A stretch of DNA of 64,000 bases from an uncultured virus (IMG/VR IMGVR_UViG_3300003322_000453) (IMGVR_UViG_3300003322_000453), one strand, 5' to 3'. Shown: positions 1 to 64,000, numbered from the stretch's first letter. Numbers and translations are program-made. The notes: a model not told the origin generated them from the letters alone.

Positions 1-284
1 AACACAAAAATAGGCGCTTGTACTTCTATAACCATCCCTGCGAATTCAAAAGGTGTAGCATGGTTATTATTAAACATGTATCTAAGAAGCTTCTCATCTT
101 GTTCCCAACCTCTAAAGCTGCCTTGAGTTGATTGGCGAGCAGCTTCTATAATCCCGCATTCATAATCCTCTATAATTCCTATTATGTCACCTACCTCCTT
201 TATCGTCAAACCAGCTAAACCATGTCCCCAACTCTCTATACGCTTCACATAACCGTGGTCTAAAACTTTAATCTCAGTTCCCAT
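1..284 (-). CDS. thyX: Flavin-dependent thymidylate synthase, 5' part (runs off window)
   Basis: Manual translation, not in ORF track: MGTEIKVLDHGYVKRIESWG...IIEAARQS...DEKLLRYMFNNNHATPFEFAGMVIEVQAPIFV. Matches the ThyX N-terminal motifs VLDHGxV, AARxS, LLRY..HxTPFE, APIFV. Confidence 0.9.
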   Translation of the reverse strand, partial: MGTEIKVLDHGYVKRIESWGHGLAGLTIKEVGDIIGIIEDYECGIIEAARQSTQGSFRGWEQDEKLLRYMFNNNHATPFEFAGMVIEVQAPIFV

Positions 285-585
285 TATTCTTATTCTCCTT
301 TTTGCTATCTTCTCCTCTAATAACCTCTAACTCAATAGCTCTATTAACTGCCGATAATGCTCCAACTAAATCTTCCAATTCAGTTCCTTTCCCTCTAATC
401 CCAGCACATAACAACTTCTTAATAGCATGTTGTCTAGCTGGACAAGTTACCCCAAAGGCTTCTAACACACTATAAACATCAATGCTAGTTTCTCTTCCTT
501 GGTCCGGCTTTAACTCTCTAATTGCTGATCGAATGGTTCTTATATACTTGGAGCCTTCATGTTCTTCTACACCTTTAATATTCAT
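274..585 (-). CDS. Conserved phage protein (DUF3310-like)
   Basis: DVYSVLEAFGVTCPARQHAIKKLLCAGIRGKG motif typical of a phage nucleotide-metabolism-linked family; likely start at ATG 585 abutting the upstream gene. Confidence 0.55.
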   Translation of the reverse strand: MNIKGVEEHEGSKYIRTIRSAIRELKPDQGRETSIDVYSVLEAFGVTCPARQHAIKKLLCAGIRGKGTELEDLVGALSAVNRAIELEVIRGEDSKKENKNNGN

Positions 586-586
586 G

Positions 587-889
587 CTAATTCTTCCTTT
601 CCCCAGCAACCTCAACATTCTCAAAACTCTCTTCCTCTTTCAACTCCCTCAACCTCTCCTTCCACTTCTCTATATCCTGCTCAAATCCTCTTATATCAAA
701 CCTCAACGCTTCTACCTGTAATCTCCTCTCCTCAATCTCAACCTCACACTTTCTTATACGAAGTTCCTGTTTCTTTATATAGACCTCGTTGAAGTCTATA
801 CATAGTTCTGCCTTTTGAATTTGCCGTTGTAGTTCGTTGATCTGCTCATCCCTAGTCGGCGGTTGTCCCATTAACATTAATTGAGCCAT
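587..889 (-). CDS. Coiled-coil hypothetical protein
   Basis: ORF in operon with heptad-like E/K/R/L pattern. Confidence 0.6.
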   Translation of the reverse strand: MAQLMLMGQPPTRDEQINELQRQIQKAELCIDFNEVYIKKQELRIRKCEVEIEERRLQVEALRFDIRGFEQDIEKWKERLRELKEEESFENVEVAGERKN

Positions 890-914
890 GTTCCTAATCC
901 TTTCTTTCTTTCTT

Positions 915-1436
915 CTAGTATTTTAAACTCTCCATAACAATCTGCTTAGGTAGAAAGTTCCAACAATAATAACTACTGCTAAATGTTATCTTATCATTTC
1001 TCCTTCCATCTTTATTAATAAACCTAATCCTCTTATCAAACATCAGTAATTGTAAAGCCTTCTCCATGAAAAGCTGCTTAGGTGCTGCATCGTTTAACCA
1101 TGTATTACTCATTAATAAAGCAAAAGGTTTATTAAAGCTTAACGCCCTTTCAAAGATTCTTCTCTTATTACTAAACGGTGGATTACTTATAATCATATCC
1201 CAATCTTGTGATGGATTTGTCCTATAGAAATCCTGTCCTAATGAAATATGAGAATACAATACAGAACCTTGCTGTTTGGTTATTTGTTTAACAAATTCGC
1301 TCTCTAAAGTATCAAAAGGACACCATACCTTAGCGCCTTTTGGAATATATTTTAGTATTGGTTCAACTGCATAAGCAGGAGTGATACATTCATCATTTGA
1401 ACCACTAGAATATAGAACTGATTGACTGTTTATCAT
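915..1436 (-). CDS. DNA N6-adenine methyltransferase (phage orphan type)
   Basis: TP..AVEPILKY, VWCPFD, GQDF and catalytic IISNPPFS motif. Confidence 0.8.
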   Translation of the reverse strand: MINSQSVLYSSGSNDECITPAYAVEPILKYIPKGAKVWCPFDTLESEFVKQITKQQGSVLYSHISLGQDFYRTNPSQDWDMIISNPPFSNKRRIFERALSFNKPFALLMSNTWLNDAAPKQLFMEKALQLLMFDKRIRFINKDGRRNDKITFSSSYYCWNFLPKQIVMESLKY

Positions 1437-1442
1437 GATATT

Positions 1443-2759
1443 TTAGTTGTTACTATTCAACCTGTTATAAAAACTCATAACCTTAACATCAGCACTACAC
1501 CTTTTCACCAACAACTGTTCTTTTGGTGCTATAATCCTTAACCCTTCCACAGTCCTTGCTCTACTAAGTGCGACGTATAGCATTTGATCTAGACCAAAGA
1601 AATTATTTCTTATATCAATTTGTACATTATCCAAAGTCAACCCTTGGCTTTTATGCACCGTCGTAGCATACGCTAGTCTAATAGGGTGATAACAAACCTC
1701 TCCAAGAACCCACCTGTTAGTGTTAGTATTCCTCCAAGCTTCATACCCCTTACTCGCTAACGCAGCTTCCATCAGCATATCAGGTTTATGTTTACTTTCA
1801 TTATATCTACTAAGCCTTGGAACTTCTACTAACTTCTTATTCCTTTTTAACTCTACTAGAAAAACATCATCCTCGAACTTTCTAACCCAGCCGCAATCCC
1901 CATTGACATATTCAAATCCTATAGTTTTATTATTATCATCCTTAATCGGCTTGTTGTTAAGAATCATCACTAACGCGCCTAGCTTAACTTCCAATGTGTT
2001 AGGTATTTTTTCCCACTCCCCTAATGTTAAGCCCGAGGTTTCCTTAATACTAAAAACTTTCCTACCTGGTAGTTTTAACATCTTTAAATTATTATAATCC
2101 TTAACCTGCTGATTCTTAGCAAAGATCGTTGTTCCTTCATAGTTGGTGTCAATATCGCTATAAAATTGAACCCCTAATGTTTTGAGTTTATCTAACAAAA
2201 GAGAACCCTTCCCATACCGTGCTGCTTCTAATGCTTCAACAAACGGTATAGAATCCTGTCGCCAGATTTTAGTGAGCATTTCTATGTTGTTGTTAAAAAA
2301 AGACCAACTCTCAGCCATAAACGCAGGACTTCCCTCAACTGGCTGAAGTTGTGCGAAATCTCCCACCAATATAAGCCCTAACTCTCTAGCATCTTTCTTA
2401 AAAAACTCTGCTACATCTTCATCTTCATTGGAATCTTCATTTATATCTACTATAGTCATAGCTATAATATCTAACTGTTCTGCATTTAGCATTGAGGCTT
2501 CATCTATAATAATATTATCATAATCGTTTCTAATTCTCCTTAACTTGCTTCTAAGCTTTCCTGATACCAGCGAATCTCTAAGACTTTGAGTGTCGAAGTA
2601 TCCTAATAGACTGTTGATGGTGGTTATACCGTCACCTAAGTTGATAGCCGCAATTCCAGTTGAGGCTGCTAGGATACCAAAGTTAGGATTACTAGAAATT
2701 TGTTGTCTAATAGACCATGTTTTACCTGTTCCGGCCTTACCAGTCAAAAACTTAAACAT
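1443..2759 (-). CDS. Pif1/RecD-like SF1B helicase
   Basis: GKAGTGKT, ASTGIAA, IIDEASM, GDFAQLQPV, LAYATTVHKSQGLTLD, YVALSRAR. Confidence 0.92.
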   Translation of the reverse strand: MFKFLTGKAGTGKTWSIRQQISSNPNFGILAASTGIAAINLGDGITTINSLLGYFDTQSLRDSLVSGKLRSKLRRIRNDYDNIIIDEASMLNAEQLDIIAMTIVDINEDSNEDEDVAEFFKKDARELGLILVGDFAQLQPVEGSPAFMAESWSFFNNNIEMLTKIWRQDSIPFVEALEAARYGKGSLLLDKLKTLGVQFYSDIDTNYEGTTIFAKNQQVKDYNNLKMLKLPGRKVFSIKETSGLTLGEWEKIPNTLEVKLGALVMILNNKPIKDDNNKTIGFEYVNGDCGWVRKFEDDVFLVELKRNKKLVEVPRLSRYNESKHKPDMLMEAALASKGYEAWRNTNTNRWVLGEVCYHPIRLAYATTVHKSQGLTLDNVQIDIRNNFFGLDQMLYVALSRARTVEGLRIIAPKEQLLVKRCSADVKVMSFYNRLNSNN

Positions 2760-2943
2760 TTTCCTTCTCCTTTTTAATCGGTGGATATATCTTAATCGCT
2801 TCACTAATAGGCATATACCCTTTTGATATAGGTATATACCCTTTTGATATAGGTATATAACCCTCCGTACCTATTATAGCCCTATCAACCCTCTCCCTAT
2901 CAACCCTATCATCTGCCTTTTCTAGCTCCTTTTCACTAAACAT
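2752..2943 (-). CDS. Hypothetical protein with 7-aa tandem repeat
   Basis: GYIPISK-GYIPISK-GYMPISE. Confidence 0.55.
   Translation of the reverse strand: MFSEKELEKADDRVDRERVDRAIIGTEGYIPISKGYIPISKGYMPISEAIKIYPPIKKEKENV
2807..2863. repeat. 21-bp tandem repeat (about 2.7 copies)
   Basis: ataggYatatacccttttgat repeated in frame. Confidence 0.85.
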
Positions 2944-3190
2944 CTTCTTTAATCTCCTTTTCTATGCACATAAATAATTCCCTTAACAATCCTATATAGT
3001 CCTTATGCCGCATCCAACCCGGCACAAATACCACCTCATCTTTAGTTCTATCTATAGTCCTTCCTCTAAGTTGCTCTATAGTATAAACCGGAACAAATAT
3101 ACTTCTATTATATGTTCCTGTGCTTGTATTGGCTACTTTTTCTATGAAATTTAAAAAGGACTCTCTAGAACTACAAACCACATAGATCAT
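2936..3190 (-). CDS. Hypothetical protein
   Basis: Overlapping operon ORF; QLRG...FVPGW motif. Confidence 0.6.
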   Translation of the reverse strand: MIYVVCSSRESFLNFIEKVANTSTGTYNRSIFVPVYTIEQLRGRTIDRTKDEVVFVPGWMRHKDYIGLLRELFMCIEKEIKEDV

Positions 3191-3477
3191 TGTTTTTCTC
3201 CAATATCCTCTTTGTTTATTATTTCTCCATGTTTAATAATCCCCTCTAACACCTTAATCGCATCTTGTCTTTCTAATTTCTCCAACCCAGCGGGAGCATA
3301 TACAAACATAACCTGTGGGAATTTATGTTCTCTTTGTAAAGCTCGCAATGAAGGTAGTAAACTTTGCGCTGTATCCATATCCTTAATAACAACAATGTCC
3401 CCATCCTTTAGTTCCAAAACCTCCATTACATTCTTAATATTCTCTTTATGAATCTTATTTATAATCTTATTGCTCAT
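3187..3477 (-). CDS. Hypothetical protein
   Basis: Operon ORF with start/stop overlaps. Confidence 0.6.
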   Translation of the reverse strand: MSNKIINKIHKENIKNVMEVLELKDGDIVVIKDMDTAQSLLPSLRALQREHKFPQVMFVYAPAGLEKLERQDAIKVLEGIIKHGEIINKEDIGEKQ

Positions 3478-3659
3478 TATCTAATCCTCCTCTGTTCAGG
3501 CCTTTTAATAAAATATCTTCCCATCTTAACTCTCCTAGTTTCCTTAGCACATTCATTACACTCTCCACTCCACATATCTAGATTCTGATTGGATTTCATA
3601 TATTCCCGTTGGCAGGTCTTGCATTTTACTAAGACCTTAGTAGCAGGTATTACTAGCAT
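3477..3659 (-). CDS. Small Zn-ribbon protein
   Basis: CxxC...CxxC. Confidence 0.55.
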   Translation of the reverse strand: MLVIPATKVLVKCKTCQREYMKSNQNLDMWSGECNECAKETRRVKMGRYFIKRPEQRRIR

Positions 3660-3925
3660 CCCCCTTTACACCGTCTAATACATAGACAATGTATGCTAAT
3701 AAATATAATGAAAGGTGTGAAAAATTGGGTTACACCCCTGTTGAATTAGGGACATAACCCTTAGATTGCCGTTCTCTGACGTAAAGGAGAAAAAGGAACC
3801 TTTTCTCTGGTATTAAGAGAGAAAAGGTCTATCATCTTGTGTTGAATCAGGATGATAGCAGATTATGAAAAGAGATGAACATTATAATAGCAGTGGCAGT
3901 TGTAAACCTGTTAGTTCAGGACTTT
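3660..3925 (+). ncRNA. Putative multi-hairpin structured RNA, antisense to gene flow
   Basis: ORF-free gap with several stems whose wobble pairs are G-U on the + strand; two loops contain GUUGAAU. Confidence 0.5.
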
Positions 3926-3985
3926 TAGGTAGATGCCATCATACATCCATCAAGAAAGCCAAACCTGCCACTCCTCTTAAAGAAC

Positions 3986-4288
3986 CTAAACCGTAACCGC
4001 TTCGGCAGCCTGAACCTCGTTAGTGGCTTCACTAGCATTTTCGCTAGTGTTACCCTCAACCGCCTCAACATCACCCTCTGCCGTTTTAGCCTTCCTAGCA
4101 CGGCTCCAAGTTTTCTTTCTATACTGAGCTTCAAACTCTACCGCTTTAACCCCTTTCACCGTACCATTCGTGGGGTCTTGTAACAGATAATCCCCGGCGT
4201 TATATTGTACACCTTCAAGCATGAAAGGCTTTTCAACCTTAGCTGCTTCAACCGTGTTAGGACTGATTTCCTCATAAGTTGTAAACAT
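3986..4288 (-). CDS. PGDYG-like small beta protein with acidic tail
   Basis: VEA...EG...AGDYLL...G.VK.V...FEAQY pattern; own promoter and GGAGG RBS. Confidence 0.5.
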   Translation of the reverse strand: MFTTYEEISPNTVEAAKVEKPFMLEGVQYNAGDYLLQDPTNGTVKGVKAVEFEAQYRKKTWSRARKAKTAEGDVEAVEGNTSENASEATNEVQAAEAVTV

Positions 4289-4418
4289 TTTCTTATCCTC
4301 CGTTTCCTTTTTTCTAGAAGTTTCCTTCTTTTAAAACCTTCGCTTGGTTTATAAAGCGATTTGGTTAAGAGTTATTATCAATAGCTATCCGCTTTGGATA
4401 GCTTGTTTCAACATCCAC

Positions 4419-4447
4419 ATCTTGCCACAATCGCAAGTGGAAGTCAA
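4419..4447 (-). promoter_or_regulatory. sigma70-like promoter
   Basis: TTGACT-17-CAAGAT with TG at the extended -10 position. Confidence 0.5.
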
Positions 4448-4471
4448 CAACTTTTTTGTCTACCCGCCGCA

Positions 4472-4765
4472 CTATTTTTCCACACCTCTCGTTCCCTCCT
4501 CAGTGCCGTACACCACTCTATAGGCTCTATCATCCACCATGTTCATTCTGCCAGAAAATCTCTCTACCAATTCTCGCTGGTGTTCATTGTTGAGGGAAAC
4601 CTTTCTCACATATTGTAACCCCGTTACAATCTTCCCCGTTCCTGTGTGAAGTTCACACTCAGGCTCAAACTTTCCATCATAGGTTAGAACAATAACCCCA
4701 TAGACTTCCGGTTGGACGAGCATTTTTACTAAATCGCCTTGTTTGAATTGTTTGAATAGATTCAT
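4472..4765 (-). CDS. Hypothetical protein (SH3-like N-terminus)
   Basis: FKQGDLVKM...YGVIV; likely start ATG 4765. Confidence 0.5.
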   Translation of the reverse strand: MNLFKQFKQGDLVKMLVQPEVYGVIVLTYDGKFEPECELHTGTGKIVTGLQYVRKVSLNNEHQRELVERFSGRMNMVDDRAYRVVYGTEEGTRGVEK

Positions 4766-4873
4766 TTTATATCCCTTTTTAGTATATAGAAGATAGAAAC
4801 CCACAAGTTATTAAGCTACGAAAGCCGCTAACAATCATACCCTAATGCTCATGGGTTTCTATTCTCATAAAGA

Positions 4874-4999
4874 TCAAGAAGAAAGCCTAGCCTCAATCTC
4901 TGCTTGGATTTCTTCCAACACTGCTAGATAGTCATTTTCATGTAGCTCGTTCTCAGCCTCATCAAGCTTCGTCTTTATATCATCAACATACTGCAACAT
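4874..4999 (-). CDS. Small acidic protein (41 aa)
   Basis: Manual: MLQYVDDIKTKLDEAENELHENDYLAVLEEIQAEIEARLSS, AGGAGG RBS. Confidence 0.6.
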   Translation of the reverse strand: MLQYVDDIKTKLDEAENELHENDYLAVLEEIQAEIEARLSS

Positions 5000-5032
5000 T
5001 TCTTCCCTCCTTTCATTTTTTGTAGATAGCTT

Positions 5033-5665
5033 CTAAACCGGCAGAATCTTCTTCACATTCGCCCTAGCGTTCACATCACTCCCACATTCAGGACACTCTG
5101 CTACTTGTAAATTCCCTACTTGTTCACCACTCTCATCCACTTTAGGGGGCCAGTTCTTCTGTCCCTGCAATTTAGGAACCTCCTTCTCACAGCTAGTACA
5201 ATACCCTGTCCATAACAATCTAGCAGGAACTTTAGGCTCTGCCTCTAGCAATGCGCTAATACAGGCTATCTGATCCAGTGGACTTGCCTTAGCTGGCATG
5301 GGGCTTCCTAATACCCTAGCTAAGTTAGCCGCGCTACTGGTGCCACTAAACGGCATCGTGCTAACGTTCCCGAATGGAAATTGCACAAATGCATTGTCAA
5401 AAGGTTGCCCCTCTGCAACTACTTGGGTCTTTACATTAAGGGCTAGGTATTTATTACCCTTACTTGTAACTTTAGCATAGGGTTTCTTTTGTCCTTGCTT
5501 GTTCTCCCCAATACTAAGCTTGAGGATATAATCTATGGCATTTCCATTAGCATCAATCTCAGGCGGAATAACCCTAACGTCAATATCCTGATTTGGGTCA
5601 ATCTCTGATGGTTGTTGGAACTCAGGATCGTCAAGGTCTATCATGGTTTCTTCACTTGTACTCAT
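5033..5665 (-). CDS. Putative ssDNA-binding protein (DUF669-like OB fold) with Zn ribbon
   Basis: Downstream of the Sak4-like ATPase; acidic N-terminus, KGNKYLALNVK, CxxC..CxxC. Confidence 0.5.
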   Translation of the reverse strand: MSTSEETMIDLDDPEFQQPSEIDPNQDIDVRVIPPEIDANGNAIDYILKLSIGENKQGQKKPYAKVTSKGNKYLALNVKTQVVAEGQPFDNAFVQFPFGNVSTMPFSGTSSAANLARVLGSPMPAKASPLDQIACISALLEAEPKVPARLLWTGYCTSCEKEVPKLQGQKNWPPKVDESGEQVGNLQVAECPECGSDVNARANVKKILPV

Positions 5666-5729
5666 GTTTCTTTCCTCACTTTTCTTTTAGGTTTTCAAGG
5701 TTATTGGTTAGACTGCTTTGGTTTAACTG

Positions 5730-6098
5730 CTATGGCTTAGGAACCTCACTAGAGCTTGTCTTTGGTAGAAGTTCCAACAACTCAGCGGGAACTTCCACAT
5801 CAAAAAGTTTATACAATCTCATCACAGCATTAACGAGAATGGAATCCCTAACTTGCTTGTTGTGATTCTTTTGAATCTTGATCCCTAAGTCTTTAAATGC
5901 TGTAGATATAGAACTAACACTAATAGGAAAGCCTAGTTTATCGCTTATAGAAGCCGCTAGTTGAACGTAGGTATATTGTCCCTTTTCATATACTTCTCTG
6001 TTATCTTCTATATATTTCATCAACTTCCAGCGATTACCAGTTGTTAGTTTAACAGGCTTTGCCCTATTGGATTTGTATTGACGTTTTGGTTGTGACAT
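5730..6098 (-). CDS. HTH-like DNA-binding protein
   Basis: TYVQLAASISDKLGFPISVSSISTAFKDLGI resembles a helix-turn-helix. Confidence 0.5.
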   Translation of the reverse strand: MSQPKRQYKSNRAKPVKLTTGNRWKLMKYIEDNREVYEKGQYTYVQLAASISDKLGFPISVSSISTAFKDLGIKIQKNHNKQVRDSILVNAVMRLYKLFDVEVPAELLELLPKTSSSEVPKP

Positions 6099-6140
6099 AG
6101 TATCCTCACTTTATGGATAGAAGGTTTATGGATTGCCCTT

Positions 6141-6278
6141 TTAGAAAACTCTAGTTTGGGCGGTTTTTAGTGCTTTGTTGATTTTAGGACATAGAGATTG
6201 AATATGAGCGGCCATATCTTTATATGGTATCGCTTTGTTACATAATGCACACACAGAGAATTTTCTTTTATTTTTCAT
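6141..6278 (-). CDS. Small C2HC zinc-finger protein (45 aa)
   Basis: Manual: MKNKRKFSVCALCNKAIPYKDMAAHIQSLCPK..., GGAGG RBS. Confidence 0.55.
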   Translation of the reverse strand: MKNKRKFSVCALCNKAIPYKDMAAHIQSLCPKINKALKTAQTRVF

Positions 6279-6318
6279 ATTAGCCCTCCAAAATCTTTTT
6301 TTTCCTTCTAAGCTTCCC

Positions 6319-7434
6319 CTATTTAATCGGTGGTTTAGTTGCCAATCCCGTTGTTTCCTTACTTTCTAATTTCCCTGTCTCTCCTAATATCTCCTGTTTC
6401 CATCTCTCTAACTCCTCAACCCCTTTACCCATTAACTTCTCCTCTATCTCCAAATAATAATCCAACCCCGTACCCGGTTTGGTGGATGGGATAAAGTAAC
6501 CTCCCGGAAACAACTTCATAAGCTCTGGTATCTGTTCCACATCCAACCTAGGCTTCGCAGGCCATACCATCTTACTGTTCTCTCTATCAGGATGGCTTAT
6601 GAAGTAATACCTAATTTCCCTTGATTCATGATCTTTAGGTTTCTGTCCCGGCCCTCCACTCCCAACTGAAACTTGTTTTATATCCCCTACGTTCTCAGCG
6701 TGTATAAGTGCCCCTACCTTGCGACCAATCTTAGGAGTCCCCTTTTTCCCTGCAAGGGCTGGGCCTCTAACAATATTTCTACTAATAGCATCTTCCGCTT
6801 GTGCTTGATGTGCTGTCCACAACACCACTTCTACAGGAAGATCATAGGTTTTTTCCATTAACAACGGAACTATATTCTGTATAAAACCATAGTGACTCTG
6901 AGCGGCTACGCCTATGATTTCTTTAGAAAGCGGAATCCCTTTTTCATCCACTAACTTTTCGTTCGTTAAGGAAGTACGGTCAAATTTATCTCCACTTCCT
7001 ATAGCTTCGTTTCCCAAGGAGTCAAGTTCAAGCTTATATGCGCTGTCTTGTCCAAGCTTCTTCCCACTAAGATGGGCCATGAATAGATCACTCAAACTTG
7101 TTAGACCCTCCCAAGCATAGCCGCTTATGTTAGATAAGTCTTTTGTCATCTTACTAGAAGCCCTAATTCCGTTCTTATCTATCTCCAAAGGCCAGTAACC
7201 TTCTACCAGTTTGTGCATTAGAAAAACTGGAGATTTCTCGTTCCTTATGGAAAGAGCCTGTATGATACCTACGTCTATATATTTCTGTATGGACTTCCAC
7301 CCTCCACCTGTGTCGGCGCTTATTAGACGTAGAGGTTTTTTGGTTTTGGCAAAAAGCATCCTAGCAAGGAAGCCAACGCTCGTAGTTTTCCCCGTGTCAG
7401 TTTCTCCATATAAAACAATCGTTGTCGCTGCCAT
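6319..7434 (-). CDS. Sak4/AAA_24-like ATPase (ssDNA annealing/recombination)
   Basis: IVLYGETDTGKTT Walker A, ISADTGGG, WTAH...GPALAGK; lies between the nuclease and SSB-like genes. Confidence 0.75.
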   Translation of the reverse strand: MAATTIVLYGETDTGKTTSVGFLARMLFAKTKKPLRLISADTGGGWKSIQKYIDVGIIQALSIRNEKSPVFLMHKLVEGYWPLEIDKNGIRASSKMTKDLSNISGYAWEGLTSLSDLFMAHLSGKKLGQDSAYKLELDSLGNEAIGSGDKFDRTSLTNEKLVDEKGIPLSKEIIGVAAQSHYGFIQNIVPLLMEKTYDLPVEVVLWTAHQAQAEDAISRNIVRGPALAGKKGTPKIGRKVGALIHAENVGDIKQVSVGSGGPGQKPKDHESREIRYYFISHPDRENSKMVWPAKPRLDVEQIPELMKLFPGGYFIPSTKPGTGLDYYLEIEEKLMGKGVEELERWKQEILGETGKLESKETTGLATKPPIK

Positions 7435-7729
7435 TTTCTCCCCTTCCCTTCTCTTTATCTGCCTTTGACTAAATTATAAGAACCACTATTATATTCACTA
7501 CTATTATATATCTATAAAGGAAAGTCTAAAGGTGATTCCACTACCTTATAATAAATTTTTGTATTATTATATGGTTAAATTGTGGCATTCTCTCTAGACT
7601 TTCCTTTTGTACCTAAGATATAGTCCTAGTCATTAAGCCTCTAGGTAGGCTATTATATTTATTCATTTATAAACAATAACGGCGGTGATTTGTTCCTTGT
7701 CATTTTCTAAATCTCCTACAATAATACAT

Positions 7730-7972
7730 CTAGTAACTGCTATCGCTAGAATTTAACACATCATTTAAATCGTTTTCTACATCTTTCAAACTATAATCTA
7801 ATTTATCAACAGGATAAAGCATCATAACTCCATTAGAATGTAGCGGCAATGCTTCTAAAGTCATTATAATTCTCCCTCCCGTAATCCCCATAGCTATTCC
7901 TACATCAATCCAATGATTCTTAACGCCTTCACGTTGTATTTTGGCTTTTATTTTATAAACTTGATTACTCAT
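7730..7972 (-). CDS. Conserved small phage protein
   Basis: WIDVGIAM...IMTLEALP..G motif; start ATG 7972. Confidence 0.55.
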   Translation of the reverse strand: MSNQVYKIKAKIQREGVKNHWIDVGIAMGITGGRIIMTLEALPLHSNGVMMLYPVDKLDYSLKDVENDLNDVLNSSDSSY

Positions 7973-8161
7973 CTTATAACCTTTCTCTCTCTCTCTCTCC
8001 AAAAGTTCTCTCCTCTTCTAGCTATAGGCAGATTCCAACGGATTATTATCATCAACTTAGTAGGGAATGATAATCCTTACTAGAAGAGGAGAGAAAGTCA
8101 ACTTATAATCCCTTTTTGATCTTTTCACCAGCAACATATAGGTTTACAGCTTTTATATCCT

Positions 8162-8201
8162 AACTATTAGCTACAAAACTAAACTATTAGCTACAAAACT
8201 A
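8162..8201. repeat. Exact 20-bp tandem duplication
   Basis: aactattagctacaaaacta x2, overlapping the stop codon of 8199..8747. Confidence 0.9.
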
Positions 8202-8747
8202 AGAAACCTTCTCAACCAAAACCACCCACTCCGTAACCATAGCTCCAACCGGCCAGCTATTCCTAGTCTGTCTCTCTTGCACCAGATGAAGAACCTTTCT
8301 ATAGTTCATTTTCTTCACCTTAGCATCGTTTTTTGGAAGCAAGGAATCTAGTTCACTAATGGAAGGTCTAGTAGCCGCTGGGGTTTTAAGCGGTCCACAG
8401 GCTACTTTCCATATCTCTGTAGTTCCATCATTGTTTCCATTCCAGTTAGAGGCTTGTTTAAAGGTTTCAAACACACAAATCCCATAACCCGCGTTATACA
8501 TCTCTTCGCTTACGGAGGTCTTCTGATGTTCTTGATAGGTTTTATGGAGTTTAGAACCTAACGGGACTGAACCGCTATGTAACAGGCCGTTGCCCATACG
8601 CTTTACAACTTTGAAAGCGTAGAGTTGGCCTTCAGGAAATATCAACTCTGTCTTAGAAACTCTCCTGCGAAGGTTAGCGACTTTTCTAGACTTCTTTTCT
8701 TTAACAACGGTTTGTCCTTTGGTGAATGTTTCGACATTGTTTGACAT
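8199..8747 (-). CDS. Hypothetical protein, possibly ADP-ribosyltransferase-like fold
   Basis: YAFKVV...LHS...Y...GICVF..F..A..W pattern. Confidence 0.45.
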   Translation of the reverse strand: MSNNVETFTKGQTVVKEKKSRKVANLRRRVSKTELIFPEGQLYAFKVVKRMGNGLLHSGSVPLGSKLHKTYQEHQKTSVSEEMYNAGYGICVFETFKQASNWNGNNDGTTEIWKVACGPLKTPAATRPSISELDSLLPKNDAKVKKMNYRKVLHLVQERQTRNSWPVGAMVTEWVVLVEKVS

Positions 8748-8814
8748 GGCTTTGACTCCTTTACTATTAGGTTGTAGGTTTAGAGGCTTTTTGTATCCTC
8801 AGATTTAGAGTGAT

Positions 8815-10194
8815 CTAATATTTCTTCTCTATGTTTATTATTTCCGTTATGTGATGCAGTTTTCTATTCTCATACAAATAACTCTTAGTAGTCTCACTAC
8901 CCCAACAATGCTCCACGAAACTACAGAACCGTCCGTATGAGAAGCAACTCTTTCTAATCTGCGGGAAATACTGGTTTAGTACGGTTCTATATTCCTTATT
9001 TAATTCCCTAGCCCCAACAAGCTTATCAACCCCCTGCGATTGACAAAGTTGCAAAAGATCATCAAGCTTATCGTGAACCTGAATTTCTTGAAACCTAACC
9101 GCGTCTATCCAGTTTTCAATATCCTTAGAGTCTCTAATGTAGGGATAAGGAGTTATAATCAATCCATTCTTTTTATTCCCCTCATAATCATATCCCCCTT
9201 CTACGTTTTCATAGAATCTCTCAAATAATATATCTACCCATTCTTTAATAGAAAGATGTTCCCATACATTAACCCTTCTCCATCCCTTAGCTTTTGTATA
9301 ATCAACTCTCCAATCTTCTGTAAATCCCCCATCGTACATATAAGGGTGGACTAGAAAGGAGTTTTGAAGTTTAGACTTAGTACCATCACCGTTAGATAGT
9401 AACTGGCGTTGACCTTTGATTAGAAAATCCATCTTAATAGCCTGTACTTCTTCTTTCATTAGACTTTCAACGGCTATTAATTCAGAAATCCCTTGATCGT
9501 CATAACGGTTTTGCTTCTCGTTGGTTTCTGTCCAGCTACTAGAGGTTTTAAGGGAATAGACAACTAAACCCCCGGTTGATTTATCACGTAGAATTGCGTC
9601 TGGTTTGCTCATGAGAATAATATTGCTAATTCCGTTACATTTATCACATACTTCTTTCTTTTCTTCGTCATTTAGTAGATATACTAAATAACCCTCTCCC
9701 AAACATTCTTTACATGCTTCTGTTAATGGATAAACAATCTCCTTCTCAACCTCTAAAACTTCATACTCTTCTAATAGTTTATGTAAATAAAACTTCTCAT
9801 AAACCCTTATCCACGTCTCTATAAGGGATTTTTGTTCGTTAAATACAAAAAGTTCATCTTCATATTCTCCGATTTCTAGACCTCTAGTGTGGACTTCATC
9901 ACTATAATTCTTAATTGCTAACTCAACACACATATCTACATTATTAATATTTAAAACCTTACCATCACAATTATAATTTTCTGTGTAACTAATCTCTTTT
10001 TTACATTTTAGACAATAATAAAACGGTATTTTTAGTAAAGAAGTAACTCCATCATGAATAGCAATCCCGGTTGACAGTGAAATAATCATCTTACTTAAAC
10101 TAATCCCGCCGTTTTGGACGTGATATTCTAGAAATCTCTCTCTAGAACATCTCTGAAATGTAAGAATTCTACTTCTATCGGTGTAGATTGTCAT
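8815..10194 (-). CDS. Cas4/RecB-like PD-(D/E)xK exonuclease with Zn-finger insertions
   Basis: SRILTFQRC...GIAIHD N-terminus, KPDAILRD..VYSLKT, C-terminal C..C..C. Confidence 0.75.
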   Translation of the reverse strand: MTIYTDRSRILTFQRCSRERFLEYHVQNGGISLSKMIISLSTGIAIHDGVTSLLKIPFYYCLKCKKEISYTENYNCDGKVLNINNVDMCVELAIKNYSDEVHTRGLEIGEYEDELFVFNEQKSLIETWIRVYEKFYLHKLLEEYEVLEVEKEIVYPLTEACKECLGEGYLVYLLNDEEKKEVCDKCNGISNIILMSKPDAILRDKSTGGLVVYSLKTSSSWTETNEKQNRYDDQGISELIAVESLMKEEVQAIKMDFLIKGQRQLLSNGDGTKSKLQNSFLVHPYMYDGGFTEDWRVDYTKAKGWRRVNVWEHLSIKEWVDILFERFYENVEGGYDYEGNKKNGLIITPYPYIRDSKDIENWIDAVRFQEIQVHDKLDDLLQLCQSQGVDKLVGARELNKEYRTVLNQYFPQIRKSCFSYGRFCSFVEHCWGSETTKSYLYENRKLHHITEIINIEKKY

Positions 10195-10195
10195 T

Positions 10196-10486
10196 TTATT
10201 TCTTCTCCTTAACTCTAATATCTAACATCTCAAATAACACTTCCTTTACTGCTTGTTTAACATTATCACTAACATTATAACTACTCGGTGCTACATGAGC
10301 TTTTACTAATTTATCAATACTCCTATCTATCCTTTCTGATAGGTTAAGTTGACCAATAAGCTTGGAAACCTGCCCCTCTACTGCTTCTACTGTCCATTGT
10401 TTAATATCTTCCCTAGTTATTCCTAGCTCATTAGCCATGTAATTTCTGAATAAAACGTATTTGTTGGTTGGATCATCTATAGCCAT
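10196..10486 (-). CDS. Hypothetical protein
   Basis: ORF with RBS downstream of a promoter. Confidence 0.6.
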   Translation of the reverse strand: MAIDDPTNKYVLFRNYMANELGITREDIKQWTVEAVEGQVSKLIGQLNLSERIDRSIDKLVKAHVAPSSYNVSDNVKQAVKEVLFEMLDIRVKEKK

Positions 10487-10583
10487 TTTAAAGGAACCTC
10501 TCTAATAGAAATATGAAAGGATTAACAGATGCAACCATTTCCTCAAGCCGCTTGGCTTCAAGAAAACTGGTCATTGTGAAGTC

Positions 10584-10612
10584 ACCTTACCGTACACGCT
10601 CCCGGTTGTCAA
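10584..10612 (-). promoter_or_regulatory. sigma70-like promoter
   Basis: TTGACA-17-TAAGGT. Confidence 0.6.
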
Positions 10613-10621
10613 GGGTTTTCT

Positions 10622-10930
10622 TCACAACCCGGCAAAATTTTTCTCCTCCTGCCCTTGCTCCGCCAAGCTCTGCTTTCTAGCCCACATAAAATCTACCAAA
10701 AACTTATTTGAAACCTCTATAGCACCATTCTTAACTGCTCTTATTCTTCTGGCTCTAGTAAGATCATAATGCGGAAGCTTAGAAGAGTTCTGGAACCAGC
10801 TTCTTCTAAGACCTATCCTACTCGCAAAAGCATGTAATTCTTCTATAGAATCCGCGAATAGGTGACAACTTTCATTATATTTCCAGTTTTTATTAGGAAT
10901 ACAGCTTTTTAAAGAATCAACATAGACCAT
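10622..10930 (-). CDS. DUF4031 family protein
   Basis: VYVD...CHLFADSIEELHAFASRIGLRRSWFQ...HYDLT...RAVKNGA. Confidence 0.85.
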   Translation of the reverse strand: MVYVDSLKSCIPNKNWKYNESCHLFADSIEELHAFASRIGLRRSWFQNSSKLPHYDLTRARRIRAVKNGAIEVSNKFLVDFMWARKQSLAEQGQEEKNFAGL

Positions 10931-11047
10931 TTTATAGCCTCTTTTCTATAACATTGCTTTAGTTAGTACGTTAAGAACGTTAATTAACGTCGTTAACATG
11001 GGAATTAACATGTTAATTTGTGTATGTAACCTGTAATTTATAAGAAA

Positions 11048-11413
11048 CTAAGTCCACCACTCCACTTCCTCTTCTATCTCTTCTCTAGTTTTACACCTTA
11101 AAACCTCCATCAACGCCTCGCCCAACACTGCATTTCTAGAAATCATCTCCATTCTTCCCTTAAATATCACCCTTAACAACCATTCTTGAGCATCCGTTAA
11201 TACCAATTTCCCTTCTTTATATCTAATCCCCAAGCTAACCGTCTTACTTATAATAAACCTCTCCTCTTTTTCTAGCTGTTCTTCTCCAATCTCTTCTTCA
11301 ATTTCCACACTTTCCTGATCTAGTCCGCTCTCAAACCCATTTTCAAGGTTCTCCAACACCCTATCTATAAAATTCTCTACCCCATTGTTTGTCTTAGTGG
11401 TTGAAGTTGACAT
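11048..11413 (-). CDS. Acidic hypothetical protein
   Basis: ORF with AGGAGG RBS. Confidence 0.6.
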   Translation of the reverse strand: MSTSTTKTNNGVENFIDRVLENLENGFESGLDQESVEIEEEIGEEQLEKEERFIISKTVSLGIRYKEGKLVLTDAQEWLLRVIFKGRMEMISRNAVLGEALMEVLRCKTREEIEEEVEWWT

Positions 11414-11520
11414 TTTTTGTTGATCCTCCTAGCAATGTTACTAAGCTCTGAACTCCTAGTAAAGTGTTGCAAGTATGAAACATTGTTTCATGTTGCTCTA
11501 TCACCACCTTCAAACCCTCA

Positions 11521-11730
11521 AATATGAACATCCCAGAAAGCCAAAATATGAACATATGAACGTTATGAACGTCTTTTCACCTTCCCACGGTGATGAGCGT
11601 TTTTCTAACTGTTATAAATAAAATCTATAATGAATCTTATATAAAACAATATACACTTACATTCATCATTTTCCTCCCTTCCCGAACAATGTTCATAACG
11701 TGCATAATGTTCATAGTCCAGATGTTCATA
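11521..11730. repeat. Inward-facing iteron arrays around an AT-rich core; putative replication origin
   Basis: TATGAAC at 11523, 11547, 11555, 11564; GTTCATA at 11691, 11709, 11724 (GTGCATA at 11700); directly after the rep gene stop. Confidence 0.7.
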
Positions 11731-11741
11731 CCCCCACATGA

Positions 11742-13025
11742 CTACCCCAATTCAGGGTAGTCATGAAACACCGCTTCCAATTTTTTCTTATTTTCAGCCG
11801 TCATCTCGATTCTATAGCCCTGTGTAACTCTTCTAGTTTCAACACCTAACAGCTTTACATTATGCCCAACTGCCCTTCCCTTAACCGTCTTATCCTCCCC
11901 CAAATCCTTGTAAAGCGCATTAATTTCATCAGTTACATCGCTGATCCAAATATGTTTTGGTGAACTCTTCATCATCCTTCTTAGAACCTGTGCATATAAA
12001 GAAAGCTCACTAGAGCCTTTACTATCAGAACTAGACTCCTTCATAAACTCTACAAACTCTTTAAAGAAACTTTTATCTTCTATCACATTTAAAAGAGGTA
12101 TTATAATCTCTTCAAACCTCCCACTAAGGCCCATTTGCTTTGCGATTACTAAATCAGGTTCTAATTGTCTATAATTATCCAATCTCCATTTAAGGCATTT
12201 ATTTCTAATTTTCTCTCCTCTAGAATTAAACTCTACGAAGGGAATCTGTGAAGTTATATGATCTGGGATTTTTTGATTATTAGGAATAAGATAGCTAATA
12301 CATCTAGAATTAGTAGCTTCATCTTTATATTTCTCTCTATGACTTAAAATCTTTGGCCCAAACACACAATATGCTCTTGGCTCATAATCTTTTTCAAAAG
12401 TATCACATCTCCATACATAACCATCTGCGGTATAGCCCATATTAATGATCTTAGCTATTTCACTATCAAAATCTGTATTTGTATAATCTGCTTCATCTAT
12501 TAGAAGGGTGCCTTTAAAACGTTCTATAAGTCTGTAAAGCGCAGGTACAGAAGCGACACCATTGAGTTTAACTGTGTTATAACAACACTCTCCTATGCAT
12601 TTTGCAATTCTAGTTTTCCCACTGTTTAGATGCCCTAAAAATTCCAAGTATCCTATAGAGCTAAAACGATCATAGACCCATGTTAAGAGTGCATAATGAG
12701 TTGCGACATTGAGCCAGAATTCTGGTAGATAGGCATAGGAGGAGATAAAGGTTTTTATATCTTGTAGAAGATTTTCTCTAGAACCATAGTCTTCTATATT
12801 TGTGGCTAACAAGACTGATTTTTTCTTTAGATTATCAAAAGGGTCTGGAAAGGGTTTTAGCCATAACTCGCTGGTTGGTTTAGCAAATCCTTTAATCTCT
12901 GGCCCGTTGCCGTTTAGAACCATAAATCTAGGACTGTTGTTATGATATATTGTTTCTATTATATATTTCTCATCTATATAACTCGTTGCTTTAGTTGCTT
13001 GCTTCTCTTGTTTCTCTTTGCTCAT
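11742..13025 (-). CDS. AAA+ replication initiator/helicase with C-terminal winged helix (DUF3631-like)
   Basis: GHLNSGKT Walker A, LLIDEAD Walker B, INMGY, FGPK, SRCI, wHTH-like C-terminus. Confidence 0.7.
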   Translation of the reverse strand: MSKEKQEKQATKATSYIDEKYIIETIYHNNSPRFMVLNGNGPEIKGFAKPTSELWLKPFPDPFDNLKKKSVLLATNIEDYGSRENLLQDIKTFISSYAYLPEFWLNVATHYALLTWVYDRFSSIGYLEFLGHLNSGKTRIAKCIGECCYNTVKLNGVASVPALYRLIERFKGTLLIDEADYTNTDFDSEIAKIINMGYTADGYVWRCDTFEKDYEPRAYCVFGPKILSHREKYKDEATNSRCISYLIPNNQKIPDHITSQIPFVEFNSRGEKIRNKCLKWRLDNYRQLEPDLVIAKQMGLSGRFEEIIIPLLNVIEDKSFFKEFVEFMKESSSDSKGSSELSLYAQVLRRMMKSSPKHIWISDVTDEINALYKDLGEDKTVKGRAVGHNVKLLGVETRRVTQGYRIEMTAENKKKLEAVFHDYPELG

Positions 13026-13188
13026 GACATCCTTCTATAGACACTATTTCCATAATGTCCATATTGATATTTATATCTAGCTAAACCTCTGAGAAACCTC
13101 TGGAACCTTGTTTCACCCCTGCTTTACTGCTCTTGCCTTACTGCTTAGGAGGGTGAAATCTTTTATTATCAAACGATTGCAAAAAGTC

Positions 13189-13217
13189 TTGACTGAGTTG
13201 AAAAAGTCTGGTAGGAT
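13189..13217 (+). promoter_or_regulatory. sigma70-like promoter for antisense RNA
   Basis: TTGACT-17-TAGGAT with TG-n extended -10. Confidence 0.6.
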
Positions 13218-13251
13218 TTTCTCAACTCAATTCTGCTTCTGTTCGGCGGCG

Positions 13252-13280
13252 ATTATCTCACAGGGATTTGAGATTGTCAA
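13252..13280 (-). promoter_or_regulatory. sigma70-like promoter for the rep gene
   Basis: TTGACA-17-GATAAT with TG-n extended -10. Confidence 0.7.
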
Positions 13281-13361
13281 CCCCTTGAGAGTCTTAAACC
13301 TGTGAGATAATTGCAGTTCCCCACCTTTTGAGACTGGATACTGCTCAAGCGTGAATCAGGG

Positions 13362-13397
13362 AATAAGGGGCTATTGAACCTAGCTCCTTATTTTTTT
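13362..13397 (+). terminator. Rho-independent terminator
   Basis: aataaggggcta-ttgaacc-tagctccttattttttt; G-U pair and U tract on +. Confidence 0.7.
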
Positions 13398-13410
13398 ATG
13401 CTCTAAACTT

Positions 13411-13692
13411 CTATACTCTAATTAAATTATCCTTACTACTACGCCATATCCTATAATTTTGCCTTTTGCAATTAGGACACATATGGCCTGTTATATTATG
13501 TTTCCCAGACCCATTTGCCATTCCAAGAAAGCCATGTTGCCAGAATGTTAGACAAGAAGGATCATAACAACGATGCCAGTGATTATTATTTCTAAGCTTA
13601 CAGGGTTTCTTATTGCTTATCCTGCCAGTTTTGGTTAGATGTTTTGGGTTTATATTGGGTTTTATTTTGGTGTTGTATTGGTCTAATATCAT
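13411..13692 (-). CDS. Cys/His-rich putative Zn-binding protein
   Basis: HWHRC..C..WQH...HMCPNC. Confidence 0.55.
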   Translation of the reverse strand: MILDQYNTKIKPNINPKHLTKTGRISNKKPCKLRNNNHWHRCYDPSCLTFWQHGFLGMANGSGKHNITGHMCPNCKRQNYRIWRSSKDNLIRV

Positions 13693-13716
13693 TTTCTATT
13701 CTCCTTTTCTTATAGA

Positions 13717-14169
13717 CTAATCTTTAAGATTCCATTCTTTAATGTAAGTTCTTTTAGAAAGAACATCCCTAAGCCAAAGTTTAAACTCCTGCCATCTACT
13801 ACTACTAGAGCTAAAACCCTTAGTAAGTCTGTACATCCTAGCTCTAGTAGTATCACTGGTTAGAAGGTCTTCTTGGGTGGTTATTCTGGCTTGTGAAAGT
13901 CTTTTAGATGCAATATTTAACCATCCACCCTCTATAATAACGTCAGGATGCGTTTTAAGCCTTTTTTTCTCTCCATCCACCTCATTAATCATTCCCAGAT
14001 CAGACCCCACCTTAAAACGTGATTCTGCTTCAGGAATCACCATCTTAGCTCCATTTCCACAACCCACTTTTCGCATCTCCTCAAGACCCCTTAAAACCCC
14101 TTCTCTCCTCACCTCTTTGTCACCTTTAACTACACTGTTTAAAGAATCATCTGCAAGTAATACTCCCAT
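13717..14169 (-). CDS. Hypothetical protein
   Basis: Operon ORF with RBS. Confidence 0.55.
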   Translation of the reverse strand: MGVLLADDSLNSVVKGDKEVRREGVLRGLEEMRKVGCGNGAKMVIPEAESRFKVGSDLGMINEVDGEKKRLKTHPDVIIEGGWLNIASKRLSQARITTQEDLLTSDTTRARMYRLTKGFSSSSSRWQEFKLWLRDVLSKRTYIKEWNLKD

Positions 14170-14175
14170 AAAGAC

Positions 14176-14595
14176 TTATCTCCTTTTCTCAACGTCAGAA
14201 AGCTCCAAATGCTCTATCTCAACCCTATATCCTTTAGCTTCTAGCCTAACTGCTACTTCTTCTCCTATAGCAACACTCCTATGCTTCCCACCGTAGCAGC
14301 TAAATGCTATTCTTAAAACATTATGAAACTCAAACCATTTCTCTCTAGTTCTATTTTCTATAATTCTGATAGCATTCTTTACTAGAACATCTCCTTTTCT
14401 ACCATCTGCATATAGAGCTAATTTTCTAACATGCTTATGCAGACCAGTTGATTCTGGATATTCCATATAAGGATTGTATAGATTCTTGCAACTATACCAA
14501 ATATCTACTTTTGGTATCTCTATTCTCCTTTTAGTTCCATAAGTCACAATCTTAACCAAAGGTTTTTCTTTTTCTACCAAGATATTAGAACTCAT
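14176..14595 (-). CDS. Stand-alone RapZ C-terminal-domain-like protein
   Basis: IVTYG...NPY...TGL..V...IAFSCYGGKHRSVAI...HLEL mirrors RapZ CTD motifs (SFGF, NP, TG, IGCTGGxHRSV). Confidence 0.8.
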   Translation of the reverse strand: MSSNILVEKEKPLVKIVTYGTKRRIEIPKVDIWYSCKNLYNPYMEYPESTGLHKHVRKLALYADGRKGDVLVKNAIRIIENRTREKWFEFHNVLRIAFSCYGGKHRSVAIGEEVAVRLEAKGYRVEIEHLELSDVEKRR

Positions 14596-14779
14596 TTCTA
14601 TTTCTCCTTAGACTTTCCTCTTTAATCTCCAAAACAAATCCATTCATAACCTTAATCTCATAATATATAGTACTATTAGGGGCTACTATAACTCTATAGA
14701 CCTTAGCCACTAATATATTGTCTATAACACCTTTATAATATACCGTTTCTCCTATATTAAAATTATTATTTATAACCAT
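14585..14779 (-). CDS. Small SH3-like hypothetical protein
   Basis: FNIGETVYY...Y.I...EESL. Confidence 0.5.
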   Translation of the reverse strand: MVINNNFNIGETVYYKGVIDNILVAKVYRVIVAPNSTIYYEIKVMNGFVLEIKEESLRRNRNEF

Positions 14780-14784
14780 AATCT

Positions 14785-15150
14785 CTAGTTCTCCTCTTCT
14801 TCTATATTATCATCCTCATCAACAAAGCTAATCTCTTCTATCTCTTTTAAAGCCTTTTTAATCTCTCTATCCTCCTTATTATTCTCTTTTAACACTCCCG
14901 TCAAATCCCCCTCTAACATCCAAAACACTTCCTTCTGTACATCCGCTTTCTCCCAAGCTTCTTTATCTTTATCCCAAAATGGTCTTTCTATAGAACGCAT
15001 ATATTTTATATAATAGTAAGCGTTTTTAAATGTTCTACCTATAAACTCTTTAAACTCTGGATATTCCTCTACAGCTTCTCTAGAGGCTTTACTCATGATT
15101 TTAGAAACTCCGTGATCCGGGCTGTCTGAGTGTTTCATTTTAAAGTTCAT
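14785..15150 (-). CDS. Hypothetical protein
   Basis: Operon ORF. Confidence 0.55.
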   Translation of the reverse strand: MNFKMKHSDSPDHGVSKIMSKASREAVEEYPEFKEFIGRTFKNAYYYIKYMRSIERPFWDKDKEAWEKADVQKEVFWMLEGDLTGVLKENNKEDREIKKALKEIEEISFVDEDDNIEEEEN

Positions 15151-15168
15151 AACCTTTACCTAATCTCC

Positions 15169-15426
15169 TTATATATCTAATATTAACCTTTTAGTTTCTT
15201 CTATCAACTCAGCATTATAGATACTATATGCTTTTTCATAGAGGTTCTTGTCCCTTTTAAGCACATCTCTAAAAGCCAAGTGGCTAGAGTCTTCTTGCCA
15301 AGCTATTGAATCCCAGTCAGTTTTACTAGGATCAAGAATCTCATTAAATTCATCAACAAACATCTGTGCGGTTACTCGCGCCTTAGCCTTCAAGATGGCT
15401 ATTTGATACTCGTTAAGATTTTCCAT
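15169..15426 (-). CDS. Hypothetical protein
   Basis: Operon ORF with RBS. Confidence 0.55.
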   Translation of the reverse strand: MENLNEYQIAILKAKARVTAQMFVDEFNEILDPSKTDWDSIAWQEDSSHLAFRDVLKRDKNLYEKAYSIYNAELIEETKRLILDI

Positions 15427-15567
15427 TTATTCTTCCTCCTTAATGCTTTTATTTAGAGATATAAAATCCTTACACTCACAACTCCCTACATAACACCTAG
15501 TTGTTACACCTATGGTTTCATGGTCTATCTCTTTATGACCACACAGGCTACATTTTTCACTTGTCAT
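15427..15567 (-). CDS. Small Cys/His Zn-binding protein (46 aa)
   Basis: Manual: MTSEKCSLCGHKEIDH...RCYVGSCECKDF; fills the gap, AGGAG RBS. Confidence 0.6.
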   Translation of the reverse strand: MTSEKCSLCGHKEIDHETIGVTTRCYVGSCECKDFISLNKSIKEEE

Positions 15568-15585
15568 TCTTTTTTCTCCTTCTTA

Positions 15586-15843
15586 CTATATAACCTTCAT
15601 AGCTTTATATTGTGTATCTTCTACGATTAACTCTCCCACTTCTTTTACCCACTCTATAGCTGTTCTCCAAGCTTTCACCTTGGCATCATCAACTGTAAAT
15701 CCAGTTCCTTCTAGGCTGAAATACTGAATATGTATTTTATTTATTCTCTCTACTCCTTGCACTGAGAATACATAAAACCCTTCCTTTTTACTCCCAGATT
15801 CATATTGCGGTTTTTGTCTTCTATTCACTGTTCTTTCTATCAT
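15586..15843 (-). CDS. Hypothetical protein
   Basis: Operon ORF. Confidence 0.55.
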   Translation of the reverse strand: MIERTVNRRQKPQYESGSKKEGFYVFSVQGVERINKIHIQYFSLEGTGFTVDDAKVKAWRTAIEWVKEVGELIVEDTQYKAMKVI

Positions 15844-16121
15844 TTCTCCTTCTCCTTTCCTTTTCTAACCTTATCTTCCAACCTTAAACTTCTCTCCCTA
15901 ACCTCAAACCCTTTAGTTTTCTCGAAATCCTTAACCAATCCCAAGGGCCATATCCACATTGGTTTTGGTTCTTTAACATCCATCCTAACCACCCAAGGCT
16001 GCCCTTTAGAGTTCCAACTAATCACTAAACATTCTACCCAGCCATGTTTATTAGAATCATGTTCTTTAACTCTTGGAATCTCAAATGCCGCACTGCTTAT
16101 AAGTATCTTTTCTATAGCCAT
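15840..16121 (-). CDS. Hypothetical protein
   Basis: Operon ORF. Confidence 0.55.
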   Translation of the reverse strand: MAIEKILISSAAFEIPRVKEHDSNKHGWVECLVISWNSKGQPWVVRMDVKEPKPMWIWPLGLVKDFEKTKGFEVRERSLRLEDKVRKGKEKEK

Positions 16122-16125
16122 TTTC

Positions 16126-16329
16126 TTACCTATATCTGTACCTTTCTTTGGCTTGTGAGGATATATCTTCTATTATTGATACATTATCCTTTACACTCTT
16201 TAACGCTCTATTAAAATTATCTATTTCTTCATCAGATAATTGTTTTTCTTCTCCTAACATAATAGTTGATGTTCTAATAACATCAGCTATAGCATTGTAT
16301 AGTTCCCAATCTATCTTAGGTCTACTCAT
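16126..16329 (-). CDS. Hypothetical protein
   Basis: Operon ORF. Confidence 0.5.
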   Translation of the reverse strand: MSRPKIDWELYNAIADVIRTSTIMLGEEKQLSDEEIDNFNRALKSVKDNVSIIEDISSQAKERYRYR

Positions 16330-16334
16330 ATTTA

Positions 16335-16619
16335 TTATCCTTTCCCCTGTTTAGAAAATCTCCCTATCTCTTGTTTCTCTCTATCAACACCATACCCCAC
16401 AAGCTCACTTAGCAAAACCCCATTATACCTCCTTATTCTCCCCTCGCTAATTGCCTTATACATAGCTTGTCTGCTAATCCCTTTCAACCTAGCGGCCAAC
16501 TCAACAGGCACCATATAGTCCCCTGCTTCTATGTTAACAACTATAGGCTTTATTTCCCTAACCTCCTCTGGGGCTAGGGAGTCTAGTTTTTTTATTAGAT
16601 CAATCTCTTTAGTATTCAC
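16335..16619 (-). CDS. HTH (excisionase-like) DNA-binding protein
   Basis: VELAARLKGISRQAMYKAISEGRI. Confidence 0.65.
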   Translation of the reverse strand: MNTKEIDLIKKLDSLAPEEVREIKPIVVNIEAGDYMVPVELAARLKGISRQAMYKAISEGRIRRYNGVLLSELVGYGVDREKQEIGRFSKQGKG

Positions 16620-16637
16620 TTTTAATAAATCTCCTCT

Positions 16638-16931
16638 CTATTCCGAAAACAACTCCTCAGTCTTAATATCCTTCCCATATTGTCCATGCCAGTTCCACTT
16701 CTCTGTAACTATCTTTCCTTCTTGATCTTCTTTAACAACCTTACAAAATGGTGTCTGGTTAATTGCCCCAACCTAAACAACCTCTAGGTCTAGCATCTTA
16801 GTCTCAAACCCCTGACCCCAATTATTATCATGTGTTGCATAGTTATGTCTATTAAGTTCTAGCCTATAAATAGACCCGTTAGTTCTAACATACAATCCCT
16901 TAGAATCTTTCTTAACTTTAGTGATATTCAT
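16638..16931 (-). pseudogene. 97-codon gene interrupted by a single in-frame TAG
   Basis: AGGGAGGT RBS plus ATG 16931; TAG at 16773-16775; the frame stays open to TAG 16638, exactly filling the gap. Confidence 0.6.
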
Positions 16932-16933
16932 CT

Positions 16934-17923
16934 CTAATTAACCTCCCTATCTTTTATCTTCTCTAACACCTTCTCTACTCCCTCCGTACTAGGAATTACA
17001 TTAGGAACAATCACCTCTGAATCCACTGGCTTCAAAAAACTCTCTAACCTCTGTTGCAACTCTAACTTCCTAGCCTCCATTTCCAGATCCTCCAACCTTT
17101 CATTCTCCCTTTTCATATCATCTTTACAATTCCTACACGCCAACTGGTTATGCTTATAACACCATCCTTTTTCATTAAACCACCTTTCCTTAACTTCCTT
17201 CTCTCTTTTTCTCTTATCCTTCTCAACTTGGGTTATAGGTTCATACCCTCTGATCTTGGAACCCTTCCTGCTTGTGTTTTCTTTAGAAAAACTACTAAAA
17301 GACAATCCCGTTTCATTATTATACTTGCAACCATCCGCAAAAAGATAATCTTTACTCCCCTCACCTTTCCTTAACTTCCTTTCTAATATCTCCTCTATAT
17401 AACCAACTTGCTTTTGATTCTCCACAGCGTGTTTACAATGCTTTTCTCTAATTCTTTCTATTAAATCATCACTTTGCCATATTTCATCATCGCTACACAT
17501 ACTCGCTAGTATAGCCAAAGCTGTACCAGTCCTACCATGACCCCCCATGCAATGAACCATTACTTTGTACTTCCTATTAAATCTATCTCTATCCCTGCCT
17601 TTCTTTCTAAGCTGATAACTAAGCCTCTCCCAGAATTCCTTAGTGTACGTTGGAACCCCAAAATCCGGCCATCTTAATACAAAATGCTCTGTGAAAGCTT
17701 CCCTCTTAGTAAGTCTCTGTAACCCAATACTAGAAAGATTACTCATCATCTTTCTAGGAATACAAACCTCTAGACTAATAACAAGATCGAAGTCATAAAA
17801 GAAAAACTCCGCTTCGTTCCTAGAAGCGCCATAGAGTTCTAACCCGTTGCTCTCAACCACTAAGGTCGGCCCTTTGTGGCAGGTTCTATGTATGCTGGTT
17901 TGAGATTTACTATGTGTAGTCAT
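16934..17923 (-). CDS. Protein-tyrosine/dual-specificity phosphatase family protein
   Basis: WPDFGVP loop, VHCMGGHGRTG (CX5R), AVE..KQ Q-loop. Confidence 0.88.
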   Translation of the reverse strand: MTTHSKSQTSIHRTCHKGPTLVVESNGLELYGASRNEAEFFFYDFDLVISLEVCIPRKMMSNLSSIGLQRLTKREAFTEHFVLRWPDFGVPTYTKEFWERLSYQLRKKGRDRDRFNRKYKVMVHCMGGHGRTGTALAILASMCSDDEIWQSDDLIERIREKHCKHAVENQKQVGYIEEILERKLRKGEGSKDYLFADGCKYNNETGLSFSSFSKENTSRKGSKIRGYEPITQVEKDKRKREKEVKERWFNEKGWCYKHNQLACRNCKDDMKRENERLEDLEMEARKLELQQRLESFLKPVDSEVIVPNVIPSTEGVEKVLEKIKDREVN

Positions 17924-17969
17924 TTTCTTTCTTAGTCTCCTTTTCCTTTCTAAATAAGCATTTCTAACG

Positions 17970-20900
17970 TTATTCCTCAACCGCTACAAGCTTTTGTCCG
18001 TTAAATCCCATGCATTTGCTGTTGTGATTTTCGGGTAGTGAACAATAGAACGTCCCCTTTCCTTCAACGGAAATGTATTTAGCACAAACATCTAGTATGC
18101 TAGCTTTGTTTCCCAATGCCTGTAATATAGCAATATTCATAACGTCCTTAACCAATCCCTTAGCAACGTCCGCTGGTTTACTATGTGGGAATTTTTCCAT
18201 AATATAACTAATAGGAGGAATCTCTTTATATCCATAACTACTAACCGCAATCCAATACTTCTCTAGATCATTATCCTTTAAGTATTCCTTGTACTTTTCT
18301 AGCGGTGTCTTCTTTATATCAGCAGGATTCTCTACCTTAACCATCCCCTCGTTAATCTGCCACTCTCTAATAGCTCCAATGTGCTTGTAAAGATGTTGAT
18401 CTTCTATTAATCCATACACAGTTTTTCCATTATAAGTAAACTCCACTACTGGCTTGTCATTCTTAGCCAAGAACACTTTAGTCACCCTGTATTGTGTGCT
18501 GCTTCCTGTTAAGCTATTAACATTGTCTCCATTTAGATTTCCATCCAAATACATCCCCTTAGCAGCTTTTTCTACCTCAACCCCTCCCTTTATCTCATAT
18601 ATAGAACCCGAATATCCATAAGGTCTGTTTATATTAAAACTCTTAACCTGATAATGGAAATGATCTTTGTAGTGATATTGTATATATATCCCACTATCAG
18701 GGATTATTAAGGTCTTAATTTCTTCTTGGGTTAACTGTCCAGAAAACATATCAGACTTGAAGTTAGGAGATTTAAATATTAGCACTTCGTCTTGGTTTAT
18801 TTTAGGCTTATCCTTTGTATACTCCTTATCAATTAAAACCCCCGCCTCCATCTGCTTCTTAATATCCAACGTCTTAGCAATCTGAAACGCCTTCACTTTT
18901 AGGGCATACTTCCCAACCTTCTCCATTTCCTCTCTAAGCCTAAAAGCAATTTCAGGACTAATACTAAAATGCGGCAACTTATGCGCCTTGTCAAAATCAC
19001 TCTTCTCCACAAGCTTATTTAAAAACCAACCGGTATTATGAGCAAGATTAACCATCACGTTAACCTTATCCACAATCTCTGATCCATTTTCCTTAGAAGG
19101 CTCTCTAAGAAACTCTCTCATTGCTATAAAAACATCCAAAAGGCTCTTAGTGCATTCCGCCCATGCTTTACCACCAAAACTACTACTCCAATCTTTTAAC
19201 AAAAACCCGTTATAAGCTGCTAAACTTCCCTCTATAAGCTTCTCTATTCCAAGCTTCCAAGCGGTTGTGTAGATATATCCTCTACAACTCCCACAAGAAC
19301 ACATCTTATGTTTCATTTTGTTATTAGCACATGTTACTCCTTCAAATTCCTCCCCTATCACGTTCTCTATCATTTCCCTAGCTTCTCTAAGATGCCTTGC
19401 CTCTCCCATAGGCAACCCGGCGATGATTCTACTTCCAACAGCAAAACTATACCCCACAAATCTAGCGACTTCACTATTTCCTAAGTCAAACAGACTGTAG
19501 GCATGTAAGGTGGAGATGAAGTTCTTCAAAAACCTCTTAGCCTTTCTTCGTCCATCCAGTTCCAACCCTTCTAACTTAGTCTCAAATCCTAACACCAATC
19601 CCTGTCTTAAACTCTCTAAGTCCATTTCACTCTTAACCCCTACTTCTATAACATCTCCTTCTTTGCAGGGATTTTCTAAAGATGTTAGATAAGGGATTTT
19701 GTTATCCTTACAATGTACACCAAAATGGCTTGTATAGGCTCCACCTGGATGCCACACTACAGGAACTATCCTAGAATAAGAACCATTAGGACTATTCTCT
19801 ATTTCCTGTTTAAGAGCATGGGCTAATTTATCCCATTCTAATAAATCCATACTGCTATTTATCTTAACAACTTTCTTAACCTTAACTCTCTCACTTTCAA
19901 TCTTCATCTCAGGTCCGCTTCTAAGCTGAACAACCGTGGGCATTGTCAAATTATCTTCATACAATACCTCAACATAAGGCCACTTGTTCAACAAAACCTC
20001 ATCACATTCATCACATTCATCCTTAGAAGTCCAACTCATATAGTGATTGTAAGGATAAGTCTTTAAACAATTCGGACAATATTTCTCTTTAACATCCCAA
20101 AACAGTCCATTTAACTGTTCCCTTTGTTCATCTCCCACTTCTAGAGATAGAACATAAGCCCCGTCCCCTTGTGTTGCTCCATCATGTCCCTTTCCTAATG
20201 CTATGTTATCCGGTGTTATTACAGATGAGTAGGAGCAATCAATAAACGGTAAGGCTATAAACTCTGGTTCCTCCCCTGTTGCTCTAATCTCTTCGATAAC
20301 CTTTTCTACGTCTTCCTTAGTATTAACTTTCCTAGAGTCAACAAACCCATGCTTAGGCACTTTAGGTACAGGTCGCATAAACTTTCCTACCACACTAGGC
20401 CATATATCCTCAAACTCAAATCTTTTATTGACGTTATAGTGTTTATGATGTATCCCTAAAACATCGTGATTCTCACTAACCACAACGGCGTTGTGTATCT
20501 TTTTATAATCAACCATTCCTTTTATGTAATCTGAAAGCCCTAAAATCCCTTTGATCTTCTGTCCCCTAGCTGGAAAACTATTACACCCCATATTGCACAT
20601 GATCCACGTTTTATCTAAATTCTCTAAAGCCTCCTTTTCGTTTATTAAACTAGCAAATAGACTATCAGCAATATTTTCTGATCCTTCTATAAAATCACCA
20701 TTTGTAGTATAATTATAAACTCCTTTATGGTTTTCCTTCTGTCCTACTACTTGATATCTATATCCAACTCCCACTATCATCTCCTGTTTCGCTTTATATT
20801 TCTCTACTATAGCCTTAGTAACGTTATATGGCATATTAGGGGTTTCTACTATAAGCTTATATTTCTTTTCTTCTAGGTTATATTCCCATACATAAACATC

Positions 20901-21377
20901 ATAGTCATGTTCCTGTGTAATATAACCTCCGCCACTATTGCTAGTTTTATATTTCTCTTGGTTATGTTTATTCTTAGATTTGTTTGAATAGCTCTTAGGC
21001 TTATTATTACTCAACTCCGTTTGCTCTTTAGGACTATAACCGCCCTTTTTGTATTTCTTCACGATGGTATAGATGTGATGCTTTTCGGTTTTAAATTTTC
21101 CATTCTCTATGATCTTATATCCATCTTCATCTTTAACATAGTAATTAACAGTGCTGTGATATTTATCTATACGTTCCTCAGTTATATCTCCGTTTGCTTT
21201 CTTTATATAAATATAAAATCCATAAGGTAGCTGGGAATATCCTTTACTCTCTATATAAGAAACTGGTATACTAATAGCCCATGTCCCATTACTAAGCTTT
21301 TTATACTTAGCATATGTTTCTTTACTGATAGGCTCATTATTGGTGTTATTGGTGTTAGTATTTATCTCCATGCTCAT
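17970..21377 (-). CDS. Large PEP-synthase/PPDK-like protein (ATP-grasp plus phosphohistidine swivel domain) with extra domains
   Basis: FMRP...GFVDS...GHDGATQG...VQLRSGP followed by GGAYTSHFGVHCKDNKIP (swivel motif GGxTSH..IP, His about 551). Confidence 0.65.
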   Translation of the reverse strand: MSMEINTNTNNTNNEPISKETYAKYKKLSNGTWAISIPVSYIESKGYSQLPYGFYIYIKKANGDITEERIDKYHSTVNYYVKDEDGYKIIENGKFKTEKHHIYTIVKKYKKGGYSPKEQTELSNNKPKSYSNKSKNKHNQEKYKTSNSGGGYITQEHDYDVYVWEYNLEEKKYKLIVETPNMPYNVTKAIVEKYKAKQEMIVGVGYRYQVVGQKENHKGVYNYTTNGDFIEGSENIADSLFASLINEKEALENLDKTWIMCNMGCNSFPARGQKIKGILGLSDYIKGMVDYKKIHNAVVVSENHDVLGIHHKHYNVNKRFEFEDIWPSVVGKFMRPVPKVPKHGFVDSRKVNTKEDVEKVIEEIRATGEEPEFIALPFIDCSYSSVITPDNIALGKGHDGATQGDGAYVLSLEVGDEQREQLNGLFWDVKEKYCPNCLKTYPYNHYMSWTSKDECDECDEVLLNKWPYVEVLYEDNLTMPTVVQLRSGPEMKIESERVKVKKVVKINSSMDLLEWDKLAHALKQEIENSPNGSYSRIVPVVWHPGGAYTSHFGVHCKDNKIPYLTSLENPCKEGDVIEVGVKSEMDLESLRQGLVLGFETKLEGLELDGRRKAKRFLKNFISTLHAYSLFDLGNSEVARFVGYSFAVGSRIIAGLPMGEARHLREAREMIENVIGEEFEGVTCANNKMKHKMCSCGSCRGYIYTTAWKLGIEKLIEGSLAAYNGFLLKDWSSSFGGKAWAECTKSLLDVFIAMREFLREPSKENGSEIVDKVNVMVNLAHNTGWFLNKLVEKSDFDKAHKLPHFSISPEIAFRLREEMEKVGKYALKVKAFQIAKTLDIKKQMEAGVLIDKEYTKDKPKINQDEVLIFKSPNFKSDMFSGQLTQEEIKTLIIPDSGIYIQYHYKDHFHYQVKSFNINRPYGYSGSIYEIKGGVEVEKAAKGMYLDGNLNGDNVNSLTGSSTQYRVTKVFLAKNDKPVVEFTYNGKTVYGLIEDQHLYKHIGAIREWQINEGMVKVENPADIKKTPLEKYKEYLKDNDLEKYWIAVSSYGYKEIPPISYIMEKFPHSKPADVAKGLVKDVMNIAILQALGNKASILDVCAKYISVEGKGTFYCSLPENHNSKCMGFNGQKLVAVEE

Positions 21378-21477
21378 TTCTCTTTCTCCTTTCTTTATTC
21401 TTATACTATCTACTTATCTAACACGATTAACAGGAAACATATTATTATAAGAATTGCTAGGGTTGTTCTTATCATCT

Positions 21478-21672
21478 CTAAACCTTTCCTTTATAATTAT
21501 CCACCAAATAACCATATATCTCAGTCTTTCTAGCTTCTTTACATATACTTGGGCTAATATTTCTAACTCCTAGTCTACTTAATAGTCTATATCCTCTACT
21601 CCATTGGCCTGTATGGTAGTCCATTAGGAAAACCGCTAGTTCAAAGTAGTCATCTTTACGTATTTTCTTCAT
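21478..21672 (-). CDS. Hypothetical protein
   Basis: DYHTGQWSRGYRLLS motif; RBS; first gene after a promoter. Confidence 0.6.
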   Translation of the reverse strand: MKKIRKDDYFELAVFLMDYHTGQWSRGYRLLSRLGVRNISPSICKEARKTEIYGYLVDNYKGKV

Positions 21673-21729
21673 TTCTCTTTCTCCTTCAATACTCTATAGA
21701 AATAGCGCAGCGTGTACGCTGGCAGGTTG

Positions 21730-21759
21730 AGAGTACCACGACCAGTTGTCCACTGTCAA
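21730..21759 (-). promoter_or_regulatory. sigma70-like promoter
   Basis: TTGACA-18-TACTCT with TG-n extended -10. Confidence 0.55.
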
Positions 21760-21922
21760 CCACGAATTTTGATGCAAAATTAATGCCACAACTCTCCTAA
21801 TCCTAACATATCATAGTGAGATTTAACCGTTACATACCTCCTATTTAACCTCTCTATTTCACCTTATAACATACTGTGTACAATAGACTTATCCTATCCT
21901 ATAGTTGTTTCTATAAAAAAGC

Positions 21923-21952
21923 TTGCCTTTCTCAAGTCATTTAACCTATTAT
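21923..21952 (+). promoter_or_regulatory. Promoter giving a probably leaderless transcript
   Basis: TTGCCT-18-TATTAT; ATG 21960 follows after 7 intervening nt with no SD. Confidence 0.45.
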
Positions 21953-21959
21953 AAAAGCT

Positions 21960-22580
21960 ATGGATAATACAACAAAAACTTCTAGTAATTTTCCTATAGA
22001 TGCCTCTATGAATGATGCTATAGATATAGCTCTAGATTCTATTAATCCTAGTCCTTTTGATCCTAGCATAGTTGATGATAAGTCTAGTGAAGCTAAAGAG
22101 TTGCTTAGTAGTGTTGAACTAGCTCAAATACTAGGTAGAATAACTGAAATAGTAACTGGCAAGTTAGAACATAGTAAGATTAAACAAGGCACTATAGTTG
22201 TGCCTATGGATAATGATGTTCTTATCAAATCCATTTTATTACAATCCATTGATAAGGTTTTTAATGAAATCAAGGCTAAGGTTGTTGATTTGATCCTAGA
22301 CATTTACCATCAAAAGCTAAACCTTGATAACTTTATCCCCATTAACGACGCTGCTAGTCTAGTTGGTATACCTTTGAACATTCTAGAATATTGGGGTCGT
22401 TGCAGGTTAATACGAATTTATAAGGTTGAGTCTAGTGTTGTGGTGAGTATGAATGAGATTCGCAAGGTAGTATACAATATGATGTCGTATATGGAGGATG
22501 AAAAGGGTGTTGCTTATGGTCTTCAGCTTAGAAGGTATATTAAAAAGGTTTCTCAAGAACAAAAACATATTGATAGCTAA
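21960..22580 (+). CDS. Putative transcription regulator with C-terminal MerR/Xis-like HTH
   Basis: IPINDAASLVGIPLNILEYWGRCRLIRIY; lone + strand gene in the minus arm. Confidence 0.6.
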   Translation: MDNTTKTSSNFPIDASMNDAIDIALDSINPSPFDPSIVDDKSSEAKELLSSVELAQILGRITEIVTGKLEHSKIKQGTIVVPMDNDVLIKSILLQSIDKVFNEIKAKVVDLILDIYHQKLNLDNFIPINDAASLVGIPLNILEYWGRCRLIRIYKVESSVVVSMNEIRKVVYNMMSYMEDEKGVAYGLQLRRYIKKVSQEQKHIDS

Positions 22581-22827
22581 TAACAAAAAGGGTTTCTCAA
22601 ATGAAAAGGTTTCTATGTTCAATTTTAGTGATCTAAGTAGGATATTGTATAGGGTGGGTGGGAAAATGGATTGCTGGCGATTTGCGGGGTTTTCATGGTG
22701 TCGGTGATGGTTGGCTATGATTTTTGGGTGTTTATGCTGTTATAGCTCGATTGTGTGCGTTCTACGGGGGTTTGTTTGGTAGGTGGTAGGATAGGTTTGC
22801 AGATTGGTTGGTGGCTAGGTAGAGTAC

Positions 22828-22862
22828 AAAAGAAAAACCCTAGCGGGTTAGGCTAGGGTTTT
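22828..22862 (-). terminator. Rho-independent terminator (possibly bidirectional)
   Basis: aaaaccctagc-gggttag-gctagggtttt with a U tract on the minus strand. Confidence 0.75.
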
Positions 22863-22889
22863 CGAGGGTGTTGGGTTGTGCTAGGATGG

Positions 22890-23306
22890 TTAGTCCTTAT
22901 CATCTCCACTCTTCATCAACTTGTTCAGATCATATCCTCCGCTGGCTAACTCTTCTTTGAGTCCTTCGTAGAACAGGATAAACTCATCGAAGTTATCAGC
23001 GAGGATGCGAGCTTGCCACAAGGTAATGGTCTTAGACTGTCCTTTGTCGGGATTAATCGCGATTAAGGGAATAACCTGACCGTTTTGCTTCGACTTGGGG
23101 TTGTTAACGGTAAAATTAAACCGCTCAAATCGTGCGGCAGGTGGTGGGGTTAGTCCAGCACTTTTATAGGCTGCGGTTATAGCGGCTTTTTCCGCCTGCG
23201 AGTCTAGACCAATCGCTTTAATAGCAGCGATTTGCTGGTTCAGTTTGTGCTGCTTGGCCTGTTCATCACTGACCTTGATCGTTTGGTTGGTGGTGGTGGT
23301 TGACAT
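22890..23306 (-). CDS. Early hypothetical protein
   Basis: Strong RBS, own terminator. Confidence 0.7.
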   Translation of the reverse strand: MSTTTTNQTIKVSDEQAKQHKLNQQIAAIKAIGLDSQAEKAAITAAYKSAGLTPPPAARFERFNFTVNNPKSKQNGQVIPLIAINPDKGQSKTITLWQARILADNFDEFILFYEGLKEELASGGYDLNKLMKSGDDKD

Positions 23307-23420
23307 GTTTCTTTCTCCTCTACAGTCTTGGATTTCACACTAAAACCGGGCTTGTTTAAAGACTTCCCGGCAAGTCTAATGCTTGACGTGCTCAAGCGGG
23401 CTATTCAATTTTCCTAATTC

Positions 23421-23564
23421 CTAGTCTTGATCTTTCAATTCTTCCCTTAACTCTTCTAACTCTTCCGAGTTTCTATAACCTACCCACAATAGAATTGCCA
23501 TACAAACTACCCACAATAGGAATAATCCTTTAATAGCTAAAATCATCCAGTCATAAGATGTCAT
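23421..23564 (-). CDS. Small single-TM membrane protein (47 aa)
   Basis: Manual: MTSYDWMILAIKGLFLLWVVCMAILLWVGYRNSEELEELREELKDQD; AGGAG RBS. Confidence 0.6.
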   Translation of the reverse strand: MTSYDWMILAIKGLFLLWVVCMAILLWVGYRNSEELEELREELKDQD

Positions 23565-23604
23565 GTTCTACTCTCCTTCGTTGTCAGTTGTTGTACACAG
23601 TAGG

Positions 23605-23632
23605 ATAGTAACATAGTTTTTTGGCTTGTCAA
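23605..23632 (-). promoter_or_regulatory. Leftward early promoter
   Basis: TTGACA-16-TACTAT with TG-n. Confidence 0.6.
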
Positions 23633-23985
23633 GCCCCCTAGGTAAATTTTTTCCCGTTGTACACGCTTGGCTTGATCTCGCCTACGTTGTCGGGTTGTCT
23701 AAGTTGTCCTGTTGTCTATTAGATAATCCTAGATCGTCAAGCTATAGGTTTATAGATTACCTTATGTTCTACTCTTGTACCTCTATATCCTCCGCCTTAC
23801 TAGCCTGTCTCTATATCTCCCCTACTCCTGGTAGCCCCTATTAGGTAGTGTATATAGTATAGATGATAGTTGTCTAAGGGGTAGAGGTTTGCATGGGATG
23901 TATGGGGAAGGGTTGACATTCTTTTTTTTTATTTTACTCTAGTTTTTATTTCAGTTTTTGATTTTTTTTTTTCATATAAATCTTC

Positions 23986-24014
23986 TTGACATCCTGTATA
24001 CAGTTGTGTACACT
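23986..24014 (+). promoter_or_regulatory. Rightward promoter with upstream T-tracts
   Basis: TTGACA-17-TACACT. Confidence 0.7.
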
Positions 24015-24065
24015 AACTCTCGTTCAACTTTTCGTAAACGTACACAACAAAAGGAGATAATCCTA

Positions 24066-24923
24066 ATGGGCGGATCAAGTTCGTATTCTTCACATTACAT
24101 AGAGTCAACCAAAAGATTAGAGCAAGATGTGCAACATATAGAGAAAATAGTAGAGAAGATAATAGAGAAAGAAGTTATAACGACTAAGCTTGTTCCACTC
24201 TATATCTCTGGAATTAGTAAACTAACATCTACCGATGAAGGTAGAAAAATATGGTTAAGTCTGTGTGTTTTTGTTTATGAACTAACAGGTAAAGTTTGGG
24301 TGCATAAGAGCAACGAGAGTGAAAGTGCATCTTATCAAATTACTAAAGATGCATTTTGTTTACCAGAAGGTGATGTTGAAGCTCTAATTCATGATATGTG
24401 TCATTGGATTGTGGCTACTGAAGACCAAAGAAAACACAACAATCTTGATCTAAATCCGCCATATAAGAATATAAATAAAAAATGGCTCTTATGGCAAGAA
24501 GAAGCCGCATGGACGTTAGAGAGTTGGATATTCTCTGCGGTGATAGGAGAACCAGATTTGGTAGATTCGGTAAGTCCTAATACAGCTATAGATGTTTTTC
24601 ATTATTGGGTTAGAGTATTTGATCCATTACAGATTATAAAGAGCGTAGCAGCAAGTGCAGAAGAGGTTAATTTAAATATAACTCTGTTAAGAAGACTATT
24701 AGCAACTTGGATTCAATGGAAAGAAAAGAATCCATCTATAGATGCTAGACCTAGAGGTTGTTTAGGTTGGGGCAATATAGGATTGCCGTTGCCAATATCT
24801 AATACGTTGGATACCAAATTAGAAACTAAGCTTTACGATAATGTTAATTATGAAGAGGTTATAAACGATATGAAAAGAATAGTACAAGATGGAGGAGTAG
24901 GCTTTAAGAAAGAAGATTCTTAA
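24066..24923 (+). CDS. Zincin/EpmC-like metalloprotein
   Basis: ALIHDMCHWIVA..R...EEAAW; start ATG 24066 after AGGAG. Confidence 0.45.
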   Translation: MGGSSSYSSHYIESTKRLEQDVQHIEKIVEKIIEKEVITTKLVPLYISGISKLTSTDEGRKIWLSLCVFVYELTGKVWVHKSNESESASYQITKDAFCLPEGDVEALIHDMCHWIVATEDQRKHNNLDLNPPYKNINKKWLLWQEEAAWTLESWIFSAVIGEPDLVDSVSPNTAIDVFHYWVRVFDPLQIIKSVAASAEEVNLNITLLRRLLATWIQWKEKNPSIDARPRGCLGWGNIGLPLPISNTLDTKLETKLYDNVNYEEVINDMKRIVQDGGVGFKKEDS

Positions 24924-24925
24924 TC

Positions 24926-25291
24926 ATGATACAAGACCGTGTACAATCTTTTGAGAATGAACAACTTATCACCGCCAAGAATATTTTTAATGGAGAACCT
25001 TGGCTCAAATATGTAATTGGTGGTCAGGTTATTCATTATATACATCCCGCTGTGTGGAAAAGAGAAGGATATACATTAGAACAGGTTTTACAGATAAACA
25101 ATATCTCAGACTGGCTATATAAAAGATTTATAGAATTAGAATATAACAAAAAGAATCTCTCTAAATATACTTGTTTTTGTACTAGAACCCAGCTTGTATC
25201 TGCGCTTATTATGTTAGGTTATAAACCTGTTTACTTATTGGATTATAAATCTAGAGTAATATGGTTTGTGGTTGATAGATATTATTATTAG
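24926..25291 (+). CDS. Hypothetical protein
   Basis: Operon ORF. Confidence 0.55.
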   Translation: MIQDRVQSFENEQLITAKNIFNGEPWLKYVIGGQVIHYIHPAVWKREGYTLEQVLQINNISDWLYKRFIELEYNKKNLSKYTCFCTRTQLVSALIMLGYKPVYLLDYKSRVIWFVVDRYYY

Positions 25292-25310
25292 ATAGAAAGG
25301 AGCAACTAAG

Positions 25311-25649
25311 ATGACAACTCAACAAAAACCAGATAGCGGGTTATGGATTAACAATCCTGAAACACCAGAAGGTAAATACTTAGTTAAACGCCGTGATGGT
25401 TCTGTAGTAGAATGGCCTAATTTCACATTAGGCGCTAAAGACCCTGCGGCACCTATAGCACTTAGAGCTTATGCAGACGCAGCGGAGCAACTAGGCATGA
25501 ACTCTAAGTATGTGAATGATATTAGAGCTTTAGCAGATAGATTTGAACAGTATAGACTAGAACATGGTTTAGGTGATCCAGATAAAGGAAGACATAGAAT
25601 TGACGATCCTGCTATAGTTAAGGAAATGAAAAAGGGAGGGAGCGTTTAG
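25311..25649 (+). CDS. Conserved phage protein
   Basis: GKYLVKRRDG...FTLGAKDPAAPIALRAYADAA motif. Confidence 0.65.
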   Translation: MTTQQKPDSGLWINNPETPEGKYLVKRRDGSVVEWPNFTLGAKDPAAPIALRAYADAAEQLGMNSKYVNDIRALADRFEQYRLEHGLGDPDKGRHRIDDPAIVKEMKKGGSV

Positions 25650-25650
25650 A

Positions 25651-25821
25651 ATGATCCTAATATGTGACACTTGTTCTAAAGCCTATGACAACTATCTAGA
25701 AGAAAGTTCTGAACTAGAAGAATTAGATAGATGTCCAAATGGTAGATGTTCTGGGACTTTATACGATGAAGATGATATACAGGCTGTGTTAGAGGATGAT
25801 GATTTAGAAGATGACCTTTGA
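25651..25821 (+). CDS. Acidic Zn-ribbon mini-protein (56 aa)
   Basis: Manual: CDTC...CPNGRC, D/E-rich tail. Confidence 0.55.
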   Translation: MILICDTCSKAYDNYLEESSELEELDRCPNGRCSGTLYDEDDIQAVLEDDDLEDDL

Positions 25822-25999
25822 ACAAGTATTACCATCTCTCAGACAAGGTAAGAAGATAAAAGACCCTGACGGGAACACTTTAGTTCTAAGAAATGGTATT
25901 GTCTTTTTATCATTTAGAGGAGTATTATATACACAATCAACAACTACTTTTAGCTATATATTAAGAGAAGGTTGGGAGGTTATAGAAGGTGATCTTTAA
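25811..25999 (+). CDS. Tad2/DUF2829-like protein
   Basis: MTFEQVL..LRQGKKI...ILREGWEVI terminal motifs. Confidence 0.5.
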   Translation: MTFEQVLPSLRQGKKIKDPDGNTLVLRNGIVFLSFRGVLYTQSTTTFSYILREGWEVIEGDL

Positions 26000-26219
26000 A
26001 GAAGCCCTAGAACATTTAGAACAAGGTTCCATCATTAAGTATAATAACTCATATTATATTATAGAAGGAAAGTTTATAGTAGAGTATTATAAATCCATGA
26101 ACACCATACATAGGGTTGAGGCAACTTTTAAAAGTGAGCATATATCCTCGAATGATTGGAAGGTTCTTACAAATAATGAGGAGAATTTGTTTAGAAGGGA
26201 GTTTTTTATAAAAGGATAA
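25989..26219 (+). CDS. Tad2/DUF2829-like protein (paralogue)
   Basis: MIFKEALEHLEQG..I...HISSNDWKV. Confidence 0.5.
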   Translation: MIFKEALEHLEQGSIIKYNNSYYIIEGKFIVEYYKSMNTIHRVEATFKSEHISSNDWKVLTNNEENLFRREFFIKG

Positions 26220-26220
26220 C

Positions 26221-26445
26221 ATGCCAACTGAACTCAACACATACTCAATAACAATTAGAAACTTCAAATCTACCTTAACTATAGATATTCAAGGTAAGGC
26301 TATGATTGTTAATCATAGAGGGGATTTACTTATTATGAATACTCATCAAACTAGTGATAAATGTATTGCTTGTTTTGCATCTGGAAGTTGGATTAAGGCT
26401 TCTAAGGTAGATAATAGTGAAAAAGATAAGAAGGAGATTAAGTAA
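26221..26445 (+). CDS. Hypothetical protein
   Basis: GDLLI...IACFASGSW motif. Confidence 0.55.
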   Translation: MPTELNTYSITIRNFKSTLTIDIQGKAMIVNHRGDLLIMNTHQTSDKCIACFASGSWIKASKVDNSEKDKKEIK

Positions 26446-26475
26446 AGTTAGATCATAAGATTAGGATATAATACC

Positions 26476-26712
26476 ATGCAAACCGAACCAAAAACAATCC
26501 CTATAACCTCCCGCCATTCTCCTTCTGTGGTGGATTGGCTAGAACAAGAAGCCATAGCTAGAAATGTTCCTAGGGCAACACTTATTACCACTCTAATAAA
26601 AGAAATCTACACCTCCGTTAAGCTAGTTGAGGATTTAATATCAAGGGAAGAAAACCCTTTACACCCCTTAACTCAAAGTGCTATGCTCGAACCCGGCAAC
26701 CTAAAAGGTTAG
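26476..26712 (+). CDS. Ribbon-helix-helix DNA-binding protein
   Basis: IPITSRHSPSVVDWLEQEAIARNVPRATLITTLI. Confidence 0.6.
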   Translation: MQTEPKTIPITSRHSPSVVDWLEQEAIARNVPRATLITTLIKEIYTSVKLVEDLISREENPLHPLTQSAMLEPGNLKG

Positions 26713-26765
26713 TCTAAGTGGACTTTGGTTTGTTTAACCTATTGAGATAAAAGGAGATTTTCAAG

Positions 26766-27452
26766 ATGCCAATTGACAAAGACAATCAAGTTAAGAACAA
26801 CCCTATTAAGGAAGTTACCAAAGAGAAAGAGCAACCTAAGAAGGATCAACCCCCGGTTGGACCAACTTCTAATGTTGTTCCTATCAACGCTTCTACCCCT
26901 GCCGGATTATCTAAGAGCGAGGGGGATTCTTCTAAACCCGCTCAACTAGGCGGAACCGCCGGGGATCATGCCGCACATCAAACCCCCTTAGCGGGTGGTA
27001 TTAGAGAGGAAGACCTTAATAAGACTCCTGTTGGTAGTGATGAGGTTGTAGAAACCAGTTCTCCTAATCCTTCAAGTTTTTCTAGCTCTGATTTCTTTAA
27101 ACCGGAACCTAGTGAATCAGAAGATAAAGAAGAAAAACTAGACAAGGTTTGTTTTCAGTTCGACCGTGATACTACTGTTGTTGCTCAAGTAGTCAATCGT
27201 TGGGAAGATGGCACCGTTGATCTTATAGCTAACACCGACCCTACTGGACACTACAAAACCAACATCTCTCAAGGTTCTAGCGACAAGCTTTACTCCAACG
27301 TAAGACCCGGTAATAGGTTTGAACCCGGCACCTATTTTGAGTTGTTAGATCAAGATCTTCAAGTTGGAGAGAAGGTTTCTATAAACAACGCTCCGGTTAA
27401 GAGACTAAAAAGAGAAGTTGATAAAGGTGATCCTCTAGGAGTTCAAGGCTAG
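26766..27452 (+). CDS. Hypothetical protein, disordered N-terminus plus SH3-like domain
   Basis: DKVCF...VVAQVVNRWEDGTVDLIA. Confidence 0.6.
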   Translation: MPIDKDNQVKNNPIKEVTKEKEQPKKDQPPVGPTSNVVPINASTPAGLSKSEGDSSKPAQLGGTAGDHAAHQTPLAGGIREEDLNKTPVGSDEVVETSSPNPSSFSSSDFFKPEPSESEDKEEKLDKVCFQFDRDTTVVAQVVNRWEDGTVDLIANTDPTGHYKTNISQGSSDKLYSNVRPGNRFEPGTYFELLDQDLQVGEKVSINNAPVKRLKREVDKGDPLGVQG

Positions 27453-27561
27453 ACAGTGAACTAAAGAATAAGCCTAGCCCTTGATTCCTGAAAATGTGGC
27501 TTTGGCGAGCTTCTTACATGGCAGGAGCTAGGCTTAGATTTCTTATAGGAGATAAAAGAAA

Positions 27562-27798
27562 ATGTATAACGATAAGGCTGTCAGTAGTGAACAACCCCTC
27601 AAACAACAGTTTGACTATCTTTTACAATTCTTCATCTATTCTCATTTACCAGAGTTTCTTCAAAAGGTGTCCAAACCTTTTGCAGATATGGCACAGACCT
27701 TAGTTACAACTTTACCCTCTAACCCTGAACGCACTATGGCTCTTAGGAAGCTTTTAGAAGCCAAGGACTGTGCGATTAGAGCTTTGCTTTTTAAATGA
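27562..27798 (+). CDS. Acb2/Tad1-like helical hairpin protein
   Basis: QFFIYSHLP..LQKVSKPF...LPSNPERTMALRKLLEAKDCAIRA. Confidence 0.55.
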   Translation: MYNDKAVSSEQPLKQQFDYLLQFFIYSHLPEFLQKVSKPFADMAQTLVTTLPSNPERTMALRKLLEAKDCAIRALLFK

Positions 27799-28229
27799 TT
27801 CTATATCAACCAGAAGGAGAATTAAAGAAGATGTCTAGCATTCCAAACCCTGCTCTCTACTTCCGCCAACCTGTCCGTGCTTTTATCGCCGGTAGGATGC
27901 AAACTGTTTTCCTAACAGACTTTGACCCTAATGATGAAACCTTCCACGGCTTTGCTGCTAGGAGCTTTGACGCACAGGGACAACAACTACCTATCCTAAC
28001 TCCTGTTCATGGTCTACGCCCTTACCCTTATAACGAACGTCCAGACTACAGTTTCCAATTCGTTATCTGTGGAGAAGATGAGTCTGTTTTATTGGATATT
28101 GCCAATAGGAACTCTAGGCTTCCACAGGATTTCAATAGCCCTGAACAAGTAGCGGATAGAAGATCACAGGTTTTAGGAGATTATCCTACTACTACTACCA
28201 AGAAAGATAAAACCAAACCTAAACATTAA
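27795..28229 (+). CDS. Hypothetical protein
   Basis: Operon ORF (start may be the internal MSS after AGGAG). Confidence 0.55.
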   Translation: MILYQPEGELKKMSSIPNPALYFRQPVRAFIAGRMQTVFLTDFDPNDETFHGFAARSFDAQGQQLPILTPVHGLRPYPYNERPDYSFQFVICGEDESVLLDIANRNSRLPQDFNSPEQVADRRSQVLGDYPTTTTKKDKTKPKH

Positions 28230-28383
28230 GGTTTAGCATAGATTTTAAAACGAGAAAGGATTAGCTATAGTCTCTTACGCATTGGACAACGAAAGACGGT
28301 TGGAATCTGTAGAAGCAAGTACAGAGACTATAGCTTTTCCCCTTTTCCATAACCTCATTATAAACAATAAAGGATATTAGAAA

Positions 28384-29154
28384 ATGTCAATTAGTAAAGA
28401 AGAACTTAGACAACAACTTTTAGCACAACTTGCAGCCCTTGATACTCAGGTTGGTGATGTAGAACTTCCCACCAGTAGAGAACTCCCTATTAGCAGCCCT
28501 GCTTTAGAACAAGAATATAACTCTAACATAAACGTAGGTGATAATGTTTGTTTTATCTACAGCCGGTTGGAAGTTGTTCCAGCCACTATAATTAAAACCC
28601 ACGCTTATGATAACACCTATGACATTGTAGCCTATATTCCCTCTAGTGTTGTTAAGTTAAAATGGAAGAATCAAAAACAGGGTTTAGACAGAGTTGAAAC
28701 AATAGACCTTGTGGAGAGACATTTTCCAAAAGTCCGTTTGTCCGATCCTAGAATGACTTTTCGTAAGCAGATGATTCCACTTGCTGATGCTCAGACCGTA
28801 GATGGTAGAACGCAAACTCATTACGATATTTTCTCTCCGGTGTTAGAACCTAACACTACAAGACCTCGCTTACAACAAGTCCCACGTTTCCACGAATTCC
28901 ACACCAATATTGTCTCTACAATCTTCGATCCTTCTATCTATAACTTCAACGTTGTATGTTTTAGAGGAAAACGGGAGATTGATAAGAATGTTTTTAGTAA
29001 CCAGGTTCAGGAGACATATCCTAAGAAGAAAATGGTGTATGAAATCTTCACTAAAGCTTTTGATAGGTTTTATAAGGAATACTATCTAGGTAGAGGGAAG
29101 GCGAATTCTAAGTGGGATTCGGTGCAAATCGTACCAACCCTTAGAGAATTATAA
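28384..29154 (+). CDS. Hypothetical protein with an SH3-like domain related to 26766..27452
   Basis: VGDNVCF..R..VVPATII..DNTYDIVA. Confidence 0.6.
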   Translation: MSISKEELRQQLLAQLAALDTQVGDVELPTSRELPISSPALEQEYNSNINVGDNVCFIYSRLEVVPATIIKTHAYDNTYDIVAYIPSSVVKLKWKNQKQGLDRVETIDLVERHFPKVRLSDPRMTFRKQMIPLADAQTVDGRTQTHYDIFSPVLEPNTTRPRLQQVPRFHEFHTNIVSTIFDPSIYNFNVVCFRGKREIDKNVFSNQVQETYPKKKMVYEIFTKAFDRFYKEYYLGRGKANSKWDSVQIVPTLREL

Positions 29155-29180
29155 CTTACAGTATAGAAGGATCAAATAGG

Positions 29181-29456
29181 ATGACTCTTGATCTAACCAA
29201 ACTTAGCTGGTCACAACTCTTAACAGCTTTATCTGTTCTAGCTGGTATCTCTACTACCATCTTAGACTATGTAAATCTTCTTCCTTCAAAATATGCACAA
29301 CCTATCACGGCGGTTTGTCTTCTAATAGCTTCTCTAAACGAACGTCTACATGGCGGGATTACTAAGCTGAAGTATGACTTGGCTAAGGGAGAAGTTACTA
29401 AGAAGGAAGTTGTGGAGGAATATCAGAAGGAATTTGAGAAAGAAGAAGGGAGCTAA
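29181..29456 (+). CDS. Holin-like membrane protein
   Basis: Two hydrophobic helices, highly charged C-terminus. Confidence 0.5.
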   Translation: MTLDLTKLSWSQLLTALSVLAGISTTILDYVNLLPSKYAQPITAVCLLIASLNERLHGGITKLKYDLAKGEVTKKEVVEEYQKEFEKEEGS

Positions 29457-29457
29457 T

Positions 29458-29637
29458 ATGGATGAACAAGCAGAACAATGTATTATAGATGCACTATTAA
29501 TAACAAACCAACCTAGAACTTCTACTTTATTCTACAGCACTCCCAATGGAAAGCAAGGAGAGTTCTATAAGCTATGGAATAATAAATCTAACAAGTATAG
29601 AGTGGTGCATATTGAAACCTCTTCTCTCAATTGCTAA
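29458..29637 (+). CDS. 59-aa fragment resembling a terminase ATPase segment
   Basis: MDE...YSTPNGKQGEFYKLW...HI; RBS GAAGGGAG. Confidence 0.5.
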   Translation: MDEQAEQCIIDALLITNQPRTSTLFYSTPNGKQGEFYKLWNNKSNKYRVVHIETSSLNC

Positions 29638-29843
29638 ATCCCTTATCAGAATCTCCTGCAACCTAGCCCGTATCCGCGAGATTCTAGAACTTATCTTTAA
29701 AGATAAACTCTCTTACTATGAAATGCAAAAACAATACTCTAAACTCAATCGTAGAGAGAAAGATTCTGACAGGGAGTTTATAGCCTACGGGCCGGTTTAT
29801 AACGAATACGATGAGCTAGAACAAGAAGAAGAGGAAAACGAAA

Positions 29844-30524
29844 ATGGGCAAACGGTTTAAACCCTCTACTAACCCCTACATTCCCAAACCCTCTGCAAAA
29901 CAATTCGTCCTCCCTAAGCTCATCCTCCCTCAAACCCTTGATGAATATTTCTCTGACTTAACCCTAGATGTCCACGCTTGTCTTAACTTTCTAGAACGCT
30001 TCTCAGACCGTGACCCACTTTTGAAGAATCTTCTAGAAATCTATAACTCTAAGTCTGATAAACTCTCCTGTTCTTTAGATTCCCTAGTCCAAGAATCTCA
30101 AATGGAAGTTGGAGATTTTCGCCGTCTTATCCTAGCCACTTTAGACTATCTCTGCACAGACATAGCAGAACTCAAAGTCTCCCTAACGAAACCTATGATG
30201 GTAGAGAAATCCCTCTCTATCGCCTTAGACGAAACCTTAGAAGAATCTCAAACAGAGCGCCAGTGGTGGCTGGAAAAGATGGGATTTAAACCAATAGCTA
30301 AGGGACAACAACTTGTTAACGTAAACGTAGCACCTGTTCAAAACACTGTTGTACAACAAGGCGTAGTGAATGGTTTACCCTCGTTTAGTAAAACCCTTAG
30401 TGAGAGCGAGAGTCTAGGAAAACAAGCCCTGAAGGAGATTAAACAAGCCAATAGTCATAAGCAATTAGAGCCTATGAGTTCTAGTTATATAAATCTTAAA
30501 GAGAAAGAAAAAGAAAATGTCTAA
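29844..30524 (+). CDS. Putative terminase small subunit
   Basis: Position two genes upstream of TerL; helical core, VNVNV beta-rich C-terminal segment. Confidence 0.4.
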   Translation: MGKRFKPSTNPYIPKPSAKQFVLPKLILPQTLDEYFSDLTLDVHACLNFLERFSDRDPLLKNLLEIYNSKSDKLSCSLDSLVQESQMEVGDFRRLILATLDYLCTDIAELKVSLTKPMMVEKSLSIALDETLEESQTERQWWLEKMGFKPIAKGQQLVNVNVAPVQNTVVQQGVVNGLPSFSKTLSESESLGKQALKEIKQANSHKQLEPMSSSYINLKEKEKENV

Positions 30525-30840
30525 CAACCCTTCTAACAACAATCATAACACCGAACAACCCACAACAGTAACCGGCATTTGTCAATTCCAAAACTGCAAC
30601 ACCCCTCTCTCCCTTCCATTTCCCCCGGTTGTTCAAGCTCACCATCCAACCGCTGATGCTCTTATAGTCCCTCACACTAAAGGCATCTCCTGTCCACGTT
30701 GTAACACCTATTACAGCCTGGCTGTTGTAAACTACCAACTTGCTATCGCCTTAGTTCCTGATGCTAAACCTATTCTTAATGAAGATAATCTAATAGAACC
30801 TGCTTCTAATCTTATAGGATTTCCACGCAGTAAAACCTAG
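30517..30840 (+). CDS. Zn-ribbon hypothetical protein
   Basis: CxxxxC...CPRC. Confidence 0.55.
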   Translation: MSNNPSNNNHNTEQPTTVTGICQFQNCNTPLSLPFPPVVQAHHPTADALIVPHTKGISCPRCNTYYSLAVVNYQLAIALVPDAKPILNEDNLIEPASNLIGFPRSKT

Positions 30841-30856
30841 TCTAAGGACATAAAAA

Positions 30857-33115
30857 GTGTTCTCCCCCACGATCATAAAAACAAAACTAGACGCTATTCA
30901 AAATTCCATCAACAAGCGGGAGAAATCTAAACAATTCTCCCTCCATCGTTTCACCGTTGCTGAGTCCCGCTTTATGGTGGAACAACTCAACGAGCGCACA
31001 ATATATGATGATAAAAACCGCCCTATAGGAATAAAAGACCTAACCCAAGTTGACGTTAATTTCATAGAAAACGAACGTCTTATTTCCTCCAACGACTTCC
31101 TATACTGCGCTACTCATTATTTCCATATCAAATCCAAGCTAACCCAGGATACAGAGTCAGTTATTCTATACAGTCCTAACATCGCTCAAAACATAATAAT
31201 AGATCAGTGGGCAGCAGATGAAGCACAGTTTCACGCCATAATGTATCTATTCTTAAAAGCTCGTCAGCTAGGAATTTCAACCCTAGTAGAGTTAGTAATA
31301 GCTTTTATAGTAATGTTTCGTTCTCATACCAACGCCTTAGTTGCCTCTAGTGATCCAGATAAAACTAAAAAGATGGCTAGTATGATGGAACTAGCTTGGT
31401 CACTTCTCCCTTGGTGGCTTAAACCCTCCTACACTATAACCCGTTCTAAGGAAGTCTGGGCTATTTTTAACTTCGAGGAAGGCAAGTCTAGTGTAACCTG
31501 TCAACATGGCACAGCGATGAGTGGTATTGCTAGAGGCGATACCCCTGATGTTTTTCACTTATCGGAGTTACCAGATTTTAGAAATCCCTTAGAAGACGTA
31601 GATGCAGCCCTACTAAACGCAATCCATGAATCCCCTTCTACCTTTGGTGCCTTAGAATCAACCGCTAAAGGTAAAACCGGCAAAGGCGCATGGTGGTATA
31701 ACAAATGGAAATTCGCTAAGAAATGGTTTCCACGTAATAAAACCCGCCTTAGACCTGTTTTCCTCCCTTGGTTTGTAGGAACCGACGTATGGCCTACGGC
31801 TACATGGTGTCATCAGTTCCTACCTTCTAACCTAGAATTCTATAAGTTTAAAGAAGTCACTCTAGCTCATGCTAAGAAATGTAAGGAATATGTAGCATCC
31901 TCTCCTCTCCTACGCAAATACCTAGGCGTTGGTTGGCAACTCCCATTACATCAAATGTACTTCTGGGAGTTCACCAGACAGGAGTTCGAGGAAAGTGGTC
32001 AGTTACACAAGTTCCTAGAAGAAATGCCTGCTAGTGATGAAGAAGCCTTCCAGCGTACAGGTTATGGTATTATATCAACAGAGCAAGCGGAGTGGCTTCG
32101 TAACCACACCAAACCTTTAGCAACTTGGCAAGGTGGCCCTGCGGTTTTTGGAATCATAGGCGATGGTATCTCACCAGAAGATGAACCTTTAGTGAGTGAA
32201 ATAGACACCACTAGACCTTATATAACTATCAAAGCAGATTGGGATTACAGTAGTGAACCTAAAACCTACCGCTTAGTACCGCTTATTCACGACTTAGAAA
32301 GTTGGAATAATCGTCTATTTATATGGGAATTTCCTAACAACGTAGATACCTACGCCTTGGGGGTAGATGGCGCAGAAGGCTTAGAAGGTTTAGGAGACAA
32401 TAGCTCTATTGAAGTTATTTCCAAAATGTCTCCCTTATCCCCCGCAGAACAAGTAGCCGAGTTTACCAGTTGTTCTCTATCAACCATCGAGTTATTGCCT
32501 ATAGTCCTTGCTATTGGTACTCTCTACTCTAAAGTAACTGAAGACGAAACCAATCAATGTCGTGCAGTAATAGAACTAGCTGCTGGTGGACACGCCTTAC
32601 AACACCAATTAAGGTTGACCGGGTGGATCAACTTCCACCGCTGGCATGGAGCTTATCAGAACATAAAACGTAAAACCCCTTCTATCATAGGCTGGGAGAC
32701 AAACGCTTGGACTAGACCTATGATTATGACCCTTCCTATTAAAGCAATCAAGGACGGTTCACTACGCATCAACAGTCCTTTCTTAATAGAAGAACTTGTA
32801 AACCTGCAAAAAGATATAGACGATAATGCTAAGATAGAAGCTAAAGGGGATGAACACGATGATAGAGCTTTAAGCCTATTGTTCACATTTTTCTCTTTAC
32901 ATGACTGGGAACTTCTGTTAATGATGAAAGGTGACACACGTATAAGACAGATGTTCCAGTCCTATGGAGGCGCGTTGCCAATTGAGGGTCAGCAAGAAGG
33001 TTTGGTTATTAGCTTAAACGAAGCCATCGTTAAGGCAGAGGATTCTAGGAAGAAGGATGTTACTAAGAGTGGGAAGTATGTAGGGAACTTTATGCTTCCT
33101 ACACTTAATGATTAA
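30857..33115 (+). CDS. terL: Terminase large subunit
   Basis: LKARQLGIST Walker A, FHLSE Walker B, ESTAKG coupling motif, GVDGAEG..GDNS and HDDRALS nuclease motifs. Confidence 0.92.
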   Translation: MFSPTIIKTKLDAIQNSINKREKSKQFSLHRFTVAESRFMVEQLNERTIYDDKNRPIGIKDLTQVDVNFIENERLISSNDFLYCATHYFHIKSKLTQDTESVILYSPNIAQNIIIDQWAADEAQFHAIMYLFLKARQLGISTLVELVIAFIVMFRSHTNALVASSDPDKTKKMASMMELAWSLLPWWLKPSYTITRSKEVWAIFNFEEGKSSVTCQHGTAMSGIARGDTPDVFHLSELPDFRNPLEDVDAALLNAIHESPSTFGALESTAKGKTGKGAWWYNKWKFAKKWFPRNKTRLRPVFLPWFVGTDVWPTATWCHQFLPSNLEFYKFKEVTLAHAKKCKEYVASSPLLRKYLGVGWQLPLHQMYFWEFTRQEFEESGQLHKFLEEMPASDEEAFQRTGYGIISTEQAEWLRNHTKPLATWQGGPAVFGIIGDGISPEDEPLVSEIDTTRPYITIKADWDYSSEPKTYRLVPLIHDLESWNNRLFIWEFPNNVDTYALGVDGAEGLEGLGDNSSIEVISKMSPLSPAEQVAEFTSCSLSTIELLPIVLAIGTLYSKVTEDETNQCRAVIELAAGGHALQHQLRLTGWINFHRWHGAYQNIKRKTPSIIGWETNAWTRPMIMTLPIKAIKDGSLRINSPFLIEELVNLQKDIDDNAKIEAKGDEHDDRALSLLFTFFSLHDWELLLMMKGDTRIRQMFQSYGGALPIEGQQEGLVISLNEAIVKAEDSRKKDVTKSGKYVGNFMLPTLND

Positions 33116-33134
33116 CTATTAAAAGGAAAAGAAA

Positions 33135-33842
33135 ATGCCAATACGTTTCTATGAATGCTCCAATGGTCACATCACCGAACAAGTAGAAGTCACTAAAACT
33201 CCCGGTAAGACTATTTATACCCTACCAGAAATCCTGGCATCTAGACAGCAAAAACAACCTCGCACTTATACATGTTCAACCTGTTCTGAACTTGCCAATG
33301 AAGTCTTACTCTCCCATAGCGAAACCAGAATGGCCCGTAACTTCTCCCCAACCCTTCTCTACAAACATCCAGACGGTCGCGTAGTTATGCCGGGTCGCAA
33401 CGATCCTCGTCACCTTCCTAAGAAATACAAAGACAAACTTGCTAAACAAGGCTATGTTGAAACAACCATCAGTAACTTCCGCGAGTATCAAACCTTCGTT
33501 AAGGAACAACGCTCTCTATTAGAGAGTCAACAATCCGCTTATATAAGAGAACAACAAGCGGAATATGATAAAGCCGTTAGAGAACAAATAGCAGCATTCA
33601 AACGCGGTGATTCTCTAGAAATCCCAATCACAGATGAACGTGGTAGAGTTGTTGGTTCTAGAACCATAAAACAAAGACTTGACGACCTTAGCCCTAAAAT
33701 GCGAGAATTAGCGGAGCTTGGCATAGAAAGGGCGTTAAATCATAGAATCCAAGGGGGTTCTATAAACCCTCATATACATAGTATGGAGTTTGACAACACA
33801 TCCTATCGTGATGAAGATACTTCATGGAAGAAAAGAAGATAA
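33135..33842 (+). CDS. FmdB-like Zn-ribbon protein
   Basis: MPIRFYECSNGH...CSTCS. Confidence 0.55.
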   Translation: MPIRFYECSNGHITEQVEVTKTPGKTIYTLPEILASRQQKQPRTYTCSTCSELANEVLLSHSETRMARNFSPTLLYKHPDGRVVMPGRNDPRHLPKKYKDKLAKQGYVETTISNFREYQTFVKEQRSLLESQQSAYIREQQAEYDKAVREQIAAFKRGDSLEIPITDERGRVVGSRTIKQRLDDLSPKMRELAELGIERALNHRIQGGSINPHIHSMEFDNTSYRDEDTSWKKRR

Positions 33843-34036
33843 CAACAGAAGCTAATATAGAACATTCCAGATTTAAAGCCAATCACAATAAGTTCTCTAA
33901 ACATGGTGGTTCTATCTTCTCAGTTCTAGAAGATAATGGAGAACCAATTAAAGAAGCTACATTTACAACTAAGGATAGTAGAGAGTACATAGTTAAGAAC
34001 GGAACTATTAGGAGAGTTAGGAGAACAACTAAATGA
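33824..34036 (+). CDS. Hypothetical protein
   Basis: Overlapping operon ORF. Confidence 0.5.
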   Translation: MEEKKITTEANIEHSRFKANHNKFSKHGGSIFSVLEDNGEPIKEATFTTKDSREYIVKNGTIRRVRRTTK

Positions 34037-36342
34037 GCTATCTAGAATCTCCCTCAACTGATTTCAACCTCCCACCCTCTCAATTTTCCCAGTATGATTG
34101 TCCATCTATATTCAAAAAGCTAGGCGATACCTACGTCTATAAACCAACCAAAGAACTCCATGCTGAACTAGGCTTGTTCATCCGCAACTGCATAGACGAA
34201 GGTTCTAACTTTATCAAGAACTCCCGCGCTTATAGTTCCATCTATAACGCTATTGACATCATTTGTAGAGCAACAGAACCCTACACTCAAAATCTAACTC
34301 CCGCTAGTTTACCGAACACCACCAAACAACCTAACATCTCTAATGTATGGGCTAATAACACCAAGCGCCAAATAGCTGAAGTCTGCGCCACCCTTTCTAA
34401 TATCCGCCCTAGCTGGGTCTATGAACCTAACTCCCGTAGTGATGAAGACTCTTTACAACGTGCACGTGTACAAAACGGCCTTAGCGATGACTGGTACTCC
34501 AACAGCGATGTTGACATCACCCTAAGAAAGCTGTTAGAGTTAGGAACCGTAGAAGGTACAGGCTATATATCCCCAATATGGAATCCAGAATTAAACAACG
34601 ATGAAGGAGGTATTGAGTTAAAACTCTACCGCTATAACGAAGTCTTACCAGTTCAAATAGGCCGCGAATACGACTTACAACGTGCCTATGCTGTGGTGTT
34701 AATAGACGAAATGCCTATTAACCGCGCTAGGAAGATATTTTATCAAAAGCGTGATGAACTTGTTCCTGATCGTGGAGAAACCCGCCTTGCCAGAGGTTCT
34801 ATCTACAGCGCAGCAACCAATAAGATCAAAGGCTTTTGGGATGCTATAACAGCCGGAAACCGCGAACAACGTAAAACTTTTCCTTGCCCAGTTGTAGATG
34901 TTCTCTACACCTATGTTGATGATTTCTCTATCAATCCTACTAATGAAGAAATCCTAATGGGAGACTTTGACTCCAAGCGTAACCCTCTAACCTCATGGTC
35001 TTATAAAGTCCCTTATATCAATCAACCTATATTTGATGGTTACAAAGCCGATGGCTCTATTAAAACAAGAAATGCAACTGCTAGGGATTGCCGCCTTTAT
35101 CCTAATCGCCGTCTTATAATAGCAACTAAAACATGCATCCTCTATGATGGCCCTTCTTATTGGATGCATCGTAAGGTGCCTGTTATTAAATACAGTCCTG
35201 ATGAGTGGATTTTTTCTTATCTAGGCTTTAGTATGGCTGCCGAAGTCTATAGTTTAGATGTTTCTGCTAACAAGATGTCCAGAGATGTAGAGGATGCTTT
35301 ACACCTAAAACTAGACCCACCTATGGCTGCGGACAAAATGCAGATGTCCAAATCCCAAGCAGAAACCAATTCCTTACGAACCCCCGGTAAGAGGATATTA
35401 GGAAATCTTAGTATGGGGGATTTCATGAAACCCTTAGTTCCCCCCGAAAACTATGAACTAAACCAATCTCATTTTGAATTCATAGAGAAAACCGTTGATA
35501 AGTTAAAAGAACTATTAGGCATCCAAGACCTACGTGCGCTTATGCAAGCTCGGCAAGTACCATCTAGTGATACCATCTCTCAATTCTTCAGCCAAGCCGG
35601 TGCTCTTGTAACCAAGATGTCTCGCTCCCTCGATCCTGTTATGAAATTCATAGCCGATTGCAATCTTGGTTATTTCTATCAATTCTATGACATCACCCGT
35701 AGAATTAAAATCTTAGGTAAAGATGGCTACACAAAGATAGACTTTGACTACGAACCCGGAACCTTAATTCCTAAAACCCTCCCTTATGAACCTATGGTAG
35801 ACCCACTTACCCACAAGATCGTTCAACAAGGTGGTATTTATCTTTCTAGCCAAACTGAACGCGCGAAGTATGAACTCTCTAACTACCGAACCTCAATAGA
35901 AGCCACATCTCTACACCAAATAACCCACATGCAACGTAAGCTTTTATTGATGCAATCCACTAAACTATTCCCCGGCTATCCCTTAGTAGACCCAGAAACT
36001 ATAGCCAAGCAACTAGACATCCCCAATTGGGGCCACTTAGAAGGCGATACTGTTCAACAAAAGCTCTACAGTTGGATGCAGGCTATGAAGGATTTCCAGA
36101 TCGAAACTCAGATAGATATGGGGAAAGCTCAACTCTTGTTGCAAATGATGGCAGCTATGAATTCTCCTATGGGACAAATGCTAGGTGCTGTAGGTAGTCT
36201 AGCAGGCCAAGCTTCAAACGGTTCTCCTCCACCTACTAACGGCGCAACCCCTAAAAGCGAAGGTAGACCGCCTGATTTCAATGGTCCTCCCACTCTAGTC
36301 AACAAAGCCGGGGATAGAACAACCATAACAGGACACCAATAA
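34033..36342 (+). CDS. Portal protein
   Basis: 769 aa after TerL; GTGY..P.W, YPNRRLI...DGPSYW.H..P, Q/M-rich C-terminus. Confidence 0.8.
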   Translation: MSYLESPSTDFNLPPSQFSQYDCPSIFKKLGDTYVYKPTKELHAELGLFIRNCIDEGSNFIKNSRAYSSIYNAIDIICRATEPYTQNLTPASLPNTTKQPNISNVWANNTKRQIAEVCATLSNIRPSWVYEPNSRSDEDSLQRARVQNGLSDDWYSNSDVDITLRKLLELGTVEGTGYISPIWNPELNNDEGGIELKLYRYNEVLPVQIGREYDLQRAYAVVLIDEMPINRARKIFYQKRDELVPDRGETRLARGSIYSAATNKIKGFWDAITAGNREQRKTFPCPVVDVLYTYVDDFSINPTNEEILMGDFDSKRNPLTSWSYKVPYINQPIFDGYKADGSIKTRNATARDCRLYPNRRLIIATKTCILYDGPSYWMHRKVPVIKYSPDEWIFSYLGFSMAAEVYSLDVSANKMSRDVEDALHLKLDPPMAADKMQMSKSQAETNSLRTPGKRILGNLSMGDFMKPLVPPENYELNQSHFEFIEKTVDKLKELLGIQDLRALMQARQVPSSDTISQFFSQAGALVTKMSRSLDPVMKFIADCNLGYFYQFYDITRRIKILGKDGYTKIDFDYEPGTLIPKTLPYEPMVDPLTHKIVQQGGIYLSSQTERAKYELSNYRTSIEATSLHQITHMQRKLLLMQSTKLFPGYPLVDPETIAKQLDIPNWGHLEGDTVQQKLYSWMQAMKDFQIETQIDMGKAQLLLQMMAAMNSPMGQMLGAVGSLAGQASNGSPPPTNGATPKSEGRPPDFNGPPTLVNKAGDRTTITGHQ

Positions 36343-36344
36343 TT

Positions 36345-36611
36345 ATGGTGACCTTAATGGTAAACAATCTAGTAGAAAAAATGAATCAGTCTACAGAGCA
36401 TATAGGCAGAGAGAAGCTTAATTCTACATCTTATCAATTAGATAATATAAGCAAAGATAATCTTCTTATATCCTTAGAAAATCTTATTATTCAGTCTCAA
36501 CGCCACAAGTCTGCTTTACATGTTAGTCTTTACTTGCTAAACGGCGGTATAGCAGGTCTAGAATACACCGAGACAAAAAAGATCAAGAAAACCCTTGACC
36601 CTCCACCCTAA
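36345..36611 (+). CDS. Hypothetical protein
   Basis: ORF after portal; NGGIAG motif. Confidence 0.5.
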   Translation: MVTLMVNNLVEKMNQSTEHIGREKLNSTSYQLDNISKDNLLISLENLIIQSQRHKSALHVSLYLLNGGIAGLEYTETKKIKKTLDPPP

Positions 36612-36624
36612 TCTCATATATAAC
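36595..36624 (+). promoter_or_regulatory. Candidate capsid-operon promoter
   Basis: TTGACC-18-TATAAC followed by a structured leader. Confidence 0.4.
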
Positions 36625-36799
36625 CCAATCTGAGAACTTTGGAAACCTTCGCTGGACTCCCCTAGAGTGGGAGTTAAAAACCAGAAAAAGGGCCACTCAT
36701 CTAAGCCTAACTCTTTATGAGAACTAGACTTATGATGATCTGGCCCTTTTTCTTTTGTCCTTTCCTCAGTACAGAAGTCTTTGTATAGAAGGAGAAGAG

Positions 36800-36958
36800 A
36801 TGGAAAAGAAGAAAACCATTGTAGACGGCCCAATGCAAACTCCTTATCCAGACATTCCTAAGAACTCTAAACCCACCATGACTAAGAATTCTTTGCCAGT
36901 TGGTGCTGGTAAGAAAATGACTATGAGAAAACGCGGTATGGGTTCTAAGCGCAAATAA
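36800..36958 (+). CDS. Small basic protein
   Basis: AGGAG RBS, K/R-rich. Confidence 0.55.
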   Translation: MEKKKTIVDGPMQTPYPDIPKNSKPTMTKNSLPVGAGKKMTMRKRGMGSKRK

Positions 36959-36970
36959 AGGACAACAAAT

Positions 36971-37246
36971 ATGACCCCTAATCCAACACAACCATCTAGC
37001 ATGTTCTCTAACACACAACCTGCTAGTATGAATGGTGAACCAGATCAAATGGGTATGACTCCTGCCCGTCAGCTTATAGCAGATGTTTCTAAGCTCACTC
37101 AAGTAATGGCCGAGGTTGGTAACGCCCATCCAGAACTAGGAGATGCACTATCACAAATGGGTAATCTCCTAAGCAATGCAGTAAACCAATCAATCTCCCA
37201 AATGCAAACCCCACCTAGCGGTGGTATGGGAGTTCCGCAATATTAG
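36971..37246 (+). CDS. Hypothetical protein (head module)
   Basis: Q/M/P-rich ORF before the scaffold. Confidence 0.6.
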   Translation: MTPNPTQPSSMFSNTQPASMNGEPDQMGMTPARQLIADVSKLTQVMAEVGNAHPELGDALSQMGNLLSNAVNQSISQMQTPPSGGMGVPQY

Positions 37247-37299
37247 TTTTCATAACTAAACCAGACCTTAGTGGTATTGTATAAAGAAAGGAAGGCAAG

Positions 37300-38289
37300 A
37301 TGCCAAGTAAAAAACCTAAACTTACACCCTCTTTAGAAGCATTCTACAACCAACTTCTAGAAGAAGGAAAACTAAGCGAGCAAGAGACTGATTTTATAAA
37401 CAACCTATTAGGTAAAGATGAAGTTCAGTCTGTTTTTAACAAAGGTGTCCACGCAACTAAGATATTAGATGAAGAACGGAATCAGTTAAAAACTAAACAA
37501 GAATCCTTAGAAAAAGACTACACCCGTAAACTCGGTGAGCTTGAATCCCTTCAACGCACCTACGCCTCAACCTCTAGCACTAATACAACCAAACTTGCTG
37601 AACTAGAAAAACAGATGCAGGCAAAACAAGCCGCGTTGGATGATGTTGTAACTCAATTCAAGACTCTTCATAGCGCCTTAGCAACACAATATGAAGGAGG
37701 CGGTAAGGTTTTATCCGATCTTAACCTCTCCAACATAGACTTCTCTAGGTTCACTAATGGTTCTGCTCAATCTTCTAATCCCCAAACTAAGCCATTAGAT
37801 GCCCAACCTTCTTTCACTAAAGATGATCTTCTAAAAGAAGTAACTGGAATGTTCACCGCTAATGCTCAAGTCCTAGCTCGTTTGCCGTTTGATCTTGCAA
37901 AATATCAAGCTGAATATCGCCAACTAACCGGCAAGGAACTTGATCCACAAGAATTTTATTCTAAAGTCCAAGCAGATGGCACAGGGAACTATGAACAAGT
38001 CTATCTCAAGGAATATAACATCCCTGAGCTTAGAGAAACCTACAAGACTAACTTGCTAAGAGCAGAAATAGAAAAAGAATATCAAGATAAATTCGAGCAA
38101 GAACGTTCCAAATTGCTGATCCCTAGCAATTCTACTCAGAACCAAAACAGCGTTGCTATGCAGGCTCTAAGTAGCAACATCCCGGCAGAAGAACGCAACG
38201 CTCCTAGCGGTAATGGTCTAAACGACCGTGTATCATTAATCAGCGAAGCAGTTGCGGATTTTGCAAAGCAACAACAACGTTCAGCTTAA
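37300..38289 (+). CDS. Capsid scaffolding protein
   Basis: Coiled-coil protein immediately upstream of the MCP. Confidence 0.65.
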   Translation: MPSKKPKLTPSLEAFYNQLLEEGKLSEQETDFINNLLGKDEVQSVFNKGVHATKILDEERNQLKTKQESLEKDYTRKLGELESLQRTYASTSSTNTTKLAELEKQMQAKQAALDDVVTQFKTLHSALATQYEGGGKVLSDLNLSNIDFSRFTNGSAQSSNPQTKPLDAQPSFTKDDLLKEVTGMFTANAQVLARLPFDLAKYQAEYRQLTGKELDPQEFYSKVQADGTGNYEQVYLKEYNIPELRETYKTNLLRAEIEKEYQDKFEQERSKLLIPSNSTQNQNSVAMQALSSNIPAEERNAPSGNGLNDRVSLISEAVADFAKQQQRSA

Positions 38290-38366
38290 ATTTATATAGC
38301 ATTGTTGAAAGAAAACCCCTTAGTGGTATTTACTAACCCCTCTTATAACTAACAGGAGATATAATC

Positions 38367-39482
38367 ATGGGACTATTCGATGAACTCAACGCAACCACTC
38401 TGCGGGTTATTCGTCCTAAGATCATCGCGGACTTGGCGTTTATGAAATCCTCGCCTTTTCTCGCTTATTTAAGAGCACAAGCCTTACCACACGATGGAGG
38501 CGCAGGAATTCAAAACACCTTTATCATAGGCAAAACAGTAGGTGGCCCATATGCAAAGGGTGACACCTTTGACACAACCCGCCAACAGTTGCTCGACGCA
38601 AACATGTTCGATGTTCGTTACTACGAACAGAACGACACTCAATACCTAGAAGATATTGATGTAGAGAACAACGGAGCCGCTAAGGTTTTCGACATCGTTA
38701 CAGCGCATCAAGAAATCTTGATGATGACGATGAACGAGAATCTAGCTATTGAGATGTATCGTCATGGTCAAGCCGCAACCTTAGACACCCGCATTACCTC
38801 TGTAAATGGCTTGGCTGAACAGTTGAACGACGGTCTTAACAATAGCTGGGAAGGTAATGTTTTCACTACCTACGGCGGCTATACCCGTTCCACTTCCCTA
38901 GTTGGCCTTAACTCCACTCCATATTTCTTCGGTGACAACGTAACCGGAGCCGCTGGGCCAATCACCTACTCTCAATGCTTAGAACAATTCCTATCCGCCA
39001 AGGGTGGTAATTGGACTCCTACCATTGCTGTAGGTAACAAAGCCGTTTTCGCCTATGTTCTAGAACGTCTGCAACCACAACAGCGTTTCAACGCGGGTGG
39101 TGAGTGGATATGGGGCGGTGATAGTTGGAACCTTATGGGTATGAGGTTCATGGAAGATCAATACTGTCCTAGTGCTAGGTTTGGGGTGAACGACCCTCGC
39201 ACTGGCAACTTCCTAACCTCAACCTTTACTTCTGCCTCTACAGTCACCGCAGCCTCTAATCTCCCAGCATCTACAACCGTAACCGTTGGCGAGACTTTGT
39301 GGTTCTTGAATCCTAAAACCTTCCAGATGCATCTTTCCAATAGTGAAAGGTTCAAGTTTGGTTGGACAGGTTACAAAGAAGTCCAAAACGCAACCGTTGT
39401 AGCTGGGCAACTCTTAGTAGCCTTGAACGTATTAAATCAATTTCCGTGGGCGAATCGCCAGATGTACGGAATTAACAGCTAA
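38367..39482 (+). CDS. Major capsid protein
   Basis: 371 aa; ELNATT..I.D..F..SP.LAYL...GG..I, NGLA..L..G..YGG..R, W.LNP.TF motifs; position. Confidence 0.85.
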   Translation: MGLFDELNATTLRVIRPKIIADLAFMKSSPFLAYLRAQALPHDGGAGIQNTFIIGKTVGGPYAKGDTFDTTRQQLLDANMFDVRYYEQNDTQYLEDIDVENNGAAKVFDIVTAHQEILMMTMNENLAIEMYRHGQAATLDTRITSVNGLAEQLNDGLNNSWEGNVFTTYGGYTRSTSLVGLNSTPYFFGDNVTGAAGPITYSQCLEQFLSAKGGNWTPTIAVGNKAVFAYVLERLQPQQRFNAGGEWIWGGDSWNLMGMRFMEDQYCPSARFGVNDPRTGNFLTSTFTSASTVTAASNLPASTTVTVGETLWFLNPKTFQMHLSNSERFKFGWTGYKEVQNATVVAGQLLVALNVLNQFPWANRQMYGINS

Positions 39483-39545
39483 CCCTAGTGGGGTTTACTA
39501 ACATCTGAAAGGTTTACTAACCTTCTAAAGAATAGGAGATAAGAA

Positions 39546-40175
39546 ATGGGAAATCCTTATATCAACACCCCACAACTTGCATCGGGTTATCTGAACAATG
39601 AAAACAACGCGGTTGTAGGCAAACAACAAACCGGCTCGCCTGTCAATCTCCCTGCACAAGCCTATGGTGGAATGTTAGGGAAGCTTTTTGTTTGTGACGA
39701 TGCAGAAGCAGCCCGCCTTAGTTTAACCTCAGTTGGCACCTTACGCGCTGGCATCTATATGTGCGTTAAGGTTAAGGCCGGTGCTACTCCTGTTCGTGGC
39801 GCACCATGCGCGTGGGATACCTCCGCTAACTCTGGTCTAACCAACTACACCGTTGTAGACTACAACGCCGCAACTCAATCTATCGCTGGTATCTATCTCA
39901 ACGTCCCAACCGCAGGGAACCAGACATGGATTCAAGTTGCAGGTTTGGCAACTCTCTTGTGCCGTGCTGCTGTCACCACCACAACCATTGGCACCTTAGC
40001 AGTCCTTACTGCCCTTGGAACCGCAACCTTCGACTCTATTGCCGACGCAACTGATTACTTCACCACCGCTGGCGCTCTTAAAACTGTCGTAGGCCAGTGG
40101 TATGAAGCCCCAGCTAATAGCGGTCTAAAACTGGCTTGGATCAACGGCTTTGGTGTTCGCAGGTTTGTAAGCTAA
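39546..40175 (+). CDS. Capsid decoration/cement protein
   Basis: Follows MCP; G.Y.CVK...GI.L..PTAGNQTWIQVAG. Confidence 0.6.
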   Translation: MGNPYINTPQLASGYLNNENNAVVGKQQTGSPVNLPAQAYGGMLGKLFVCDDAEAARLSLTSVGTLRAGIYMCVKVKAGATPVRGAPCAWDTSANSGLTNYTVVDYNAATQSIAGIYLNVPTAGNQTWIQVAGLATLLCRAAVTTTTIGTLAVLTALGTATFDSIADATDYFTTAGALKTVVGQWYEAPANSGLKLAWINGFGVRRFVS

Positions 40176-40196
40176 GAGAAAGGAGTTTAACTAAAA

Positions 40197-40529
40197 ATGG
40201 CTAACAACGACGCAATCAATGGCCTTAAAATCTTTCCCTTAGCGGATGGCTTAACCTCCCGTCTTATAGACCACGATGGGCCTTCTAGCTATACAACCGG
40301 GGGTGAAACCATCAACGCTTCTGCACTAGGGTTTAAGAACGTAGTAGCTGTCTTTAGTATGGCTTCCAAGGCTGGCTCGCGTACAACTCAAGCCTATATC
40401 GGTTCTAAAGGCATAGCAACCTCTTTCAAGTTAGTATGGATCACCCGTACTAATGGGGCTGAAATTGGCAATGGAACCGATCTTAGCGCGGATAGTTGTA
40501 AGCTCCTAGTGATTGGAATGGGCAGTTAA
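40197..40529 (+). CDS. Minor head/decoration protein
   Basis: GPSSYTTGGE...GAEI..GTDLS motif. Confidence 0.55.
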   Translation: MANNDAINGLKIFPLADGLTSRLIDHDGPSSYTTGGETINASALGFKNVVAVFSMASKAGSRTTQAYIGSKGIATSFKLVWITRTNGAEIGNGTDLSADSCKLLVIGMGS

Positions 40530-40570
40530 ACATCAACAACTAGCGGGTCGGCAAAAGGGAGATAGGAAGA

Positions 40571-41617
40571 ATGGGACAAACATACAAGCAATTCTGGACA
40601 GAGCTTGCTAATGCAATTCCTAAGCTTCCTATCCCCTTAGCTCAACGCTTTGTCAACCGCGCTTGGCATGACATCCAAGACTCTAGACAGTGGAGCTTTC
40701 TAAAATCCAATGGAACCTTATACTGTCCACCTGTTATAACAACCGGGACATTTTCTGTCTCCCTAGGCAACCCTATAGTTGTCGCAAACACAGCCGCTAG
40801 AACCGCCCTGACCTCTTTAGGAACTGGCCCGGAACTCTCTAAGCGTCAACTCCGTTTCGGCTCTGGTGCTACCCCTGTTTATTCCATCTCCTACATAGAT
40901 ACCGACTTCACAAACAATGGCATTCTCTATTTAGATATGCCCTATCAATCCCAAACCACCTCTGCTATAACCTATCGTTGTTATCGTTGCTACTATGGCC
41001 CACCTTTAGTTGAAATCCTAGACTCTAACGGAATCCCTACAGGGGAGTTTCTAGAAACATCAGATTTTCTACGCTATGATGACATCTATAACCCCCTAAC
41101 TCGGCGTAGATTTATTCTCCCCGTTCAACCTAGAGAACTCTTAAACATCCGTGACCCACAACGTTCTATCACGAACAATTTCCCCTCTTTTATGTTTGCC
41201 TATAAATCCATAAATAATATCCCTTATTTTGAACTTTGGCCGCATCCAACTACAGAACTAACATATATCTGTTCATTTCAACGTAAAGGCTTAGATTTCC
41301 AATCTGACTCAGAAACTCTACCTATCATAATTCCTGATGAACTTCTAAGCGAGAGAATGTTGTTTTATGGTTGTGAATGGGCTTCTAAGAATGTTTCTAG
41401 ATATACTGAATTAAAAGGTGTAAACTGGCGGTTAGAAATGCAGGAACATAAGAAAACATATTCTAACATTGATTCCAAAAATCCCGGCCTACTTGAAATC
41501 GCACAACGTAATGATGAGGAGAACTATCCTCAGAACACCATTGTTAATGCTCTTAACTATGCTACGTACCCATTAGGATATGACGATTTGTTTGTCTATC
41601 CTAACTTAGTAATCTAA
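40571..41617 (+). CDS. Head-tail adaptor protein
   Basis: FVNRAW..I...RQWSFL; ELWPHP. Confidence 0.65.
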   Translation: MGQTYKQFWTELANAIPKLPIPLAQRFVNRAWHDIQDSRQWSFLKSNGTLYCPPVITTGTFSVSLGNPIVVANTAARTALTSLGTGPELSKRQLRFGSGATPVYSISYIDTDFTNNGILYLDMPYQSQTTSAITYRCYRCYYGPPLVEILDSNGIPTGEFLETSDFLRYDDIYNPLTRRRFILPVQPRELLNIRDPQRSITNNFPSFMFAYKSINNIPYFELWPHPTTELTYICSFQRKGLDFQSDSETLPIIIPDELLSERMLFYGCEWASKNVSRYTELKGVNWRLEMQEHKKTYSNIDSKNPGLLEIAQRNDEENYPQNTIVNALNYATYPLGYDDLFVYPNLVI

Positions 41618-41632
41618 CAAACAGGAGAACAT

Positions 41633-41860
41633 ATGGAAGATATTCTAATCAATCTTGGAGTCTCGGCACTCCTAACTGCTATTAAGAACCCAAACAAAAA
41701 AGCAACCATGAAAAGAATCTTTCTAAAAGTATTCTCTTCAATCTGGTTGCAATTTTCTAACGATCCTGAGTTTCAATCAGTTGTGGGTTTAGTTGAACAA
41801 CAACCTGATGAACTTAAACAGGTTATGAATAAAATTGAAAAAGAAAAGGAGAACTCCTAA
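41633..41860 (+). CDS. Hypothetical protein
   Basis: AGGAG RBS. Confidence 0.6.
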   Translation: MEDILINLGVSALLTAIKNPNKKATMKRIFLKVFSSIWLQFSNDPEFQSVVGLVEQQPDELKQVMNKIEKEKENS

Positions 41861-41861
41861 A

Positions 41862-42089
41862 ATGGCACAAAGTTATGGCAAAACCAATGGTGACATCTCA
41901 TCCCCTGTTGGTTCTCTAGTAGTAGATTCTCTTAAACGCTCAACAGGCAACAGCTTGCCTGTACGTCACAATGAACATCCCGGCTTAGGTAGTGGTTCTG
42001 CACCTATTAAATCTCCTCTTACTGATACTATTGTTCCAAGCGGTAGTGTTGGTAAGGGTGGATTCAACGTAGACAACTTGAAGAAATAG
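41862..42089 (+). CDS. Hypothetical protein
   Basis: Start ATG 41862 after AGGAG. Confidence 0.55.
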   Translation: MAQSYGKTNGDISSPVGSLVVDSLKRSTGNSLPVRHNEHPGLGSGSAPIKSPLTDTIVPSGSVGKGGFNVDNLKK

Positions 42090-42091
42090 CT

Positions 42092-44227
42092 ATGACAAAG
42101 TTTACGCCTGAAAAACTAGGGATGTTTCTCTTAGCATCCCTAGTTTCCCTATTAATTCCTACCTCTACAGCCGGGCAATCCTATTCTAAAATCCAAGGAT
42201 GGGCCGAACAAGGGGGCTTGCCTGTCACCGTGCTAGGCTCTACATCTACTACGAAATGGCAACAGTCCTATCCATCTTGTACTATATCTGTATTTAACTC
42301 AGGTACAGTTGTCCTAGCCTCTATATTTTCTGATAATAGTGGAACTCCAAAGGCCAACCCATTCACCGCAGATTCCAACTCCTACTGGTACTTCTACGGC
42401 ATTGTCGGCACTACCTACGACGTTCGTTTTAGTGGAACAGGTATTACTACTCCATTCACTCTAGGCGGCTTCACCGCTGGTGGCGGTGGTGGAAGTTCTA
42501 TATCCATAGGCACTATCAACTCTCAAGTCAAATCTTCTAACGGCTTAGTAATAACTGGCGGCTCTCTAGTCGCCCAAACCGCCGATGCATCCTTTCCCGG
42601 TCTAGTATCAACCACAACCCAAACCATAGCGGGTGTTAAAACCTTAACCAATCCACCAACCCTAATATCAACTCCTGTAGGTGATCCCGGCCAAGGTAAT
42701 ACTAATACCGCTCTTACTTTCCGTGGTGCTGATTCATCTAGTGGTTCTCCTTCTAGCAGCGTCAACCCATCAACCTATTTACAAACCTTGCGAACCGGCC
42801 AGTCTAACGGAACTCCTATATTTGGTTTCCTAACTAACTTTCAGTTGTTGGGAAGCGCAGGCGGTGACACCTACGCAAACTACTACATAAGCCGTATATC
42901 CCCAGATATGACCGGCCTACCTGTAGCAGCTTATTATCACGATGCCCTTAGAAGTTATATCCTCTTAAACCCAACAAACATAGTCCCCGGCCAAGCCATC
43001 GCAGGTTACGCAGCACATATCCAAGCAGAACGCAACACTAGCGGCTTTCGTATAATGCCAGCTTTGTTTGAACTCCGTAATGCTTCTGGTAGTGATGCTA
43101 ATGTTTCCACTGGTAGTGCTGATAGCACCTTTGCCTATGCAACTTCCTATGGTGGAGATTCCCACAACACTGGTTTATGGTTTATAGAAGGACAGGGTAA
43201 CTCCACAGCGGCTTATTTCGGTATCTATGCAGAACCTAACAGCCTAGCCCAGCGTGTTCTAGACTTCTCTCAACTCTCTTTCACCCTACAAGGTACATGG
43301 GCTGCTACAAATGGTAGTGCAACTGTTACAGGAACCAACGGCCATGCTGGGGTTGAAGTTGTAGCAGGGGATTATCTTACAATAAATGGAACCGTTGCTA
43401 GAGCGGCTTCTGCAACCGCTAACTCTATAACCCTTACTTCTACCTTCTCTGGTTCAACCGGCTCGTCTCTAACCATAACCAAGCCCGTTCAATTCGCTTG
43501 GCTTCGTAACAACCAGACTATCTCATCCTACAACGCCGCAGGTTCTAGTCGTTATGAACTCGCCCGCCTAAACCCTTCTGACATCTGGACTCTAGATGCT
43601 GACTCTAGAGGTATAACATTTGGCTCCTATGCAACTCTTAACACCACAGCCCTTACTCTATTACAATCAACCCCTCTAATAACTGGCGCTTTCGGCGGTG
43701 TACAAGGCATGACCTTCCAAAGCTCTACCCTCAACTCTAGTACTAGAGTTTCCTTCATCCCCAATGGCGCTAGTGGGTCATCTGATTTTATCGTCTGGGC
43801 AGGTTCTAATACCGCTTCTGCTGCTTATTTTCAATTCCAAGCTACAGCAGCGGGACATGTTATGAATTCCGGCTTCACTGCTGGTGGTGTTCAGCCTCTC
43901 TCTATCCAGATGCAGGGAGTAACCATTGCCAACTTCACCACATCTGGCATCTTTAGTAGCTTTAAAGGGGCTGATGTTGCTTCTGCTGCTACTATAACCC
44001 CTACAGGAAATCTTTTCCACGTAACAGGCGTTACAACTATAACTAGCGTTAGCGGAACAGGCATAACCGCAGGCACCACCATCACCTTGATATTCGATTC
44101 AACTGCACAGGTAACGGATGGCTCGAACTTAAAACTAGCCGGAAACTTCACAGGTGGTGCGGATAGAACCCTAACCCTCAAATACGACGGGTCTAACTGG
44201 TTTGAGATAGCTAGATCAACCAACTAA
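42092..44227 (+). CDS. Tailspike/fibre-like protein with N-terminal signal peptide
   Basis: Signal peptide MTKFTPEKLGMFLLASLVSLLIPTSTAG/Q; head-binding-like ISVF..GT...IFSD..TP.ANPFTAD..YFY; G/S/T-rich beta body. Confidence 0.65.
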   Translation: MTKFTPEKLGMFLLASLVSLLIPTSTAGQSYSKIQGWAEQGGLPVTVLGSTSTTKWQQSYPSCTISVFNSGTVVLASIFSDNSGTPKANPFTADSNSYWYFYGIVGTTYDVRFSGTGITTPFTLGGFTAGGGGGSSISIGTINSQVKSSNGLVITGGSLVAQTADASFPGLVSTTTQTIAGVKTLTNPPTLISTPVGDPGQGNTNTALTFRGADSSSGSPSSSVNPSTYLQTLRTGQSNGTPIFGFLTNFQLLGSAGGDTYANYYISRISPDMTGLPVAAYYHDALRSYILLNPTNIVPGQAIAGYAAHIQAERNTSGFRIMPALFELRNASGSDANVSTGSADSTFAYATSYGGDSHNTGLWFIEGQGNSTAAYFGIYAEPNSLAQRVLDFSQLSFTLQGTWAATNGSATVTGTNGHAGVEVVAGDYLTINGTVARAASATANSITLTSTFSGSTGSSLTITKPVQFAWLRNNQTISSYNAAGSSRYELARLNPSDIWTLDADSRGITFGSYATLNTTALTLLQSTPLITGAFGGVQGMTFQSSTLNSSTRVSFIPNGASGSSDFIVWAGSNTASAAYFQFQATAAGHVMNSGFTAGGVQPLSIQMQGVTIANFTTSGIFSSFKGADVASAATITPTGNLFHVTGVTTITSVSGTGITAGTTITLIFDSTAQVTDGSNLKLAGNFTGGADRTLTLKYDGSNWFEIARSTN

Positions 44228-44242
44228 CAAAGGATAAACTTT

Positions 44243-44524
44243 ATGAGAAAACCAATCCTAGTAACAATCTTCTTCCTTTCCTTCGTAATCATAGCAGAAC
44301 AATCCTCTGTCCAAAACAAAGACGATGCTAAAACCGAACCAAAACCGATTCAAATAACCGATCAAGCAACACAAGCAGAAATGCAAACTGCTTACAACGC
44401 TATAGTAATGGCTAACAAGGACTTTCAAATAGCTATTCTAAAGGCTAAGGTTAAATATAAAGTCCCTGAAGATTGGGAGTTTGATGCCTCCTCTCTAAGC
44501 TTTAAACCACCTAGGAAACCATAA
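44243..44524 (+). CDS. Signal-peptide/anchor-bearing small protein (chaperone- or spanin-like)
   Basis: MRKPILVTIFFLSFVIIA then a helical segment. Confidence 0.55.
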   Translation: MRKPILVTIFFLSFVIIAEQSSVQNKDDAKTEPKPIQITDQATQAEMQTAYNAIVMANKDFQIAILKAKVKYKVPEDWEFDASSLSFKPPRKP

Positions 44525-44532
44525 ATTAAGTT

Positions 44533-44688
44533 ATGAATAAGCTAACGCTCTATATAGGCTCACTACTCATGCTGCTAATTGCTGGTCTATGTACTTATAA
44601 AGGTCTTATAGAACTCGGCAATCCTATGTACTCTGGTGGTGTAGTATTATTCTTTATAGCTATATCTCAACGTAAGTCTAGTAGATAA
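44533..44688 (+). CDS. Small two-TM membrane protein (51 aa)
   Basis: Manual: MNKLTLYIGSLLMLLIAGLCTYKGLIELGNPMYSGGVVLFFIAISQRKSSR. Confidence 0.55.
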   Translation: MNKLTLYIGSLLMLLIAGLCTYKGLIELGNPMYSGGVVLFFIAISQRKSSR

Positions 44689-44691
44689 GTT

Positions 44692-46059
44692 ATGTCCTAT
44701 AGTTGGAAAACATTTGGCTCTAGTAAAACCGACCTCTTAGGCCGATTAGGAGACTCTACATTCTGGACATCCACCGAGGTTGGTTTCTACCTAATAGAAT
44801 CCCTACGCACCTACAACCTAGTAGCCCAGTTCTACCATGATCGTTTTTTCTTTAACACTCAAGCAGGCTTTTGCTATTATGACCTAACCCAAAACACCAA
44901 TCCCTCTTCCCTAGTCGCCGGTATAGGTGCTAACTCTTCCTATTTAGGCTACACCATCACCGACCGGAATATGGTAAACCAAATCCAGTATCATCTAATG
45001 GAACCTCAAACCTCCATCTGGCCTACTTGGAATGGTTCTGAACAGTTCACTATGGATGATGTTGTAAGAGCTATAGAACGGCGTAGGAACCAGTATCTCT
45101 CCCTAGTTTCTTCCCACGTTACTCGTTCTCAATATCCTTATGGCCCACCACCCGGCACAGGTCGCATTACCATAGACGATTCCGTTATAGACATTCACCG
45201 TGGTGCTTGGCTTGATCTAGACCTTCAATATACCCCTTTATATAAAGAAGACGAATACAACGCCTCTACTCTCCTAGCAGGTTGGGAAACCACCCCATCA
45301 ACCCCAACCATGTTCAGCACTATCTTATCTCCCCCTAAAGGTCTACAACTTATCCCTTTGTCTAAAGACCTCGGAACCGTTGACATCTTAACCATTAACA
45401 ATCCCTCTAATCTCGACGTATCAACCGGAGTTCTCCTAAACATCCCAGACGATCATAGCTGGATTATTAAATGGGGAGCATTAGCGGATTTGCTAGGCCG
45501 AGATTCACAAGCCTACGACCCTGTACGTTCTAAATATTGCGAACAACGTTTTGAGCATGGTATTCAACTTGCCATCGCAGACAGTTGTATCTACCAAGCC
45601 TTAATAAACAACTCTATAATCCAAGCACAATCCTTAAACGATTTTGATTCCTATAACTATAACTGGCAAAATGAAACTGGCATCCCTACTGAGCTTGCCA
45701 TCATCAGCAGAAACCTCATCGCCCTAACCCCCACTCCACAAGATTCAGGAACTTCTATAGCTCTAAACGTTCTCCGTAATGTCCCTATCCCCTCAAGTGA
45801 TGGAGATTTCCTACAAATCAGCCGGGAAGCCTATGATCTACTTCTAGACTACGCCTATCACCTAGCAATGTTCAAATGTCAAGGAACTGAATTCCAAGGT
45901 TCATTCCCAATGCTTGATCGTTTCATGCAATCTGGTTTACTCAACAACTCTAAACTTAGCGAGAGCGCTAATAGTTATTCTATAATGAAAGAACTATCCT
46001 CTAAAGAATTAATGGAGGATAGGAGAATTACGAGTAGGGAGGATTCTAACGATGGCTAG
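44692..46059 (+). CDS. Second adaptor/tail tubular A-like protein
   Basis: LGD..FWT..E...YL.E N-terminus, repeated W..E.G.P / L.P.P units, LLDYA.HLA.FK. Confidence 0.55.
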   Translation: MSYSWKTFGSSKTDLLGRLGDSTFWTSTEVGFYLIESLRTYNLVAQFYHDRFFFNTQAGFCYYDLTQNTNPSSLVAGIGANSSYLGYTITDRNMVNQIQYHLMEPQTSIWPTWNGSEQFTMDDVVRAIERRRNQYLSLVSSHVTRSQYPYGPPPGTGRITIDDSVIDIHRGAWLDLDLQYTPLYKEDEYNASTLLAGWETTPSTPTMFSTILSPPKGLQLIPLSKDLGTVDILTINNPSNLDVSTGVLLNIPDDHSWIIKWGALADLLGRDSQAYDPVRSKYCEQRFEHGIQLAIADSCIYQALINNSIIQAQSLNDFDSYNYNWQNETGIPTELAIISRNLIALTPTPQDSGTSIALNVLRNVPIPSSDGDFLQISREAYDLLLDYAYHLAMFKCQGTEFQGSFPMLDRFMQSGLLNNSKLSESANSYSIMKELSSKELMEDRRITSREDSNDG

Positions 46060-46303
46060 ATATAAAGTTACATACTGCGTTTTCTCATCCGATTCAGACA
46101 ACACCGCCGAGAGTTCTTTTGCTTATGAATTTGAAACCGATACCAACAATTATAGAGATATTCATGAAATCATAGATGAACAAATACAAAGAGATGATAG
46201 CTACAGGGGATATAAAATAGTTAGCCTAACTGCTGTAGAAGAGGAGGAATCTGAAAATGCCAGCCAAGAGCCAGAATCAAGCAATAGTAGCAGCGATAGC
46301 TGA
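46052..46303 (+). CDS. Acidic hypothetical protein
   Basis: GGAGG RBS, overlap with the upstream gene. Confidence 0.55.
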   Translation: MARYKVTYCVFSSDSDNTAESSFAYEFETDTNNYRDIHEIIDEQIQRDDSYRGYKIVSLTAVEEEESENASQEPESSNSSSDS

Positions 46304-46430
46304 ACATCACCCTGAGAAACTTTATAAACGTAACAAGTCTATGGCTAATATATCCAAACAGGAACTACATAAATATGCTTCTACTAACCGTAAAAACCTA
46401 CCTAAGAAGTCTTCTATGTCTAAGCGTTAG
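46257..46430 (+). CDS. DUF3008-like small basic protein (57 aa)
   Basis: Manual: MPAKSQNQAIVAAIA...ELHKYASTNRKNLP; GAGGAGG RBS. Confidence 0.65.
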   Translation: MPAKSQNQAIVAAIAEHHPEKLYKRNKSMANISKQELHKYASTNRKNLPKKSSMSKR

Positions 46431-46449
46431 TATTTTTATAGGATTAGAG

Positions 46450-49400
46450 ATGGGTGATTATCAACATAAACAATCCCGGTTCTTTTTTAAGGGTGTTCAA
46501 CTCTCCCGCGCTATTGACTCCTTAGACGAATTCAAAGCAATCATAGCCAAGAATATCCGTCAATATCAACTTGGTGTAATAACTCCCCGTAAAGGTCAAA
46601 CCGCTGTTTATTCTGATACTCTTTCCCAAACCAATATCCACTCTATTAAACGCCTAAACAACGACATCCCAACCGCTAGTCAATCCTACGCTATCATCAT
46701 CGGTGCTGGCTCAACTCTCTACAGCGACAACTCAACTCACACCACTATAAACAACAGCCGAGCTACTGGCTTTAGCGGCAACCCTTTAAGCATAATCCCA
46801 TTCCGCCCTAACAACAGCCCTGAACCTTACGCCTATATAGCTGATAGTTCCAAAATGGGCAAACTCAAGATAGACGGAACTTTCCAAAACCAAGGTATAT
46901 TCCCTCCAACTGTTGCTCCATCTTACACCCTCGCTCCCCCAACTAGGATAGACATTGACACCTTTACCTCTGCTGGTTCATGGACAGCCGCAGGGTCTAT
47001 AACCGCTGTAGGTAAACTAGCGACCATAACCAGCTTTGCCACTGTAAACTTTATCCTCTACGACTCTGGTTCAACTGGCTGGTGTTCAGTTGGTATGTCT
47101 GCCACTTACACCGGAGCAACCGAAGGAAACCGTATAGTCTTCGATCAAGTTGGCCCCAACTTTGAGGTTACCTATATAGAAAAAGTAATCCCCGGTATTT
47201 CTAACACAACCATCCGTTCTATAACCTATGATGCTGGTACTACTGGACTATGTACTATAGTTCTAAACAAAAACTCTAAACGCCGGGTGCAAACGGATGG
47301 CCTTATTCGCATCAACGCTGCTGAGACTGTTAAGATATTGTCAACCTCAATAGGCGATGATGACCAACAATCATTCCGTTGTTCTACCACTGTCAACCAC
47401 GTCGCAGGAGAATCAGTAACAGGCATAGATTCTTTTAGATGTGTTACGACCCTAGCTCATGTTGCAGGGGAAACCCTAGGTATTCCTGTTCTACAGTTCC
47501 AAGGTGCAGGAACAACTGGTGTAGGTAGTCTAACCCGCACTGGTTTAACATTAGACCTTACTAACATCTCAGGTCGCCCTGTTCAAAACACCGATGAGAT
47601 GGTATTCATCATCCGTGTTCAAGAAGTTTCTCCTAATAATGTAGATGAAATTCAAATCCTCTTAGACTGTGGAGATGGAACATTCACCGGAGATTTCTTT
47701 ATGAAATCTATCCGTCCTAGTGATTTCCAACCAACCGCTAATCAATCTCAAACAACTCAGGATGCTAGAACTAATGCTATACAATCCCAGATTATTAACA
47801 CTACAGAAGTAACTCCGCAGGAAACACAGGATCAACTTAGAGCAAGGTTGTTTAGAAGATTACAAAAGGCTATACAAAATAGTAATTCTAAACGTGCTGG
47901 TAGACTCCAACGACGTATAGATGAATTATCAACCCCTCCTCAAACTCCTATAGACCCTCCATCTAGCGGAGGCGGAAGTTTATCTAGTGAAATCGGCCAA
48001 GCAGGGCCAGATCAATTCTGGGTTCTACGTTTTAGAATAGTAGACCTTCTTAGAGTTGGTTCTAATTCTGGTGTTGGATTAAAAAATATAAACGCCCTGA
48101 GAATGAATTTCTTTATCAATGCATCCGCAGGTGTAGGTGATCCGGCGTTTCAAGCTTCTGCATGGTGGATAGGTGGTTCCTATGGCCCAGATGTAGGAGA
48201 CACCGGGATTCCCTACACTTATAGGTTCAGATATAGAAGCTCATCAACTGGTGCTAGAAGCTTTCCATCTCCCTCTCTTAGAAGTGCTGTTATAGTAAAA
48301 CGTGGTAGGGTTCAACTGACCGCTACAGGTTCTAGTGATACTCAAGCGGACAAGGTAGATTGGTTTCGCTTTGGTGGTTCACTAGGCGTTTGGAAATATA
48401 TAGGCACCAGTCCAATATTAGGTGGTAGTTCATCCTTTAACGATGATTTCCCTGATGATGTTCTTCTTAATAAAGAAGAACTTGTATTTACCGACTTCCA
48501 ACCTTTCCCTATAGTCTCTACCCCTATAACTGGAACTGTCAACGTTTCTGGTACTATGGTTACTATAACCAGCGGGGCTGTTTCTACTTCTATGTCTCTA
48601 GGTACTGAAATTATAATAAACGGACGTTCTTGCACACTCTATGCACCCCCTTTATCAACCACTAAGTTTGAAGTAGTAGAAGACCTTGGAACCTTAACTG
48701 GCGTTACCCTTTTTATCCCTGAACCCCTACTCGTTGGTCAACCACTCCCGGCTATGTGGGGACCGTATGGTGAAGGTTTTCTAGACACAGTAATGTTTGC
48801 TTGCGGTGATCCTATAAACCCAGGCACTTTATACTGGACTAATCCATCCGATCCTGATAGTGCTAGTGATAAGAACCAACTTGAAATTACCAGTCCTAGT
48901 GAACCACTCCTAAACGGTTTCCTCTTCAACAATACCGCTTATGTTTTCTCTATATCTGATCTTTATGTTATTTATCCTGATCGTACAGTTGAAGGACGTT
49001 TAACATTCAAATCAAACAAAACTGGCTTAGGTTTAGGACTCGCAGGGAGGTTTTCATTCTGTATAGGAGAATCAAAACTGTGGTTCGTTTCTAAAGATGG
49101 TATATACTATAGTGAAGGTTCAACACCTGTTAGTATAACCGATGATGATTTATACCCCTTGTTTCCTCATGATGGTTTAGTAGGTTCTAACACCAATGGC
49201 TTCATAGCTCCTGACTTTTCTAACGGTAATAACCTCCGTCTTAGTATAGGAGATAGTTTCCTTTTCTTCGACTATAAAGGAACTGACACCAGCTACTACA
49301 CTTGGCTCTATGACATAAACAATAAAATCTGGTACTTTGATTCCTACGGTCGTCAGGTTATAACTCGTTATTATGAAGAAGATGATCTTTCACATCGTTG

Positions 49401-50703
49401 GCTTATGGGAGCTTCTAATGGAAAGTTATATAGTTATAATGGAACCAGCGATGATGGAATAGCTATAGCTTGTCAACTAAGAATGGGATGTGAGAACTTT
49501 GGGGATGCGAGGTTGAACAAAATCATAGGTGAAATCTATCTAGACTATGACCCAGATGGGGCTAACATAACTGTTCAACCTGGGTTTGATAATTACACCA
49601 CTTTACCAGCATCAACCGTTCTAACAAACACAGCGGGACGTAGACAGCAAGTTATAGACATCAACACAGGCGCAGGGACTTTAATTAAAAACATAACTCA
49701 TGACATCTCATGGTCATCTCTAGTCGCAACTCCCTCTCTCTACCTATTCGACTATTATTTCCTAATCAAAGTTGTCTCAACCTTCCGCCGTTTCACTGAC
49801 TATGACGACCTTGGCTACACCGGGCCTAAACTTATTCGTGGTCTTAGAATACGTGCTGATACAGAAAACATTGCTAGAAATATCCGTATTCAATATGATA
49901 ACGTTTTAATAGGCGTAGATTTAAGTGTACAACATAATGGGGAGTTGATAAAGAGCTATAATGTTCCCTCACCCTTCATGGCTAACCTAGTCCGTGTAGC
50001 TCCACAAGATGCTTCTTTATGGAGACTCTACGATGTTGACTTCATCTATGACAAATACCCAGACTTAGACAACATTATAGACTCATGGACTAATGGAGGA
50101 AGTTTAGAGGATAAATGGTTGCAAGGTGTTATTCTAAGGGCAGATAGTAACAGTCAAGATGTTCAAGTGATAGTTCGTAGTGATGATGGGAATGTTATTA
50201 GCACTCTAACTTGTAACCATAGAGTAGATCAAGTTAAACCTTACACTTGGCCTCCTTATATAACCCACGAAATGCGTTTAGAACCACAGGGGGATATTAG
50301 AATCATAGATGCTAAGTGGGTATATGAACCCGAACCTGAACTTACTAATTATTGGGTATCCCAACCAACCGGACATGGCTTAAAAGGTTTCCAACATCTT
50401 AAAGACATCTATATTGCTATAAGATCGACTGTTGATCTTTTATTTAGAATAACCATAGACGGTACGAATTATGATTATAATATAGCAAACACAGCTGGGG
50501 TTTATCGTCGCATTTACCTTCCTTTGCAAGCCGTAAAGGGTAAGGTTTTTCAATACAGCCTAACCCCCTTGGCTGGTACTACAGGGTTTAGAGTATATGA
50601 GAAAGATTTTTCCGCTAGGGTTAAGGAATGGGGTTCTGATGGAGAATACCTAAAGCTTAATCCTATAGGACATATCCACAATCTAGAAGGGGCTACCATA
50701 TAG
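46450..50703 (+). CDS. Tail nozzle/stabilisation protein (P22 gp10/T7 gp12-like, expanded)
   Basis: Size and position; NIRQY..G.ITPRKG N-terminus, LYWT..PDS, WFVSKDGIY beta-propeller-like segments; true start likely 46450. Confidence 0.65.
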   Translation: MGDYQHKQSRFFFKGVQLSRAIDSLDEFKAIIAKNIRQYQLGVITPRKGQTAVYSDTLSQTNIHSIKRLNNDIPTASQSYAIIIGAGSTLYSDNSTHTTINNSRATGFSGNPLSIIPFRPNNSPEPYAYIADSSKMGKLKIDGTFQNQGIFPPTVAPSYTLAPPTRIDIDTFTSAGSWTAAGSITAVGKLATITSFATVNFILYDSGSTGWCSVGMSATYTGATEGNRIVFDQVGPNFEVTYIEKVIPGISNTTIRSITYDAGTTGLCTIVLNKNSKRRVQTDGLIRINAAETVKILSTSIGDDDQQSFRCSTTVNHVAGESVTGIDSFRCVTTLAHVAGETLGIPVLQFQGAGTTGVGSLTRTGLTLDLTNISGRPVQNTDEMVFIIRVQEVSPNNVDEIQILLDCGDGTFTGDFFMKSIRPSDFQPTANQSQTTQDARTNAIQSQIINTTEVTPQETQDQLRARLFRRLQKAIQNSNSKRAGRLQRRIDELSTPPQTPIDPPSSGGGSLSSEIGQAGPDQFWVLRFRIVDLLRVGSNSGVGLKNINALRMNFFINASAGVGDPAFQASAWWIGGSYGPDVGDTGIPYTYRFRYRSSSTGARSFPSPSLRSAVIVKRGRVQLTATGSSDTQADKVDWFRFGGSLGVWKYIGTSPILGGSSSFNDDFPDDVLLNKEELVFTDFQPFPIVSTPITGTVNVSGTMVTITSGAVSTSMSLGTEIIINGRSCTLYAPPLSTTKFEVVEDLGTLTGVTLFIPEPLLVGQPLPAMWGPYGEGFLDTVMFACGDPINPGTLYWTNPSDPDSASDKNQLEITSPSEPLLNGFLFNNTAYVFSISDLYVIYPDRTVEGRLTFKSNKTGLGLGLAGRFSFCIGESKLWFVSKDGIYYSEGSTPVSITDDDLYPLFPHDGLVGSNTNGFIAPDFSNGNNLRLSIGDSFLFFDYKGTDTSYYTWLYDINNKIWYFDSYGRQVITRYYEEDDLSHRWLMGASNGKLYSYNGTSDDGIAIACQLRMGCENFGDARLNKIIGEIYLDYDPDGANITVQPGFDNYTTLPASTVLTNTAGRRQQVIDINTGAGTLIKNITHDISWSSLVATPSLYLFDYYFLIKVVSTFRRFTDYDDLGYTGPKLIRGLRIRADTENIARNIRIQYDNVLIGVDLSVQHNGELIKSYNVPSPFMANLVRVAPQDASLWRLYDVDFIYDKYPDLDNIIDSWTNGGSLEDKWLQGVILRADSNSQDVQVIVRSDDGNVISTLTCNHRVDQVKPYTWPPYITHEMRLEPQGDIRIIDAKWVYEPEPELTNYWVSQPTGHGLKGFQHLKDIYIAIRSTVDLLFRITIDGTNYDYNIANTAGVYRRIYLPLQAVKGKVFQYSLTPLAGTTGFRVYEKDFSARVKEWGSDGEYLKLNPIGHIHNLEGATI

Positions 50704-50721
50704 TTTATAAGGAAACATAAA

Positions 50722-50907
50722 ATGCCTTTACCATTTCCTAACCTCCCTTCAACAGTTGACTCAGCTACTAGAGAATACCTTCGCCTAATTCATTCTAAAC
50801 TCACAGAACTAGAAACTGAAATAATGAAACTAAAACAATCTACAAGCATGTTAAACAAACGTACTTACTCCTTAGAAGAATTAGTGAAGACAATAAAAGA
50901 TGACTAA
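50722..50907 (+). CDS. Small coiled-coil virion protein
   Basis: Follows the nozzle gene. Confidence 0.5.
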   Translation: MPLPFPNLPSTVDSATREYLRLIHSKLTELETEIMKLKQSTSMLNKRTYSLEELVKTIKDD

Positions 50908-51631
50908 ACCCTCAAAACCAACTGGTCTATATGGTAGCCGTACAAGTAGACAATCTCAAATCCCATACGCCCCTATTGTCTCTTCTCTTCCACTTCTAAA
51001 CGATCCTCAATCTCAAAATGGTTCTCTAGTTGTCCTATCCAGTGGCAATCCTATAATAGACGGTCTATACTCCTTCACCTCCTCCCCCTTGCCTGGTTCA
51101 TGGACTCAAGTTAGTGCCTCTAACAACTATGTCCTAGCTGGTTATAACTCAACTCCTGTTACAGTAAACGCTAATACCACCAGCGAACAAAACCTAATGA
51201 GCGTTGTTCTGCCAGATAATATTCTAAATCAAGTCGGTAAGGTTTTTAGAATAACTTCTAAAGGAGTGTATGTTGTAAACGCCGCTGGTACTGATTTCAC
51301 AGTTAGAACTTATATCAACTCCACTGCTATCTCCGATCATGTTCTAACCTTAAACCCTACAGGCACCTTAGTAGAACTTGGTTGGCGTAGTGTTGTTGAG
51401 TTTATAGTAACGACCAATGGGGCGTTAGGGAATATAGAAACCTCATGGTGGGGTATAGCGCAGGTGTCAACATCTACAAATCCTGGTGAATCTACTGTTG
51501 ACTCTAGAGTTAGTACACTTAATCTTGATACGACTGGAACTCCTACTATACAGATTAAGTGTCTATTCAGCGTTGCATCCATTAATAACGCTTGTTCGCA
51601 GAGAATTCTACTTGTAGAGAAACTTAACTAA
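50900..51631 (+). CDS. Putative tail-associated beta protein
   Basis: Beta-rich C-terminal domain, position. Confidence 0.5.
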   Translation: MTKPSKPTGLYGSRTSRQSQIPYAPIVSSLPLLNDPQSQNGSLVVLSSGNPIIDGLYSFTSSPLPGSWTQVSASNNYVLAGYNSTPVTVNANTTSEQNLMSVVLPDNILNQVGKVFRITSKGVYVVNAAGTDFTVRTYINSTAISDHVLTLNPTGTLVELGWRSVVEFIVTTNGALGNIETSWWGIAQVSTSTNPGESTVDSRVSTLNLDTTGTPTIQIKCLFSVASINNACSQRILLVEKLN

Positions 51632-51635
51632 ACCC

Positions 51636-51664
51636 TTTACTTTCCATTATTAATATGATAGCTT
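51636..51664 (+). promoter_or_regulatory. Internal sigma70-like promoter
   Basis: TTTACT-17-TAGCTT with TG-n. Confidence 0.4.
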
Positions 51665-51701
51665 TGATCCGACTTCATACCCAATAGGAGGGCTAACCCC
51701 A

Positions 51702-52022
51702 ATGTCTGTGGCAGTTATGAACACTTCCATTACCTTAACAACAACTGCACAATCTCTATATTCTCTATTAGCCGCTATAAACCCCAATGCCATGCGGAAC
51801 TGTGCCGTTGTAGAAATACAAGGCGACGATGCTAACGTCGCCAATTATATAATTGGCGACTCCCGTTTGGCTACTAATAACTATTCCTACTCCGGTCAAA
51901 ACGCTGGGGACTTTTATAAGGATGAAAGTAGCAATGATATAAACAACGTTAGCCTTACGGTGTTATATATAAGAGCGGTTAGTGGAACTCCTACAATCCA
52001 CGTTAAGATAAGGACGGTTTAA
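51702..52022 (+). CDS. Small beta-sandwich virion-like protein
   Basis: AGGAGG RBS; VEIQ..N...IGD...LYI. Confidence 0.55.
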   Translation: MSVAVMNTSITLTTTAQSLYSLLAAINPNAMRNCAVVEIQGDDANVANYIIGDSRLATNNYSYSGQNAGDFYKDESSNDINNVSLTVLYIRAVSGTPTIHVKIRTV

Positions 52023-52024
52023 CT

Positions 52025-53074
52025 ATGATAAAGAAAACTCTATTCATTATTTTCTTTTTATTCGTTATATGTTCTACTATCAACGCTCAATCAAGCAGTG
52101 ATAACACCCGGCGTATATGGAGTGGCACGGCTGACCCAGCAATTTGTCAACCATCTGGAACTAACATTTTCTATCGTAGTGACACTGGAACTCTAAAGAT
52201 TTGTACTTCTACTAACACATGGACTCCCCTCGCTTCTGGCTCTAGTGCTATAACTGGTTCAGGAACTACTAACATTATTCCATTATTTACGGGTGCTAAT
52301 AGCATAGGTAACAGTCCGTTCTCTTATTCTGGTTCTTCTTCAACTTTACAAACCACTGGTCTAGCAGATTTTAATATTCTGTCTGGAAGTGGAGAGTATC
52401 AAATAGGAGCTAGTGCAGATAATTTTATTAAAATATCTAAAGTTGGTTTAAATCAATGGCACGTAAATCCCAATGATTTAATGTTAGATACTACAACTGG
52501 TAGAGTACAAATAGGTGATGCACAAGGAGGGGGGAATAACACTCAACTTGATCTAAGTGATTTAGATGGGCATATAAAACTTAGATCAATAACAGGTACT
52601 ATAAGTATAGGAGATACAGAAGGAGAAGCAAATAATGTTAGAGTAACTGTAAGTGATACATCTCAAACTATAAACATAACCTCTCTAGGTAATATAAGAT
52701 TAGGAGACACAGATGGGTTAGGTTCTAATTCTCTAGTTAGTATAAACGATACCACTCAAGTAGCATCTATAGTATCAAACACTATAACACTAAATGGGAA
52801 TCTAACCCTTAATAAAACTATAACTCCCAGTGGAACAGTTGGCGCTAGAACTATTAACAAAACAACTGGTACTGTGAACTTTGCTGCTGCTGCTACAAGT
52901 CTAGTAGTAACCAACTCTTTAGTAAGTACATCGTCTATTATAATCTGTACAGTAGGAACTAACGACACCACCTTCAAATCAGCGCAATGTGTGGCAGGGA
53001 GTGGAAGTTTTACTATCTTTGCCAACGCTGCTGCGACTGCGGAGACTAGGGTGAACTTTGTAGTGACGAATTAA
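52025..53074 (+). CDS. Fibre-like protein with Sec signal peptide
   Basis: MIKKTLFIIFFLFVICSTINA/Q; FYRSDTGTLKIC..NTW, GSGT.N.IP.FT....IGNS, IGD..G.GN repeats. Confidence 0.65.
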   Translation: MIKKTLFIIFFLFVICSTINAQSSSDNTRRIWSGTADPAICQPSGTNIFYRSDTGTLKICTSTNTWTPLASGSSAITGSGTTNIIPLFTGANSIGNSPFSYSGSSSTLQTTGLADFNILSGSGEYQIGASADNFIKISKVGLNQWHVNPNDLMLDTTTGRVQIGDAQGGGNNTQLDLSDLDGHIKLRSITGTISIGDTEGEANNVRVTVSDTSQTINITSLGNIRLGDTDGLGSNSLVSINDTTQVASIVSNTITLNGNLTLNKTITPSGTVGARTINKTTGTVNFAAAATSLVVTNSLVSTSSIIICTVGTNDTTFKSAQCVAGSGSFTIFANAAATAETRVNFVVTN

Positions 53075-53087
53075 CCAAGGAGAAATC

Positions 53088-53609
53088 ATGAACAATAAGA
53101 TCAAAGCACTTTTATTGTTAGGGATTTATATAGTTGGGGTTGCAGTTTGGGCTAATACCACATATCCCACATCTCTCTATCAAGCATCTGATACTTGTTC
53201 AACAGGTCAATACCTAGTAATGGATGCTAGTGGGAAGAGGTATAAATGCCAAACAGGAACCTTAATCTATAAAGCCACTGGGGTTAATTTAAACAGTGCA
53301 AACACCGACGTAGCTAGCATAGCCGGGTTACCTTCTTCTTATATAGTGAGAAGAGTAACAGTAACCAATGCATCTACTACCCCTACATTAGCAACTTATA
53401 GTCTAAGAACCGCGACAGGCGGTGGGGGTGTTGCGATTGTTAGTGCCCAGCTTTTAACTGCTTTAAGTGCAACAACCAAGTTTGTAGACTCCACCTTGGC
53501 TATAACCGCTGATATACAAACAGCTTCTACTCTCACTGTTAGATGTATAGCCGCTAATGGATCAGCACTAACTGCGGATTTTGTTATAGAGATAACCCCG
53601 CTTTTATAA
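53088..53609 (+). CDS. Beta-rich protein with Sec signal peptide
   Basis: MNNKIKALLLLGIYIVGVAVWA/N; CSTGQYL...YKC. Confidence 0.6.
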   Translation: MNNKIKALLLLGIYIVGVAVWANTTYPTSLYQASDTCSTGQYLVMDASGKRYKCQTGTLIYKATGVNLNSANTDVASIAGLPSSYIVRRVTVTNASTTPTLATYSLRTATGGGGVAIVSAQLLTALSATTKFVDSTLAITADIQTASTLTVRCIAANGSALTADFVIEITPLL

Positions 53610-53616
53610 GATTAAT

Positions 53617-53988
53617 ATGATACAAGAAGAACAAAAGGTGGTTCTTAGGTTTTTAGAACCTAATGAGTTTTATAAGCTAGAAGGAGTCTATAAAGAACAC
53701 GACGACGCTCTACCTAGCCCAGAACTCTCATCAATCCTAGTAGCAGAACTGGAAGATGAAACCATCATTGGTTTCTGTGCAGTTCAACTTAACCCCTTCA
53801 TAACCATGTGGATTCAAGATGAATATAGACATAATGGGATATGGAAGGAACTGGTAGAGGGTGTACAACAACTACCAATTGTGATGAAAGCTAAGACTTA
53901 TATTGTAGCGAGTAGGATAGAAACAGTGGCTATGTGTCAGATGCTAGGGCTTAGGTTGATTGATAAACCAGTTTTTGTGAAAGATTAA
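53617..53988 (+). CDS. GNAT-fold protein
   Basis: IIGF...MWIQDEYRHNGI; usual podovirus position before the ejection proteins. Confidence 0.6.
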   Translation: MIQEEQKVVLRFLEPNEFYKLEGVYKEHDDALPSPELSSILVAELEDETIIGFCAVQLNPFITMWIQDEYRHNGIWKELVEGVQQLPIVMKAKTYIVASRIETVAMCQMLGLRLIDKPVFVKD

Positions 53989-53998
53989 GGAGAATGCT

Positions 53999-54649
53999 AT
54001 GGGCTTTGGCGGGCAAAACTCACAACAGAAAGCCAATGATGCACAGATCAAAGGCTTAACCTCTAATATCACAAACGCCGCTAACACCGCTGGTACTAGG
54101 GCGGATAAGAGTTTTAAATTCTTTAAACAATCCACCAAACCAGCCTTAGATTTCTGGAATACTATCCTTAGTGGAGACACCAATGCTATTACCAAACTCC
54201 TAAGTCCAGAGGTTTCTAACATCTCTAATACCTATAACAACGCTAAACAAAACCTATGGAATAGTCCGCGTGGTGGTGGAAAGGTTAGTGCAGTACAAGA
54301 ATTAGAAGCTGGACAAGCGAGGGATATTAATAACCTGTTCAATGCTGTTAGACCACAAGCGGCTTCGCAATTAACAAATCTAGGAGGATTGTTTAACAGT
54401 GCAGCACAGGGTTATACTGGACAGCAACTAGGTGGGTTTGAAGGAGCTTCTAATAATCTGTTTGGATTGAATAAAGAACAAGAAGAGATGCAAAGGAGAA
54501 ACGCAGCGGCATGGGGAGCTTTAGGGCAAGGCTTAGGTGGAATAGTAGGAAGTTTCTTCGCACCGGGTAGTTCTCTGTTCGGTGGTGGTTCTAGTGGTGG
54601 TGGTGGAGTATCTTCACTTCTTAAACAAGGTAAGAATCCACTTTGGTAA
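53999..54649 (+). CDS. DNA ejection (pilot) protein, P22 gp7-like
   Basis: Q/N/A/G-rich with a Gly-rich hydrophobic C-terminus. Confidence 0.6.
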   Translation: MGFGGQNSQQKANDAQIKGLTSNITNAANTAGTRADKSFKFFKQSTKPALDFWNTILSGDTNAITKLLSPEVSNISNTYNNAKQNLWNSPRGGGKVSAVQELEAGQARDINNLFNAVRPQAASQLTNLGGLFNSAAQGYTGQQLGGFEGASNNLFGLNKEQEEMQRRNAAAWGALGQGLGGIVGSFFAPGSSLFGGGSSGGGGVSSLLKQGKNPLW

Positions 54650-54660
54650 GGAGATAAGAA

Positions 54661-56037
54661 ATGAGTTTGTTAGACTTCTTCGGTGGTTTATCTCAAGGTG
54701 TTGGCAGCGCATGGATGCGTGGCGAAGATTTTGTCCGTAGACAACAAGAAGAACAACGCCAACAACAACTAGGGGTTTTAAAATCAGCGTTTGATAAGGC
54801 CGCAGAAGAAGGTAATAACGCTGGTGCTTCTACAGCCCTTAGAATGGCAGCACCCTTAATGGGAGCTAAACCCGGCAAACCTCATCCTATTAACATGTTT
54901 GCCGATATGATAGACCATTTCACCCCTGTTACTAAAGATGTTGTTAAACCAGAAGCTATAGAAGCGCAAGCCCAGATAGATAAAACCCCTGCTACTATAA
55001 CAACTCAACCCAGCGTAGAAGGTGTTCCGCCAACACCGGGCTATGATAGGCAAAGTATGAACCAACCAGCCGGGGGGGTTATTAAGAAAATAGAACCTAC
55101 TACTATTGATAACCCGGCCTTACTAAACTTAGAAAGACCTAGAACGGCTATAGATAAACAAACCACCCAGCAAGGTTATTTTAAAACCCCTATAGAACGT
55201 GGACAAGAACAAATAGAACTAAGAAAGAAGCAACAAGAGGAACTTCTACCATTAGAGCTTAAAGAATATGGAGCCAAGGAAGGATTAAGAGCAAAGGTTT
55301 GGCAGAGTCAAGAAGATATACGACAAGCTGGTAGAGAACGATTAGCAAAACTACGTGATGAGGGATATGCTTCTAGGGATTTAAACAAAACCGCAGCGGC
55401 TTATAAAGGTTCTATAAACTCAGCAACAGGTTTACAGTACACCGATGATGAAGCTATGGAAGCAGCTAGACAGTATCACAGAGACAAGAACCAAGCGGTT
55501 TTGAGTGAGTATAAATCTAAGGGTGAGGCTAGATTAGCGCAACAGCAGTTTAGAGAAAGAGAACTTGATGCTAGAATCAATCGTTGGAACGCTTTAGATG
55601 AACAAGCATGGGCAAAGATAGGACAAGCTGAACGGAAGATGAACATGCAACAAGGCTCCGTCAAAGCTTCTGTTGAGAGATTAAGGAGTTATAGAGCAGA
55701 GTTAAAGGATATTGCGATTCAACAAGATTTAGCTTTCAGAACAATGACTGATCAAATGAAAGGGGAGGATAAAAGACAAGAAGCTAAACAACTATTCGAT
55801 CAACTTAATGTAGAATATGATAAGAGATTAGATGCTATAGAGAAAGAAAACACCAAGATAGAACAAGCAGGACAAGCTTTTCAATCTCAACAACCGGCGT
55901 TGACTAGGAAGGGAGAAGCAACTAAGAGCATCAATGTTCAACACAAGATAGGGGACATAGTACCAGTTAAGGGGCAGAATATCAAAATCACTAAAATCAA
56001 TCCAGATGGAACCTACAGTGGAGTACCAGTTCCTTAA
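54661..56037 (+). CDS. Internal virion/ejection protein
   Basis: N-terminal FFGGLSQG amphipathic motif, long coiled coil. Confidence 0.6.
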   Translation: MSLLDFFGGLSQGVGSAWMRGEDFVRRQQEEQRQQQLGVLKSAFDKAAEEGNNAGASTALRMAAPLMGAKPGKPHPINMFADMIDHFTPVTKDVVKPEAIEAQAQIDKTPATITTQPSVEGVPPTPGYDRQSMNQPAGGVIKKIEPTTIDNPALLNLERPRTAIDKQTTQQGYFKTPIERGQEQIELRKKQQEELLPLELKEYGAKEGLRAKVWQSQEDIRQAGRERLAKLRDEGYASRDLNKTAAAYKGSINSATGLQYTDDEAMEAARQYHRDKNQAVLSEYKSKGEARLAQQQFRERELDARINRWNALDEQAWAKIGQAERKMNMQQGSVKASVERLRSYRAELKDIAIQQDLAFRTMTDQMKGEDKRQEAKQLFDQLNVEYDKRLDAIEKENTKIEQAGQAFQSQQPALTRKGEATKSINVQHKIGDIVPVKGQNIKITKINPDGTYSGVPVP

Positions 56038-56043
56038 TGAGAG

Positions 56044-59000
56044 ATGCAAGAACTAACCTTCAGCGATAAAGACATAACCTACAAAGACCTTGGAGATGAT
56101 CCACTTTCTACAATCTCCAAAGAGGCACACCGCTTTAATCTTAGTCTAGGTTCTAACAAAAGAACTCCACAAGAACAACAAGCACTTATTAAACAAGGTA
56201 AAACTAAAGCAACAAATAGTTATCATCTATATGGAGATGCGGTAGATATAACAGGTGATAGAGTTAATATGCAAAAGTTCTATCAGCATATGAAATCTAC
56301 CTATGGTTCTAATCTAGCTGAACTTATCCATAACGACACCGATCATGCTGACCACGTTCATGTTGCTTGGAATTCTAGAACTTCTAAACCACAACAACAA
56401 GAGGGTGAGATAACATTTAGTAATGATGATATATCAACTCCTAGTTCTGTTCCTAATGTTGATATAAACAAAGCTAATCAACATCTTATCTCTGGCATAT
56501 TGGCTTTAAACCCTCTAACCGCAGGAATAAACCCTGATGTTATAAAAGGAATGAGTGATACGAACTCTAAACCTAGAGGTTCTACTTTAATCAAAAAGCA
56601 ACCACCTAGAGAACCATTCAAGCCTAGTGAATATGAAAACCAACTAGCACAGCAGTTTGAACAATATAAACAACAAGGGAATATAGAAGCCGCTAATAAC
56701 ATAGGTTTAGAACTTCAACAAAAAGGTTGGGAGTTTGGTTCTACTAGAGATGATAATAATAAAGAATGGCCCTATATAAAAGCACCTATCTATAAACCCT
56801 CTCGCGTCTTAGGAAAATATGAAAGTAGTCAACCCTATAAGGGAACTGACTATAATATTGCACAACAAGAAACAGAAAGAGAACAGCAGTTAAGACAAGA
56901 AGAGTTTAATAGGAATGATAATAGAGGAGTTATAAGGAAATTCACTGAAGGCTTAGGTGCTGGAATAAGTGAGACTGTTGACACTATGGGTGCTGGGGCT
57001 TTGAGGTTAGGTAGTGATATAGCTTCTATTCCAGGTAAGATAGATAATGCTTTTTGGAATGCTACAACCTCTCAAGAATATAGAGACAAACTTGCTAGGA
57101 ATGAAAAGCCTACCATAAAACCATTGGATCAAAATATCCTAGAAAGAGGAACTACTTATTTACAAAAAAGAGCAGCTAATGCACAAGAGGAGCAACAGCT
57201 AAAAGGTAGCACTTTAGTATCAAAAGCCGGACATACTATAGGTGGTTTAGCGCCTTTATTTATCCCCGGTGGTGGACAAGTTGCATTTGGTGTTGAAAGT
57301 GGACTTGTTAGTTATGGTGCTGGGGAACCTTTAGACAAAGCTATTCTAACCGGGTTAATGAGTGTAAAAGGCGCAGAAGCAGCGGGGCTTTTATCAAAGA
57401 CCTTGGAGAGAGAAGTAGTTCCAGTTGTTGCTAGAGAATTAGCAAGTTTAGCTAAACAACCCTCCTTAGCTGGAAAAATGGGCGCTGCTACTAGAAATGT
57501 TATTGAAAGCGTTAAGAATGTTCCTACTAAGCTAGAACCCTATGCTGCTAGAACAATGGGACAGGTTATAGGACTCCCTTTGATGCAAGCTGGGACCGGA
57601 CAAGGAGTGCCAATTACTAAAGAAGACATAGCACATACTATCTTAATGGCTATGGGATTTGGAATTAGTGGACATAATAAACCATCCGATGTTAGTGAGA
57701 ATGGTGAGAATGGGAGGGTTAGGTTAAATAAGAAAGGTTCTAGTGATGTAAAGATAGAACCTAAATCAACAGAAGACCAAACCAAAGCAATAGAGTTTAT
57801 AACAAAGTTCGCTGATCCTAGTGAGGGTAATGATCCTGAAGTTGTACAGGAAATGATTAGGACGTTGAAAACCAGCGGGGCATTACCGGAAGGGTTTAAG
57901 TTAGAACAACCGATTGTAGAACAACCAACTATTATAGAACCAACCGTTAAATCTAAGAAAGAAGAAATAACCTTTAAACCAGAAGATATTACTAAAGAAC
58001 CTACAAGCCTAGAACAAATTCCGGCTCCTATAGAACATCAACCGTCCAAAGAAGCTTGGGAGAACTTAGGGAAAGAACAATCAGTTGATATAGAATCATC
58101 CAATATAGAACATGAAAATCCTATAGCCCTCGCCCAGCCAGCCGAACCTTTAGGCACCACAGAAAAACCTCAAGTCTCAACCAAACAAGAATTCGCTAAG
58201 AGCTTAGTAGAGAAATGGAAATATCAACCCCTATGGGCTACTGTTAGTAGCGAACTAGCAGAAGCTAGAGCAAACACTTGGGCCAACGACACTGGAAAAC
58301 CCAAAGAAGAATGGTATCATACTAGACTATCAACCGTTGGAGACTATCAAGATTTCGTTAAGTTAATGGGCGATCCTATGGAGATTGCTAAAGCACAGGG
58401 TTATAGTGGAGATATTATACCCAGAGCGGTTAGCACAGTACAAGACGGGAAAGGGTTGATATTTGCACTTCAACAACCCAATAAAACCAGCGCAGTTCAT
58501 GAACTTGCACATATATTTAGAAGGATGGATTTAGAGGGGGAACATTTAAAAACCGCAGAAGATTGGCTAGGTGTTAAGGATGGTAACTGGACTGTTGAAC
58601 ATGAGGAAGGATTCGCTAGGGGGTTTGAAGCATATTTGGCAAGTGGAGAAGCACCTACACCACAGTTAAAAAAAGTATTTGATTATTTTAAGAACTGGAT
58701 TGTTAATATTTATAAAGCAGTTACTAAGGTTCCCAAAGGCGGGAACCCGTTGGAGATTAAGATAAGCCCAGAAGTTAAAGGGATGTTTGATTCTCTGTTG
58801 GGGAAAGAATCCACCAAAGAAAATGCTAAGGAGACTACTAAAGAATTTCCTTCAACCAGTGATGGTATTCTAACAATCGAACCCTCCCCTAGTGGAGATG
58901 GATATAGGGTTAAGAATAATGAGAATGGACTGTTTACTGTTAAGTATAAGTCTCTAGAACAAGCACAGGAGAGATTAAAGGTTGAGCAGGGAGGAGGTGA

Positions 59001-61221
59001 AGGAGCCACGTTGGAATATGGGCAGAATGGCCCTGTGAGCTTCCAGACTTCCGAGGGATCAGAAGGTATGGCAGAGGGGGAGAAACCCCCCACAGCGGGC
59101 GATTCTGAGCCACCAGAGCCTATCACAGACACAGTTTCTAAACCCCCAGAAGGAATGAAAGAACGCTCCTTACCGAAGACCCTTGCCACACACGGATTAC
59201 CTGAAGGTGAGAATCTATATTACAAAGAAGCACCTAACAATGAGACAGTTGAGAAAGCCAATAACATAATTACAGAGAAAGGCATTGATGGTGCAACAGA
59301 ATGGCTCTCCTCTAGCGACATCCTAAACGCTGAACACACAGCAACAGGTCTTATCTTAATAGATCAACTACAACAAAAAGGCCAAACCGCCAAGGCTATT
59401 GATCTAGCATCTACACTAAGCGAAAAACTAACCCGCTATGGTCAAGCAGTACAGGCAGTTAGGGTGTTGGATAAATTCAGTCCTGCTAGGCAACTTGTTA
59501 TTACTTCTAAGATATATGATAAATACCATCCCGGCGAGACGATGCCAGTTGAAACAGCCAATACTATAACCACCGAAGCTACTAATATTAGAAAAAATAT
59601 AGACACTATCCATAAAGTATCAATCGTTCTAGATAAAGTTGAAGACCCTTTTATTAAGGATAATCTCATAGAAGGGCTACAGAAGATCATCAAAGACACT
59701 GCTAAGAGCAAAGTTAAGCTTGCTAAGACCATAGAAAACATGAGTCCTTGGAAGAGACTTCAACGCAAGTTGTCTAAGCTTAATATATTAAGAGCTATTG
59801 AAGCCTCAGTTGATCTTAGCGCCCCCGGTAGACAAGGGATGATCTTTTCCGTAACCCACCCTCTACTATCAGGTAAGGCATTTTATAAACAACTCCAAGC
59901 ACTTTCTAAAAACCCTGAAGCCTATAAGGAGTTTGAATCCACCAATCTCTATAACGACCCAATGTATGACTTCTCTCGACAAGCCGGTGTAGACTACACC
60001 ACTGCTAGTGCATCTGGTATGCATGATTTATCAAAAGCGGAAGAAGAATTCATGACAGGGCTTTTTGAAGATTGGGCCGCTTCGGATTCGTCTATCAAAC
60101 GTACCTTAGCCGCGCCTGTTATTCGCAGTGAACAAGCCTATGTTACGTTCTTAAATCACCAGCGTTTATCAGTGTTCAAACTCTATAACAAAGCTCTTTT
60201 AAAAGCTGGAATTCCTATGTATAGTCGGGTGGAGTTCCAAGCTATTGATAGAGCAACAGGGGAGATTGTAGAGAAAACCAAAACTCGGGGTGATCTGGCT
60301 AAGTATGAGGACAACCCTGCTTATCAGATCAAAGATGCCTCTGTAATATCTAAAGACTACCAATATATGGCAGATTTTATCAACAAAGCAACAGGCAGAG
60401 GGAACTTAGGTAAAGGTCGCATTGCTGGGGCGGTTCCTTTCCTTAATAGTATTCTATTCAGCCCCAAGTACGTTGCTTCTAGATTCCAACTAATAGCCGA
60501 ACCTATTAAACTTCTAACCCCAAAAACTCACTTAAAGATAGGTGGTAAAGAAATCCCACATCCTACTCTTAAAATCAGTGGTAAGCTTAGATACTTAGTA
60601 GCAAAAGACCTTACCATTTTCGCTGGCGCTGTTGCTGGTTCACTCTACTTAGTAAACAATCTTAAAAAGATGGGCGTGGATGCTGAAGTTTCTACAAACC
60701 CTGAAGACCCAGACTTTCTAAAAGCCCGTATAGGCTCCGCGCATTATGATCTAACTGGTGGATTTCAAGGCAATCTACGTATGCTATTTCAACTCTTCAA
60801 CTACTTTGAAGATAAACCAAACCTTGTTAAACAGGGTGCTTATTTAAGGGAGAAAGGAACCGGAGAGTATAGAAAAACAGGTAGAGACATTGCTTATGAA
60901 TTCCTAGAACGTAAGCTCGCTCCTATACCGGGCTTTATAACCGGTGCTATAAGTGGGAAGTCTAAAGATTATGATAAACTAGGAAAAAGACTTGACTTTG
61001 AAAGGACTCCTGAATTACCTTTGGTTGGTAAGATTGAGACGTTTAAAGGTACACCTTTAGAACGTCCATCGAATTATTGGAATGAGTTCTCTAAGCTATT
61101 TGCACCTATTACTATAAGGGATTTCTATCAAGCTTATGAAGATGAAGGAGTAGGAGGGATTATTAAATCCTCGCCGGGTATACTTGGTGTAGGAACACAG
61201 ATTTATAAGAAAAAGAAATAA
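56044..61221 (+). CDS. Large ejection/polyvalent protein with M15-like peptidase and HExxH domains
   Basis: RT..EQ..L...NSYHL.G.AVD...HVHV; VHELAH...EEGFARGFEAYL..G.APT..L..VF..FK.W. Confidence 0.72.
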   Translation: MQELTFSDKDITYKDLGDDPLSTISKEAHRFNLSLGSNKRTPQEQQALIKQGKTKATNSYHLYGDAVDITGDRVNMQKFYQHMKSTYGSNLAELIHNDTDHADHVHVAWNSRTSKPQQQEGEITFSNDDISTPSSVPNVDINKANQHLISGILALNPLTAGINPDVIKGMSDTNSKPRGSTLIKKQPPREPFKPSEYENQLAQQFEQYKQQGNIEAANNIGLELQQKGWEFGSTRDDNNKEWPYIKAPIYKPSRVLGKYESSQPYKGTDYNIAQQETEREQQLRQEEFNRNDNRGVIRKFTEGLGAGISETVDTMGAGALRLGSDIASIPGKIDNAFWNATTSQEYRDKLARNEKPTIKPLDQNILERGTTYLQKRAANAQEEQQLKGSTLVSKAGHTIGGLAPLFIPGGGQVAFGVESGLVSYGAGEPLDKAILTGLMSVKGAEAAGLLSKTLEREVVPVVARELASLAKQPSLAGKMGAATRNVIESVKNVPTKLEPYAARTMGQVIGLPLMQAGTGQGVPITKEDIAHTILMAMGFGISGHNKPSDVSENGENGRVRLNKKGSSDVKIEPKSTEDQTKAIEFITKFADPSEGNDPEVVQEMIRTLKTSGALPEGFKLEQPIVEQPTIIEPTVKSKKEEITFKPEDITKEPTSLEQIPAPIEHQPSKEAWENLGKEQSVDIESSNIEHENPIALAQPAEPLGTTEKPQVSTKQEFAKSLVEKWKYQPLWATVSSELAEARANTWANDTGKPKEEWYHTRLSTVGDYQDFVKLMGDPMEIAKAQGYSGDIIPRAVSTVQDGKGLIFALQQPNKTSAVHELAHIFRRMDLEGEHLKTAEDWLGVKDGNWTVEHEEGFARGFEAYLASGEAPTPQLKKVFDYFKNWIVNIYKAVTKVPKGGNPLEIKISPEVKGMFDSLLGKESTKENAKETTKEFPSTSDGILTIEPSPSGDGYRVKNNENGLFTVKYKSLEQAQERLKVEQGGGEGATLEYGQNGPVSFQTSEGSEGMAEGEKPPTAGDSEPPEPITDTVSKPPEGMKERSLPKTLATHGLPEGENLYYKEAPNNETVEKANNIITEKGIDGATEWLSSSDILNAEHTATGLILIDQLQQKGQTAKAIDLASTLSEKLTRYGQAVQAVRVLDKFSPARQLVITSKIYDKYHPGETMPVETANTITTEATNIRKNIDTIHKVSIVLDKVEDPFIKDNLIEGLQKIIKDTAKSKVKLAKTIENMSPWKRLQRKLSKLNILRAIEASVDLSAPGRQGMIFSVTHPLLSGKAFYKQLQALSKNPEAYKEFESTNLYNDPMYDFSRQAGVDYTTASASGMHDLSKAEEEFMTGLFEDWAASDSSIKRTLAAPVIRSEQAYVTFLNHQRLSVFKLYNKALLKAGIPMYSRVEFQAIDRATGEIVEKTKTRGDLAKYEDNPAYQIKDASVISKDYQYMADFINKATGRGNLGKGRIAGAVPFLNSILFSPKYVASRFQLIAEPIKLLTPKTHLKIGGKEIPHPTLKISGKLRYLVAKDLTIFAGAVAGSLYLVNNLKKMGVDAEVSTNPEDPDFLKARIGSAHYDLTGGFQGNLRMLFQLFNYFEDKPNLVKQGAYLREKGTGEYRKTGRDIAYEFLERKLAPIPGFITGAISGKSKDYDKLGKRLDFERTPELPLVGKIETFKGTPLERPSNYWNEFSKLFAPITIRDFYQAYEDEGVGGIIKSSPGILGVGTQIYKKKK

Positions 61222-61312
61222 CCCACAAGTAGGTTATTGTTTTAGGTGTTTTAGGTAAAAGCTGCTAAGGGACTGGGTATGATTTAGAGCTTGTATAATA
61301 ACAGGAGATAAA

Positions 61313-61810
61313 ATGTCTAAACAGCCAGTCAACGGTAAGTATATTTCCCCTGATACCGATATAGATCATGATACCGATATAGATAGGGAAGAAGAAATGA
61401 CAAGTACAGAACGCATAGACAAACTCACAGAAAGCGTTACTATACTAGCACAAGAGCTAACCAAACTAGCGGCGAAGAATGAACTAGAACAACAACAGTC
61501 GCGGGAGATAATGCACAGGATTGCTAATAGTTTAGATAAACCTCCTAAGAATGGCGTAGGAGATTGGATTAAATATGGCATCAGCTTGGCTATAGTAATA
61601 GTCGGTTGGGCCTTTAGTGGATTTGTTGTTATAAAAAACACTGAGACAGAACTTAGAGTATCTAATGCTGTAAGAGAAGAAAGAGATAAAGGCTTTGTAA
61701 ATACAATAGAAGATTTTAAGAAAAATGTCTATAGAGACTTAGCACTTGCTGATGAACGATATAGACAATTATCAATAGACATGGAAACTTTGAAAAAGAA
61801 AGGAAGGTAA
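61313..61810 (+). CDS. Single-TM coiled-coil membrane protein
   Basis: YGISLAIVIVGWAFSGFVVI; 18-bp repeat DTDIDH near the N-terminus. Confidence 0.6.
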   Translation: MSKQPVNGKYISPDTDIDHDTDIDREEEMTSTERIDKLTESVTILAQELTKLAAKNELEQQQSREIMHRIANSLDKPPKNGVGDWIKYGISLAIVIVGWAFSGFVVIKNTETELRVSNAVREERDKGFVNTIEDFKKNVYRDLALADERYRQLSIDMETLKKKGR

Positions 61811-61814
61811 CAAG

Positions 61815-62093
61815 ATGCCAGGATTCCCAGACAAAATCATAATCAATAGTTGGCGAGATAGTGGTATGAATTCTCTTATAGATTGTGATGTAGAGAGTTT
61901 AAAATACCTCGCTGAAGAGTTGGAAGAGATGGATAAGACAGGACAACTTTCGTTGAAAAACACTCTTGACCTCAGAGATAGGATGTTAGCTGCTTGTGAT
62001 AAGTATAACAAGGCTCAAATGACTTATCATGAGGAGTTACAGAAGTTAATCGAGGAAACTAGAGTTAGAATAGACAAAGCTTTAGGACTTTAG
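61815..62093 (+). CDS. Helical hypothetical protein
   Basis: Operon ORF. Confidence 0.55.
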   Translation: MPGFPDKIIINSWRDSGMNSLIDCDVESLKYLAEELEEMDKTGQLSLKNTLDLRDRMLAACDKYNKAQMTYHEELQKLIEETRVRIDKALGL

Positions 62094-62116
62094 CAAAGGT
62101 CTACAACAAAGAAAAA

Positions 62117-62407
62117 ATGACCACCGCTAACGACTACAAACGACTAGAACTAAAACTAGCCGAGCTAAGTTCCATCACCGAACGGGTGGTTGAGAAAGTC
62201 GCTACTATGGATAGCAAAGTAGATAAGGTTTCCACTAAGCTAGATAATCTCCAAGACACTAAGGTAAATAATACAATAACCGACATAGCCGTGCTAAAGG
62301 AAAAGGTTTATAGACTTCAATCCATAGTTTATGGGTCTATGTCGGTTATTGGTGTACAAGGGCTAGTTATTATAGGAGGGATTATATTATGGCTGGTGAA
62401 GAGATAG
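62117..62407 (+). CDS. XhlA/holin-like protein (coiled coil plus C-terminal TM)
   Basis: IAVLKEKV..LQSIVYGSMSVIGVQGLVIIGGIILWLVKR. Confidence 0.55.
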   Translation: MTTANDYKRLELKLAELSSITERVVEKVATMDSKVDKVSTKLDNLQDTKVNNTITDIAVLKEKVYRLQSIVYGSMSVIGVQGLVIIGGIILWLVKR

Positions 62408-62823
62408 ATTTAGAGGAGTTAAAAGCTAGGCTCCATAACCTTAGATTATCTATAGATAAAACCAGATGGACAGAGATGTTGGCGTCTAGTGTACCAGCTT
62501 TGTTAGTGGAAGAAACTGGGTATATAATAGACGAAACTCCCTTGGCTGATGAGATGTTTGGATATATACAAGGGGAATTAAGAGGAAAGAATATTAAGGT
62601 TTTAATCCCAGATAGATTTCATGAAATGCATGATGTTCACCTAGCTAGGTTCTGGGATGATCCTACAACTAGGAGTATGGGGAGTAGGTTTACTGAAGAA
62701 AGACCTATAAATATAGTAGGTAGAAAAAGAAAAGGAGAGGAAATAAGACTTGCTATAGGGTTATTTCCTCAGATGGTAGATGATGCTAGGTGCGTGTTGG
62801 TTACTTTCGCGGAGAGAATATAA
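62389..62823 (+). CDS. Stand-alone PAS domain protein (FixL-like)
   Basis: EMFGY..GELRGKNIKVLIPDRFHEMHDVHLARF...TRSMG...VGRKRKGEEI.L.IGL. Confidence 0.85.
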   Translation: MAGEEIDLEELKARLHNLRLSIDKTRWTEMLASSVPALLVEETGYIIDETPLADEMFGYIQGELRGKNIKVLIPDRFHEMHDVHLARFWDDPTTRSMGSRFTEERPINIVGRKRKGEEIRLAIGLFPQMVDDARCVLVTFAERI

Positions 62824-62837
62824 GCTTGGGGCTTGAG

Positions 62838-63020
62838 TTAAAATGGTTTCTGTAAATTATTCTCCGCTATAAACCTCTTCATAATCCCTAAACATTCCTC
62901 TGTTATAACCTGAATCTCTTTTTCTATTAAAAACCTTTGGTTCTTTCTAATAGCGTTGCTTATAGATTCTCTAAGTTTATCTTCATCAAAATCGGTTGAC
63001 GTTGCCATTTTACAATTCAA
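62838..63020 (-). CDS. Hypothetical protein
   Basis: Last gene of the convergent minus operon. Confidence 0.5.
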   Translation of the reverse strand: MNCKMATSTDFDEDKLRESISNAIRKNQRFLIEKEIQVITEECLGIMKRFIAENNLQKPF

Positions 63021-63258
63021 CCTCTATTCCTTCTGGTGTCATCCAGCCATTACCCTCATTAACTCCACACTCCATATATCCTTTATCATTCCATTTCTCT
63101 AATAAAAACTGTACTCTCTTAGGATTCATACCTAAGCTTTCACCAACTTCTCTAGGAGTTTCATATTCTAAAGGTCTATCTTTAATATAAGGTTCATATG
63201 GTGAACCTGTACGTTTTTTGATTTCTCTATACAATATCTTTTCATCTTCTTTAATCAT
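63010..63258 (-). CDS. Winged-helix-like protein
   Basis: PREVGESLGMNPKRVQFLLEKW..KGY.ECGV...GWMT. Confidence 0.55.
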   Translation of the reverse strand: MIKEDEKILYREIKKRTGSPYEPYIKDRPLEYETPREVGESLGMNPKRVQFLLEKWNDKGYMECGVNEGNGWMTPEGIEVEL

Positions 63259-63428
63259 TTAAAAACTCCTCCATTGATATTTCCATATCACTTTCTAAGG
63301 CTATATCTATATAGAACAGATAACCCATTTGACATAGACACATAGCGTTATGGTTGTAACCTTCGTTTAGAAAGAACCATGAGCCACACCAATAACAATA
63401 GAGCATTTTAGCCTCCTATTAATTATTA

Positions 63429-63725
63429 CTAGCCCCAAATAACCATGTCTGAAAAGTAGGGCTTCATTTGATTATATAACTGTTTAGCTGTCATATTAGA
63501 CTTCTTAGCAAAGATTAAGGTAAATGACAATGGATGCAATGCAACATACCAGTCATCATCTTCTCCATCCATATAGTATTTTCTTTCTATAGTATCAAAC
63601 AAATCTTTATACACTATCATGTTCCTAGAATAGTATAAGAATATCCAATAATCCTTAGATTTAAATAAGTCTAAGAAAATACTTCTAATAGCATTAGCAT
63701 CTTCTAATCTTATTGGTAAAGTCAT
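63429..63725 (-). CDS. Hypothetical protein
   Basis: ORF after the polymerase. Confidence 0.5.
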   Translation of the reverse strand: MTLPIRLEDANAIRSIFLDLFKSKDYWIFLYYSRNMIVYKDLFDTIERKYYMDGEDDDWYVALHPLSFTLIFAKKSNMTAKQLYNQMKPYFSDMVIWG

Positions 63726-63727
63726 AA

Positions 63728-64000
63728 CTAATCCATCTCCGCCATATTCTTACCTATCTTGCTATCAGCCGCACAGAAAAATCCATCCGGCATAGTTTCA
63801 TTCTTTAACACTTCACTTTTTCTCTCCATCACCTTCTTAACTTCCGATATACATTCATCTGCATCTTTAACTAATGGCTCATATACTAGACTATCATGTA
63901 TAGTGTTAATAAGTCTAAACTTCTCATTCAATCCCATCTCTTCTAACAACAACATTGTCTCTCTCATGTGGTAATGCGCGTTATTAGAAACCGGAAACGC
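63728..64000 (-). CDS. Family A DNA polymerase, C-terminal end (runs off window)
   Basis: AFPVSNNAH..M...LINTIHDSLVYE (motif C HD) ...KIGKN. Confidence 0.8.
   Translation of the reverse strand, partial: AFPVSNNAHYHMRETMLLLEEMGLNEKFRLINTIHDSLVYEPLVKDADECISEVKKVMERKSEVLKNETMPDGFFCAADSKIGKNMAEMD

Follow-up and report, generated by a model that had tools for sequence, protein, structure and literature searches.

To our knowledge, the particles of tailed phages are taken to assemble wholly in the reducing cytoplasm. The window analyzed here is the whole 64,000-nt stretch of DNA from an uncultured virus (IMG/VR IMGVR_UViG_3300003322_000453), part of a 71 kb contig with 7 kb beyond the window. Several of its tail genes begin with apparent Sec signal peptides, which raises the question of where the host-recognition parts of this phage are made. 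The window encodes a podovirus (short-tailed phage) with a P22-like portal, and the features that bear on the question are as follows.

34033 to 36342, + strand: P22-like portal, leaderless (PF16510, phrog_156)
38367 to 39482, + strand: major capsid protein (MCP), leaderless (29% identity to the Tunturi 1/2 MCP)
40571 to 41617, + strand: adaptor-like tail protein, leaderless, with an inserted beta domain (matches the Tunturi_1 gp11 'tail protein')
42092 to 44227, + strand: 711-aa tailspike/fibre (by N-terminal domain fold and a C-terminal domain shared with other spikes)
42092 to 42175, + strand: predicted Sec/signal peptidase I-type leader, residues 1-28, cut before Gln29 (homologous leaders end about there)
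42176 to 42487, + strand: head-binding (particle-attachment) domain of the P22/Sf6/Pam1 type (AlphaFold2 pLDDT 95.7)
44243 to 44524, + strand: 93-aa exported or membrane-anchored protein (leader-like N-terminus, 0 Cys)
44533 to 44688, + strand: 51-aa hydrophobic mini-protein (no family match)
44692 to 46059, + strand: SU10-type adaptor, leaderless (PF24175 SU10_adaptor, E 3e-8)
46450 to 50703, + strand: nozzle/tail hub with a large insertion, leaderless (phrog_3287; Tunturi_1 gp31, E 2e-130)
50900 to 51631, + strand: 243-aa protein 3' of the nozzle, leaderless (no family match)
51702 to 52022, + strand: 106-aa single jelly-roll protein, leaderless (predicted structure, pLDDT 91.7)
52025 to 53074, + strand: 349-aa fibre-like protein with a leader (N-terminal Cys-pair module, C-terminal domain with a second Cys pair)
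53088 to 53609, + strand: 173-aa protein with a leader and an N-terminal Cys pair (Cys module)

Signal peptide-like N-termini had been assigned to four tail-module genes in a first-pass annotation, and all four open reading frames (ORFs) exist, with starts at 42092, 44243, 52025 and 53088. Leaders were called heuristically by a Met, a K or R residue and an uncharged hydrophobic run, and small residues at -1 and -3 were judged by eye. The 10-residue Kyte-Doolittle maxima were 2.79, 3.09, 3.65 and 2.85 for the 711-, 93-, 349- and 173-aa proteins, and the cleavage sites predicted by eye are TAG/Q29, IIA/E19, INA/Q22 and VWA/N23, respectively; the Gln at +1 described earlier for two of the genes fits the predicted sites of the 711-aa and 349-aa proteins. 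Shine-Dalgarno motifs are present at 44243, 52025 and 53088; the start at 42092 has none and lies 2 nt past the upstream stop. No downstream start takes the leader away. The 349-aa gene has no further ATG, GTG or TTG within its first 70 codons, and in the 711-aa gene ATG11 retains the hydrophobic run and the next candidate starts (codons 43 and 47) lie inside the conserved domain.

Among plus-strand ORFs of the virion cluster (30857-62823), the heuristic flagged these four genes and three others, namely the 51-aa ORF at 44533, a 25-aa upstream extension of the nozzle gene and a 43-aa ORF nested in a 1725-aa gene. The nozzle extension with its hydrophobic start was rejected as spurious; the family alignment begins at ATG 46450, the start of the nozzle gene. 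Leaders thus sit, more than by chance, on appendage-type and small accessory genes and are absent from core virion genes; of 351 core virion ORFs in relatives, 350 have no leader. A crude hydropathy count gave no transmembrane window past the leader in the 711-, 349- and 173-aa proteins. For the mini-protein at 44533, previously described as having two transmembrane segments, the counter gives one such window, and a second, shorter hydrophobic stretch is visible. The sigma-70 promoter suggested at 51636 was not recovered, as there is no site there and 30 sites were found against 30.4 expected. Rfam elements and tRNAs were absent from the window.

The head-binding-like domain proposed to lie directly after the 711-aa signal is supported by its likeness in fold to the tailspike domains of Pam1, P22 and Sf6. 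The top VIA match to its model was 7eeq_A, which we take to be the head-binding chain of the Pam1 spike (Z 8.3, rmsd 3.0, 84 aligned), a modest margin given that generic transthyretin/CnaB-like folds score Z 6-7.5. Further matches were 2vnl_A (Z 7.1), 8eb7_0 (Z 7.0) and Sf6 7sg7_A (Z 6.8), and P22 2vnl, 8eb7 and 8tvr together with Sf6 7sg7 range over Z 6.8-7.1. At the sequence level the domain is only 6-14% identical to those with solved structures, and its best viral matches are phage spike/pectate-lyase proteins. Foldseek against the PDB returned nothing for the domain at E<=0.001. The full 711-aa protein matched nothing in Pfam (including Head_binding), PHROG or NCBIfam and no PDB sequence at E<0.03, and its body has no family match of its own. 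A C-terminal domain of about 80 aa is common to the leader-bearing spikes or fibres of loci L053, L055, L067 and L074 and the leaderless ones of L006, L040 and L047; C-terminal beta-helix, SASA esterase and glycine-rich domains were found in 7 of 13 homologues scanned.

The signals are conserved in homologues. Among 245 non-redundant homologues, 202 carry a leader that ends near the domain start and 41 are leaderless and start with Met at the domain boundary. The leaders show no sequence relationship to one another and range in length from 12 to 37 aa (median 20), but their ends fall only a few residues from the domain start. By the heuristic, and with a cleavage-site scan that was bounded near the domain start and favored Gln, 195 of the 202 combine Met plus K/R, an h-region and an AxA-type site; two are lipobox-like and three Tat-like. 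At viral loci, a leader was found in 51 of 64 classified rows, a count that is unbiased because the loci were found by patterns inside the domain. In 9 of 13 leaderless alleles, an in-frame stop codon lies no more than 2 codons upstream. Since the leaderless alleles begin with Met at the domain boundary, their natural mature N-terminus matches the predicted cleavage point of the others. At least 7 changes from one state to the other fall on the capsid tree, mostly within the tail module; anchor domain identity is 51% within each class and 50% between classes. The domain itself is spread over about 2,600 clusters at 50% identity. Its gene is single in 13 of 13 leader-bearing virus records that are at least 90% complete, as well as in the complete Tunturi_1 genome and within the window; one locus (L076, 78% complete) encodes two spikes next to each other, one with and one without a leader.

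A Cys10 plus Cys35 pair is present in 144 of 202 leader-bearing domains versus 2 of 41 leaderless domains (Fisher p 4e-16), leaving 58 leader-bearing domains without it. In all 8 independent pairs taken from the capsid tree, Cys pair and leader agree (p 0.008); the same test on a 103-column domain tree had one supported pair and no power. The median Cys count of the whole protein is 10 for leader-bearing versus 3 for leaderless homologues, and even counts are found in 122 of 183 leader-bearing proteins (p 8e-6) and in 20 of 35 leaderless ones. That the Cys pair follows the leader suggests, at the level of sequence, oxidative folding. The window's domain has Ala10/Cys35 where most leader-bearing homologues have Cys10/Cys35, and the 711-aa protein has a single Cys, so disulfides cannot explain the export of this spike. 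Disulfide bonding as a part of the export proposal is therefore plausible for the family, with its Cys pair, and for the 349-aa protein with its 4 Cys, but not for the spike of the window or the 93-aa protein.

The paired Cys residues reported near the N-termini of the two downstream proteins are present, at C41/C60 in the 349-aa and C37/C54 in the 173-aa protein. The former has a further pair (C308/C322), giving 4 mature Cys, and the latter an unpaired C153. The N-terminal module of the 349-aa protein is conserved, and that of the 173-aa protein is common to a 486-aa leader-bearing fibre of L067. Atlas neighbors of the 349-aa protein are tailed-phage proteins without names, and the PF26696 phage-tail-like trimerisation region, at 0.86, is a lead only. 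Homologue searches with the 349-aa N-terminus and with the 106-aa protein returned the query itself only, and their relatives were gathered by iterating over fetched loci. The 106-aa jelly-roll-like protein had its top VIA match to PM2 spike P1 (Z 7.8), a match that is not decisive, with cupins and Ena close behind. Its gene lies directly 5' of a leader-bearing gene at 6 of 12 loci with downstream sequence, and its product is a candidate cytoplasm-made base for exported fibres. The 93-aa protein, formerly counted among the fibre-like proteins, belongs instead to a small leader-bearing family (7 loci including the window, with a hydrophobic N-terminus in all) whose genes adjoin a spike or adaptor gene. 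Its Atlas look-alikes are phage proteins without names that score <0.9, it shows no similarity to Tunturi gp15, and it may be a periplasmic assembly helper. The leaderless 243-aa protein is possibly a needle or short fibre. The insertion in the adaptor-like protein at 40571..41617 has a weak likeness to an F2-pyocin side-fibre N-terminus (E 0.02), and the adaptor at 44692..46059 appears to be a tandem double domain, the counterpart of which is two separate genes in L033 and L044. When the adaptors, Cys module and jelly-roll were compared as profiles with PDB sequences, the matches were only weak or repeat-driven.

Tunturi 1 and 2 (PP887698, PP885685), cultured, plaque-forming soil podoviruses of Tunturiibacter (Acidobacteriota), were the only cultured capsid-protein matches among 50,697 phage records. 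They have terminase, portal, both adaptors, nozzle and anchor domain in common with the window, but differ in GC content (55% vs ~39%) and have an MCP of only 29% identity. Both carry six consecutive leader-bearing tail genes, gp12-gp17, and no integrase is reported for either. Their fibres are Cys-rich (20 Cys in gp12), whereas the window's spike has 1 Cys. The term 'signal peptide' has 0 occurrences in the main text and one supplement of the Tunturi paper. Export as a requirement of Acidobacteriota hosts was rejected, because the tail and fibre genes of Tunturi 3, which shares its host strain with Tunturi 1, and of Tunturi 4 are leaderless; this comparison covered the first 50 kb of each. 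When viral contigs were scanned with the MCP as the single protein, none of 8 stretches was confirmed. A genome scan gave two loci only, on short contigs from Gemmatimonadota and Rokubacteria MAGs, which could be phage DNA that was binned with them.

As the tailspike and the fibre-like proteins bear secretion signals, the host-recognition parts probably fold outside the cytoplasm. We consider it likely that they undergo Sec export, periplasmic folding and attachment at lysis. The particle would then be built in two compartments. Capsid, portal, adaptors and nozzle, all leaderless, would be made and assembled in the cytoplasm, while the tailspike (42092) and the fibre-like proteins (52025 and 53088) would pass the host Sec translocon. 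Signal peptidase I would trim the spike to a mature chain whose N-terminus coincides with the first strand of the particle-binding domain or lies close to it. Spikes and fibres would fold and trimerise in the periplasm and, where cysteines exist, be oxidised by DsbA-type activity. When the inner membrane is broken at lysis, finished spike-less particles would meet the spikes, which would clip on through the P22/Pam1-type head-binding domain, and excess spike would be set free. The nozzle is the likely docking site by analogy with Sf6 gp8, and late spike addition is structurally possible because the Sf6 tailspike is the last factor added and laterally bound via its head-binding domain (PMC9728967). 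The first-pass proposal of exported, periplasm-folded and lysis-added parts thus stands unevenly. Export and periplasmic folding are well supported by comparative evidence (the leader end, the leaderless sisters and the Cys covariation); that the spikes join virions at lysis is only the reading we hold most likely, on the ground that a genome with a leader-bearing gene usually has no other head-binding-domain gene.

The tailspikes of P22, Sf6, Pam1 and Pan3 are cytoplasmic and leaderless. P22 gp9, Sf6 gp14 and the Pam1 and Pan3 spikes resemble the window's spike in their head-binding fold, with a P22-like portal in the window's phage, and resemble its family in their swappable C-terminal receptor-binding parts, but here a leader precedes the domain and a Cys pair is added in most homologues. 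Distant domain relatives in Escherichia phage Alux-21 and Pseudomonas phage KT1 begin at the domain and are leaderless. The filamentous (Ff) virion proteins pIII and pVIII, including the adsorption protein, have Sec leaders and periplasmic disulfides, remain membrane-anchored and leave in phage that is extruded without lysis. Unlike Ff, the present phage is tailed, its capsid would be pre-assembled in the cytoplasm, and its 711-, 349- and 173-aa proteins show no transmembrane window after the leader. Bdellovibrio MAT fibres (Caulton et al. 2024; PMC10769870) are trimers that resemble phage tail fibres, in which a signal peptide is followed by a conserved ~130-aa beta domain and by adhesive tips that vary; they are bacterial surface adhesins, whereas the window's genes lie in a phage virion operon and their conserved domain is a phage particle-binding fold. 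The tailed virion of Agrobacterium phage Milano has many disulfides, including in receptor-binding proteins, so disulfides alone do not demand export; in the retrieved text of that paper (PMC10811340) export is not mentioned and 'periplasm' and 'cytoplasm' have 0 matches. Milano disulfides span sheath and baseplate, whereas the Cys pair here tracks the leader. The retrieved parts of PMC13412088, PMC12309495, PMC11474366 and PMC13730344 concern host DsbA, Lom, lysis proteins or tail architecture. No description of exported tailed-phage fibres was found in the literature searched, which mostly excluded subscription papers, and an earlier mention could be missed.

It seems unlikely that the exported proteins act off the virion, as soluble or surface-bound depolymerases, receptor masks or decoys, whether to strip capsule so that progeny are released or to prevent superinfection, while the virion itself adsorbs by way of the insertion in the nozzle and the 243-aa protein, which has no leader. 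The large nozzle insertion could indeed bind receptors, homologues carry beta-helix, esterase and similar sugar-acting domains, L076 has leader-bearing and leaderless spikes side by side, and the leader-bearing anchor proteins of L031 and L038 are only about 205-215 aa; bacteria also export phage-fibre-like adhesins, such as the MATs (PMC10769870). However, a purely secreted enzyme needs no particle-binding domain, yet the domain is equally conserved in both allele classes. The capsid tree shows 7 or more replacements of one allele class by the other, tip domains are common to both, and no leaderless copy was found in 13 of 13 near-complete genomes searched. A lysogen-type exclusion role is weakened by the lack of a reported integrase in Tunturi 1/2. 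Secreted receptor blockers, offered earlier as the alternative, are accordingly less likely than virion attachment at lysis.

We give little credence to a dual fate, in which an inefficient or uncleaved leader leaves part of the protein cytoplasmic or anchored in the inner membrane, conventional assembly follows and export is a side route. An ATG, GTG or TTG lies within -3 to +4 codons of the domain start in 16 of 51 leader-bearing loci, but a Shine-Dalgarno motif accompanies 0 of these 16 internal codons and none occurs at the boundary in the window's genes. The window's spike needs no disulfide and the 93-aa cleavage site is uncertain, which would suit such a dual fate or tether, whereas a Cys pair that covaries with the leader and an overrepresentation of even Cys counts agree with an oxidising compartment and the polar, small-residue c-regions argue for cleavage. 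That the hydrophobic N-termini are artefacts of mis-chosen start codons or chance is very improbable and largely refuted: one spurious extension was seen in the window, 5' of the nozzle gene, but no alternative start lies between the leader and the domain, leaders occur in 202 of 245 homologues against 1 of 351 core ORFs, and GenBank-annotated Tunturi genes carry them.

Returning to export followed by attachment at lysis, we think it on balance probable that a widespread tailed-phage group (~2,600 clusters, with cultured members on Acidobacteriota) uses two-compartment virion assembly and that relatives switch routes by leader gain or loss. The idea is directly testable, because alleles with and without a leader occur naturally and two phage-host pairs are in culture. 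If it is true, annotation would change, as such genes are now called 'hypothetical' or mistaken for secreted host-like proteins; Cys-rich fibres would be explained, and a way of expressing depolymerases in active form would be suggested. Co-lysing phages could exchange fibres, and the route would let phages use disulfide-stabilised domains from bacterial secreted proteins. The last assembly step would depend on the host Sec, signal peptidase and Dsb machinery and would lie outside the reach of cytoplasmic defences, and fibres might, speculatively, hide from those defences that target them, such as Bil.

Four plus-strand genes of the window encode proteins with leaders, N-termini resembling Sec signal peptides of the SPase I type:

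42092, plus strand, 711-aa spike
44243, plus strand, 93-aa protein
52025, plus strand, 349-aa protein
53088, plus strand, 173-aa protein

The first-pass annotation had described these ORFs and their n/h/c-type leaders, and both were confirmed here, the leaders by heuristic calls, as throughout. Among 80 related viral loci (L numbers below), the heuristic flagged only 1 of 351 core virion ORFs, and that ORF looks like an upstream extension of the kind seen on the window's nozzle ORF. Shine-Dalgarno motifs precede three of the four genes; the start of the 711-aa gene lies 2 nt past the upstream stop. A real start downstream of the hydrophobic segment would have removed the leader; in neither the 711- nor the 349-aa gene does an alternative start separate the leader from the mature part. 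Paired cysteines were confirmed in the 349- and 173-aa proteins, while the 711-aa protein contains a single Cys and no Cys occurs in the 93-aa protein. An internal promoter proposed at 51636 was not found there. Export of the leader-bearing proteins is predicted with high confidence.

The window makes up the greater part of a phage contig about 71 kb long. According to family searches, its plus strand from 30857 encodes a terminase, a P22-like portal, the major capsid protein, an SU10-type adaptor and a 1,417-aa nozzle-like protein, a gene order indicating a podovirus layout; the same virion cluster probably includes ejection proteins, labelled from their position. Among 50,697 GenBank phages, the capsid protein matched only the Tunturiibacter phages Tunturi 1 and 2 (29% identity), described as Acidobacteriota podoviruses of 63 kb with clear plaques (PMC11924767). 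GC skew and coding strand both change at ~21500-22000, the boundary of divergent early and late arms, and an early-region protein of 1,135 aa (17970-21377, minus strand) is without a PHROG match. The fibre and ejection genes are separated by a GNAT acetyltransferase gene (53617-53988), an arrangement shared with Tunturi 1 and four related loci. The N-terminus (56044-56400) of a 1,725-aa probable ejection protein weakly matches Peptidase M15/endolysin-like families, and the window yielded no separate endolysin. A 144-aa ORF close to where the virion cluster ends (62389-62823, plus strand) looks by eye like a lone PAS domain and has no Pfam or PHROG match at the cut-off used.

In the 711-aa protein the leader gives way directly to an anchor domain (residues 29-132), whose family is very large, with 2,594 representatives at E<=0.001. 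The C-terminal partners of this domain vary: 7 of 13 proteins scanned carry a beta-helix, SASA esterase or glycine-rich one. The domain model (pLDDT 95.7) had as its top structural match among 48,161 chains a Pam1 tail machine chain (Z 8.3); the P22 and Sf6 tailspike head-binding domains matched at Z 6.8-7.1, interspersed with generic beta-sandwiches, and the best matches among viral models were phage spike and pectate-lyase proteins. Foldseek returned nothing at E<=0.001 against the PDB, with Pam1 and Pan3 tail chains ranking 1, 4 and 5. From these models the domain can be considered particle-binding with good, though not absolute, confidence. A variant head-binding domain split by an inserted beta domain occurs as a second spike-like gene in L020 (12445), L048 (13536) and L076 (12080), the L076 copy being without a leader. 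Leader-bearing anchor proteins of only 204-215 aa with 6-8 Cys (L031, 9932-10579; L038, 9932-10546) are possibly adaptors for separate fibre parts.

Conservation of the leader was examined in homologues, the first 71 of which included 48 with a hydrophobic leader. Proteins and loci were then pooled, matches below 60 bits or with a late profile start were excluded, and rows more than 90% identical were removed (272 reduced to 245). The leader was present in 202 of the 245, absent from 41 and unclear in 2, a ratio biased toward leader-bearing matches because the protein-search query included the leader; viral loci recovered via patterns inside the domain numbered 51 leader-bearing versus 13 leaderless. 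Leaders vary in sequence and length but end near the domain start. Leaderless alleles have Met at the domain start, with an in-frame stop just upstream in 9 of 13. On a 49-row capsid tree, leader state changes eight times, and well-supported branches force at least seven of these changes; clustering of the state is only weak, since 31 of 500 shuffles gave a count as low. L059 and L031 have near-identical capsids and different leader states. Largely the same core residues are conserved in both classes, which also have tip domains in common. The spike gene has moved with its leader retained in L013, L054, L017, L032, L061, L064, L080 and L077, lying between the portal and capsid genes, upstream of the terminase or after the ejection genes.

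Cysteines at both positions 10 and 35 of the anchor domain were found in 144 of 202 leader-bearing versus 2 of 41 leaderless rows. Independent pairs on the capsid tree associated leader with Cys pair in 8/8 cases (p 0.008), and the same test on the short domain tree had no power. In whole leader-bearing spikes of at least 400 aa the median Cys number is 10, with an even count in 122/183; in leaderless ones the median is 3, with an even count in 20/35. L076 has both alleles, with the Cys pair in the leader-bearing copy and not in the leaderless one. Such a pattern would be expected of folding in an oxidising compartment, although the window's own 711-aa spike lacks the pair. Disulfides are also possible without export, since phage Milano has virion disulfides and the portion of its text that was searched does not mention export (PMC10811340).

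If the leader-bearing spike were only a secreted enzyme, conservation of the anchor would not be needed, and these phages would be left without such a spike, unlike their leaderless relatives. A whole-record search of 15 leader-bearing virus records found exactly one domain gene in 13/13 records at least 90% complete and in one that was 73% complete; L076 (78% complete) has two. In the complete Tunturi 1 genome gp12 is the only such gene, and it opens an unbroken run of six genes with leaders (gp12-gp17). Late attachment would be feasible by analogy with the Sf6 spike, which binds laterally to the tail hub and joins the particle last (PMC9728967). Export together with attachment at lysis is the joint reading we favour as fairly probable. 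The adaptor (44692-46059) looks like two domains in tandem, represented by two genes of about 212-240 aa in L033 and L044, and a six-copy ring of such double domains could provide six spike sites. The nozzle (46450-50703) contains an inserted segment several hundred residues long and, at the C-terminal end, about four repeated beta domains; across relatives its length varies between about 950 and 1,445 aa.

The N-terminus of the 349-aa protein is a Cys-pair module that recurs in 11 loci, the window among them, and nearly always belongs to a leader-bearing protein. Its gene follows that of a leaderless 106-aa jelly-roll protein (51702..52022). Of 12 loci with downstream sequence, 6 have a leader-bearing gene directly after the jelly-roll gene; none of the four among the 12 whose spike is leaderless does. 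This placement suggests another anchor, which might sit on the head. The 93-aa protein is one of a small family of proteins with leaders, encoded next to the spike or adaptor gene, and may act as a periplasmic assembly helper. Further leader-bearing ORFs comprised 67/491 near leader-bearing spikes versus 7/137 near leaderless ones.

Export as a demand of the host is ruled out by Tunturi 3, which shares its host strain with Tunturi 1 and has leaderless tail and fibre genes, as does Tunturi 4 (first 50 kb of each); distant domain relatives in phages Alux-21 and KT1 are also leaderless. Predicted export is instead a trait of this lineage.

The component parts, a P22/Pam1-type spike and a Sec leader, are already known. 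The leader on the spike is a real and widespread feature that is apparently undescribed: literature searches listed no account of tailed-phage spikes being exported. The coat proteins of Ff phages are a known parallel. So are the MAT fibres of Bdellovibrio (PMC10769870). The main text of the Tunturi paper and one supplement nowhere mention signal peptides (PMC11924767). The Bil system is described as a cytoplasmic defence directed at tail fibres (bioRxiv 10.1101/2023.09.04.556158), and evading it is, speculatively, one benefit of export. Should incorporation of these spikes into virions be confirmed, it would mean that tailed phages have a further, new way of assembling.
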